DNA of 64,000 bases from Macrostomum lignano (taxonomy: Eukaryota). Numbering within the stretch: the first letter of the stretch is position 1; every line of letters starts with the position of its first letter. The translations under genes were made by a program, and so were the position numbers. The stretch spans positions 1 through 64,000 of the forward strand of contig NIVC01000785.1 of assembly GCA_002269645.1 (NCBI GenBank), given 5' to 3'. Under the pieces are notes generated by a model. It worked only from the letters and a program-made list of their open reading frames with translations, was not told the origin of the DNA and searched no databases. Positions 1-64,000 of this stretch are shown here, one piece after another.

Positions 1-918
1 TGAGTGACAAGACAGTGAATGATTGAGTGACAAAACAGTGAATGATTGAGTGACAATACAGTGAATGAGAGATTGACGCGACAGTGAATGATAGAGTGAC
101 ACGAAAGTGAATGAGAGAGCCAGCCAGAGTGACAAGACAGTGTTTGAGAGAGTGAAAAGCGAGTGAATGAGAGAGCCAGCCAGAGTGACAAGAGTGTGAA
201 TGAGGGAGTGAAAAGCGAGTGAATGAGAGAGCCAGCCAGAGTGACAAGACAGTGATTGAGAGAGCGAAAAGCGAGTGAATGAGAGAGCCAACCAGAGGGA
301 CAAGACAGTGAATGAGGGAATGAAAAGCGAGTGAATGAGAGAGCCAGCCAGAGTGACAAGACAGTGAATGAGGGAATGAAAAGCGAGTGAATGAGAGAGC
401 CAGCCAGAGTGACAAGACAGTGAATGAGGGAGTGAAAAGCGAGTGAAAGAGAGAGCCAGCCAGAGTGACAAGACAGTATTTGAGAGAGTGAAAAGCGAGT
501 GAAAGAGAGAGCCAGCCAGAGTGACAAGACAGTGATTGAGAGAGCGAAAAGCGAGTGAATGAGAGAGCCAGCCAGAGTGACAAGACAGTGATTGAGAGAG
601 TGAAAAGCGAGTGAATGAGAGAGCCAGCCAGAGTGACAAGACAGTGAATGAGGGAATGAAAAGCGAGTGAATGAGAGAGCCAGCCAGAGTGACAAGACAG
701 TGAATGAGGGAGTGAAAAGCGAGTGAAAGAGAGAGCCAGCCAGAGTGACAAGACAGTATTTGAGAGAGTGAAGAGCGAGTGAATGACAGAGCCAGCCAGA
801 GTGACAAGACAGTGATTGAGAGAGCGAAAAGCGAGTGAATGAGAGAGCCAACCGGAGTGACAAGACAGTGAATGAGGGAGTGAAAAGCGAGTGAATGAGA
901 GAGCCAGCCAGAGTGACA
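1..918. repeat. Tandem minisatellite, ~56-bp unit (GAGAGAGCCAGCCAGAGTGACAAGACAGTGAATGAGGGAGTGAAAAGCGAGTGAAT), runs off the window start
   Basis: CAGCCAGAGTGACAAG recurs with ~56-bp period (e.g. 121, 177); degenerate shorter units in 1-110. Confidence 0.95.
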
Positions 919-1793
919 GAGCTGGTGATCCAGCAGGAATGCGGACGCAGCTAAAAGCCGGTCGCTAATGGGTCTGCAGACACAACCATAGACTTGACTG
1001 ATCTGTGCCCAGCCACTCAATGCTTGGTATTATAGCCATCCACTTTCAGCCACGGGCCGCGCTGTCCTCTCCCCGCCCCCGCTCCCCAATTCTATCCGCT
1101 GTAAAAGCAAACCAATTGACCTGTTTGCCCGGCCCAATACAAATGTATATACATACTTATCGGGAGAAAAAAACACAGAATCCCGGGTCAAAAGCGTTTC
1201 CAGCAGCTAATGGCTGGCAATTTGCCCATTGGCATCCCAGAAATTCTCCTCTTTGACTTTAAAATCCCGGGATATCGAGGGTAAGAAGCGCCAATGTGAC
1301 GGCGCTTGCAACTCGAGATTCGAGTTCTCCGACACATGTTGCAGTCAGTTCCCGGGCTCTGGGATTGGCGAAGTGGCTTAAAGCGTTTTTTAAATCACCC
1401 GAGCCTCAGCAGCCACGCCATTGGGTGCCGGACAGAGCCGGGCGATCCATTGGACACAAAACTTGCCATTAAACAGTTTTCTTCTCCAAGGCCGAAGCCA
1501 AGCCATGCTCGAGGATTTGTCTTTGCAGGCTTTTTTGTTCCCCTAGTAGAAAGCCAGTTTTCATTCCTGGACCGCCGCAGGAGTTGCTGCCCTGATTGGC
1601 AGCTGAAAATAAAAGCAAAACTGCATTTAATTTCAGTTTCTGTTACAACTACAACGAAGTCTGACGAAACTGTTCCATGGCTGCAACTCCAATCTGCCAG
1701 CTGTTTTGCTGCTGAGAACTGCTTCTAGAAGAGACTAGTCCGGAAACACTTCCTCTACGGCAGGTAAGCTCTTTCCAATGGCTCAAGTAAATC

Positions 1794-1796
<3 letters not shown>

Positions 1797-1870
<74 letters not shown>
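1797..1870. repeat. Compound (GATT)n(GATA)n microsatellite
   Basis: Direct inspection. Confidence 0.97.
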
Positions 1871-2263
1871 CGAGGTAAAATCCACCTGGGCGAACCAGCA
1901 TCGGATTCTGTCCAAAAGCCCAACAACATTAATGATACTCGTCGCAGTGAACTGAAATTTTCTAACTTTCTGTGCCAGAAAAACTTTTATTCTCTTGTTT
2001 GTTTTCTCCTAAGTCGCGAAATCGGCAAGATTAGTCATCTCTGTTGCATTTTTTACCGTCTTGTTTAAATGCGCATTTCCCGCGGCCTTTACAGCGGTCT
2101 CTTTAACACGATGAAAATATTCTGGCCAAGAAATTTAGCTCGTTAATTTTTTAAGTTCGAAATTTTCCAATTGGACGCCGCAAGGTTGCTGATGAAGGTT
2201 ACAATAGTTGGCTTATTCAGCATCCTCGGCCTCACCTTCAGTGGAATTGTGAAGCTATGCAAA

Positions 2264-2786
<523 letters not shown>

Positions 2787-3252
2787 CTCTGTTAGCTGCG
2801 CTAAAGCTCCCCCCCCTAGAAGAGCCGGTTGCGCAATCAGCTTTGGCAGAAAAAAGCACATTAAGTGAGGAGCCATGTTTCTGTTTAAAAAAAGTCCTGT
2901 GGCCCAACGGCAGCAGCCATAGAAGATCTGAGGTCCCAACTCAAGTGGCTCGCTAGCCTCTCGGAGCTGCTGCATGCGATTCTGTATCAATTTTTCCCTT
3001 CCCCACTTCCATTTTGTCGCTCAATATTTCGCTGAAGTTGCCGAGAATAAAAGCCGCACCAGCCGATCGATGCTGGTGCGAAAGAAATCGAAGCAAAAAA
3101 ACGCGATTGCGTAATCATCGCCGGATGCCGGTGGGCCAGGGTGGGGGAATGATGGCGGCTTAGGAATCCAGAGATGTGCCAGTGGATTTAAGCTCGAGCA
3201 CTGAATACCGGTTTGAACGCTTCCGTCTGCCTGCCAGTCTTCTTAAGCCCAA

Positions 3253-3560
3253 GTGTCTGTCTTGGTGTCTGTCTTGGTGTCTGTCTTTATGTGTCTGTCT
3301 TTATGTGTCTGTCTTTATGTGTCTGTCTTTATGTGTCTGTCTTTATGTGTCTGTCTTTATGTGTCTTGTTGTCGGTCTTGGTGTGTCTTGTTGTCTGTCT
3401 TGATGCGTCTTGGTGTTTGTCTTTGTGTCGGTTTTAGTGTGTCTGGTTGTCTGTCTTAGTGTGTCTTCTTGTCTGTCTAAGTGTATCTTGTTGTCTGTCT
3501 TAGTGTGTCTTGTTGTCTTGTGTCATTCTGTCAGTTTATCTTAGTGTCTGCCTGTCTGGT
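3253..3560. repeat. 14-bp tandem (GTGTCTGTCTTTAT) decaying into GT-rich low-complexity sequence
   Basis: Clean units 3280-3365, degenerate on both sides. Confidence 0.85.
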
Positions 3561-4301
3561 GCTAATGCAGACAAATCTCATGCCTCATGTCTCATGTCGG
3601 GCTGACGCCAGACGATACCCCGCTGGCACCCTCGCAGCTCGCCTAGCCCCGCAGACGAGCAGTCTCAGCAGAGAGTCTGAGTAAAGTCGCAGCGGCTGCG
3701 TGACGGCTGTCAGTCAAACAGAAATTGCGCTCCTTCTCGCCCAGCCTCAGTTCCTCCGTTACGCTGCGGCGCATCCTGTCCGAAAAATTGAGAGAAAAAT
3801 GATTTCATTTCCTCACTTTCTCCCAATCAGCTTTCAGTGACTCAGCGCTAAAGACACTCCTTGCCTCCCTTGCATGAGCTGGCGAGAGCTGCCCTCTCCA
3901 CCCCCCCCCCCCAGATCGTTTCCGCGCACCCAGAACAATGGCAGGGGAATCTCGTCCTCTGATTGACAGACAGATACGCCTCCTACTCCAGCGGGCACTG
4001 ACTCACTTTGCTCCAACGATGTCTCCAAGAGCAGCCGCAGTCGCAGAGCATGGCCCTGTCAATTAACCCTCACGGTGGGCAGGTGTTGGGCTGTTGTTCA
4101 CTGATTTAATTTGGTAGGTTGGGTTGGAGGGGGTTGTGGTCGTCTCCAAGTGTATGGTCCGTTGTTGTCCATTCACAAATTCGACAATTGCTATTGTGAT
4201 TGGCACCCGTGATTGAGGCCATAAAACAGTAATGAAGCATAGTAATATTTTCCTCAAAGATTTGGCCGACTTTTATTCATATGTACGAGTACATACGGCA
4301 C

Positions 4302-4625
4302 CCTCTGGTTCAGATGTATCTGTGTCACCTCCTCAGGTACGGATGTATCTGTGTCACCTCCTCAGGTGCGGATGTATCTGTGTCACCTCCTCAGGTGCGG
4401 ATGTATCTGTGTCACCTCCTCAGGTACGGATGTATCTGTGTCACCTCCTCAGGTGCGGATGTATCTGTGTCACCTCCTCAGGTGCGGATGTATCTGTGTC
4501 ACCTCCTCAGGTGCGGATGTATCTGTGTCACCTCCTCAGGTGCGGATGTATCTGTGTCACCTCCTCAGGTGCGGATGTATCTGTGTCACCTCCTCAGGTA
4601 CAAATGTACCTGTGTCACCTCCTTA
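4302..4625. repeat. 29-bp minisatellite (CCTCAGGTGCGGATGTATCTGTGTCACCT), ~11 copies
   Basis: Near-identical units with a 29-bp period. Confidence 0.97.
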
Positions 4626-5346
4626 AGTGCAAGCTGAATGTCTCTTCATAGACTAATGTCTTTGTCATATCAGGTGCAATTTAAAAGTACACCTAATCTA
4701 AAAATCATATTTATTTTTATCATTTGATTTGTTTCCCAGCTTCATCGATTATACAGTAGGTGACAAATAAAAGCCAATTTTTATTGATTGAGCTAATAAC
4801 AGACTGAACAAAGAGCAGCCAAAAAATGAAGCAGTTAATTTAAACAAAACTAGGCGTCCTCATTTGCTTGTTCTGCCTGGCAAACTTGCAGCAGGTCTTG
4901 AATGCGATAAAAATAAATTTATATTTGAGACGGGGAATTAATTGCATTCTCGCTGAGAGAGAGAGAGATGGGGGGGGGGGAGGAACTGAGCGACAGCCGG
5001 CCATTGCCTGTCGTTCAACTAAAGAACAACACGACGTGCGTGACGCGGCGGTGTTTTTGCTCTGAATAAATTATCCGCCCAAAAACTAACCAATCAGTCA
5101 GGGAATTCCCTGAGAGGCAGAACTGCGGGTCAGGGCCGGTTTGGGAGGAAAACTCGTTGGAGGCCGATGAAGGTAGACAGAGTTTCCTCTTGATGGCGCC
5201 TCAGTTCTGAGTTTGTTACAGACAAATTACCAACCAAAAACTTGTCCCATTTTTCCCCAAGAGACTCGTCCAGTGTCTCCGCATGTCCAGCGTTTTGTGT
5301 TGCAAGGTCTCACACGGTGTGCTTGGCCTCCAATTGCAGGTAGAAA

Positions 5347-8300
5347 ATGGCTTGTCGCAGCCAATCGACTCTTATGCTTCTAGCAGCCTTCTCGCACCTG
5401 CTGCTGGCCAGAACGGCGGAAGCGGCTCAAAGTTCATCGAGCGCTGCTCTGCCTGAAATGTGAGCGGCTTTGTTAATTTTATTATTTGCCTTTGGGGCAC
5501 TGGTTGGTCAATTTTAGGACATTAAAAACTGGTTTTGACAATTTCAATGATAATATAATAATTGATTGCACCTGCCCTAATGGGCAGATGGGCAACCGAC
5601 AGCTCAGCCGCAGCTATTGCGCGGCGCATCTGAAGGCTGCGTACGGCTGTTCAGACCAAGGACTGGGGGGTCGCCACACACACCCTCAATTACCCCAGCT
5701 AATGCTGGCACCCATTTTACAGCTGGGTGAACTGAAGCAATGCAGAGTTAAGTGTCTTGCTTGCTCAAGGACACAAATTGTTCCGAGTGGGCCGGGAATC
5801 GAACCCCGACCTTCAAGTCGTGATTCCAACGCTCTAACCACTAGGCTAAAACCCCCATATTCATGTTAAATTTCAGGTATGCTATTAAGGGCACCGTGCT
5901 AGGGGAAGGGCTAGGGGAATCATTTAGGGCAGTTGTGAAATTAATTTTCCCAGTCCAGGCGGTTGCTAGGAGAGCGTCACGGAAAAGACAGGCGTTGGCT
6001 AAAGTAATAATTTATATAATAATAATAATAATTAAATAATTAAATAATAATCTACTCATCTTTCTCCTATTTAAAGGACAGGGACAGGGAGAGAGGTTAA
6101 GGACAGTCAGACTGTTGCGAGCTTGTGGCAAAAGCACCTTCATTTTTCAGCGCTCTTATGGCACTAAAAATGCCACTCTGATACGTTAACCCCAGATAGC
6201 TTAGTCATTTTATAGGAATTAAGTACTACGGCATGCAAAAGCAAGTAACGACCTCCAAATATTACTTTGCGTCTTCTCTAGCCCGGACAGTGTCCGAAAA
6301 AACCGGACGATTTGTCCGGCCTACGCCAGTCCATCACCCTGGCCAGGGAGATTCAAAACGAGACGAAATACCTGGGCGAGCAGGTGGTTATCTACTGCGA
6401 CATTGTGGGTACACCGGTGCCAAACTACCAGTGGTACAAGGACGGCGCGCCATTGCCTGACGGAGGCGCTGATCGTCGGATCCGCGCCGAGGTCACTCTG
6501 TACGGGGCAGTGTGAGTTGCTTCTGCCCTGGCTTGGATTTAAAATCAATCTTGGACTCTTCACTCTGATACCTCCTCTCTCGGATCCTTCTCTCTGATGA
6601 CCCACTCTCAGATCCTTCTCTCTGATGCCCTACACTCGGATCCTTCTCTCTGATCCCCACTCAGAGGATCCTCAGATGCTTGCCTGTAAGGAGCATCCCG
6701 ACTGTCAGTTCATAAGTGCATGCTCACTTCTTTTCTCAAAGCACCTCGGTGACAGCTGTTCCGACATCGCTCCCAAATTGCAGGCTGAGGATCCGGCAGC
6801 TCAGAGTGGCGGACTCGGGCAGCTATCGCTGCTTGGGCTCAAACCCAGCCGGCCGAGTCGACACCACCGGGTTCCTGATTGTCTACCCAACCAGGCGACC
6901 CTCGCGTAAGGACGGCAAACATAAGCCGGATGCACCGTCTGACGTTGGAGGCGAGGGCGCCGAAGGAGACTCAGGAGCGGTGCAGACCGGCTTCTGCCAG
7001 CGCTTCAAACCGAACGTCTGCAGAGGATTTCTGGGCGGGCGAGACGTCTTTGTACGGTCGAATATGTTCCAGTTTAACAAGGAGGCCGAACTGCTGCACC
7101 GTGAGTTGTCTGGCTGTTGCTTGTTACAGCTGCTATTTGACAGAGAATGTCAACTTCTCAAAACCACCCTCAAACTGAACGGAATCTGAACTGGACTGTT
7201 CGACTCTCAAAATTGAGGCATCTAACAAACCAACGTCTTCTGACCTTAAAATAGGAAAAGAGAAAGAGGAAAAGTAGCCCTGTGCAATCCTGTGCAATCC
7301 TGTGCAATGATACTGCGAACAACCAACTCCATTGCAGAGCCTTAATTTAGGACATGATGAAGTTCCGAAATTCCTCAAATTCATTCCCAGGGGCTACAAA
7401 GACAGGGGTCACATGGGATGCTTTGGGCTCCGTTGTTTTGACCTCGTGCTCCATTTCAATGCCTAAATGAACAGCACCATTCAGAGCGTTAAAAATAAAT
7501 AAAAAACTTACCTAAGAGTTAAATACGACCCAGAAGGTTATCCACATCTCTCCATTGTCTTTTCACTCGCATCGCAGTGCTACAACGAATGGCGGACATA
7601 GTGAACGACACCGAGTGCACCCAGCCCGTCATGGAGACCCTGTGCCGATACAATTTTCCCGAGTGCCATCGACCGGTTTCCCCTGATGGCGCCGAGATTT
7701 TGGCGCCAATACCGCGGCGCCTGTGCCGAACCGACTGCGAGAAAGTGACTCAGCACTGGTGCCGTGAGAACTTCGAGAAACTGCGAGCGAGCTTTAGCTA
7801 CTACCAGGAGAACACCCACTCAGACATTGGTGAGAAATTTTCTAGCACAGAAGGAGTGCATTGTAGTCTTCTTTGAATTTGACTGCTCAACCTGCTCTCA
7901 TTGCAGACTATCTGGGGCTGCTGCCCAACTGTGCGGCGCTGCCCGCCGAGACCACTCTGTGCGTCAGTCTGGCGCCGGAGCTGCAGTCGACGACTTCTCC
8001 GCCTCAGCTGCCTCAAACGTCAACACGCAGCAGGCCAGCTGTCCAAGGCTGCTACAACGCCAGCGATGCCACGGGCTATCGTGGACCGGCCGCGCGTAGT
8101 CGCTCCGGTCGCGTCTGCCTACCGTGGAGCCTCGTGCCCGGCTACGGAGCCCTTGGCGACCACAACCAGTGCCGCAGCCTGCCCGTTGCTGGCCCGTCTC
8201 TGGGGGTCGCCGGGTCCGCGGCAACTCCGCCGCCACCGCCGCCGCCCTGGTGCTTCGTGTCCGGCGCGGGCGAATGGGAGGACTGCGGCCTGCCGCCCTG

Positions 8301-10476
8301 CTCGCAGCCGCCGCAGCCTCCACCGGCGCGACCAGTTTTCCCCAATACGCCTCCTCTGGTGAAGTCGCCGCCGAAGCGAGCTGGTGGCGGTAAGTTTGAC
8401 TCTACATGGTGCACTGCAATTCACATTTAGCATGGACACCGTTGACGTGTTTACAATTGAAAGAAAATTATTTGTTCCTCCATTCAAGGCCACGCCATTG
8501 CTGATGGAAACCGCAAAGTCGGAGACGAAGGAGACAGTGAAAAAATAGTCGTGTCAGTCAAGGAAATTCTACCTGTCGTGATCTCCCTGGCCGTCCTCTT
8601 ACTCGTTGCCATCGTTCTAACCATAGTCTTCTGCGTTTATCGACGCTCAGCCAAGGCAGCCGCCGCTGCCGACGCGGCAGCAGCCGCAGCCGCCGACGAT
8701 CCGTGCGGGCTGGCCAGCGGCAAGGCAATGCGGCTGGCGGCCACCAAGAAGTCCGTCTCGGACGTCAGACTGGATCTGCAGTGCACAACGCCGTTGCTCA
8801 CGGCGCAGGAGTTTCCCATTACTCAGATTCGGTGAGAAAAGCTTGACCGAAAACCCAGACTCATTTTAATGATGATAATTGATTAAACCTGCCTTAATGG
8901 CCAGATGTGCAACCGACAGCTCAATCGTAGCTATTGCGCGGCGCACCTGAAAGCTGCGTACGGCTGTTCAGTCCAAGGACTGGGGGGGGGGTCGCCACAC
9001 AGCCTCAATTACCCACCCATTTTACAGCTGGGTGAACTGAAGCAATACAGAGTTAAGTGTCTTGCTCAAGGAGAATCGAACCCCGACATTTCAGCGCCAG
9101 TCCGACTCTCTAACCACTGGGCTACAATCCCAGTTGTAGGATTTTTATTGAAGACTCAATTTGACCCTTATAGTGCTTGCTACGAACTAAATGCCATGGA
9201 AACATCCTGTAAGCTTGCCGTACAAGCCAATGTAGAACGTAGACGTCTCGTCTCGGGAAGTACATGCAGCGAGAATCTCAGAGCTCTAGGAACCAAAATT
9301 CTATTGCATCCAAATCCCAATGCAGATTTAATTATTCCAAAACTTCTCTCCCACTTTCAGATTCGGAGAACTTCTCGGCGAGTCAGCGTTCGGTCGCGTC
9401 TACAAAGGTGAACTGATAGGCGTCTACAGCGAGACGTCTCTGACACCGGTGGCCATCAAGTGCTTGAACGGCAGTGCAGATGCGGCCCTAAAGGAGGAAT
9501 TCTCCCAGGAGCTTCAGCAGCTGGCCGGCCTGTCCCATCCCAATCTGACCGACTTCTGGGTGTGTCGCTGCGCCAGAGCCCCTGCTGCCTGGCCATGGAG
9601 CTGCCTCCGCACGGCGACCTTCACGAGTTCCTGGCCTACAGAAGTCCTCGAAGCGAACACAGCGGCGACTATCACGATCCCCTGAGCCAGGCACAGATGT
9701 TCCACATGGCCACTCAGGTGGCCTCCGCTGTGGAATACCTGACCCTGAGGTGCCTCGTCCATCGGGACATCGCGGCAAGAAATATTCAGCTGGGCGACAA
9801 GCTGGAGTGCAAACTGAGCGACCTGGGCCAGTGCCGCGACATCTACGCGCCTGACTACTACCTGCTACGGCCGGGCAGCCGCCTGCCCATCCGCTGGATG
9901 CCGCCCGAGGCCACGCTCTACGGCCAGTTCTCAACCCACAGCGATGCCTACAGCTTCGGGGTGCTGCTGTGGGAGATCTGGTCCTACGGCCTGCAGCCCT
10001 ACTACGGCTATTCGAATAGTGACGTCATTGAGCTGGTGCGCAAGCGCCAGCTATTGGCCTGCCCGCCGGACTGCCCACCCAGGCTGTACAGCCTCATGCT
10101 AGAGTGCTGGACCCAGCCGATGGTACATCGAGTGTCGGCCACTGAGATCTGCAATCGATTGAGACAGCTTCAAGCGGAGGTTCTGGTCGAACTGTCGACT
10201 TCATCTCAGGGCTCGTCGGGCAACACCAACTCGACTGCGTTCAGCGGCGAACGGCCGATGGGGCAGCTGGCTCAGCCGGCCTCTCAGCGAGTCATTCCGG
10301 TGCCAGTGCCGCAGTTGAGTCCCCCAGGGTCCAGCGCGGGATCCGCGGGCTCGATAACGGCGTACAGCAGCGGCGGCGGAAGCAGCTCAATGGTGCAGAG
10401 CTACCAGCTGCACGGACCGCCTCAGAGGCAGCCACTGGGACTGCGGCAGAACTTCCACTCCACCATGGCTGTCTGA
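5347..10476 (+). CDS. ror: ROR-family receptor tyrosine kinase (signal peptide - Ig - Frizzled CRD - kringle - TM - kinase - Ser/Pro-rich tail); two apparent 1-bp deletions
   Basis: Exons with GT-AG ends: 5347-5459 (signal peptide MACRSQSTLMLLAAFSHLLLARTAEA), 6282-6511 and 6784-7100 (Ig: YCDIVGTPVPNYQWYKDG...DSGSYRC), 7578-7829 (CRD), 7907-8389 (kringle CYNASDATGYRG...PWCF...WEDC), 8489-8831 (TM), 9361-10476 (kinase GESAFGRVYKG, VAIK, HRDIAARN, SDLG..RDIY..DYY, LPIRWMPPEA, YGLQPYYGYSN, RKRQLLACPPDCPPRLYSLMLECW). Phases are consistent apart from slips at ~6297-6302 and ~9549. Confidence 0.95.
5548..5856 (-). mobile_element. tRNA-derived SINE with CORE-like central domain, copy 1 (ROR intron 1)
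   Basis: Minus strand: GGGGTTTTAGCCTAGTGG (A box) ... GGTTCGATTCCCGGCCC (B box), then TGTGTCCTTGAGCAAG..ACACTTAACTC...CAGCTGTAAAATGGG, ending in an ATT-rich tail; homologous to 8867-9131 and 12235-12560. Confidence 0.9.
8867..9131 (-). mobile_element. Same SINE family, copy 2 (ROR intron, small internal deletion)
   Basis: Shares GCAACCGACAGCTCA..CTATTGCGCGGCGCA.CTGAA.GCTGCGTACGGCTGTTCAG, CCCATTTTACAGCTGGGTGAACTGAAGC and the GAATCGAACCCC B box with copy 1. Confidence 0.9.
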
Positions 10477-12234
10477 ACTAAACGGATCGCCGGCAATCAA
10501 AGTGCTGGATTCCCCCCCCCCCCCGACTGACATTTCCCATCCAAGATTTCAACTGCCTGACGCGATAGCGGTACTGGTGGCCGGGCATATGGCTGCAGCT
10601 TTTTGTAGTGCCGAGAGACCCGCTGGCGGACTGCATTGCATGTCGCCATCTGGCAATACCATCTCTGGACCGATTTGATGGACCGAAGCCGCCGTGACAA
10701 AGAGGGACACTCACTGTGATGGGCACAGCTGATGGAATGCAATTTGGACGCGATTCGAGAAGGAACTTTATGACGGCCCCCCAATCCTGTACAAGCGATC
10801 GTGACTTTGCATTGACATCCCAGGGACGCCTGACCCCAGCTAAAACCGCTGCAGTTTCGAGAGCCGAAAGTTCAGCCATTTTTACTAATAACATCAAGAG
10901 ATAAACATTTTGACACAAGTGCAGCTGAGTTTCTTGGCTTTCCTTCACACTGTATCTGTTCCCGTAAGAAGCAATCGGCACCTCAACTTCATATCTACTC
11001 GCTATAATTGTCAGTTTGAAAAAAAACTCTCCCGGAGCGACTTCACTGCGAACTCGTTGCATTATCAACACACCGTTGTTTTGAAGACGCTGGAAGCACA
11101 AAAATGCTTGTACATTTTGATCACTTTATTTCTGTTTAATCTTGTCAGTTCAACTCTCGTGTCTGGATGGCCTTTTGTTTTTATTTTGAGATAGGGAACT
11201 GCAAATGCGGGTCTCTAATAGCTGAAATATACTCCTGTTTCATACTTGCTTAATCGAAACTATGACTTTTATAACTGCGAGTCATAGTAATTTTCGATAG
11301 GGATCGTGTTTGAACGTCAGCGCTGGCTGTGGCACGATGTCACCGAAGGCAGCCGATATTCATGAAAACTGAAAAGCATTCAAAGGAGTACATTCTGCTG
11401 AAATATGACCACATGTACATGTAGATGTATTTATTCGGTTCAGAATGGTTTCATATTCTCAACTACGAGTTCTATAAAGTACAAAACTGTTTACTTATTG
11501 AATCACCTTTCCATCTAAAGAAGAGAATTCATGGCAAGAAGAGATGTGCAGAAAAAGCAGCGGGCCTCTGCATGCGCTGGAAGGCAGAGACGGCGGTTGC
11601 TAACCCCTGCCCCCAGGTGACTGACACTTTCAAGGGTGAGTCTCGAAGGTTGCGTCCAGTCAGCAATACTGGCCACCCTGAGCAGGAATTTCACACTTTT
11701 CACTGAGCCAACAGCTGCCTGAGCTAAAGCAGCCTGTGCTGCTTTTAGAAGAAGAAGGAAAACGAAGCCAAAAAGTTGCTACAGAGTGGGTGGAGAGAGA
11801 AAAGTGAAGCAAAAGAAAATGCAATCCCGCAGACACTGAGCCGCAAGTGCTCAGCTCAGAGGCAAACGAGCGCAGGCAAACTCAAGCCCAGCTATATTTC
11901 AGAATTTAATAAGGAGGCCACTTAAACCTGTCTGTCTCCTAGTGCCGTCAAGTCAAATTCTTGGCTGCAAGCTCAGACTTTGAAGCGCGGCTTTTCGCTG
12001 GCGCAAGCAGAGCAGAGGCTACCCAGGAAAATATTCTGGACTGCAGCTTTCAACATGGGCCTGACATGACAAGGTCTAGATTTTCCGTTATGCTTTAGAC
12101 TGCTCTAGACAATAACAAAAATAATCAAATAATAACAGCGTCACAGGGTGCACTTAAAAGACTTGGGAGCGAACCTAGACCGGATCCGGGCAGAAGGCCA
12201 GAAGGCAGTCGACAAAATGACAATTGCGCATCAC

Positions 12235-12560
12235 TATTACTAATACTAATAATAATAATCATTATAATTGACTACACCTGCTTTAACGAACAGATGTGCA
12301 ACCGACAGCTCAGCCGCAGCCATTGCGCGGTGCATCTGAAGGCTGCGTACGGCTGTTCAGTCCAAGGACTGGGGGTCGCCACACACAGCCTCAATTACCC
12401 CAGCTAATGCTGCATGGCACCCATTTTACAGCTGGGGGAACTGAAGCAATGCAAAGTAGTGTTTTGCTCAGGGACACAAATTGTTCCGAGTGGGCCAAGA
12501 ATCGAACCCCCGATCTTTCAATAGGTGAGTCCGGCGCTCTAGCCACTAGGCTACAACCCC
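12235..12560 (-). mobile_element. Same SINE family, copy 3
   Basis: Full-length match to copy 1, including (TAA)n tail and tRNA head ending CTAGGCTACAACCCC. Confidence 0.9.
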
Positions 12561-13541
12561 TTAGCTACAACCCCCTTAGCTACAACCACCTTCTAGACTA
12601 CAATCTCTTTGGCTACAACCCCCTTAGCTACAACCCCCTTCTAGACTACAATCTCTTTGGCTACAACCCCCTTTAGCTACAACCCCCTTACCTACACCCC
12701 CTTAGCTACAACCCCCTTCTAGACTACAATCTCTTTGGCTACAACCCCCTTTAGCTACAACCCCCTTACTTACACCCCCTTAGCTACAACCCCCTTAGCT
12801 ACAACCCCCTTAGGTACAACCCCCTTAGCTACAACCCCCTTAGCTACAACCCCCTTAGCTACAACCCCCTTAGCTACTTAACCCCCTTAGCTACAACCCC
12901 CTTAGGTACAAACCCCTTAGCTACAACCCCCTTAGCTACAACCCCCTTAGCTACAACTCTTTTAGCTACAACCCCCTTAGCTACAACCCCCTTAGCTAAA
13001 ACCCCCTTAGCTACAACCCCCTTAGCTACAACCCCCTTAGCTACAACCCCCTTAGCTACAACCCCCTCAGCTTAACCCCTTTAGCTAAACCCCCTTAGCT
13101 ACAACCCCCTTAGCTACAACCCCCTTAGCTACAACCCCCTTAGCTACAACCCCCTTAGCTAAAACCCCCTTAGCTACAACCCCCTTAGCTACAACCCCCT
13201 TAGCTACAACCCCCTTAGCTACAACCCCCTTAGCTACAACCTCCTTAGCTACAACCCCTTAGCTACAACCCCCTTAGCTACAACCCCCTTAGCTACACCC
13301 CCTTAGCTACAACCCCCTTAGCTACTTAACCCCCTTAGCTACAACCCCCTTAGGTACAAACCCCTTAGCTACAACCCCCTTAGCTACAACCCCCTTAGCT
13401 ACAACCCCCTTAGCTACAACTCTTTTAGTTACAACCCCCTTAGCTACACCCCCTTAGCTACAACCCCCTTAGCTACAACCCCCTTAGCTACAACTTCCTT
13501 AGCTAGAACCCCTTAGCTACAACCCCCTTAGCTACAACCCC
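12551..13541. repeat. 15-bp minisatellite (GCTACAACCCCCTTA), ~1 kb
   Basis: Direct inspection; begins inside the SINE tRNA head. Confidence 0.97.
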
Positions 13542-13647
13542 TCTGCAAGCGCAGAACTAATAGAAATTATCAGAAGTACAGCACTCGTACAATGAACTAA
13601 TGAACTAATAATAATATTTTAAGATACACCTGTTGAATAATTTCGCC

Positions 13648-14201
13648 TACACATCCTATACATCCTATACATCCTGCACATCCTACACATCCTGCACATC
13701 CTACACATCCTGCACATCCTGCACATCCTACACATCCTACACATCCTGCACATCCTACACATCCTACACATCCTACACATCCTACACATCCTGCACATCC
13801 TACACATCCTGCACATCCTACACATCCTACACATCCTGCACATCCTACACATCCTGCACATCCTACACATTCTTACACATCCTGCACATCCTACACATCC
13901 TACACATCCTGCACATCCTACACATCCTGCACATCCTACACATCCTGCACATCCTACACATCCTACACATCCTGCACATCCTACACATCCTGCACATCCT
14001 ACACATTCTTACACATCCTGCACATCCTACACATCCTACACATCCTGCACATCCTACACATCCTGCACATCCTACACATCCTGCACATCCTGCACATCCT
14101 ACACATCCTACACATCCTGCACATCCTACACATCCTGCACATCCTACACATCCTTCACATCCTACACATCCTACACATCCTGCACATCCTACACATCCTA
14201 C
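13648..14201. repeat. 9-bp tandem (ACATCCTAC/ACATCCTGC)
   Basis: Direct inspection. Confidence 0.97.
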
Positions 14202-14370
14202 TTTCGTTAATAACTAATCTGTTCTAAATATGATCAGCTTTATATTATATTAGAACAGCCATAAGATATACGGTTCTTTTATCATAAACTTGAAAAAGGA
14301 AAAAAATTGATGTCACCTGTATATTTGAAACTGTATATTTGAAATCGGTTAACAAAAACTGGTGTCAAAG

Positions 14371-17300
14371 TCAGCCGATCTGGCCAGATGTCTGTGTCGC
14401 CCATGCCCGGCCCTGAAGCGCCGTCCGTCCGACGGTGCCGAGTCGCCGCAGGCGCCGCCGGGCCGCCCAGTAGCCACGCCATCGCTCGAAGTCGCCGGCA
14501 CGCCCGCCCGCCTTGGCGAACTCCTCAGTGGAGAAGCTCGGGTCCGGCTGGACAGTGACGCACCAGCTCAGCGGAGCCACGCTCGCCTCCTCCGCTACTT
14601 CAGCATCTCCAGCGTCCTCTTCATCTTCAAGGTCGTCATCGTCATCCTTGCCGCCAACTGAGAGCTCACCGGATGCCAGGCTGCCCAGAGCTCCTTGAAT
14701 GTCGGCAGCAGCGGGCGCCAGCGGGGTCAGCCTGAAGGGATTCAACGAGCGGAGAAGCTCGGAAAATCCGGACACAGCGTCGCCGAAGACCAGGTAGGTG
14801 CCCGGGCGGAGGCGACGCTTGCTTTCCAACGCGGCGGCGACAACGTAGCGCGCTTTCAGACGACGTCGAAGCGTGCGTGCCGGCATCCGATCAGTGTGGG
14901 CGCCGTCCAGCAGCAGCCGGCCGGTGCGCGGCTCCCACACGGGCGGATAGGCGCCAACCAGGCCGCAGCTGGCTCGGACAGAGCGCCACAGTGTTCCAGT
15001 CGCGTGTGCCACCGCCTGGGCCGCCACCAGGTCGGTGCTGACCGCTACAAACGGCAGCCAGAGATCCTCGGCCTGACGGTGATCGCCGAACAGTTGCCGG
15101 AGGGAGGCGTTGAGCTCCGCTCCGGTGTAAGTTGCCACCAGCGGCAGCGTTAGGTCGCGCAAGCGGGACCAGCGCGAGTCGATGCGCGCCCAGTGACGCT
15201 GCAAACCGGCTCGAGTGGCGCCAATGTCGCCTGCGTGCAGCGCCCAGGCCGCGGCGGTGAGCGCGCCGAGGCCGCTCCCAGCGATCATATCGACTGCGAC
15301 GCCGTCGGCCAGCAGAGCTTCCAGAACGCCGAAGTTGGCCAGACCGCGGGGCGCCGCGCTGCCGAAGGCGAGGCCGACCCCGGCGCCGGTGACGCAGCGG
15401 GTCAGGCGGGCGAGATCCGAGTGGGAGCTGATCCAGCTGGCCAACTCAGGCTGCTGTGCGGCCGACTGCGCTGCTGGTTTTGCAGCCGAGCCTTCGGGCT
15501 TTGGCTTGTAACGCCCTGTGCTGTAGCGCACATGGTACACGCGTCGAGCCCACCACCTGGTAATTGACAAAAATTTACTACTTATATCAGTAGGACGCTT
15601 GCAGCTTGCGATAGAAGGGAGTCAAGTTTTAAATCGTGCACTCTACGAGGAGATTTAGGCCAGCGCCTTTAAACTCCTAAATTATCTCTAGACCAAATGT
15701 CGATTCAGGATGCAAGTTGAATGAAAATTCCCGACGTGCGGAAAACTCGAAAACTGAAATTACCTTCGCCGTCGAAGAAAGCGCAGCGAAGTGCCCTCCG
15801 GCACTGGGCGCAGGGTCAGTGGGTGAAACACTGCCACGTGTACCCGACTAAGATGCATCTGAGAGTAGAAATTTTCTGCTTTGCTCGGCACCTCGCCGCT
15901 CGCATCAGCTCCAGCTACGTTCGAGTCGCAACACACGACTAGACAGTCGAGAAAGCCGAGCACCATCCGGGTCCACCGGGTCACCGGACCGGTGCTGACT
16001 AGCACTAAGACGGAGAAGGCCAGCTCCAGGTCCTCCAGCCAGTTGCGCAGCGCCGCATCGGGCAGCTGATCAGCCGGACGGCCAAAGTGCCGCTCGACGT
16101 CGGTTTCCGACACAACCATGGCAGTTGCAGTGCCATGGGCTGCGTCCAGACAGAGCTGGAGGTGATGCAGCAGCTCGTTCAGGTTGAATCGTGTCGGATC
16201 AATCTCGAAACCAACCAGACGGGATCGGTTTCGCCGTCGCTGCCTCGTCAGCCAAGCAGTCACATGCGCAACTGGCTTCTCGTCTTCATCTGGCGCGTAG
16301 CCAAGGTCGTCGTCGTTGTTTTCTTTGATTCCATTGTCGCTTGCGTCACGACGGCAAGCCCGAAGCCGCGTTTGTTTCCGGCGTTGGAGCCGCGTCAGCC
16401 GCTGCTGCTGACGGTCGAGCTGGGCCTCGCACATGCTGCCTAACAGGCGGTCAAGGATGTTCAGCCTACGAGTATTGGAGACCCAAGCCCGAGCCAGGCT
16501 GAGCGGCAGTGAGACGGCGCGAGACTCGCGAACGGCCACAATGTCACCGGACCAGCATGTGCTGACGGCGCCGCTCTCCATCAAGCCTTCAATCAGGCCG
16601 GGGCAATCGCCGCGAGTAAACTCAGTGCTACCGTCGCGTCGAAGACGACCGCTGACAACGATCTCTACTGTTTCTGTGGGATCACCTTTTCGAACCAGAT
16701 GATCTCCTCGGTGAAGCCTTCGATTGTTAATGAGCATGTCGTAGAGAAACACCTGACGAGTCAGTTGACGCAGCAAGAAGCTAACGGCGGCCTCCGAAGA
16801 GGATTCTGTTGCTTTCGGGTATCTGAATTTCGGTTTTAATGTTTTGAAAGGCTTAATTGTTTGAATCTAGCACAAGTCTACAGAGCTGCATAAATATGTA
16901 TGTCTTTACAAACACATTCTCAGAAATGTATAATTGGATAAAAGTCTGAGTGCAGCTAAAAATGTAGTACAAGAATACATTATACCATGTCTACATGAAA
17001 CTTTTGCTTACAAATTAGCCGATAGGCTCCCTCAAAAATAAAATAAACCTGAACATCTCGTCCATCAAAGCGTCGGAAAAGATGGCTAAAACGACGCCGC
17101 CTCCGCCGCCGCCACCGCCAACGACGCCGCTGCCATCGCGTTTCGCATCATCTTCGTCATCAGCATCGTCGACAGCCGGTCGCACCTGGAATGGCAGTCG
17201 ACTTTGCGCAAAGTACGGGACAAGACCGACCCAGCCTGGCAGAACGCTGCTGCTTCCCTGGCTGACGCCAAGCGTGGCCTGAGTTGGCGTGGTCTCCAGG

Positions 17301-18789
17301 CGTCCTTCCAGCACCAGGAAGGCGCGAAAACCGTCCAGAGCTTCCTTATCTGGTGCCACTGAGCAATACACAATTGTGATGTGATCTTCAGCGCCTTCGC
17401 TTGGGCTGGCCGTCCCACTGATCTCCTCAAGCAACCGGACAGCCAGCCGTCGGTACAAGGGCCTGCGCTCGTAGAATGACATGCTGGCAAAGTTCGCGCC
17501 TGAGGTTGCGGCTACTTCGTCCGCAAGGCGGTCGATTTCTTGGGAAAGCAAATCTTCGTAGAATTTTGTTTCGAGAAACCTGAAAAAAGCAGGATGATTG
17601 CGTACTTTCTTTAATACTCGTACTTTCTGGCCAAGTTCAGTCTTCAGTCTTTGATCTATTCAACACCAAAAATCTTATTTGGGATTGTCTACAAAAATCG
17701 GCTGAGGCTTGCCATGACATTAACACACATAAGAGCCAACCCCCAAGGCACATAGAGTGTACCTGCCTGACGTCAGAGCCGCTGTGTACCCTGTTTGAGC
17801 GTGTGTATGAGGAGGATGCCCACAGGTCTCCTACCAATGTTTATGTATGTACTTTATCATTCTATGCGACAAGATTAAATGTCATTACGAGCTCCTCTAC
17901 TTCGACCCCTCACTGCCACAGAAACGCATTTGATTAAGAATCGAACAGAACGTGCTACTCGAGCACAAACACGTGCACACCTTCCTGCCTCCAGACCGAG
18001 CCACTCCACCAGCACCAGCAGCAAGGTGTCGTTGATATGCGACCAAAGCTGCAGCAGCAAGTGTCGTTTGGCCTCCGGCCATGCGTCCAGACAGTTGGCA
18101 ATGCTCGCAAAGGAGATCGACCAAAAACCGTCTGGCGGCATCCGGGCGTGCAGGCTGCACGGAAACGAGTGGACAGCTTGCGAGATGCTCTGCCGTTGCC
18201 GCTCCGACAGCAGAGAGCGCGCCAGGCCGCTAGGACTGTACAGAAGCCGCAGGCCGCCGGTGCGGAACCGAGTGGCAGCTCCGCCTCCACTGGCTGGCTG
18301 CAGGCTGAGGGTGACTTGAGTGTCCGAGTCGGACAGAACGAAAAGCCGATCGAGGCCCGTGTCGCTCTGGTAGAAGCAGTCGCAATGCACAAAACGCCCG
18401 CAACCTTGCTGACGACCTTCGGTTTGCAGAGCCTCGGCAATAGCCGTTAAAGGCTTGGAGTCGAGCGTCTTGAAGAACGGCGAGTCGCTCAATGCTTCGA
18501 TAAGGCTGTCGAGCTCGGTTCGCTTGCGCACCTCCTCGTCTATGAAGTCTTGCAGGGAGCTGATCGACCTGCTCACAGTGGAGCTACGATCTCGCCCCAA
18601 CTGGCACCGAGCTTCGACCTCCGTTTCCAACTGGTAGCTGCTGGCGCTCAGCAGGCTGATGATGTTGGACACAGTCTGCGTAGGGCGCACTGCCCGATAA
18701 CGCAAGACTTTGTACGCGAGGCGTTGCACTGTGTGCGCGAGAGCGAGGCATACGGCCAAGGCAGCGAGTAGCCAGCTAAGCTGTAGCAT
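14371..18789 (-). CDS. Divergent neuropathy-target-esterase/PNPLA6-7 (swiss cheese)-like protein: N-terminal TM, cNMP-binding-like domains, C-terminal patatin domain with degenerate catalytic motifs
   Basis: Four exons, all three introns GT-AG and phase 2: 18789-17981, 17579-17049, 16822-15764, 15556-14371. N-terminal hydrophobic MLQLSWLLAALAVCLALA; cNMP-like HLVRKGDPTETVEIVVSGRLR; NTE-like ISSHSDLARLTRCVTGAGVGLAFG, GVLEALLADGVAVDMIAG, EDLWLPFVAVSTDL, GTLWRSVRASCGLVGAYPPV, GRLLLDG. Confidence 0.87.
17719..17811 (+). repeat. Ancient ~100-bp dispersed repeat, copy A (also 33549-33650 and 38350-38453)
   Basis: Shared core CAACCCCCAAGGCA..AGAGTGTAC.TGCCTGACG....TCAG.GCCGCTGT.TAC.CTGT.TGAGCGTGTGTA.GAG, aligned by eye. 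Confidence 0.7.
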
Positions 18790-18936
18790 GGTTTACCCAA
18801 GTTTTACAATATCTATATTGTTTAAACAACCAGCGTTAACTTAATAAGCTGTTAAAATTAATTTGAGCCTCCGCCAGCGCCAATCGAGTTTGTAACACGT
18901 GCTTAACAAAACTTGGTTTCTAACATAGATAATTTA

Positions 18937-21054
18937 TAGCTTTTTCAGCTAATTTGGGCTTACGCACATTGAATTTAATCTAAGATAGGTTTGCCGATGT
19001 AACGGAGCTTTTGTCTATGGTAGCAAGGCTGGCACAGCGGCATTTCATTTGGTCCAAAAAGCATCAATTTGTTCATAGCTTCATTTGCAATTGTTGCGGA
19101 GGAGCAAGATCAGCCCCAGAATACTGGACCATATGCTAGGCTGTTGAAAGAATGCCATTGGCTTGTGAAGCACTCGACAGAGGTGAACACCCAAAGGACA
19201 TTGCAAGGTTGCTGAATGTAAAAGATAAGATGGTTTGGAGCATCCATCAGCGCGTTAAAACTCTGCCGGCAGAGATTGCCTGCGAAAGGGTGGCAATCGC
19301 CAAAGCAAGTAGCTCGAGAGCCTCTTGACTTACTTACTGACTTAACTGCCGAGCAGTCCGAAGACGCAGCGGGGAGGCGAGCGCCGCCCATTCCGCCAAA
19401 CCCTGGTGACCCGCTTCAGCAAAGGTGCGGGGCCAGTCAGGGCGGTCCGCCAGTACGTCCTGCAGAGTTATCTTCGATGGGGAAGAAAGAGGCTCGTCTA
19501 GTTGCCCGAAGGAACCGGACGAGCCGTGAGATGTTCTCGGGTCTGCAAACGTCATCGATGGATGGGTTTGGACCGAGGTGGTTTAGCCGCTCCCTAGTGA
19601 AGAACGGGCATTGACAGACGAAATGCTGAGCATCTTCATCGTTGTACTCGCAAAAGAGGCTCAGTTCATTCCGGATGTCGCCCCGGAGGCAGCAGTGCCT
19701 AGCGAAGCAGCCATGAACCTTGAGGGTCATAGCAAGAGCTCGGATGTCCTTCCTGCTTCGGTTCACGTGATTGTCGGCAGGTGGTGAGGTTCATCCATCT
19801 GTCCCTGTGCAGGGCGGAGGCCCAGGCACCAATGCTGCGATTGATGATGGCCGCAGGGATCGGAGCCAAGGGCAGAGGTCCCTGGAGGGAGCCGCCACTT
19901 CCTTGTTTTGCAAGCGAGTCGGTCAGCTCGTTTCCAGGGAAGCCAGCGTGACCTGGGATCCATTTGACCTGGACGCATTTTCGCGTCCCAGTGTATTGAG
20001 CATCCGGGCGCAGTCGGAGACCGTCCGGGAGGCCGTAGTGGGGTGACAGAGGGCTAGCAGAGCAGTCTGACTGTCGGAGTGAAAAACTATCTATAGTTTT
20101 TCCGGAGGTGTTTTTGCTGCATAGCTCTGCAGCGCAGGAGCTAATAGCAAGGACCTCGTTCTGGAAGACAGTAGAAAGTCTTCCAGTGTGCTGGGCATGC
20201 GTGGCGAGCCCGCGGCCATTGGTGAGAATGCAGACCCCAAAGCCGGAGAGGCCGTCTTTTAGGGATCCGTCTGTGTAACAGTGGACCTCCTGGGGATTCC
20301 AGTGGTCGTTTGCCTCCTCTCGGGGAGGAAGACTGACCTTGAATCGAAGACAAAGGTTGAGCGTGCGAGGTTCCCCGTCCGAGAGGACGTTGAGGCCGCC
20401 GCTCTCCTGAAAATCTTTGAGACAAAGGTCGGAGTGAGGCAGATGCTTGCGCTTAGCCATTGCCCTCTGGGGCTTGAGAGTGATGCCGGTGTCGATGAGA
20501 CGCCGGGCAGCTTTTGCTGCCTCACTGCGGACGAAAATGTCCAGCGGAGGCAGGTCAAGGAAAGCGTTGAGGCCGTCGAAGGGAGCAGAGGACGGGGCGC
20601 TCATGAGCACGCCCCTGCACTCGTTTAAGAGCTTCGAAACAGGTCTCAATCTGCAGGGCACTGGCCCAGGCTCGAGAGCCTTAGGTCCAACTGCTACTTG
20701 ATGCAGTTGAGAAGAACACTTTGTTTACGTTGCAGAAAATGCAGCAGAAGTTGAAGGAACAGTTCCAGTTGGCTATCAGATTTTGATTATCAGCGGAGCT
20801 CTGGAAAAGCGACTGAAAATTGTTGGTAGAGACGCTGACATTCCAGTGGTCCGCAACCATCGCAGACGGTTGCGAGAAGGCAATAGTTTGTCCAATGGCT
20901 CACGAGCGTTCGGACCAAATTGATGCTTGTTGGACCAAATGAAATGCCGCTGTGCCAGCCAATTGCTACCATAGACAAAAGCTCCGTTACATCTGCAAAC
21001 GTATCTTGGATTAACTTCAATCCCAAATAAGCCCAAATGGGGTGCAAAAAGCTA
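18937..21054 (+). mobile_element. Non-autonomous IS630/Tc1-mariner-like DNA transposon with ~138-bp TIRs and TA flanks, interrupted by a LINE fragment
   Basis: 18937-19074 is the reverse complement of 20913-21054 (e.g. GATGTAACGGAGCTTTTGTCTATGGTAGCAA / TTGCTACCATAGACAAAAGCTCCGTTACATC); ends read TA|TAGC...GCTA|TA; internal HTH-like remnants EALDRGEHPKDIARLLNVKDKMVWSIHQR (~19168-19255) and LDAVEKNTLFTLQKMQQKLKEQFQLAI (~20697-20778); no DDE domain visible. Confidence 0.8.
19324..20669 (-). mobile_element. 5'-truncated non-LTR retrotransposon (RNase H plus C-terminal CCHC; R1/LOA/I-like) with a perfect 12-bp TSD
   Basis: Minus-strand connection motif APFDGLNAFLDLPPLDIFV, RNase H CYTDGS...FQNEVLAI...WIPGHAGFPGNELTDSLAKQG (frameshifted), C-terminal HGCFARH...FC...ED.QHFVCQCP; 3' tail AGTCAGTAAGTAAGTCAAG; GCTCGAGAGCCT duplicated at 19312-19323 and 20670-20681; RT absent. 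Confidence 0.92.
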
Positions 21055-22669
21055 TATTAAATATAGGTTTCTCTATGCATACATGCTTGCTTATGGACCA
21101 AACAGTTTTTACCTCAAGCCAAAGATACATACAATATGGGAAAAATACTAAAAAGGGAAACTTGTAAATAAGACTGAGGATTAATTGCAGAAGTGTAGAA
21201 AGAAGATTGCGAAAATCACTACAACTACGGTGTACTCAGTGAAGTGAGAGAAATCTTATTGTCAGAAGTTGCAGCTGAAATCAAAGAACTGAAGGCGCAA
21301 GGAGTAGACAACATAAGGCAGAATTTTTAATCTGGTGCGAAATGGCATATCTTTTAAACACTACTATGAGTACTACCAGTAGCATAATAAGTTGCTGCGA
21401 TATGAATAATTGAACTTTTACGCTCGTTTTATAGGCTATTTAGTAGGAAATTGACTTATGAAGAAAAAGCATCAAGGAGGCAATGATTGCATTGAAGACG
21501 GTCTGTCTACAAGGCTACATGGTTTCAATTAGGATGTACTTAAATTAAAAAAAACAAGTAGCATTCCTGCAAGATTTCAACCGTGCGGCAGTTTCTTAAA
21601 GCATTTTTCATCTCTGTCTCTTTATTTGAGCAGTAACAACTTCTCAAAATCTCTTTTGTTTCCAAATTCCAATACCAAGAGCTTCACTTGCAACTCAAAA
21701 GTTTTAAACGGTGTTTTTTTAGCAAAATTGTATCAATCTGATGGGAAAGCTTCAAGTCACTAATCAACATGATGGCCTAGTTTGTCACGTCAATGCAAGT
21801 CTGCAGGTGCTTCTATCCGTGAGAACTTTCTGGAGCACCCTGTATATTGCTTGTATGAAATATCTTCATTCCACTCTGTAGCTACCTGATTTGTCGTAAA
21901 GCAAAATTTGCATTACACTAAGGCCGGTTGATGAGCAGGTCAAGAAGAAAGGTAGCCAGACAAAGAAGGAAAATCTCGGCTAAAAGAATGATTTGATAAG
22001 TTATTCAAAAAGCCTTAGCAGATTCCGGCGCTTTTGATCCGGAATTATTCTGGATTAGGCAAATCCAGTCAAGCCAAGAAGACGCTTGGAGCAGGGAAGC
22101 CCTGGAAATTGAATTGATTACTTACAATCAAGATTAACGACAACAAGATCGAAGTACGAGTGTAACAGCCCAGAAAAATCTAGTAATCGTCGATTGATTT
22201 ACAGTGAAGATAAATAAGCTGTATCAATTTTTACATGTTTAATCAAAATCCAACTTGGCGATTTTTTATGATTTCAGCAGCCAAAGCAACGCAAGTATAC
22301 AGACTTGGGTCTCTGCTAGAAGTTTTTCGTATCAACTTTTGTATCGCATCATTTTTTCTGCTTTATATTTTCAAGGGCTTTACAGTAGCTGCTGTACCCA
22401 GTGCTTGAATTGAAAGAGGAATTTTCAACGGATAAAATTTACAAACATTTTCTTTCGTTAAGTAGTGCAGAATTAACAAGAGTAAATTTCTACTTGCAGC
22501 AGCAATAAATTATAAAAATCCAGAAATTTGTTAAAACTATTAAAGTATTTAATTGCGTTTGATAGTTCGACCGCGCTTCAAATTCAAAATCAATTCAATT
22601 CGTATTAAATCGATTGGCCAGAAAATTCCGTGCTTGAATCGGATCGAGCTGGAAGGGCCTTTAAACCAG

Positions 22670-23204
22670 CAGATTCCATGGTCTGTCGAGGACCACTGCC
22701 CCAACGCACAAGACCTCGTGACTTTTTCTATTTTTAGAAATTACGTCACTTGGGTCTCCGGGCAGAGTGCACAAGGCTGTGACTCAGTGTCTATTTTTAG
22801 AAACATGAGTCACTCCTCTCCTTAGAGAAGGGAAGCGCCTTAGGCACGTGATTCTCCCGTAAACACAGACCAGCGAGTGCAGTAAACATGTTTACTGCAC
22901 TTTAGGACTCCAAGAAAACAAGACCTGTCATGTTACTTGCTCACATGACAGGGGAAAAAGGCCACCGGCGTTACGTCAGGACTGGAGCGAAACAAGGGCA
23001 GACCACAGCAGAGAAGCCTGTGGCTGCAAACGAGAGCGCAGAAAACGGGCAGAAAACGGAAGGGGGGACAGCAAACAGGCAGACAAGGGAAGGTGGGGGA
23101 AGCTGACCAGCGGCAGACAGCGACCCAGGGCGAGGGCGAGGGCGAGGGCGAGGGAAACTGCTGATAAAGGGGGACGCCTAACACCAAACTAGCGGATCAC
23201 TACA
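22670..23204 (-). mobile_element. LTR-like repeat, partial copy (5' ~530 bp), homologous to 50618-50691 + 52153-52620
   Basis: Reverse complement starts TGTAGTGATCCGCTAGTTTGGTGTTAGGCGTC; long matches to the 52-kb copy (GTGACTCATGTTTCTAAAAATAGACACTGAGTCAC, GGTCGCTGTCTGCCGCT); AP-1-type TGACTCA/TGAGTCA sites. Confidence 0.7.
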
Positions 23205-26009
23205 TTGTGTACTGTAGCATTACATTATTCCAGAAACTATGCGGGTTTATGAAATAAATTATTTTTTGTTCCTTCTAGTCACCTCAACAAAGTAATTGTC
23301 AACTATTCTGTTCAGAAGGTTAAATTTGCAGCATTTACAAACTAATGACAGTGGATTGCTCAAACATCAGGCCAGCTAGGATCTGTATTAAAGCCATTCA
23401 ATAAGCCAAATCCTCCAGAAACCATTCGATAGTCTTCTTCAATAAATTTTAGAAAAAAGTCATCTTAAAGACAATTCAATTCTTTAAATCCGATCAACAG
23501 AGTATCTTAATGATTAATGCATGATTAAACGTTCGTACTACTCTCAATAGTACGCTTAACTTAAACCTTAAGTTTTCGGAGGAAATTGAAAGAGATTTCA
23601 AAAAAGATTCTTACCGAGTGCGGTTCGTAGCTTTGAGAATAAAATCCGTTAACCTTCTCGCTATTGAAGTGATTGTACTGTGCACTGGAGTATTGTAAGC
23701 TTCCCATCTTAAAAGCAACTGTAAAAATACATCATAAATCACCAGAATTTCCGTGGAATAAACTAACTCCAAAGTACCGCTGCGAGCTAAAATACGCATT
23801 ATAAAAATGAAGTTGTAGATGTGGTTCAGCTGTCCACAGATTTAGGTACTCTATAAGTAGACAAAAACTCTTTTCTAAACCAGCTAATCAAAAATCATAC
23901 TAACCAAAATGCTAGTCTTCATGTTGGAAATACACACACACAGAGAGTAAGCAATTGCTCTAATTCTACTGCGTGAATTTTCAAATGAATCATTGATCAA
24001 CGCCTTACAACGTTTCAGGTTGAGTCGGGATCTCAAAGAGTTGTCCGCCATTAGTCAAATTAGCTGAAAAGATACATCAAAATCAATTTGGGCCTCCACG
24101 TTGGCTCTTTTAAGCGTCCAGCAAAACCCTTTCTAGAAAATTTTTCTTTGATTTAAAATCGTCTGTTCTTCTAGCTCGTAAAGCACTAATCCGCCAACAC
24201 AAGGATTTAAGTCGACCTCGAGTTTTTCGACACATGACTTAATTACGTTACACACAGGGACACACATTTAAAGCTATTTTTTAGGTTTTGTCAGGAATTC
24301 CTCGGTGTTCCTCGCCACACGGGTTCACTGGCTACACTCTAAATAGTCACAAACACATCAAGCCCAGGACCCCCAAAACTCTCCGGACCAGCCCTACCCC
24401 ACGCCAGCCAATTACCACGCCGGAGGAGATAGAAAAGACTGAGTAAGCTGCCTGGCCCAGCCAATCAGATTTCACCAGGTCTCAGAGCCATAACCCAAGT
24501 CGAAAACAATATGCGTAATACGTAAAGGCCCAGAAAATTGGGGAATGGAAAGGCAGGCACACTGAGTCATGCAGGGAAGCAAACGAAGAAAGAGTTGTCT
24601 GCCCTTGTACTGCAAAAAAGTGCAGAACACAACAAATCGCTCAATTTATCAATTATGTTCGGCATGGCACCCGGAGAAAGAGGGAAAGCAATAAAAATTA
24701 TACTCTGTTCTGAGCTGATCAATCTCGTGTCTGACAGCATAGAATAGAAAATTAAGGTTGGGATAATTTTTCATGACATTTGTTGCTCTGGATCTCGTTC
24801 TCGTTCAAGGGCGTTCTCAAATGCTTGAGAGAGGGCTTTAACAAGGAAAGATGCTTCTGTGCAAGCCCAGTATGTAAAAGCCGAGTCTCTAGGACTCTAC
24901 ATGTAGGTACAATTGTATATTTGACTTTAGCCTAACTTTAGACGTAAGTATAAAAACTTATCGCGTCGTAATCCATCGATGTATATCTCAATGTACAAAA
25001 GTACGAACGAACATATTTGTCAGCGACGCCGATAGACGGATATTGGTGTGTCAGTCGGGTGAATTTTTCTGTTTTTTAGCCATCACATTTAGCCATCTCG
25101 AGCGTTACATATACTGTAAATTTTTGTAATTGATGTGTAAGTAAAATTTGAGTATATACTCAGCAACATTGAAAAGTCGCCACCATTTGCCCCAGTAGGC
25201 AGTGTCTTTTGACCAGCGTCTATCACCTGGCCAACCATTTTGATAATAAAAAATGCTTGAAAAAACAATGAAAACCGGGCGGAAGCTTCAATCCAATCTT
25301 CGCCCTCCGCTCTTCCCAATCCCTCCTCACCCAGCCCAATTGAATGATGCAACGGAGTTGCGTCACTCAAAAGTCAATACTGAGCTAGAATCTACAGCGC
25401 ACTCTCAAAGGTGCCGACTTTTTAATGTTGTTGAGTATATTTTAATAGTTCTGCCGTCAATCTGATTTTAGTTTGAGCTATCGATACAGTTGTTATTTGA
25501 AAAAATCTTCTTTCATCAAATTTACCAGACTGAAAACCGTCCAATATTAAACAGTGGAGATTAGTTCATTTTTCTCTGTTTCTTTTATTTGTATGCATTT
25601 TCTGTCAGCTACTTCTGTTCCGCTGCCTCTTAGCAAAACAATGCTTTCTGGTACCTCACAAAGTCATGGACGATTGCTAGAAGGGCTTCTACTTCAGCTG
25701 AGAAAATATTTCATCACTATTTCTAGGGATTCTATCGCGTGACAATTTTAACGAAACAAATGAATTCCGAACTGAAGTTGGTAGATTGCGTTGAATACTT
25801 TGAGAGGCTTCCGTTGTAATTGATTCTGACACTGTATTCATAAATAGCTCGTAAAGACGGAACGCAACCGGCAACTTTTATTTGCAAGAACAAAAAAGTG
25901 TCGATTAAAGTTAAAATTTATTGCAACGGATTTTCAGATTGAAAGCGGGCATCAAAGTATCTGTTGGGGGAGGCCGAAGTTCGTAAACTTTTTTTTCTGC
26001 AGAATTCCG

Positions 26010-26243
26010 TCATCCAAACCGCGGTCGGCTCATGGAGTTCAGGTAGCGGCGCAGGCTCGACAGGTACCGAGCAGCTTCAGCAGCGGATCGAAACTCGCCA
26101 TTGGAGCCGAGGCTTCGCTTGCCGAATTGCGGTCTCGGCACCGAGTGAACGTGGCGATCCAGGTAAGCCAGGTACTTGGCAACTTCCTCAATCGAGCCAA
26201 GGCTCTGCAGCCTCGGGGACGGCGGTTGCGGCGACCGTTTCAC
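26010..26243 (-). CDS. npf: NPF/NPY-family neuropeptide precursor exon encoding two tandem peptides (...RPQF-GKR and ...RPRF-G-stop); signal-peptide exon not located
   Basis: KR|SPQPPSPRLQSLGSIEEVAKYLAYLDRHVHSVPRPQF|GKR|SLGSNGEFRSAAEAARYLSSLRRYLNSMSRPRF|G*. Peptide 2 has Tyr 10 and 17 residues from the C-terminus plus RPRF-Gly, the NPY/F signature. An in-frame TGA lies 7 codons upstream of the V of VKR, so a 1-bp indel or an unseen splice is needed. Confidence 0.85.
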   Translation of the reverse strand: MKRSPQPPSPRLQSLGSIEEVAKYLAYLDRHVHSVPRPQFGKRSLGSNGEFRSAAEAARYLSSLRRYLNSMSRPRFG

Positions 26244-27607
26244 CGGGAAGAGTCCCGCCGATCATTTTCGATGCTTATTTAAAAGCGACTGTTTATCTTT
26301 AAAGAAAAAATATTTCGTCAAGCTCGATGTGGCGAGAAGAAAAGTGACGTCAATCGCATGCTGAGGTACCATATTAAGCTTTTGCCTTCACCTCACGCCA
26401 TCCATAGCAGCTTTTCTTGGTTTGATTGGACTGTGACTCAGTGGGCCAATGGACGGATTTGAGTAAATTTACGAAGCCTGTCTTACCGGATTGAGCAGAA
26501 ACTTCTCCTTGATTCGTTTTAGCTTATGTCATCAACGCTTTTGTTTTGTGCAGGAATATGTCATTGTCGACTGATTAAACAGGCAGTAATTCCTCATTCT
26601 TTCACCTTAGATAACTAAGAATGTACTGTCACTCGAGTTTCTAAACTCAAAACAACCATCTGTGATCCCTAAATGCATGAATTTGGCTCCTGTACATGTA
26701 CTTCTCACTTAAGCACACGTATTGCTTAAGCAGCCGAATGGGAAAGGATAACTGTGACGTTTTTCATGTCTCTCTCATATCGATGCGCCGCTTTGCTCAT
26801 TCTATTTGCAATCGATATTTTAGGAGAGAGGCGGTAGGCAAACACCGGCGGCTGTCTCTCGCGGTATCAGGCTGCCCGACGCAGCCCACTGGCAGGATTT
26901 GTCAACAGCTCCGGGGGGGCCGGTGAGTGATGACACGCCAGCCATCCCGGTGTTTTCTCACGACTTCCGTTCCTTCAATCTTGCGTTCTGAATTTCAGTA
27001 AAAAGTACATGCAAAGCTATTTGTTATTTTTTTACATTTCCGCTTTCGAGAGCTGCTAGCCTTGAAGAAGTTGTCTCAGAAATCCAAACCTGTGTATACA
27101 AAATTGGGTCTTCGCTTCCATCTGTATCCGCTTCAGTGAGTTTCAGAAACGATTTTCGTAGGCGTAGCACGCAGCCAATGCGTCTGCTACACGGATGAAG
27201 AGAAATGATATTCTTGCAATACAATTCCTGCGTAAGAGTTTTGAAAGACTCTCGACTGATGGACCACCAGTTCGATCTACAATATTCGAGGAGAATTAGA
27301 AAACTCACTACTATCATTTATTTAGCGTGTGGTTAAATACGAGTACATCAATATTAATATACGGATATTAGCAACATTAATATACGGAAGCTTGTAAATT
27401 AGTGGCTAGCGTGGTGCATGCATGTCATAAGAAACAACTATTAAAAGAATGTCCCAGTGTCATTGGTTTCTGTTAATGGTCACTTACAAAAGTGAATATT
27501 GTTTCAGGTATGTCAGGTAAGTTTCAGGAAATTCTAAAAGGCACGTCTGGAATTAATTTGTATGATGTATAGCCCGCTGGTAGAACCGGCTCTTCGAAGT
27601 CTCCTTT

Positions 27608-30600
27608 CTAAACAAAGTCTGATCTTTGCTTATTGTTGAAACATTCGCAGGCTCCAGCCGTCGCGATCGTAGCAGCTCCAGCGTCCAGGGCCGTATCGCT
27701 GAAAGGAATTTCCTGCTGCAGATGCTGCTGCTCCTGTTGAGTTACTGCTGGCTCCTCATTGGATGAAGCGGCTCGTCGATTCGACAGACGGCTCTGCCAA
27801 TGCACCGCCAGCTTGATGAGCAGTTCCAGGACCTCGACAAGCCACACCAAGGTCAGGCCGATCCACATGGACAGCAGGCCACCGATCTGACTAAGCGTGG
27901 AGGCCAGAGTGCGCACCGGTTTGTCAACAATCTGCAGCACCGTGAAGTCTTTGCGACTGATGCGCAGCGTCAGGAGACTGCGGGACACCAGCTTGTTGCT
28001 GATCACCAGCTTGGCGGCTTCGGTCTGAGCAAAGCAATCGGGCGGATGGTGAAATAGAAGTCTTTGTGGCTGTGACAGTGCTAATTTGCTGATAACTCAC
28101 AGTTAGTTGCTTTAAAGGGAAGCTTCCTTGTACTTCAAAAGAGAAAAAAATAGTCTCAACAATAAACACCTACAATTTTCTAATTGCCCAAGGTTGTTTC
28201 TACCTTTGAAAGCGTAAAGTAATGAGCAAGCAGAGCAAAAAAGTTATTTCAGCAAGTCAAAAGGCAAAGACGCTGAGACGAAGACAAAAGAGGCTCGATG
28301 GAGACACAGACATCTTTTCAGCTAAATGAAGACTATTTTAGGTAATACCTACAGATGATTTCCATTTTGAGCATTTTGAGTACAACAGGTATATCCATAT
28401 AGACACCGAAAACAGAAGTGACTACTCTTGAGTAGTGAATCACGGAAATGATAGAAAAATTTTGATTTTAATTTTTGTACTTTTATGAATTACGAACGAA
28501 CTTGTAGCCATAGGGAGGCGGGGTGGCGCATACACATTGCGGCCCACTTACTTCACAAAACGTATCTAAGCTTGTACTCACTCTGCTAGAACCTTTAGCC
28601 CGGACAACATCCTCGTACATCTGCTTCACTGTCGCGTATGCTTGCCTGGCTGGATTGTTGAGAATTGAGTGGTTTCGAGATCGATTCGGATCTTCAAACT
28701 CGTACTCGGGGCCGTGTTGCAGCAGCGGCAGCAGCTCGCTCTCGAACAAGTGCAGCTGCATGGAGTCTCGCGGCCACAGGGCCTGAGTAGTGGACACCTC
28801 GTAGGTGAGGTAGTTGCACGGCAGAGGGCAATGATAGTCCACCTGTTGGTCAAGCGGTTACAGAAGAACAAAGTATTTTCTGAGCTAAGAAAATCGATCA
28901 GGCCTAAAGCACTGTGTATAAAATGTCCAACGTCAAAAGATCTTAAGGACCTAGGACTGAGGACCTGAGGACCTAAATTGTAAATCAAAACTACTCTAAT
29001 TGACCCATGAAGGTGCTCTCCCGTCCGCTTGCGCTTTGGAGGCACAGCACCAATGTCACTGGAAAGGTTCACTAAAAATATTCACTAATCTCCCATAAAG
29101 ACCCGAATTCATGGGAGATTAGTGATTTACAAAAGTGATTTAAAATTTCAAAAGTGATTTACATCTCGAAATGAACCCAAAAGGCCGCAGCGGGTTCGCT
29201 TTGTTGTCTGCACCAACCCCCGGAGGCTGAATGAGTTGAAATCGCCGTCTAGTCGTTCGCACATGGCAGACGCATTGCCCTTGGAGTAGAGCATTGAGGC
29301 CAGCGTGCAGCCGCACTCTCGCTCGATGTACTCCTGGTGATGCAGGCGCTTGCAGGCGTCGATGGAGTAGGCAAAATTGCGGCCGAAGATGTGCAGATGC
29401 GGTGGCACTCTGTGATGGCACTCTCCGTAGGGCCTCGGCAGTCGAGTCCAGTTGACGCTGGTGAAGCGAACCTCGGTCAGCGTGCCGGGGTACACGTTGA
29501 AGCCAAGCTTTGTAACATCCGGGAAGCTGCCTTGCTCATGCAATACTACCCTGGCGCCCATGATCTGCGTGTTCGGATCGATGGTCATGCAGTCATCGCA
29601 GCCGATGCTGAGCTCGTGGCCCAGGTAAAGCAGCATCTCCATCTCGATGACAGGATAACTGGTATTCACGCTGAAAGTGTAGCAATTGAGCCGGCTCTGA
29701 TCGTGCACTTGACGCCAGCTGCCAACTGCCTGACAGCGAGGACTGCTCATGGGCAGCTCACTGGAGCCGTCTCTATATTTTTCAGCATCTGGGCGCAAAA
29801 CAGTAAGAAAACAGCTGCGAACCTGCGTTGGAAGTTTAAAAAAATTGTGAAAGTTACGTTAGATATCTGGGCAAGATAATTAAGTCACTGTTGACGTTTA
29901 CAAGTTGCCAACAGTTACGAAAGTTAGGCAACTTTAGGCAACGAAAGTTAGTTAGGAATTTATTTTCATATCACTTCTCGATAAGACAGACCTAAAGTTC
30001 ACACTCATCAGTTTCGGGTTTATCAGGTTCGAGCGTTTATAACCATCCAGTAATTGCATCCGGTATTGATTTTAATGGGTTTGAAATATTGAAACTGACC
30101 AGCTGATTCAGGGTGAAGCCTAAATCTGACGGCTCGTGCCCGGCCGGTATGTTGGAGAAGTAGCTGTTCAGCGAGAAGAAACCGGCCATGTAGGGACTCA
30201 GCTGCTTCCAGTCTTCCCGGCTGATGTTCTTCAGCCTGCTTAGCTGTTTGGCCGCCTGCTTCACTGCGGCCCAATAGTCTCGAGGAGCTCGCCAGCCGTG
30301 CCGGTAGATGGTCTCGCGGCCTTGCAAAGACAGAGGCACCTGGTTGCACACCGTGATCGATGGGAACTGAGCGTCCAAGCGATGCACGTGGCTTGGCATC
30401 TGGACGACATCGAAAGCCAAGTAGAGGTTGATGATCTGCTGCAGGTTGATGGCGCAGCCGATCATCAGGGCGGCCACGAACACCAGCCAGAGGATCTGGT
30501 AGCGCTGGCTGTCTGCACTGACAATGCGAGGTATGCCGCGCAAACTGGTGTTGCGGCAGAAGCGCAGCAGGATTTCTCTGGCGCGCTCGCTCTGTCCCAC

Positions 30601-30744
30601 TCGGGAGTTTTGATCTGCCTGCATCTCGGCGCGCTTCACCGATCGCGTTTGATGGTCGGTGCAGTCGGACTTCGTGCGAGGACCCGGGAGGATTTTTAGA
30701 TACGACCAGTTTTCAACAACTCTCCCATCAGAGATCTTTCTCAT
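27608..30744 (-). CDS. DEG/ENaC (amiloride-sensitive-type) sodium channel subunit, ~660 aa
   Basis: Four exons, all phase 0, GT-AG: 30744-30100, 29822-29163, 28842-28582, 28024-27608. Motifs: FCRNTSLRGIPRI, TM1 LWLVFVAALMIGCAINL, FPSITVCN, NCYTF, GARVVLHEQGSFP, GFNVYPG, YSIDACKRLH...ECGC, CPLPC..LTY, TM2 TLSQIGGLLSMWIGLTLVWLVEVLE. Confidence 0.94.
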
Positions 30745-31731
30745 TTCAGTAATTTATTTTCGTCACAAATTTAGAGTCCGGGAGGCGGCGTGCCTTGGCC
30801 GCGGGACAGGATATAGTAATAGGCTGCTGATCTGCATTGAACCGCGTCAGCTACTAAAACTGCAACTGATCACGCAGGCAGGACTGATTCAGCTTGCAGG
30901 GACCGCCTCCCCAATTGCTCTATCTCCTCCCTCATTCTCTCGCTGGCCGGCATTGATCTGAAAATGACTGCAATAATCTGCCTCCCCTTAAGCCTCTATC
31001 GTTCATAAAAAAGTTTTTTGTCCAACCCGATCATCCGCATTAGTATGCCGTATCTCATTGCCTCATCGCTTTTGATTCCCGACCCAGCGATGTAGGGGGA
31101 GGGGGCGTTGATCATCAGTTTGATCTCCACCAGTTGGAAATGATTGATATGCAAGAGACCGCAGCTAATTACCCCTCCCCTCTCTGACAAGGTCAAAGCC
31201 AAAATGCTATTCCAATTTGTTTTTGCTTCTGGGGGCTGTCGGAGTTCTCATAATTATCTTTTTTGACTTTTGCTGGAGGACTTCTCAAAGAGAATGTCAA
31301 ATCTAATGGGTTTCCAAGTTATAGTTCGAGGGCGAGCTGGACCGTGTGGTGATATTTGCTAAATAATGTCTCCAAATTTCTGTGTTCGCGCTCTGGCAGC
31401 TTAGGAAAACCAACTGCAGCAAGGGCAGGGCAGACAGGGGGGGTAGAGGGGAGCCGAGTTTGAGTGGAATGAAGCAAATTGAAGCCAGAGAGAGGTAAGC
31501 TGTAACAGAGTGCCTAACGTGCCTCGGGGAGGGGCATTGAAGCCCAGCTGTTTTGCGGAGCGAATCGATTGGGTGGGTAGGCCAGTAGGTAGCGCTGACG
31601 CCAGATGGCCAAGCTGCATGGGGTATGACAGGCCTCCATGCCGAGAGGTACCTGGTTGGTAGCTAATTATTTATTATGTTCTGAGAAACGCCATTCGGGT
31701 GTTGAGCAGGCATGCGAAAGATTGTTATACA

Positions 31732-35159
<3,428 letters not shown>

Positions 35160-35743
35160 AGTCGCACGCGGACTTCTGGTTCTGAGAAAATAGTTTCACT
35201 TTCGTCGTGGTCGATATTCTGATAACAACGTTTCTTAGCACTTGTAAGTCACGAAAGTACACGACATACTTTTAAGTAAGGTTTTCGTTCGCATAATTAA
35301 TAGAATTCCAACTCGGTGAAGAACTTCTTGATTTTGGTCTTCATTTGATTAATTTGATTAATTTATAGTTGGAGTACAGATGTAGACACGAGCTAATTAA
35401 AACAAAAATTTCGTTCGAATGCTCAAAAACTCTAACCTTCCATGAATGAGTCAGACTATAGAAAAGCAACGCGATCTTGCAAGCAAAGTGAGTCCTCTGG
35501 ATTGATGAGCTCGCCAGAAATTTGGCATTGGAAAAATATGAAAGCTTTTTGTAGAGCTCGAGATTCACTCTGACTTTCTGGTTCTGTCAAAAGAGCTGCT
35601 GCAAAAGAAACAGAAAATCAGAGAACGGTTCAAGACTCGATTTCAAATACCCCAGGAAGAGGGAGGAGAAAAAAGACGGCTAGGCTACCTGACTAGGACT
35701 CTGCAGCTGAGAGCAGTCACACGTCAATCCCGATACTATCCAT

Positions 35744-36591
35744 ATGTTCGAGGGCGCTCTCGTACGGCGCAGGTTCGACTGGAACGCCAGCGAGTGCGAG
35801 CCAATACGCCGGATGCTGGCCAACCGTCCTGCGATGCGGCAGACGTCGCCATTGTCCTGCGGACTGCTGCCCGCCTCGCTGCTCGCGCCGGCCCTCTGCC
35901 TCGTCACCTGGGGCGCCCTGAGCCCGCGGAGGAGCCCAGCAAACGGCACTGGCAGCAGCAACGGCAGCCGCTCGTTTCGTTTCTCTCTGACTTGCACGAC
36001 CGCTTTGCTGAGTCTCTACTTGGTCACGTCGCAGCGAGCCGAAGCTCTGGTCTGTCGTCTGCGGTCGCCTAAGCGACTGCGCAGGTCAAACTTTGCCGGG
36101 TGCCTCCTGGCCGCCTGGCTGACTGCACTGGCCCTGTCCGTGGTTCAATCCCTGTCAGAAGTCTTTGTAGTCTGCGCTGCAGGTCCGGACTCCTGGTGCT
36201 GGCATTCAGCGTGGCGATGTCTTTGAAGATGCTGTCGCGGCCGCGGAGCTTTCAACAGTGCACCACCGGACGGCACATCAAGCGCTCGGCGAGCCAGACT
36301 GTCCTTGCCGCGGCTCTGGTGTTCTCCATGATGCACCTGCCGCCTCTGGTGGGCGCCGGGCTGCAGAACTTTTGCCCGGGATTTGAGATCACCAGCCCAG
36401 CCGGCAAGGCGCTGCAGGGCGCCACCGAGGCCGTCTGCACCGTGCTGGTCATTGTCAGCTTCGTCCCGGACGTGCGGACTCGACTCTGCTCGTGGCTGAT
36501 CCGGTGGCGGCGGCGGCAGCGAGGTATCGGGTCAACAGGAGCCGTCAGGTGTCGCGCCAATCATCGACAGGTTTCCGAGGAAGTCGTGTGA
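35744..36591 (+). pseudogene. Degenerate or truncated class-A GPCR-like membrane protein with a frame change near 36170-36190
   Basis: TM3-like TCTTALLSLYLVTSQRAEALV, TM4-like CLLAAWLTALALSVVQ, then in the next frame TM5-7-like GLLVLAFSVAMSLKML, SQTVLAAALVFSMMHLPPLV, EAVCTVLVIVSFVPDVR; TM1-2 not clearly present. Confidence 0.42.
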
Positions 36592-36785
36592 AACAAAAAC
36601 GATTGGATCTCACTACTCACTGAGTACTTAGTTTAAGTAGTATTAGAAAGTAGGGCAAGAATTAAAATAACTTGCAGCAGATGTAGAATCAAGGACCACT
36701 AGAAGTTACTAGAAGACCTACGAGCGTAGTGATCCTTGTGTAGAATATTTCGAACTTTATGTCTTGCTTATTAAGAACATTTTTT

Positions 36786-37926
36786 GCTTCAGAGTAAATA
36801 GAGCCAGTATCCTCACCTGTTACAGTCGGTCTCCTCACTCCCTGTTACAGCCAGTATCCTCACCTGTTACAGTCGGTCTCCTCACTCCCTGTTACAGCCA
36901 GTATCCTCACCTGTTACAGTCGGTCTCCTCACTCCCTGTTACAGCCAGTATCCTCACCTGTTACAGTCTGTCTCCTCACCCTGTTACAGTCGGTCTCCTC
37001 ACCCTGTTACAGTCGATCTCCTCACCCTGTTACATACGGTCTCCTCACCTGTTACAGCCGGTCTCCTCACCTGTTACAGCCAGCAGTATCCTCACCTGTT
37101 ACATACGGTCTCCTCGCCTGTTACGTCCGGTCTCCTCACCTGTTACATACGGTCTCCTCACCTGTTACGTCCGGTCTCCTCACCTGTTACATCCGGTCTC
37201 CTCACCAGTTACAGCCAGCAGTATACTCACCTGTTACACCCGGCCTCCTCACCCTGTTACACCCGGTCTCCTCACCCTGTTACAGTCGGTCTCCTCATCC
37301 TGTTACAGTCGGTCTCCTCACCCTGTTACAGTCGGTCTCCTCACCCTGTTACAGTCGATCTCCTCACTCTGTTACAGTCGGTCTCCTCACCCTGTTACAC
37401 CCGGTCTCCTCACCCTGTTACAGTCGGTCTCCTCACCCTGTTACACCCGGTCTCCTCACCCTGTTACACCCGGTCTCCTCACCCTGTTACAGTCGGTCTC
37501 CTCATCCTGTTACAGTCGGTCTCCTCACCCTGTTACAGTCGGTCTCCTCACTCTGTTACAGTCGGTCTCCTCACCCTGTTACAGTCGGTCTCCTCACCCT
37601 GTTACAGTCGGTCTCCTCACCCTGTTACAGTCGGTCTCCTCACCCTGTTACAGTCGGTCTCCTCACTCTGTTACAGTCGGTCTCCTCACCCTGTTACACC
37701 CGGTCTTCTCACCCTGTTACAGTCGGTCTCCTCACCCTGTTACAGTCAGTCTCCTCACCCTGTTACAGTCGGTCTCCTCACCCTGTTACAGTCGGTCTCC
37801 TCACCCTGTTACAGTCGATCTCCTCACCCTGTTACAGTCGGTCTCCTCACCCTGTTACACCCGGTCTTCTCACCCTGTTACAGTCGGTCTCCTCACCCTG
37901 TTACACCCGTCCTCCTCACCCTGTTA
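36786..37926. repeat. 23-bp minisatellite (CCCTGTTACAGTCGGTCTCCTCA), ~1.1 kb
   Basis: Direct inspection; variant units at the left end. Confidence 0.97.
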
Positions 37927-38349
37927 CATTCAGAGTATAAGTTGCAAGCTTTCCCTCGATAAAGCGAGCATTGTCAACATCCTAGAGAGCTTATCCCCTA
38001 AGATACATGTAGAATGCATGCAATTAGTAATCAGATACGTGAGACCAAAACGCAGTTAATAAGCATTCGTTGATGAATCAACAGTAATAAACCTATACGC
38101 TAATTGGCCGATTTTGACAACAATCTGCCATTAGCCTATTATTGATGATCTGCACATCTATAAATATTTTATTGGGTCTAATTGCGGACCAAGACTCATT
38201 AGAATCGACGAAACTGAGCAGTTTGAGCTGTTAAAATTATGAGTCGTTTGTGCCAGAAAGATTCAGGAGTGCTTAGAGCATCTGAGCTGCTCGTCTGGTC
38301 AAATTAATTTGAGTCTTGTACACGAAAATTGGTGGGAGGGTTGTCCTGC

Positions 38350-38453
38350 AATTCACATCCTTGACGGTCAACCCTCAAGGCATAGACAGTGTACATGTCT
38401 GACGATAAGAAAGTCAGGGACGCTGTACACTCCTGTGTGAGCGTGTGTACGAG
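38350..38453 (+). repeat. Ancient ~100-bp dispersed repeat, copy C
   Basis: Aligns by eye with copies A and B. Confidence 0.7.
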
Positions 38454-38826
38454 TGCGAATGGAATGGACAGAGTTGCCTCAGCGTTGGTTATGGGCCGGT
38501 GTCGCCGAAGGCGTTGCGCCACGGTGCCTGCAGCTTCCAGCGGATGTTTATTATTTTTATACGAGGGTTGAATGCAATATCGCTAGCTACCTTCCTACAG
38601 ACCTATAGTTTCTATTATTAGCAACAAAAATCAGCAAGTAATTATGGGTCTAGTTTTACCTGTCCTGCGCCTTCGTAATGTATGTAGAGAGAGAGGAGAG
38701 GTAAGAGAGAGAGAGAGAGAGAGAGAGAAGAGAGCACAAGAGGGCGAGACTCAGCGACACGAACTTACCTTAGCTCGTACGCTCGTACAGTCTGATGAAA
38801 AACAGAGTACGAGCGCCGGTGACACG

Positions 38827-38902
<76 letters not shown>
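38827..38902. repeat. (AG)n microsatellite (a shorter tract at ~38703-38730)
   Basis: Direct inspection. Confidence 0.97.
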
Positions 38903-38906
<4 letters not shown>

Positions 38907-39289
38907 CTGTCGGAGTAAAATCTCAGTGTCAAACTGCTGACGACTGTGATAGCTGCTTTAGTGTCGTGAGAAAAGGTTTGAATGAAGTGCCGCCCCCCCC
39001 CCCTCCCTATTGTTCGCGGCAAGATGGCTATACGAGCTTTTTTATGTACTTACTTTTACGGGACTCGCTAAAACTCAGGAGCGAGCGACCACTTTGGCCT
39101 TTGCTGTCTCAGCGTTGAAAAAAGAAGAATTTGAACTACTTCGTAGCTCAAAGACAAAAGTTTCATGAGCCTTAAAATTGCTCGATGCAAGGAGTGGCTG
39201 CTGCAAGTTAAATCTTAAAAAACAATTTCAATGCATCACGTTATGAAAGGAAGGAGAGAGTTGAGAGAGGGAGTGGCAGGAGACGAGGA

Positions 39290-40035
39290 GAGAGGTGAGA
39301 GAGGGAGGTGAGAGAGGGAGGTGAGAGAGGGAGGTGAGAGAGGGAGGTGAGAGAGGGAGGTGAGAGAGGGAGGTGAGAGAGGGAGGTGAGAGAGGGAGGT
39401 GAGAGAGGGAGGTGAGAGAGGGAGGTGAGAGAGGGAGGTGAGAGAGGGAGGTGAGAGAGGGAGGTGAGAGAGGGAGGTGAGAGAGGGAGGAGAGAGAGGG
39501 AGGTGAGAGAGGGAGGTGAGTGAAAGAGGGAGGTGAGAGAGGGAGGTGAGTGAGAGAGGGAGGTGAGAGAGGGAGGTGAGAGAGGGAGGTGAGAGAGGGA
39601 GGTGAGAGAGGGAGGTGAGAGAGGGAGGTGAGAGAGGGAGGTGAGAGAGGGCGGTGAGAGAGGGCGGTGAGTGAGGGAGATAAGAGAGGGAGGTGAGAGA
39701 GGGAGGTGAGAGAGGGAGGTGAGTGAGAGAGGGAGGTGAGAGAGGGAGGTGAGAGAGGGAGGTGAGAGAGGGAGGTGAGAGAGGGAGGTGAGAGAGGGAG
39801 GTGAGAGAGGGAGGTGAGAGAGAGACGTGAGAGAGGGAGGTGAGAGAGGGAGGTGAGAGAGGGAGGTGAGAGAGGGAGGTGAGAGAGGGAGGTGAGAGAG
39901 GGAGGTGAGAGAGAGACGTGAGAGAGGGAGGTGAGAGAGGGAGGTGAGAGAGAGACGTGAGAGAGAGACGTGAGAGAGGGAGGTGAGAGAGAGAGGTGAG
40001 AGAGAGAGGTGAGAGAGGGAGGTGAGAGAGGGAGA
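39290..40035. repeat. 13-bp purine-rich tandem (GAGAGGGAGGTGA)
   Basis: Direct inspection. Confidence 0.97.
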
Positions 40036-40811
40036 GGGAGAGGCAGGAGAGGAGAAGAGAGTGGTAGAAAGGAGAAAGATGAGAAAAGGTTGCAGGGCTG
40101 GAGTCTGTGCCTGAGCCGCATACCGCAGTTAAGAATAATGCCGAGCACTTTAGGCGGAGTAAAAAACACTCCAAGCAGTCCCGTCCAGAAGGGGTGAGGG
40201 CAGAAGAGGGCAGAGTTGGGAAAACGCAGAGAGAAAGCTCAAGCTGTTTGCTTTTAGGCTGCTTAACAATGTGAGCAATTTTCGAATGGCCGACAGCGGA
40301 GAATGCTAAAGCAAACTATTCCTTAAAAATTGGCCTCCAAAAATAGAAGAGAGGCCAGCGTTGGCCTTGTTTGGACAGCAGGCATGCAAGTGGGGGTGTG
40401 TAGATTTCTCTGAGCATTGAAGCGTTGGACAGACTTGGCGATCTAATTTGAGGCTCTGAGATTTGCGGCCTTACTAAGCAATTATTCAATGTATTGGACT
40501 ATGCGGCAAAGGAAGGCGGCCCTTTCCTCTCAACGTGCCCTGATCTGAATTTGCAGGGTTAGATACGCCTGCAGGCTTCAGTGGGCCATAGACTATGCTG
40601 TTCGGTTCAGTGCGAATTTGGAATGCAAGACTGGGTGACTCATGCCCCTGCACCGAGCCAGTCATACTAATTAATATTGTTACTTCCTTAAATACTTAAT
40701 AGCGCTACCAGTACTCAATGCAAAACTGCCGCTAAAAAACTAATGGCATCCAATTACACATGGCTCGTGACGTGAAATGACTATGATTTTGTCTTAGTGT
40801 CTTAGTGTCTT

Positions 40812-41578
<767 letters not shown>

Positions 41579-42017
41579 TTATGCTCTCTCCACGTTCGGT
41601 ACTCACTATATGAGCCATGGCCGATCCTGATCCTGAAACTTACAAGTTTTTGAGTCGCCTGGACTCCTAAAACAAGAAGCGACAGTGTACCTGATATTCC
41701 GTACTCAAGCATGGACTGAGTTTCTCGATCCCAGCAGTCAACATATGGCTGACTCGATTTGGCTTATTGGCAGTCACGCGCTCGAGTACTTTCTTGAGCT
41801 TTTGGCCTTCCTTCCAGCCCGATCGATTCTGTCTCTCCACTTGGCGACTTAACGTCGAGCCTCTCTGTATCTGCGTTAGAACTGTGCTCTGTATAGATTC
41901 TACCAAAATCGATAATTTCGACACTCGCCGCTTTTTTGTCCTGCTGAGTCCGGTCTTTAAGAGGGCAAACGTATTTCCCAAAATCATGATACGTGCTGCT
42001 ATACATTCTTTTAGCTG

Positions 42018-42274
<257 letters not shown>

Positions 42275-43095
42275 ATTACATTCTTATATCATTAAAACTT
42301 TGAGCGATTCATATTTTCAACTATAACCTCAGTCGTAGAGTCAATTCTCCCCTACTGAGCAGCATATGACGCTCGCTATTCCAGTAATCCAAAGGTCCCA
42401 TAGAAAAATCCCCACCGTAACGGCCATAGCCATAGCGGCAACTCTGGACCGGACTTGAACTCTTCCCACCCAGGGAAAATTGTCAAGCAGGAAGTGAAGC
42501 AGCCCGCACAAAAACTAGGGGAAGTCTTTTGGTAGCGTCAGGGAGAGGGAAAGAGGGGGAGCAAAGTGGACGGCAAGGCTGCGTCACCATGGAAACCAAT
42601 GCCAACAGTTTCCTAACCCTTCAGCTCAGCTCTCAGTTTCGGGCGAGACAACCCTCCACACCGCCCACTCGTGCACACCACAATGGCATTGCTGCGTAGG
42701 GCAACGCTGGTTGGTGAAAAGACTTGGGGAGAGAGACAGACAGACGTGCGGCAGGGTTATTGGCCTAAGCATATAGTGATGCCCCCAGCCAAGTATAAGA
42801 ACGGTGAGTGAGACCCAACTGCAGTAGAATTCTCAAGGGATCCGAAGACACGGCAACGTTGGTGCGCCCACTACTAGTACACGTCTCTCTCTCTCTCTCC
42901 ATCATTACTAGCTCTTTCCCCATCGCTGCTCCACAATAGTATTTGAGCACACCCCGACTGACTCAGCATAATACACCCTAGAGAATACGCCCTGAAGAGA
43001 ATTTAACAGCTTCATCAAACAAGAGACTGAGAAAGCGGAAATTTTAACATCTGTATCTTTTGTTGTCGAGTAAAATAAATCAGAAAAAGCAAAAC

Positions 43096-46000
43096 ATGAC
43101 GTCTGGAGGACTGAACTGCTGCAGATGGCTCTGCTGTGTGTTTGTCGTATTTGTCAACGTTATCAGCATTGTGAGTTTGTGATGAACATCCGATGTTATA
43201 AAGTATAAAGTCTATGTTTAAAGCAGTCTGCACCATAGGATCAGTGTGAGGTGAAGCAGTCTGCACCATAGGATCAGTGTGAGGCAAAGCAGTCTGCACC
43301 ATAGGATCAGTGTGAGGCAAAGCAGTCTGCCCCATAGGATCAGTGTGAGGCAAAGCAGTCTGCACCATAGGATCTGTGTGAGGCAAAGCAGTCTGCACCA
43401 TAGGATCAGTGTGAGGTGAAGCAGTCTGCACCATAGGATCTGTGTGAGGCAAAGCAGTCTGCACCAAAGGATCTGTGTGAGGTAAAGCAGTCTGCACCAT
43501 AGGATCTGTGTGAGGTAAAGCAGTCTGCACCATAGGATCTGTGTGAGGTAAAGCAGTCTGCACCATAGGATCAGTGTGAGGCAAAGCAGTCTGCACCATA
43601 GGATCTGTGTGAGGTGAAGCAGTCTGCATTTGTTTAGCTTGAAGTTTATAGTAGTTTGCAGAATACTTTTTCAGTAGTAAACTTAAGTCAGCAGTTAGCC
43701 GCTTAAAAAAGCCACGATCAATAAATATGATATTCAAGGTAAGCAAAATTTTATTACTTGATTGACACCCGCAGCTGCTGGGACTTCTTCTGGCCGTCCT
43801 GGGCGCCATCCTGCTCTGGGGCTACGCTGTGATTCAAAGCGTGGCCTCATCCTACATTGCGAGCCTCAGCGCCGGCTTTAGGACGACATTTGGCACTGAT
43901 ATCAACTTACAGGCCTACATTGAAGGCATGGCCAATATCACTGGCTCGGCGGCTGGTATCCTCATCGGCTTTGGAGTGCTGCTCGTCATTGTGAGCTGCA
44001 TTGGCTGCTTTGGAGTCTGCCTTGGCCACAAGATCTGCCTCATCATCGTGCGTTTTAGCGCTTATATATCGCTCAATAGTAGCTAGAATAGTAGCTTTAA
44101 TAGTAGCTAGACTAGTAGCTTTAATAGTAGCTAGAATAGTAGACTAGGAGCTAGACTAGTAGACTAGTAGCTAGACTAGTAGACTAGTAGCTAGGCCAGT
44201 AGACTAGTAGCTAGACCAGTAGACTAGCAGCTAGACCAGTAGACTAGTAGCTGGACTAGTAGCCTAGTAGCTAGACTATTAGCTAGACTGGCAGCTAGAC
44301 TAGTAGACTAGCAGCTAGACCAGTAGACTAGTAGCTGGACTAGTAGCCTAGTAGCTAGACTATTAGCTAGACTGGCAGCTAGACTAGTAGACTAGTAGCT
44401 AGACTATTAGCTAGACTGGCAGCTAGACTAGTAGCTTTAATAGTAGCTAGAATAGTAGCTAGACTATTAGCTAGACTAGTAGCTAGACTAGTAGCTAGAC
44501 TAGTAGCTTTAATAGTAGCTAGAATAGTAGCTAGACTATTAGCTAGACTAGTAGCTAGACTAGTAGCTTTAATAGTAGCTAGAATAGTAGCTAGACTATT
44601 AGCTAGACTAGTAGCTAGACTAGTAGCTAGACAAAAGCTATCGCTAAAAATAAAAGCCAGTATTCTCAGAAATGTTCCCAGCAACAGAAAGGCATTTATC
44701 CCTCGAATTCCCAACGCCCCTCCGCAGTACATGGTCTGCGTGGCCCTACTGCTCATCGGTCAGCTCATTGTCGTCATCATTTGGTTTGCCGACAGCAACA
44801 TCGTAAGTTTTCGATGGCGACTTTAGCTGAGGCGTCTTTGAATGTTTTGAAGGCTGTCTTTGCGCAAACCATGCAGTACACAACAAAAATAGGAAGTTCT
44901 CATTTTTTGTTTCAGCACAAAACGCAAATTTTTGCGGCAAATCATATCAGCTTACTTTTTGCGTGAAGTCGAACTGAACTTTACAGGCTTTCTAAGAAAC
45001 CAAGATTCTTTCGAATTGCTTTGAATTAAAAAATACCTAAATTAACTGGCGTACTACTTATAGTAGACTTAGAAGTTTGGGTGTAAAAATATCGAATGCA
45101 ATTGCTGACAACTGGTGACCTCAACTCTTGCAGATGAAGAGAAGTGTCCGGACCACAATGGACAGACAGGTGGAGGTGTACACTGGCGAGCAAAACTCCA
45201 ACTTTGAAACCATCACGCTGAACCTGCTGCAGACCCTGGTGGGATGCTGCGGTGTCAATAACGGATCCGATTTCAACTTTAGCAAGAACTGGAACAGAAC
45301 TTTCACCATCACGGACAAGAATGACAACACGTCCAGTGTTACATTTAGTAAGTAAAAAATAAAGTTCCGCATCACAAGAGTCACCTGTAGGCTATAAAAA
45401 TGAGGCATGGAAATCTAAATTATAGTGGAGGCAGTCTATAGTTGGCCCTGATGGATGGAGGACAATTTTTCTGAAGAATTGAGGGTGGAAAATTTTTTCT
45501 ATCTTGACTCAGCTGCGGGGGGTTCCGGGAATCCGGATGCAGCGAGGAGGCGTTGCCGCCCATTCCGCCAACCACTGGCGACTACGGGCAGCTGGTGCTG
45601 CGGGTGTTGCTCAGGGAGTTCCGGTGGTGCCGGTGTCCGCAGCGCGGTCCCCCTCCGGAGAGTCCAGGAGGTGGATTGTCGCTCGCCCGGTAGCCCTTAG
45701 GTAGCGGACGAGCTGGCTGAGATTCTGGGGCCTGAAAACATCGGAGAGGTCCGGGTTTGAACCGAGGTGGGTGAGCCTGTCCTGAGTAGAGGCGTGGCAT
45801 TCACATATGAAATGCTCTGGATTCTCGACACCGGAGAGGCAGAATGGGCATTCCTTGCTACGGATTTTTCCCAGGAGGTGGCGATGCCTGGCAAAACAGC
45901 CATGTCCCGAGCGGGCCATGGTGACCGCCCTGATGTCCCTGTGGTTGAGACCAAGCAGGGCCCTGCGGAGGGCGGGGAAGGGCAGTCGAGGGCGTTAGCC

Positions 46001-47582
46001 CACCTCTCCCTGTGCTTAGAAAAGTTTTTTATCAGATAAATTTCAAATAATTCATCATCAATATTCGTTGCGTCTACTTGCAGACCTGACTTACCCGGTG
46101 ACCTGCTGCAAGTTCAACACAACTTCGTTCACCCTGCAAGACCAGTACTGCCCCTACAACGGCACCACTGCCACGAGCAACTACGAAGTCGGCTGTTATA
46201 ACAAGGTGTTCCAATTGGTTGAAACCTACGCCAGTTTGAACGACTTCTTCTATGCTCTGGCAGGTCTTCTCGGTCTGGAGGTGAGCGTGGATTCTTTATA
46301 TGGGACGATTGTCGTAAAGTCATTGGAGCGGATTGTGGCAAATTTTCGGGGTAGATTGTGACAGATTCTCGGGACGGATTGTGGCAGATTCCCGGGATGG
46401 ATTGTGACAGATTCTCGGGACGGATTGTGGCAGATTCCCGGGATGGATTGTGGCAGATTCTTGGGATGGATTGTGGTAGATTCCCGGGATGGATTGTGGC
46501 AGATTCTCATGACGGATTGTGGCAGATTCTCGGGGCGGATTGTGGCAGATTCTTGAGACAGATTGTAGCAGATTCTTGAGACAGATTGTGACAAGATTCT
46601 TGAGAAGGATGTGGCAGATTCTCAGGATTGTGGCAGATTCTCATTGCAAATTGGGACAGATTCTCGGGGCGGATTGTGGCAGATTCTCATTGCAAATTGG
46701 GACAGATTCTCGGGGCGGATTGTGGCAGATTCTTGGGATGGATTGTGGCAGATTCTTGGGACGGATTGTGGCAGATTCTTGGGATGGATTGTGGCAGATT
46801 CTCATTGCAAATTGGGGCAGATTCTTGGGGCGGATTGTGGCAGATTCTCATTGCAACTTGGGGCAGATTCTCGGGGCGGATTGTGGCAGATTCTTGGGAC
46901 GGATTGGGACAGATTCTCGGGACGGATTGGGGCAGATTCTCGGGACGGATTGGGACAGATTCTCGGGACGGATTGGGGCAGATTCTCGGGACGGATTTTG
47001 GCAGATTCTCGGGACGGATTGGGGCAGATTCTCGGGACGGATTGGGGCAGATTCTCGGGACGGATTTTGGCAGATTCTCGGGACGGATTGGGGCAGATTC
47101 TCGGGACGGATTGGGGCAGATTCTCGGGACGGATTGGGACAGATTCTCGGGACGGATTGGGGCAGATTCTCGAGACGGATTGGGGCAGATTCTCGGGACG
47201 GATTGGGACAGATTCTCGGGACGGATTGGGACAGATTCTCGAGACGGATTGGGGCAGATTCTCGGGACGGATTGGGACAGATTCTCGGGACGGATTGGGG
47301 CAGATTCTCGAGACGGATTGTGGCAGATTCTCGGGACGGATTGGGGCAGATTCTCGGGACGGATTGGGGCAGATTCTCGGGATGGATTGGGGCAGATTCT
47401 CGGGACGGATTGGGGCAGATTCTCGGGAGGGATTGGGGCAGATTCTCGGGACATGCAAATGAAATGTTTTTCAACTCCAGCTGCTACTCATCGTGGGAGC
47501 TCTGCTGGTCTACTGCGCCAAACGACAAGCGGATGACGGCAGAAATCCAGACTCACAGTACAAGATGAACCAGATTGCGTAA
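43096..47582 (+). CDS. Tetraspanin (4 TM; EC2 with CCG and 6 Cys)
   Basis: Exons 43096-43170, 43775-44047, 44728-44802, 45134-45347, 46084-46280, 47481-47582; all GT-AG with consistent phases. IGCFGVC in TM2, LQTLVGCCG, YPVTCC, GCYNKV, TM4 LAGLLGLELLLIVGALLVYC. Confidence 0.94.
43221..43628. repeat. 33-bp minisatellite (GCAGTCTGCACCATAGGATCAGTGTGAGGCAAA) in tetraspanin intron 1
   Basis: ~12 units; source of the QTALPHTDPMV junk ORF. Confidence 0.97.
44077..44631. repeat. (TAGTAGCTAGAC)-type 12-bp compound tandem in tetraspanin intron 2
   Basis: Direct inspection. Confidence 0.95.
45503..46017 (-). mobile_element. Short 3' fragment of a non-LTR retrotransposon related to 19324-20669 (tetraspanin intron 4)
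   Basis: Minus strand MARSGHGCFARH...CPFCLSGVENPEHFICEC...LTHLGSNPDLSDVFRPQNLSQLVRYLRATGR parallels the first element's C-terminus; same terminal AGTCAAG; imperfect GAAAA(G)TTTTTT..AT repeats at both flanks. Confidence 0.85.
46325..47450. repeat. 23-bp minisatellite (GGATTGGGGCAGATTCTCGGGAC) filling tetraspanin intron 5
   Basis: Direct inspection; the long ORFs across it are repeat artefacts. Confidence 0.96.
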
Positions 47583-48519
47583 CTCTGCTGAGTAGCGAAT
47601 CGCCATAGCAACCAACCGGACAGCTAATCTCGAAACATGCAACAGCGGCCGTGGAAGTTCGCCACGTTTCGTGAATAGAACTGAGCTAAACATTTTAAAG
47701 ATATTGGCACTGTACACTCAAACATGGAATAGGCTCATTTCCTCGTATTGTAATTTAAAGACACACAATTATAAATTAGAATTAATCCACAAGCACTATT
47801 AAGATCTCGTAACGATAACGTTTGAGTGCGATTTTTAAAATATCTTTTTTCTAGGTTTATAATCGACACTCGGTTTATTTAATGTGATTTTATTACATTT
47901 TGGCTAAGCCGAGTGGGTTATTGCTGCTCACATTAGTAGTCAGTATTTGAGTTTTGAATCTGGTTGAAAATTGGGACAGTTTAGTTAAAAAAATCTAAGT
48001 AGAAAATGGTGTGCAGGATTCGCTGTTTTTTTACAAAACTTTATCATGCTCATTTTCGAATATTGTCACACTTGCTCATTATTCCTCTGAGTATAACATT
48101 CACTATTTTTTCATGATGCTACGAGCTAAATTCGTTGATAAATTCATCTAACTGCCCCGTTTTCCTCTGTGTGAAAAAATATTATTTTGTTTAATCATTT
48201 TATTTGCAACTCGCGATCTTGGAAAAAATTGTAAAACCTGTTTTTTATGGAACCTATACGTTTGCCTCGTTTTTTTTAACAAAACGCTCAAAAATATCTT
48301 CTCTTTGATCTTTTCCGAGAGTTTATTCAAGTTCGAAAAGTTTTCAAAACTGCATAAAAATATTACTGTATATAATTAGTATATGTATAATCAGTGTATA
48401 AGCAAAGAATTTGGAACAACAATTTCAACAAAAGAAGAAGAATAATAATATTAATTATAATACCAATGATATTGTTAATAAAAATAACAACAACGGAAAA
48501 AATAAGGACAAAAACAACA

Positions 48520-48548
48520 GCAACAATGATAACAACAATAAAAACAAT

Positions 48549-48597
<49 letters not shown>
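48520..48597. repeat. (AAC)n microsatellite with an AAT-rich flank
   Basis: Direct inspection. Confidence 0.95.
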
Positions 48598-48598
<1 letters not shown>

Positions 48599-50617
48599 AA
48601 TACACAGTCCCCAGAGTCAATGGAGAGTCAGTTAAAGAGACAGAGTCAATTGGCGCGCCGAACAAAGTCCGGCCTATTAATGGTGTCGGGCTCCTGGCGT
48701 CGCTCAAGATACAGTACACGTATCTTCGGGTCTTCGCCTGACCCTATCAAAACATTAAGCTTTGCATTTGCCATTTCTGGGGTCAGAGCTATCTGATGAC
48801 TGAAAATGCCAATTCAAAGTGCAACCAGTCCAAAAAAAAATCCTATAAGTACTCATTAAATAACTCATTAAATAACGCCGGAGTGGTAAACCTGATCTCA
48901 ACAAGGAAAAACTCATTTTTAAGCAGAACATTTTTTTATCTTAGAAGAATTAAAAATTTCATTAGAAGCCTAGCAATTTTGCGACGAATATTTGAAATTT
49001 TGATGTAGGAACTTTTGACACGCTGTAAAATCAGAATTTTTTTAGAAGCGAGAGTATTGAAATTGTGATGCAGAAAAAAGCATTATTCGTAACTAAATTT
49101 TAGAAACACTCACTTCTCTAGACAGTAAACAATTGTGTCAATTGTTTGACCATTTTTGATTTAATCCGACAAGAAATAGATATCTTCTTTCTTTTGAAAA
49201 GCATTGATTATCCCATCTACTACTACTTATCCCATCAAGAGCCGTTTCCCTTGCTCTAATGGGAGAATAATTTTTCTAAAGTACCACAAAATCAGTCTGC
49301 TCTCAGCTGACTGGCTGTAAAATGCAGAAGAATGATAAATTGAAAAGGGCACTCTTTAATAAAATGAAAATCATCGAGCCATTCGGACACATCTCTGCGC
49401 TGTCTGATGCAATATTAAAAGGGACATGCCCACTTAGTGAGGCCGCAGCCTTGCATATACTTTTTAGTTGGCAAAGAATATCTTTTCTGGCCTCTCTGCA
49501 CGCCAAAGTAGGTCACGCACTCATTTACACTGAATTCTTGGCTTGTGCAGCTCCCTCATCACAATACGGACGGGCACTTTGAGTCGTGCTTTGGTGAGTG
49601 ATCCACAGAGAGGAATCTGTAGGCCTCTAAATCCTTTACTATAGTTACGACTAAGGATTGACTGTCCAAGACCGATAGGCTTTATCATGTTTTTCATTGG
49701 CCAACTCCTAATAAAGCAGGCGGGCGACTAGCGCATAGCGGTAATAAAATATCAGTTTTGCCGTCTTGTCAACAACATCTATTCATGCATTGCCTCAAGC
49801 AGATTACAGAGATCCTTGCCTCTAGTTGCTTGACGATGTTCTTGCAAGTTGTTTATTAGCCTTCTAATAGTAATATTTTAACTGCTGCACTTCTTAATCT
49901 GACGCTTCTAAATTACTTCTTCGGGAGAGAGCTTAAAATATTGTTTTCTGCATTCCATAAAATTATATAGTGCTAGCGTTTTTTGGACCACTAGTGTATT
50001 GTGCTGTTTGCACTTTAGTGTATGGTCTTTAAGACGTCCAGGCTGCCCCCTTTATTTATGCCCCAGCCTATCAGGACTGCCGTGTGCGGTCCGCTGATTG
50101 GCTGAGCCATTTTCAGCATGTCCGAACACATGTTTAGTACAAATTAACATTTCAATTGATAGTACCAGGACCGGGTTGTCAGTGGTTGGTAAAGTTCTAA
50201 AAATAGCATCATACAGTGTAAGCTACATCGCTTTTAAGAATTTTGGTTTAAGAATTCGGCCATAGACATCTGCACAAAGGAGGCAGCGGAAGATTTGGTC
50301 TTGCCCATAGACATAGACATAGATAGAAAAAGGCAACCAAGTTGATAATTCGGCCATAGACATCAGCACAAAGAAGGATGCCAGTATAGCAACCTCTTGA
50401 TAATACACTTTCTGCTTTTCAAAACTAATATTGAATAATTATAACCGTCGCTTGCCCACGGACAGCAGACATGGCACAAAATAAATCGGACACTTGGCAA
50501 CAAATTTTGCTATGCTTTAAATTTTTTAAGCAAACTGCGAGCCATCACGAGCTGGTGGAAGTACGAACCTCGTTTTACTTATTTAGCTATCATTTTAATA
50601 CGTTTATAAATGTGTAG

Positions 50618-52893
50618 TGTAGTGAGCCGCTAATTTAGTGTCAGGCGTCGCCCTATTGTCAGCAGTTCCCTCGCCCTCACCCTCGCCCCGGTGTTAGAGT
50701 TTAGGATCTCCGCGTTTTAGTGTCTCCGGCCCGGAGATCACAAACTGAAAATTGTGTCATTTTAAGATCGCCCACACGGAGATCGGAAACCATAACATAA
50801 GATAGAGTTACAGGTCTCCGCCGTGTTAGGATCTCCGCGGTTCTTTTCTATATGAAAGTTATAGCTACTTCTATGTACATCGAGATTGGCACCCCAAAGT
50901 GTGAGCAGTCTTGCGTAACTTTCAATAGGCTTTGCACATTTTGGAGATCAGCTTTGTACTCATATTTTATGGGTGGCGGGAAGCGCTGTAAACATTTATA
51001 TTGGGCAGATAATAAGAAAGGTTTGTGCTGTGTGATTTTCGTCGATTTCTGCATTTCAAAGCTTGATGGCTTCGCTCAATCAAATATTTTTCTACGTCCT
51101 AAACAATGAATATACGCAGGTACCAGCCAGATTGGACGCCAGAGATAAGGCCAACTTAAAAAGACGTATTAGAGAAAAGAGCAAGCGTTTCTCCATCCAT
51201 GACGGAGCGCTTTACCACAGGGTGACTAATAAGGACGACAGTCAGCGAATGCGGCCTGAAGACCATCGCAGAGTACTTTTCACAGAGGAAGAGGTACGGG
51301 ATAAGATCCGCAGCCTTCACTCGCAAGGAAGTCACGTGGGTGTCAACAGCACAGTGAGCCTTTTTACTGCATGATACTATGCTGACCTCCCCGTCACACC
51401 GATTGCCAAGGCAGTGGTCGAGTCTTGTGACAGGTGCGAGCTGGTCACACCGTGGGAGCAGCTGGGGTTCAGGATCTGAAGCGAGGGGACAGAGTTAGGC
51501 TTTGCAATCTTCGCAGGGACGATCGGAAGGGTGGTAAGATGCGATACACTTGGAGTCAGCAAGTCTACATCGTGACCAGGTGTCTTGGTCAAAACGTGTA
51601 CAGGCTAGGAGGACTAACCGGGTGTGTCAATGGGAAACACCTCAAGAGATGCTTCCTCCAAGCACCGGCTGAAAGTGCATCACCGGTTTTTCACTAAGCG
51701 GACATTTACTTCATTACTTTAACAGTAAACAGTTTTCCATTTAAATACACAGTTGTGCGAGCATATACATATAAAACTAATGCTACGTTGATGATAAAAA
51801 TGCCTTTCCACTTCTTATACATGTACGCGTTCAATACCATGACCATTGGTTTTACACAAATGGGGGGGGAGATCGGAAACCGGAGATCCTAAACCAGGAC
51901 TTTGTTTTTGCGGCCCTGACGGAGAGCTAAAACTGGTTTAGAGTCTCCTGGGGGGAGATCAGAAACTGGTTTAAGATCTCCGGGTGCGGAGACCTGAAAA
52001 TGCCCCGGAGACCCTTAAACGGTTTCAGATCTCCTACCCCGGAGACCCACAACCGTTAGAAGTCTCCAGGGGAGATCCTAAACGGTTTAGGGTCTCCGCC
52101 CCGGACACCCTAAACTGACCGGACCCCCGGAGATTCTAAACCATAACACCTGGTCGCTGTCTGCCGCTAGGCAGCCTCCCACCCCTTTTGTCTGCCTGTT
52201 TGCTGTCCCCCATTCCCCGTTTTCTTTCTGTTCTCTGCTGCACTCTTCCCGTTTTATGCGCTCTTGTTTGCAGCCAACGGGCATCTCTGTTGTGGTCTGC
52301 TCTTGTTTCGCTCCTGTCCTGAGGTCACGGCGGTGGCCTGTTTTCCCTTGTCACGTGAGCTAGTCACATGACAAGCCTTGCTTTTTCTAGTTCGTGTTTC
52401 GTGTTTACTGGGGAATCACGTGCCCCTGGGCCCTTGCCTTTTTTGGGAAGAGGTGACTCATGTTTCTAAAAATAGACACTGAGTCACTCGGCCTTGTGCA
52501 CTTTGCCGGGAACCCCCGCTTTCTCTCTGGTGGAAAGTGACGTCAGTTCTAAAAATAGAAGAAGTCACGATCGGTCTCGCGCACAAAGGTGCACTGGGGG
52601 ATTCCCCGGCTATAAATACGGACCCCTCACCCTTGGCTCCGTCAATGAGTTTCTGAGTTCCTCGTTTCTCAGTTTTCTAAGTTTCCTGACATTCTGACAT
52701 TCCTGATATTTTCCTAAGTCCTATTCGTTCGAGTGCGTACAATCAACTCTTGCCTGACCATCCACCCCAGGCCCAAGCATATACGAGATCGAGGCTAACT
52801 CTGCCCTCCCAACCACCTGTTGAGCCCGGCAGGATCTGCTGACGAGACGCGAAGGCCGAGACCTGAAGGAACTGGTGGCAGCACTACCTACGC
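50618..52893 (+). mobile_element. Solo-LTR-like element (~800 bp once the Ginger insertion is removed); 3' boundary approximate
   Basis: Starts TGTAGTGA exactly where homology with the 23204 copy begins; AP-1 sites, TATAAATA at 52611; the halves rejoin as ...CTCGCC|CC(G/T)G|GTCGCTG as in the uninterrupted copy; canonical CA end and TSD not found. Confidence 0.6.
50692..52148 (+). mobile_element. Non-autonomous Ginger1 (Gypsy-integrase-related) DNA transposon with the DDE core deleted
   Basis: TIRs TGTTAGAGTTTAGGATCTCCG / reverse complement TGTTATGGTTTAGAATCTCCG; 4-bp TSD CCGG/CCTG; many subterminal GATCTCC/GGAGATC repeats; coding remnants 51063-51697: YPYY-like motif (YVLNNEY...KRFSIHDGALYH), HHCC (LHSQGSHVG...CDRC), then GPY/F-like KRGDRVRLCNLRRDDRKGGKMRYTW...VNGKHLKR. 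Confidence 0.87.
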
Positions 52894-54101
52894 TACTAAG
52901 AGCTACGAGAAGACTTCCAAGAGAAGGCTTGAGAGCTTCTGAACATGCGACAACAACTCAGCCGAACTGTTTACGGATCGTGTGAGCAACAAATGAGGCA
53001 CTTTTGCAAGAAAAATATTATGAATATTATGAAATCGATAGCTTGTACAGCCAAATTTTTTCAGGCAAAAAATCTTTTTTGAATCTCCCCAGACAAGCTC
53101 GTCAATGCACGAGTGAGTTTGTGCCCCGTCGCGCGAAGTTGAATTATAGCTGTAAGCGACCTGTGCAGGAAGAAATCCCAAACTAATCCAAATGAAACTG
53201 CCTTACTGACTGGATGAGGAGAAAGGCAGATAGTTTGCAAAAAAGTTGTCTTCGACGCATTTAAAAAGACGGCACCAAGATAGCATTGAAAGTAGAATTA
53301 TTTTCAGCATTTACAATGGCCCGAAGTGAAGATGTCATCCGGTGTTGTTTGCCAGTGTCGCGTTGCATACAAAAAGCTGGTCAATCGAATTTTTTTACGA
53401 AATGGGCGTTAAAATCTCGTGCGAAAACATTGAGTCATTGGTTAAACTACTCTGCAGTAAGGTTTTTAAAATTCGAAACTTTATCCATGATTTCATGTTT
53501 GAATTCATCAGGGGTAGCACTATAAAAGTTCCAACTGCACTTTCGCAGGCTGTTTGTACATTGTTGATCTACGCTTGGAAATTTGGAAGTTTGGATTGGA
53601 AATTTCTAGGATATAATTTTCAGTTGTAGTAAAAGTGACTACTTAGTTTTGCAAACGCTCTCTACTCTTCGTCTCCAGTGTCTCGAAAATTCTAGTTGAA
53701 AACCAGCTTTGTGTGTCCTGATAGATTTCGCTATTCGTCCATATTAACTTTATTAACTGGATCATGATTGCAATGACCTTGGTCCCAGATGCCGCTTAGG
53801 TGCTGCTGATTCTAATGTACACTCATTGTGGCATCCTCTTGATTAGAAAGTCCACGAACTCCTTGTAGGTTGTAGACCAACGAAAGCAATACTTTGTCCT
53901 CTTTTGTCATGAGTGCAGCAGCTCTTGGTTGCTCCAAGTTACTGTACTGCACCCAGTTTGAAAAAGAGATGCTTTTATGTTCCATTCGCAAGTGTAAGCG
54001 AAATTTAACGCGGCCTTTTATATTTTTGATCCGGGGGGAGCGAAAACCAGTGCACGGTGAGGCATTTGAGTTGGTAAATTGTTGAGAATTGTAATTGAGT
54101 A

Positions 54102-55340
54102 TCACGATCTGAGGTCAACCATTCGAAAACTGTTCGAGTAGTCCATGTGAGGCCTCGGCTGCAGCTGAATCTGCTGCCGCTGGCGCTGCCTTTGCCTGCT
54201 GCGAAACTGGTTCTGGCGTCGGCGACGTCGACCAGCATGAGTTCGTCTCAGCACCGCCATTCGAAAAGTCCGACTGGCGTACATGTAGATGAAGAAGTTG
54301 CAGGTGGAGTCCAGGTTGACGCAAAGGTTGCTCACGTCAAGCGCGTAGGCCATGAAGGCGTCCCAGAACTGGCTCTGCTCCGGCAGCTGCGTGCCCAGCA
54401 GCACCACTAGGAAGGAGGGCGACTCCAGGCAGACGAAGGCGGCCAGGAGGGCCCGCACCATCCGCGTGGCCTTGCTGCAGTAGCGGGAGGCGCTCCCCGC
54501 CTGACGGCGCAGCGCCAGCGTCATGGCAACGGATGCGATGGCCACCAGGCAGACTGGCAGCACCGCCTGGGCCACTAGGGAGGCCAGCCAGAACTCCGCG
54601 TAGAATGGAAGCGGCTGCCGCTTCAGCTTGGCCACGATCTGGCCGGTGGCCGGGCAGTAGGCGAAGGCCTCCTGGAACATCTTGGGCAGCGCGAAGCCAA
54701 GCCCGACCGCCACCATGCAGGCGTGCGCCAGCAGAATTCGTCGTCGACGGCTCGAGCAGAGGCAGCGGAAGAAGCGTCGAAAGACTCCGGAGCCGCAGCG
54801 GCCGCCGCCTCCGCCAGCATCGTCTCCTTCTCCGTCGCCGCTGTCGTCAACGCCGAGGCCAGAGGAGCGAGCGAACGGCTGCAGGACGACCTGGCAGCGA
54901 GCCAAGGCAATAGATACCACGCACCAGTTTCTGGTGAGCAGGAAGGCGTTGGCAAACAGCCAGCCGATGGACAGGAAGGCCACGAGGCCGCTGGCGGCCC
55001 CGGGCGACGCGTAGCTAACATGCGAGCGCAGGACCTCAGTGAGCAGGCGGGCGAGCTCAACGCTGGTCATGCCGGAGACGGCGAACATCTCCGCCGAGCT
55101 GAGCAGCAGCAGCAGCAGGCGGACCGTGGGGTCTCTGTGCGGATGCCGCAGGAATACCAGCAGGCTGATTCCGTTCAGGGCCAAGTTGACCAGTCCGACC
55201 ACCACGAAGAGGGCCTTCAGAGCAATGCGAGGTCCGGATACGCCGCCAGCTGCCGCGGCGTCCTTGCTGACCGAGTAGGGGTAGGTTTCATTGTCGTCCA
55301 GGTTGGAACAATTGTCCCGCAGGAGCACCAGTTCAAACAT
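54102..55340 (-). CDS. Intronless class A (rhodopsin-like) GPCR, FMRFamide-receptor/Srw-like peptide receptor type, ~412 aa
   Basis: Likely start MFELVLLRDNCSNLDDNET (two N-glycosylation sequons); 7 TMs; TM1 GLVNLALNGISLLVF, TM3 TRNWCVVSIALARC (DRY to ARC), TM4 FALP, TM5 QAVLPV, TM6 AFVCLESP, TM7 NLDSTCNFFIY. Confidence 0.9.
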   Translation of the reverse strand: MFELVLLRDNCSNLDDNETYPYSVSKDAAAAGGVSGPRIALKALFVVVGLVNLALNGISLLVFLRHPHRDPTVRLLLLLLSSAEMFAVSGMTSVELARLLTEVLRSHVSYASPGAASGLVAFLSIGWLFANAFLLTRNWCVVSIALARCQVVLQPFARSSGLGVDDSGDGEGDDAGGGGGRCGSGVFRRFFRCLCSSRRRRILLAHACMVAVGLGFALPKMFQEAFAYCPATGQIVAKLKRQPLPFYAEFWLASLVAQAVLPVCLVAIASVAMTLALRRQAGSASRYCSKATRMVRALLAAFVCLESPSFLVVLLGTQLPEQSQFWDAFMAYALDVSNLCVNLDSTCNFFIYMYASRTFRMAVLRRTHAGRRRRRQNQFRSRQRQRQRQQIQLQPRPHMDYSNSFRMVDLRS

Positions 55341-57137
55341 GCCTGCAGCCGGCTTGACAATTTGGACAATAAATATTTTAACGCCCGTAACTAGCTCGAT
55401 ATGCCTTTTCCGTAGCTGAGCATCGAACGTCGAGAGCGGAACTCGAAGGAGAATTATAAAGAGGGAGTCGGAGTGAGTGCGGGCAAAGACTTGGTTTCCA
55501 GCGCGGCCTGTGATTGGTTTAAATTCGCAGAGCTTTGAGACGCACTGGATAGGTTGAATAGGGAAAGGAGGCATCCATTAGGCACGCATCCTTGTAGTTT
55601 TTGTTTGACAGTCGTTCAATGCACAATATACCAAGATGGATAGGCTGCAGAGGGCTGAAATTAACTGAAATTTCGAAGCGTTATTGCTCGTTCTGCTGAG
55701 CAGCCTGTCCATATTTTAGTGTTGGAATCTAGTCAGCATAGCACCAAGTGAGGATTTACCATACACAGTCTCGGCGGGCGTGAAACCATGGGTGAATAAA
55801 ACCATGGATTGCTCGTCTGCCTTGAATTTTGGGGTGCAATTTTGCTCCGCAAAGTCCCTGTTCGCACGGCTGCTGAAGATTCCTTTGCTGTCTATGGTTC
55901 GAACGTAAAAACATGCAGTGCTGCTTCAGAGAAAAATCCTTCCTTGCAGGCTGTCAAATTGAATCCATATTATCTCAGCCATGCAGTGGCCTGCAGATGG
56001 CTACGATCGTTAAAATGTTCTTAAAAGGATTAAAAGGAAAAATGGAGCACATCAAATTCAAAAAACTTTAAACGACTGCGATGGCGTGTCATTGTTTGCA
56101 TATCCTGACAAAGATGCAAACAATACCTGTGTGATGTCCATTTCAAGAACAAATTGATTTTCTTACTTTGGCACAGGGTAGCCAAGCTCCTGGTGAGAGT
56201 AGAAAAAGATTACGACCGGTAGCGGTTTTGAAGTACGAATGGCCAGATCCTCCAGTCTTGCAGCGTTTCGATGCTGAAGACCCAGCTGAACCCGACACGG
56301 AGAGCTAGCATTGGCAAAAGAAGCTTAAAGTTTTAGCTTCTTTTAGCTTGAATGACTCAAGCAAAAGAAGCCTTATTCTATATTCAAGAAGGATTCTACA
56401 AAAGATTTCCTAAGTTCAAGTCTAAGGAATTTGCCTCTGCAGTAATAATCAAACAACTGATGAGAAGTGCGCAACTGAATTCTAAAGTTTCGGAGAAAAT
56501 CAATCGAAATCAATCGAATCAGCTGCAAAGCTATATTCAAAACGTCTTGGAGACTACAGCACGGGGAGTACTCTCTACTGGGCTAAGACTCTTAGCTTTT
56601 AAGATTTATTACCCTGTTTGTCCCGGTCACAGATTAGAGAAATTGTTTATTGGCCCCGAGAACAAAAGCATTTTTGTTTCAATGAATAAAGCATGTAGAA
56701 TATGACAAAAGAATTCAATACTTGGTTTTGAGTGCTTAAATGTCTAGGTCACGAGTGCGCTTCGCACTCTTAGTAGTAGTATTGTAACCCGATACATATT
56801 TCTCGTGCATTAAATGACTCCAGCCAATACGCGATATCGAGCCATTTAAGCACGTTTTTAGCGTTTAATGCACGCTTTTATACATATATATCGTGTTAAC
56901 CTACAGATATGACGGTTCACACTAAATTCCTAGGCTCCTTCTTTTCTAGTGGAACGATAGTATATGGCCAAACCTCACTAAAAAACGAAGCCTGAGAACT
57001 CAAAACGAGGCCTGTTAACCGGTTAACAGGCCTAAGAACAAGGCCTGAGAACATTTTAGAACGACTATAATTTGTCAGTTAGTCCATTAGAAGTATAAAC
57101 TATCAACCGCAGTAACGACCGATTCATTCTTGCCGAT

Positions 57138-57945
57138 TCACTCGAACATGATTTCTACGGTGTTGGTGTCACCGTGGACAGTCATGCGCATCTTCTTGGT
57201 AGTACCCTCAGACACGACATCTTGCTCATTGGTCCGCCCGTTGGATTCCACAGCTCCTCTGGCGTGTAGAGCGTAGGTCATAGGCGAATGGTCCTGGACG
57301 TCTAGCCGTATGTACCTCTCAATTGCGTTGGACGAATGTCCAGTGACGCGGGCTACACTATATACTTACAATGGGAATTCGGACAATCAGAACGGGACGC
57401 AAAGACATTCAAGCCAGGCCTCAGATCACACCCTCGTCATGGACTTAAGCAGTTTAGCAAAGTCCACTGAGGGAGGCTTGGCCATAGACTATAACTTTGG
57501 ACATTCAAAACGGGAATTGGGCTGAGATTTTATAGCTCTCTGTCCCTCGATCCCCTGTTTGCTCGTCTTTGGCTTGAAAGCCATATCCAATGGCGCCTCC
57601 AATTCCTGTAGCAGATCGCCAGCGGCTGATTGATGCGATTGAACAAAGGGTAATCCAGCGCAGGAGCTGCAAGAATCTTGCAAATCAGAAAAACAACCGC
57701 ATTCTGAATCGCTGCCAACTTTTGACTCGATGGCAGAGTAGAATCCCTCCCTCGCGGTGGTTGGAAGGAAGGATTGTGCAAGGCCGATCAGGAAATAAGA
57801 GAATTCTTGGTTGAGAAACTCGATGAAAAATCCTTTCCTGACGCTCAAGAAAATTTCTGAACTGGTTGTGTATTCCTAAGCAGCCCGAGTCTATGACCCT
57901 GGCTTGAATGTCTATGGCGTCCCGTTTTGATTGTCCTGATTCCAT
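57138..57945 (-). mobile_element. Decayed Crypton-like tyrosine recombinase remnant (multiple stops and frameshifts)
   Basis: Minus-strand fragments in the expected order: IQNAVVFLICKI, FKPKTSKQGIEGQRAIK...ECPKL, AKLLKSM, and ARVTGHSSNAIERY (TGHxS...Y nucleophile motif) ending TVEIMFE*; HxLR motif not found. Confidence 0.55.
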
Positions 57946-60036
57946 GGATGAAGGAATAGAAAGGATCGCTCATTTGAAGCGATTCTATAGCCAAGGCTTT
58001 CTAACAATTGGGATATTCCCCCAACCGCTCGCCAGACAATTCGTTGTCACGCACTGGGACCGCTGATTATTTATCCATTGTTCCAAATGTCTATGGTAGT
58101 TTACGTTAAGGCAAATGAAATTCAAGAAATGACCAGTCAGTTTGAAATTGACAATAAAGCAATTTACCGGGATATCATTTTAGAAAACGAACGAGTCTAT
58201 GAGCGTAGAATAAAGTAGTCTATGGTTTTAGTGGGGGCTTCGCCCCCACATCCCCATTTCCCCTTCCCACTCGGATCCTGATGGACAAATTGACCAATGA
58301 AGTTAGCTGGAAGTGAGAAAACATAGTAATGGCCAAATTTCTCTATGACCATTACCATGAATTCTCACTTCCAGACAACCCCCATTGTTCTGAAATATCT
58401 GGAATCACTCATCGATATTTCCGCGCATCGGCACTGCAGCTTTTACCATAGACAACAAAGGAATCTTCAGTAGCCAATCACGGTGCGAATGGGTGCTTTG
58501 CGGAGCAAAATTAAACCGCAATTTTCAAGGCAGACGAGCAATCCATGCTTTTATTCATCCATGCGTTAGAACGATGCCTTAAAGATCGATAGATAAAAGG
58601 AAATTCTATAGCAAAATTCATCAAAGACATGACACAAGCCAGAATGCAACTGCCCTGGGGTTTCATATTGCATGGTACCGAAAATAAGGTCTAATACTCT
58701 GTTTGCTTACTTCTGTTGCTGTATTATTTTATTAGTTCCCCTTAAACAATATCTATTATAAATTGTGAAAATCACCTCTGATAATTGGTAGCTGGTTAGA
58801 AGATAGAAGTCCATTTATGCAATTTGGTTAACTGCCATGCGCGCTCATCCATATTTAAGAGCTTAATTGCTTCCTTTTAAAGAATTAAAAACAGCTTTTT
58901 TATTTTTGTCTGAGTTTGAGTTCGAGTCCACATTTAGGAGAAAGTGCGCACGCTTTAAAAATCTTTCAAGCAATTCGATATTAAGCTTTCACCGCGAACC
59001 CGTCTTCTCTTGCTCCGGTGATCAAAGTTCCTGTCGACAACTTTCCTGTCGGGGAAAAACTTAAATGTGACTCAAGGAGAGGCTTCGAAGCATTAATCTA
59101 TCGTGCATAGCGCTGGCAATTTGGAGTCTAAATCATTTTTCGTAGGCTTTCTGGTTAAGTGCACAGGGAACCTGCCAGATTTCAAAGGTTATACTTAAAG
59201 GCTTCGAGTGTCAAATCTCAAACAGGATATTTGATTTCCTAGCTGTTAAGCAGACATGTAGGGGGGTGCTGGATGCATTTGAAAAATAGATTAGCAGGGA
59301 CAATTAAGTGCGTTCCAATTTATTTTAAAAAGCTGCATTTTTCACGTTCAGGGGTGCGTCGAAGTCGGCTTCCTGTCGGGCTTTTTCAAAATGACATCGG
59401 AAATTAATTGCCAAAGGAAAAGAAGTACACATATGCACACGCGAGCAACAATTGCAGCTGGGAGTGAAATGACAAATATGGCAGTTAATTTCGCTTTTAA
59501 ATGAGGGCAGTATTCTAAATAATTTAAAGTAGACACTGTGAGTACGATTGAAAGCAATTATAAACGAGAGGTCTTGAGTTCGCTTCAGATGGGGCATCGG
59601 GTTTATACAATTTTCCCACCGAGGATATATTCACAGAGATTAGGACTTCAGCGTGAAAGGCAAAACTTTCACAAAAGACAACCTAGAGAAGGACTTTGCA
59701 TGGCTATATTCTGTTATACAACGTAGTTCTCAAACGAAATGAGCAGTCTTTAATTAAACCAATTTGATCACTGAAAGAACCGCGGACCTCGGTTGAACCT
59801 TGAAATGCGTAACTGCAATGTAATTTATAAGATAGCAAAGGCGGGAGAACACCCACTATAATTTTTATTAGCGAATTTCGAAGTCCGCTTCGGCCATCAT
59901 CGCAGAATTCGAAAATTAGTTTTAACATAAACCCTACTGGACCCTGCAATCTGCACTCCAACACGCGTTGCCGTCCTCCAAGCTTCATCCATCCTACGAG
60001 TATAGCTAGAGTATATTGGATTCTTTCAAGGACTCC

Positions 60037-60335
60037 TCACTAGGCTCAGAGAAGACTGTCCTGTCTCACTGGGCTCAGAGAAGACTGTCCTGTCTCACTG
60101 GGCTCAGAGAAGACTGTCCTGTCTCACTGGGCTCAGAGAAGACTGTCCTGTCTCACTGGGCTCAGAGAAGACTGTCCTGTCTCACTGGGCTCAGAGAAGA
60201 CTGTCCTGTCTCACTAAGTTTAGAGAAGACTTTCCTGTCTCACTAGGCTCAGAGAAGACTGTCCTGTCTCACTAAGTTCAGAGAAGACTGTCCTGTCTCA
60301 CTGGGCTCAGAGAAGACTGTCCTGTCTCACTAGGC
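60037..60335. repeat. 29-bp minisatellite (AGAAGACTGTCCTGTCTCACTGGGCTCAG), ~10 copies
   Basis: Direct inspection. Confidence 0.97.
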
Positions 60336-60999
60336 TGAGAGACAGTAGGTTGAAAAGCTTCCCACGCATGAATCAGAGGCGGTACTGCACTTTGCCAGCA
60401 AATATATATCCGTGTTGCAGAAAGAGCATGATGCGGGAAGAGTGTAGCATTTTTCGAGGCGACCGAATCGTATGCTCAGAAGCAGTCGCCTGTTGCAGTG
60501 AGTCGTTAAAATAAAAATGATTTGCCTTGCTATGCTCAACAATTGGCAATGCAATGCATTAGCAGCAGGTGGGGCTCCGACTGAAGAGGCAGGCGCCTTA
60601 CAATTCCGATGAGAGGAGAGGCAAAGAGGGGAGAGAGAAGCCAGCTGGGCCCACCGATCACGAGACAAACGGGCAGAAGCGAAGGGAGAATAAAAGGAAG
60701 CTCATGGGCACGCTTCGATGCGGCTAATTATTGAGACACGGGGTTGTAAACAACACCTGCTCCGTTCCGCCCGCCTACAGCCTCTCGACTAGCAAAGCCG
60801 ACATTCACCTGCAGAAACAATGCTGGCGCTAGGAAATTCAGGCAAAACGTCTAAAAATCTTGATTGATAAGCAAAGGCGAGCAATTTGCAAAAAACATGA
60901 ATAATATGAGCACTATTACATGTATTCTAATTAAATATTCCGTTAGGCTTTTTGAGCAGACTAAACACAACTGTACGTCATTGGCCTGCGAGACATATC

Positions 61000-61410
61000 A
61001 CCAGTCGATGAGTCACTGACTCTGGCAAATCACCAGTCTATGAGTCACTGAATCTGCCATAGCACTAGTCTATAAACCACCAGTGTATGAGTCAAACCAC
61101 CAGTGTATGAGTCAAACTACCAGTGTATGAGTCAAACCACCAGTCTATGAGTCAAACCACCAGTCTATGAGTCAAACTACCAGTGTATGAGTCAAACCAC
61201 CAGTGTATGAGTCAAACCACCAGTGTATGATTCAAATCACCAGTGTATGGGTCAAACCACCAGTCTATGAGTCAAACCACCAGTCTATGAGTCAAACCAC
61301 CAGTGTATGAGTCAAACCACCAGTGTATGAGTCAAACCACCAGTGTATGAGTCAAACCACCAGTGTATGAGTCAAACTACCAGTGTATGAGTCAAACCAC
61401 CAGTCTATGA
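61000..61410. repeat. 20-bp minisatellite (ACCACCAGTGTATGAGTCAA), degenerate at the left end
   Basis: Direct inspection. Confidence 0.96.
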
Positions 61411-61883
61411 TGACAGTAGAAATAAAGAAAAACAGACACACTAACAGGATGTTTTCAAAACACGGAAACATAAAAAACGCAAACAGGAAGTCCATAAAAA
61501 CTGTGAAAAATGATTTATTCCAACTAAAAAATAATCACGCTTTGTAAGACCGCACTCCAACAGTACAGCTGCAAATCACAAAAATCGGCACTAATCTTCG
61601 CAACTGGAGGTAACAATAAAAGTCTACCTGTCTGTTTGATCGCGGAGAAATCAGGGAAAAAATTTAAACAGGAAAAAACTTAAATCTTGGAATTTGATCT
61701 AACTTTTTTGGCCGCTGTGATTCAATTGGCAAACGAAACGTGAGACAAATGAGCTACAAATGATGAATGAACTTGAATATCTTTAAATGGAAAAGTTCAA
61801 TTCTATACACTTTATTAACAAATTATAACAGTTTACTAAAAGACATTTTTTAAATGCCTGAAAGAACACTTTAGACCACTCAA

Positions 61884-62560
61884 TGAGAAGTCCAATCTCA
61901 CCCTATCTCACTGAGAAGTCCAATCTCACCCCATCTCACTGAGGAGAAGTCCAATCTCACCCTAACTCACTGAGGAGAAGTCCAATCTCATCCCATCTAA
62001 CCAATGAGTAGTCTAATTTCAATCCATCTAACTAAGAAGTCCAATCTCACATCATTTAACGAAGAAGTCTAATCTAACCCTATCTCACTGATGAGAAGTC
62101 TAATCTCACCCTAACTCACTGAGGAGAAGTCCAATCTCATCCCATCTAACCAATGAGTAGTCTAATTTCAATCCATCTAACTAAGAAGTCCAATCTCACA
62201 TCATTTAACGAAGAAGTCTAATCTCACCCCATTTTATTGAGAAGTCCAATCTCACCAAATCTCACTGAGAAGTCCAATCTCACCCCATCTCACTGAGAAG
62301 TCCAATCTCACCCCATCTCACTGAGAAGTCCAATCTCACCCCATCTCACTAAGAAGTTTAATCTCATCCCATCTCACTGAGATTTTTAATCTCACTCCAT
62401 CTCATTGAGGAGAAGTCCAATCTCACTCTATCTCACTGAGATTTTCAATCTCACCCCATCTCATATAAATCTCTAAATCTTATTGAAGAGAAGCCCAATC
62501 TCACCCCAGCTCACTGAGCAGTCTAATCTCATCGCATCCAATCTCGTCCCCATTAGCGTC
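61884..62560. repeat. ~28-bp degenerate minisatellite (GAGAAGTCCAATCTCACCCCATCTCACT)
   Basis: Direct inspection. Confidence 0.92.
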
Positions 62561-62930
62561 AGGCTGCAGCATCGCCAGCCGCAGGCGCAGCTCGGCCACC
62601 TCAGACCGCAGGCCGTCTACCAGACCCGGACTCGAGCCGCACGCCTCGCAGACGTCACCACAAACCTTGGCGGCGTCAACATTCTTCTTATTCTCATCAG
62701 CCGCCGCCTCATCGAGCAGCTGGCGTCGCAGGCGCAGCAACAGCAGCCTGACTCCGGCCACCTCCTGGCAGAGCTCGCGAACGTCCGGCAGCGTAAGCGG
62801 CGACGTCGCCACCGGATCCGCCGTTGCCATGGCGACGTGGGAAGGAGATGTCGAAGCGGAGTGCCGTCGGAGCTCCCAGAGACGCGGAGGCGGCGGCGGC
62901 GGCTCCTCATCATCGTTGCTGTCGATTTGA
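62501..62930 (-). CDS. Internal or terminal exon of a coiled-coil protein (weakly reminiscent of CCSER/FAM190); upstream exons not identified
   Basis: Strong acceptor CCCATTTTACTCCCCAG at 62931+, GC-rich coding-like frame QIDSNDDEEPPPPPPR...VRELCQEVAGVRLLLLRLRRQLLD...LRSEVAELRLRLAMLQ; 3' end uncertain (stop at 62501 or a GTGAGA donor nearby). Confidence 0.55.
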
Positions 62931-63105
62931 CTGGGGAGTAAAATGGGAAGAATGGAGAGGGGATTTTACTGAGCTGAAAAGAAACATGACGGATAAATGA
63001 TAAATACTGAGAGCTGACAATGCCCCTAACACTATACATTTAACCGTAGTGACGACAATTAGTAATGACGCAATGGGATGAGTGCCAGAATAATATTAAT
63101 GGATG

Positions 63106-63660
63106 GGAAAATGGGAGATGGGGATGGGGAAATGGAATGTGGGGATGGGGAAATGGGAGATGGGGATGGGGAAATAGAATATGGAGATGGGGAAATGGGA
63201 TATGGGGATGGGGAAATGGAATGTGGAGATGGGAAAATGGGAGATGGGGATGGGGAAATTGAATGTGGGGATGGGGAAATGGGAGATGGGGATGGGGAAA
63301 TGGGAGATGGGGATGGGGAAATGGAAGATGGGGATGGGGAAATGGAAGATGGGGATGGGAAAATGGGAGATGGGGATGGGAAAATGGGAGATGGGGATGT
63401 GGAAATTGAATATAGGAATGGAAATTGAATACAGGGATGGGAAAATGGGAGATAGGGATGGGGAAATTGAATATAGGGATGGGGAAATTGAATATAGGGA
63501 TGGGGAAATGGAAGATAGGGATGGGGAAATTGAATATAGGGATGGGGAAATGGAAGATGGGGATGGGGAATGAGAGATGGGGATGGGGAAATTGAATGTG
63601 GGGATGGGAAAATGGGAGATAAGGATGGGGAAATGGGAGATACGAATGGGAAAATGGAAA
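63106..63660. repeat. G-rich ~21-bp tandem (GGGAAATGGGAGATGGGGATG)
   Basis: Direct inspection. Confidence 0.95.
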
Positions 63661-64000
63661 ATGAGGATGGAAAAACAAAAAACGGAGATGAGAAAATAAA
63701 AGATAGGATGAAGAAACAGAAGAAAAAGATGTTTGGAAGACAAGCATGTAAAACATCTCTAAGAAATATACTACCACAGTCAGAGTGAAAGGCATGCACT
63801 GAGCATGCTGGATACTGGTGCGGAGTTTTACATCAGTTTGTGCAAGTGTCTTCTAATAAGAATTCAAAAAAACAAATATTATTGCATGTGCAGATTGAAA
63901 AGATAGCAAAAAACGAAGATAAACAGCCAGTCCCTGTGTTTTAGGCAAGTGACAACATGCCAAATAGCAATAATTTGTTACCTGAATTACTTTTAATGAA

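What the first reader, a model, noticed from the sequence alone, without database searches (positions are those of the whole stretch)
26010..26243. NPF/NPY precursor encoding TWO tandem amidated NPF-like peptides
Seen: KR-[37 aa SPQPPSPR...KYLAYLDRHVHSVPRPQF]-GKR-[33 aa SLGSNGEF...RYLSSLRRYLNSMSRPRF]-G-stop. Established: NPY/NPF prohormones characteristically yield a single mature peptide followed by a C-terminal extension, usually with an intron inside the final Arg codon. Here the extension is itself a complete NPF. Peptide 2 is canonical (Tyr at -10 and -17, RPRFamide). Peptide 1 keeps the PP-fold prolines and Tyr-17 but ends in atypical RPQFamide, losing the penultimate Arg important for receptor binding. 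Inference: intragenic duplication producing co-released peptides with different receptor selectivity, or an agonist/modulator pair. This is the best candidate here for an undescribed signalling system.
Basis: partly seen in the sequence, partly recalled or inferred. Interest (0 to 1): 0.85.

Follow-up and report, generated by a model that had tools for sequence, protein, structure and literature searches.

The report
Broken copy of two-peptide NPF gene
The window holds a real flatworm (Macrostomum lignano) neuropeptide-F gene that encodes two hormone-like peptides in a row. This copy has lost its secretion signal to a 62-base deletion, while an intact twin elsewhere in the genome belongs to a small, apparently undescribed family of multi-peptide NPF genes.

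Summary
On the minus strand, 26243..26010 reads VKR-[37 aa ...RPQF]-GKR-[33 aa ...RPRF]-G-stop and matches Pfam Hormone_3 above its cut-off.

The window is Macrostomum lignano contig NIVC01000785.1. The in-frame stop just upstream is genuine. It does not point to a missing upstream exon. Compared with a 97-98% identical, syntenic duplicate on NIVC01000376.1, the window copy carries a 62-bp frameshifting deletion just after ATG-ATC-GGC. That deletion removes the signal peptide, so this copy is most likely a dead duplicate.

The duplicate (PAA84402.1, 105 aa) is intact. It has one exon: signal peptide, short spacer, KR, then both peptides.

The two-peptide layout is a family trait. Two adjacent M. 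lignano genes encode two to three tandem ...SRPRF-GKR units, also without the classic Arg-codon intron. Unit 1 resembles their unit 1 most closely and unit 2 their unit 2, so the internal duplication is older than the gene duplications.

Unit 2 is a canonical NPF. Unit 1 (RPQF, His in place of Tyr-10) fails the Pfam cut-off on its own and probably binds classical NPF receptors poorly.

Similar multi-NPF precursors turned up in krill and in unnamed marine eukaryotes, and C. elegans FLP-34 is a published precedent. This is a new variant of a known kind and of moderate interest.

The parts
26345..26352 (.). Perfect palindromic CRE-like site TGACGTCA, 80 bp upstream of the ATG. It is conserved at the matching place in the intact duplicate.
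   Evidence: 4 sites in the window against 0.82 expected by chance. L001 position 9914, 87 bp before its ATG. A regulatory role is inferred only.
26263..26265 (-). Original start codon (ATG) of the prepropeptide. In the window copy it now opens a 25-codon out-of-frame ORF (MIGGTLPGETVAATAVPEAAEPWLD-stop).
   Evidence: Alignment to L001; reading.
26251..26252 (-). Junction of a 62-bp deletion relative to the intact duplicate. The lost sequence is ATCAGTTCGG...GGCTCGTCTC, which encodes TSVRFAVICSFCLILTASGSS. The deletion removes the signal peptide and shifts the frame.
   Evidence: exactly 62 bases, not a multiple of 3, with no GT..AG ends.
26262..26264 (-). TGA in the NPF reading frame. It is a by-product of the frameshift: these bases are the TG of the ATG and the A of the next codon, ATC.
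26235..26252 (-). Remnant of the short spacer (L-F-P-V) and the first dibasic cleavage site, Lys-Arg (26240-26235).
26124..26234 (-). NPF-like unit 1, 37 aa, SPQPPSPRLQSLGSIEEVAKYLAYLDRHVHSVPRPQF. It is divergent: RPQF ending and His at position 10.
   Evidence: Alone it scores 15.1 bits against PF00159, below the cut-off. Its closest relatives are the first units of the paralogues.
26115..26123 (-). Gly-Lys-Arg: the amidation donor plus a dibasic cleavage site between the two units.
26016..26114 (-). NPF unit 2, 33 aa, SLGSNGEFRSAAEAARYLSSLRRYLNSMSRPRF. It is canonical: RPRF ending, Tyr at 10 and 17. Its Asn5 (AAT, 26102-26100) is Ser in the intact copy.
   Evidence: Alone it scores 38.8 bits against PF00159, above the cut-off.
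26010..26015 (-). C-terminal Gly (amidation donor) followed directly by the TGA stop. There is no C-flanking peptide.
25917..25922 (-). AATAAA polyadenylation-type hexamer, starting 88 bases after the last base of the stop codon. It is conserved in the duplicate.
   Evidence: Its use is inferred only.

Best explanation
Window positions 26265-26010 (minus strand) are a disabled duplicate of the Macrostomum lignano gene Mlig025228, a single-exon NPF/NPY-family prepropeptide gene.

In its intact form (NIVC01000376.1, PAA84402.1, 105 aa) the gene encodes:
- a signal peptide (MIGRTSVRFAVICSFCLILTASGS);
- a short spacer ending in Lys-Arg;
- a divergent 37-residue NPF-like unit ending RPQF-Gly-Lys-Arg;
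- a canonical 33-residue NPF ending RPRF-Gly-stop.

Inferred mechanism for the intact gene: the precursor enters the secretory pathway, a prohormone convertase cuts at the two Lys-Arg sites, a carboxypeptidase trims the basic residues, and the amidating enzyme converts each C-terminal Gly to an amide. Two amidated peptides are then packed and released together. Unit 2 would be the agonist of an NPF/NPY-type G-protein-coupled receptor. Unit 1 has lost the penultimate Arg and Tyr-10, so it would be at best a weak ligand there. It is either decaying or has shifted its target.

In the window copy, a 62-bp deletion right after codon 4 removes the signal peptide and shifts the frame. No secreted precursor can be made, so this copy is a pseudogene or null duplicate within one of the large duplicated blocks of the DV1 genome.

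The tandem layout is ancestral to a small M. lignano family of intronless multi-NPF genes. It was not created in this gene.
For: Shown by tools:
- Species and locus. Exact cluster mate PAA84402.1 is BOX15_Mlig025228g1 from M. lignano. The window is NIVC01000785.1 of GCA_002269645.1, in the record's own coordinates.
- Intact copy. L001 10001-10318 is an uninterrupted 105-codon ORF with an N-terminal hydrophobic signal.
- Deletion. A 62-bp deletion and frameshift sit in otherwise 97-98% identical, syntenic DNA, with a Pyr_redox gene on one side and an NTE/patatin gene on the other.
- Family membership. Hormone_3 scores 47-47.5 bits against a cut-off of 28.7. Unit 2 alone scores 38.8 and unit 1 alone 15.1.
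- Internal homology. Score 57 against 16.5 +/- 3.4 for shuffles.
- Paralogues. Mlig009822 has 3 units and Mlig007142/003006 has 2-3 units. Both are contiguous ORFs lying 7.6 kb apart on one contig.
- Unit-by-unit similarity. Unit 1 is closest to the paralogues' first units (13 of 24 identities). Unit 2 is closest to the second unit of Mlig009822 (16 of 24), then to the unit-2/3-type units (14 of 24). The krill units group with each other.
- Structure. AlphaFold places helices at residues 6-21, 46-59 and 82-99, but confidence is low (mean pLDDT 52).

From papers:
- The GenBank annotation of this assembly is transcript-based, and 180 Mb of the assembly lies in duplicated blocks at least 95% identical (PMC5730564).
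- M. lignano has a prohormone convertase 2 (pc2) homologue (PMC4490696).
- Replacing Arg35 of NPY with Ala costs 1000- to 75000-fold in receptor affinity (PMC3563083).
- Planarian npy genes carry one NPY-like peptide plus a C-flanking peptide, and ten of the eleven have an intron in the Arg codon (PMC2953531).
Against: - I could not inspect sequencing reads, so the deletion could be an assembly error. However, long-read errors are normally 1-3 bases, not 62.
- The window locus still carries a GenBank CDS (74 aa, partial). Some transcript was therefore placed there, possibly by multi-mapping from the intact copy.
- The coding part after the deletion is no more diverged than its flanks: 2 differences in 242 bases, against about 6 expected (P about 0.05). 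There is thus no sign of long-term decay.
- No peptide, expression-site or receptor data exist for either unit.
- Unit 2 contains an internal Arg-Arg (SLRRYL) that could be cut to give a 10-residue peptide instead.
Confidence: 0.75

Rival explanations
1. The 62-bp gap is an assembly or polishing artefact or a rare somatic or haplotype variant. On this reading the window locus is a second fully functional copy of the two-peptide NPF gene.
For: The rest of the gene is almost untouched: 2 differences in 242 bases, with the CRE-like site, AATAAA and all cleavage sites intact. The assembly is known to be difficult and redundant (PMC5730564). A CDS is annotated at the locus.
Against: A clean 62-bp loss with a neighbouring substitution (AGG to GGG) is not the usual long-read error type. 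The annotated CDS is 5'-truncated (74 aa, starting at Ser1 of unit 1). That is what an ORF caller would produce on a frameshifted transcript model.
Confidence: 0.15
2. The signal peptide lies on an upstream exon, or the transcript is trans-spliced, so the window ORF is expressed as it stands.
For: Many M. lignano mRNAs are trans-spliced (PMC5730564). NPY-family genes elsewhere have several exons (PMC2953531).
Against: There is no AG acceptor and no ATG in the NPF frame between the in-frame TGA (26264-26262) and the Lys-Arg codons. The intact duplicate shows the gene has a single exon, with its ATG at the position matching 26265.
Confidence: 0.03
3. In the intact gene only unit 2 is a hormone. 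Unit 1 is a decaying repeat that now serves merely as a pro-region or spacer and has no signalling role of its own.
For: Unit 1 has lost three family hallmarks that the first units of the paralogues keep: Arg to Gln at the penultimate position, Tyr10 to His, and Ser to Pro before RP. It falls below the Pfam cut-off, and restoring Arg in silico lifts it only to 21.8 bits. Arg35 is essential in vertebrate NPY (PMC3563083).
Against: Its Gly-Lys-Arg processing and amidation signal, its helix-forming core and its reading frame are all preserved in both duplicates. RPQF is present in both, so it predates their split. A second paralogue unit also varies at this position (RPHF in P0011), hinting at tolerated or used variation.
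Confidence: 0.45
4. The gene belongs to the short-NPF / LFRFamide-type multi-copy RFamide families rather than to NPF/NPY proper.
For: Several copies per precursor is typical of sNPF precursors (PMC3749230).
Against: The units are 29-38 residues long, end in RPRF, and carry Tyr at 10 and 17. They hit the NPY/PP Pfam model above its cut-off. Profile hits are to annotated NPF/NPY precursors of molluscs, arthropods, rotifers and planarians.
Confidence: 0.05

Closest known systems
Flatworm NPF / planarian npy genes (Moniezia expansa NPF, Schistosoma npp-20, Schmidtea npy-1 to npy-11)
   Same: Same phylum. Peptides of 29-39 residues with an amphipathic helix, RPRF-amide ending, Tyr at positions 10 and 17, a Gly amidation donor, dibasic processing, and a match to Pfam PF00159.
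   Different: Those precursors carry one NPF-like peptide followed by a C-flanking peptide, and ten of the eleven Schmidtea genes have an intron inside the Arg codon (PMC2953531). Here there are two units (two to three in the paralogues), no C-flanking peptide and no intron, and unit 1 ends RPQF.
C. elegans FLP-34 (NPFP-1) precursor
   Same: One gene yields two NPY-like RxRF/Y-amide peptides with different C-termini. Their potencies at the NPF-receptor orthologue NPR-11 differ: 19 nM against 0.7 nM (PMC6751662).
   Different: I recall the nematode peptides as shorter; I did not check their sequences. Both keep the RxR motif. No sequence-level orthology to the M. lignano units was tested, so independent origin is likely.
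M. lignano paralogues Mlig009822 (PAA66726.1) and Mlig007142/Mlig003006 (PAA66725.1, PAA75755.1)
   Same: Same species and same intronless multi-unit layout. Identity to the intact precursor is 43-46% in the alignment, with position-for-position unit correspondence. UniProt auto-names them Neuropeptide F or Y.
   Different: They have two to three units, nearly all ending SRPRF-GKR. The exception is one RPHF in the third unit of P0011. A short C-terminal tail follows the last unit. The two genes sit next to each other on a different contig set.
Krill NPF2-type precursors (Meganyctiphanes norvegica CAL4093327.1 and relatives)
   Same: Three tandem units of about 31 residues ending ...AGRPRF-GKR in a 143-residue precursor. 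They were found by the same searches.
   Different: Arthropod origin. The units resemble each other more than any M. lignano unit, so the duplication was independent. The gene spans about 48 kb, so it has introns.
Arthropod short NPF precursors
   Same: Several amidated RFamide peptides are cut from one precursor.
   Different: sNPF peptides are usually far shorter (8-10 residues in insects; PMC6389622), end in RLRF-amide, and act on a different receptor family.

Membership tests
NPF/NPY (Pfam PF00159, pancreatic hormone peptide) | Match to the family profile above the curated cut-off | tested here: met
   Window ORF 47.5 bits and intact precursor 47.0 bits against a cut-off of 28.7. Unit 2 alone scores 38.8. 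Unit 1 alone scores only 15.1, below the cut-off.
NPF/NPY (Pfam PF00159, pancreatic hormone peptide) | C-terminal R-x-R-F/Y followed by a Gly amidation donor and a basic site or stop | tested here: met
   Unit 2 reads RPRF-G-stop. Unit 1 does not meet the feature: RPQF-G-K-R, with the penultimate Arg replaced by Gln in both genomic copies.
NPF/NPY (Pfam PF00159, pancreatic hormone peptide) | Invertebrate NPF hallmark: Tyr at positions 10 and 17 from the C-terminus | tested here: met
   Unit 2 has Tyr at 10 and 17. Unit 1 has Tyr at 17 and 14 but His at 10 (direct reading).
NPF/NPY (Pfam PF00159, pancreatic hormone peptide) | N-terminal signal peptide on the precursor | tested here: not met
   The window copy has lost it to the 62-bp deletion. 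It is present in the intact duplicate P0002: two Arg residues in the first eight, then the hydrophobic run FAVICSFCLILTA, which is modelled as a helix at residues 6-21.
NPF/NPY (Pfam PF00159, pancreatic hormone peptide) | Precursor layout: one peptide directly after the signal peptide, then a C-flanking peptide | tested here: not met
   The layout is a spacer, then two tandem units, with Gly-stop after the second. The paralogues have two to three units.
NPF/NPY (Pfam PF00159, pancreatic hormone peptide) | Conserved intron inside the codon of the penultimate Arg | tested here: not met
   Genomic ORFs are uninterrupted in L001 10001-10318, the window, L003 1930-2421 and L003 10001-10426. The feature is typical but not universal: ten of the eleven Schmidtea genes show it (PMC2953531).
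NPF/NPY (Pfam PF00159, pancreatic hormone peptide) | PP-fold: a polyproline N-terminus packed on a C-terminal helix | tested here: inconclusive
   Unit 1 has Pro at positions 2, 4, 5 and 7. Unit 2 has none. AlphaFold predicts the two helices but with mean pLDDT 52.
NPF/NPY (Pfam PF00159, pancreatic hormone peptide) | Activates an NPF/NPY-type G-protein-coupled receptor | not testable with these tools
   Needs synthetic amidated peptides and cloned M. lignano receptors.
Short NPF / LFRFamide | Short peptides (8-10 residues in insects) ending in (L/M)R(L/F)RF-amide, several per precursor | tested here: not met
   The units are 33 and 37 residues and end RPRF or RPQF. Only the multi-copy layout is shared (PMC3749230 and PMC6389622).

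The most novel reading that the evidence does not exclude
Tandem multi-NPF precursors are an overlooked, recurrent way of building NPF signalling, seen here in macrostomid flatworms, krill and other marine invertebrates. In Mlig025228, the RPQF-amide unit would be a genuinely processed peptide that has left the classical NPF receptor. It would then act on a different receptor or as a co-released modulator or antagonist, giving one gene two signalling outputs.
Probability: 0.15. Interest if true: 0.65.

Novelty: new variant of a known kind. Interest (0 to 1): 0.4.

Why it matters
Published descriptions hold that NPF/NPY precursors carry a single copy of the peptide. [quoted passage not shown]

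An early-branching (as I recall the phylogeny), genetically tractable flatworm has a family of intronless precursors with two to three tandem NPFs. One unit has a naturally altered receptor-binding end. This offers:
- a natural experiment on how NPY-family ligands diversify;
- candidate ligands for deorphanising flatworm NPF receptors;
- a reminder that the M. lignano DV1 assembly holds near-identical duplicates, one of which may be dead. That matters when designing knock-outs or RNAi.

For the scan itself, the main point is that the locus in this window is the broken copy.

Tried and rejected
- **Upstream signal-peptide exon or trans-splicing.** Rejected: there is no AG and no ATG in frame between the TGA and the Lys-Arg codons, and the intact duplicate has a single exon.
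- **The 62-bp segment as an intron.** Rejected: there are no GT..AG ends at any placement the 1-bp microhomology allows.
- **TGA read as a sense codon.** Rejected: the ORF also ends on TGA directly after the amidation Gly, and the duplicate explains the upstream TGA.
- **Word-indexed protein search with the window ORF.** It found only the window's own protein cluster. The exhaustive phmmer search was needed to find the paralogues. Two of its hits, P0003 and P0007, are repeat-rich proteins with no NPF features and were discarded.
- **Tandem Repeats Finder on the window gene.** No DNA-level repeat was found, so the two units are old duplicates. This contrasts with the 99-bp, 95% identical repeat in Mlig007142.
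- **AlphaFold model.** Too low in confidence (mean pLDDT 52) to judge a PP-fold, so no fold search was run.
- **Test for relaxed constraint in the window copy.** Not significant.
- **Literature.** No paper in the searchable library describes M. lignano NPF precursors or tandem NPFs in flatworms. McVeigh et al. 2009 (PMC2749192), the flatworm neuropeptide survey, and Fadda et al. 2020 (PMC7392509) could not be retrieved. Prior description in McVeigh 2009 cannot be ruled out.

Full report

Yes. The minus strand of 26243..26010 is an open frame. It reads V-K-R, then SPQPPSPRLQSLGSIEEVAKYLAYLDRHVHSVPRPQF, G-K-R, then SLGSNGEFRSAAEAARYLSSLRRYLNSMSRPRF, G, and stop.

It matches Pfam PF00159 (pancreatic hormone / NPY family) at 47.5 bits against a curated cut-off of 28.7. 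The two units are clearly homologous to each other: their local BLOSUM62 score is 57, against 16.5 +/- 3.4 for 5000 shuffles, none of which reached 57.

Counted from the C-terminal Phe, unit 2 has Tyr at 10 and 17 and ends RPRF. Unit 1 has Tyr at 17 and 14, His at 10, and ends RPQF.

**2. Where does the window come from?**

The encoded 74-residue protein clusters with PAA84402.1, 'hypothetical protein BOX15_Mlig025228g1' of the free-living flatworm Macrostomum lignano. The window is contig NIVC01000785.1 of assembly GCA_002269645.1 (Mlig_3_7), and window coordinates equal record coordinates.

The GenBank annotation of that assembly was derived from a genome-guided transcriptome with ORFs called by TransDecoder. 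The assembly also contains 180 Mb of duplicated blocks at least 95% identical, as the authors expected from the extra large chromosomes of the sequenced DV1 line (PMC5730564).

**3. What explains the upstream stop?**

PAA84402.1 (P0002, 105 aa) is encoded on a different contig, NIVC01000376.1 (locus L001), by one uninterrupted ORF at 10001-10318. Its sequence is MIGRTSVRFAVICSFCLILTASGSSLFPVKR, followed by unit 1, GKR, unit 2 and G.

The two loci are syntenic: a Pyr_redox flavoprotein gene lies on one side and an NTE/patatin gene on the other. They are 97-98% identical around the gene, falling to about 91-96% in some stretches on the NTE/patatin side.

The alignment shows that the window copy has the same ATG (26265-26263) but lacks exactly 62 bases right after ATGATCGGCGGGAC. 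The lost bases encode TSVRFAVICSFCLILTASGSS, the hydrophobic core and cleavage region of the signal peptide. Because 62 is not a multiple of three, the frame shifts.

From its own ATG the window copy now reads MIGGTLPGETVAATAVPEAAEPWLD-stop.

Between that TGA and the Lys-Arg codons there is no AG dinucleotide and no ATG in frame. Neither cis-splicing, trans-splicing nor an internal start can rescue a secreted product. The deleted segment has no GT..AG ends, so it is not an intron.

I conclude that the window locus is most likely a null duplicate (pseudogene) of an otherwise intact gene. I could not inspect reads, so an assembly artefact remains possible; I put it at about 15%. The surviving coding sequence differs at only 2 of 242 bases from the intact copy (one Asn/Ser change, one synonymous change). 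That is no worse than the flanks, so the lesion is probably recent.

**4. Is the two-peptide layout peculiar to this gene?**

No. An exhaustive phmmer search of 1.84 billion representative proteins with the intact precursor found two further M. lignano genes:
- Mlig009822 (137 aa when complete) has three tandem units, all ending SRPRF-GKR.
- Mlig007142/Mlig003006 (108 or 141 aa) has two or three units.

These two genes lie 7.6 kb apart on one contig, and each exists in three near-identical genomic copies. Both are contiguous ORFs in the genome.

At locus L003 the Mlig007142 sequence reads straight through three units. It contains a 99-bp tandem repeat at 95% identity. The annotated 108-residue product treats one repeat unit as an intron. 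Unit number in this family is therefore still changing, or is mis-annotated.

One copy of that gene ends its third unit in RPHF. This is a second case of change at the penultimate Arg.

**5. How old is the internal duplication?**

I compared the last 24 residues of every unit:
- Unit 1 of Mlig025228 is closest to the first units of the paralogues (13 of 24 identities, scores 74 and 68). Its own unit 2 is more distant (11 of 24, score 57).
- Unit 2 is closest to the second unit of Mlig009822 (16 of 24, score 84).

The tandem arrangement therefore predates the duplications that produced the three genes. No tandem repeat is detectable at the DNA level in the window gene, which fits an old duplication.

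**6. How does it compare with what is known?**

Planarian npy genes encode a single NPY-like peptide plus a C-flanking peptide, and ten of the eleven carry the intron in the Arg codon (PMC2953531). A krill neuropeptide survey states that NPF precursors carry a single copy 'as with all other organisms' (PMC3749230).

The M. lignano family breaks three of these conventions: it has several units, no C-flanking peptide and no intron. It keeps the sequence hallmarks of NPF.

A published precedent for two NPY-like peptides on one precursor is C. elegans FLP-34. Its two products differ in C-terminus and in potency at NPR-11, 19 nM against 0.7 nM (PMC6751662).

The profile search and a motif count turned up further unpublished-looking cases:
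- at least four krill (Meganyctiphanes norvegica) proteins with three ...AGRPRF-GKR units;
- several unnamed marine eukaryote proteins with three to four units;
- a metagenomic contig with two full-length NPFs in tandem.

The krill units resemble each other more than any flatworm unit, so the layout arose more than once.

I found no paper describing M. lignano NPF precursors. The main flatworm neuropeptide survey, McVeigh et al. 2009, could not be retrieved.

**7. How does it most likely work?**

Shown: the sequence features above.

Inferred from established prohormone biology:
- The intact precursor is translocated by its signal peptide.
- It is cut at the two Lys-Arg sites by a prohormone convertase. 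A pc2 homologue exists in M. lignano (PMC4490696).
- The basic residues are trimmed, and each exposed Gly is converted to a C-terminal amide.
- Both peptides are stored and released together.

Unit 2 passes the family model on its own (38.8 bits) and should be an agonist of an NPF/NPY-type receptor.

Unit 1 scores only 15.1 bits. Restoring Arg in silico raises it only to 21.8. In vertebrate NPY, replacing the equivalent Arg35 by Ala lowers affinity 1000- to 75000-fold (PMC3563083).

Unit 1 is therefore unlikely to be a classical agonist. It may be a decaying repeat that now acts as a pro-region (my estimate about 45%). It may instead be a peptide with reduced or shifted activity. Its intact Gly-Lys-Arg signal and its presence in both genomic copies keep the second option open.

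An internal Arg-Arg in unit 2 (SLRRYL) could also yield a short YLNSMSRPRF-amide. That is speculation.

The AlphaFold model shows helices at residues 46-59 and 82-99 but is of low confidence.

**8. Verdict**

The locus in this window is most likely a broken duplicate. The gene it copies is a genuine, transcript-annotated, two-unit NPF precursor and a member of a small multi-NPF family in M. lignano. The sequences are already in public databases, but as far as I could check they are not described in the literature.

This is a new variant of a known kind. It is of moderate interest to people working on neuropeptide evolution and flatworm neurobiology. It is not evidence for an undescribed signalling system.

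Noticed in passing
window 27608-30744, minus strand: A complete-looking DEG/ENaC (Pfam ASC, amiloride-sensitive sodium channel) gene in about four exons: 30744-30037, 29798-29148, 28842-28483 and 28006-27608. It ends about 1.3 kb upstream of the NPF start codon on the same strand. It is not among the called genes of either duplicate. Some channels of this family are gated by RFamide peptides, so the adjacency is curious, but it may be chance.
   Followed up: partly
window 26345-26352 (and L001 9914-9921): A perfect cAMP-response-element palindrome, TGACGTCA, lies 80 bp upstream of the NPF ATG and is conserved in the intact duplicate. The window has 4 such sites against 0.82 expected by chance.
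   Followed up: partly
L003 10001-10426 (NIVC01000624.1): The Mlig007142g2 locus reads through as a 141-residue precursor with three NPF units, and contains a 99-bp tandem repeat (2.4 copies, 95% identity). The deposited 108-residue protein skips one unit as if it were an intron. This is either copy-number polymorphism between transcript and genome or an annotation artefact.
   Followed up: yes
P0011 (PAA75755.1, M. lignano): The third NPF unit ends SRPHF-GKR instead of SRPRF-GKR. This is a second natural change at the penultimate Arg within the family.
   Followed up: no
P0006, P0012, P0013, P0014 (Meganyctiphanes norvegica, GCA_964058975.1): Northern krill has at least four proteins with three tandem NPF units of about 31 residues ending AGRPRF-GKR. 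The gene for P0006 spans about 48 kb. The published ice-krill survey had only a partial NPF2 and stated that NPF precursors hold a single copy.
   Followed up: partly
L004 3001-3609 (ENA ERZ25767047, contig of 334 kb); P0015-P0058 from the merc and jgi sources: An unidentified eukaryote in a metagenome encodes two full-length NPFs in tandem, each with a proline-rich N-terminus and ending RPRF-GR. Several unnamed marine eukaryote proteins carry three to four RPRF-GKR units. In some of these the units follow what looks like a canonical NPF.
   Followed up: no
window 54102-55574, minus strand: A 490-residue ORF with a weak rhodopsin-type receptor match (7tm_1, 20.6 bits, below the cut-off) and an NFFIY motif in the last helix. 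It may be a flatworm-specific orphan receptor.
   Followed up: no
window 19699-20661, minus strand: An ORF with an RNase H domain (36.6 bits), probably a retrotransposon fragment. This region is also where identity between the two duplicated blocks drops.
   Followed up: no
window 2143-2956, 13633-14217, 34196-35001, 36764-38059, 39228-40174, 40813-41712, 43015-43809, 46519-47568, 63040-63799: Very long simple-sequence and short-period tandem arrays give spurious ORFs of 150-430 codons in several frames. They fit the reported 15% simple and tandem repeat content of this genome.
   Followed up: no
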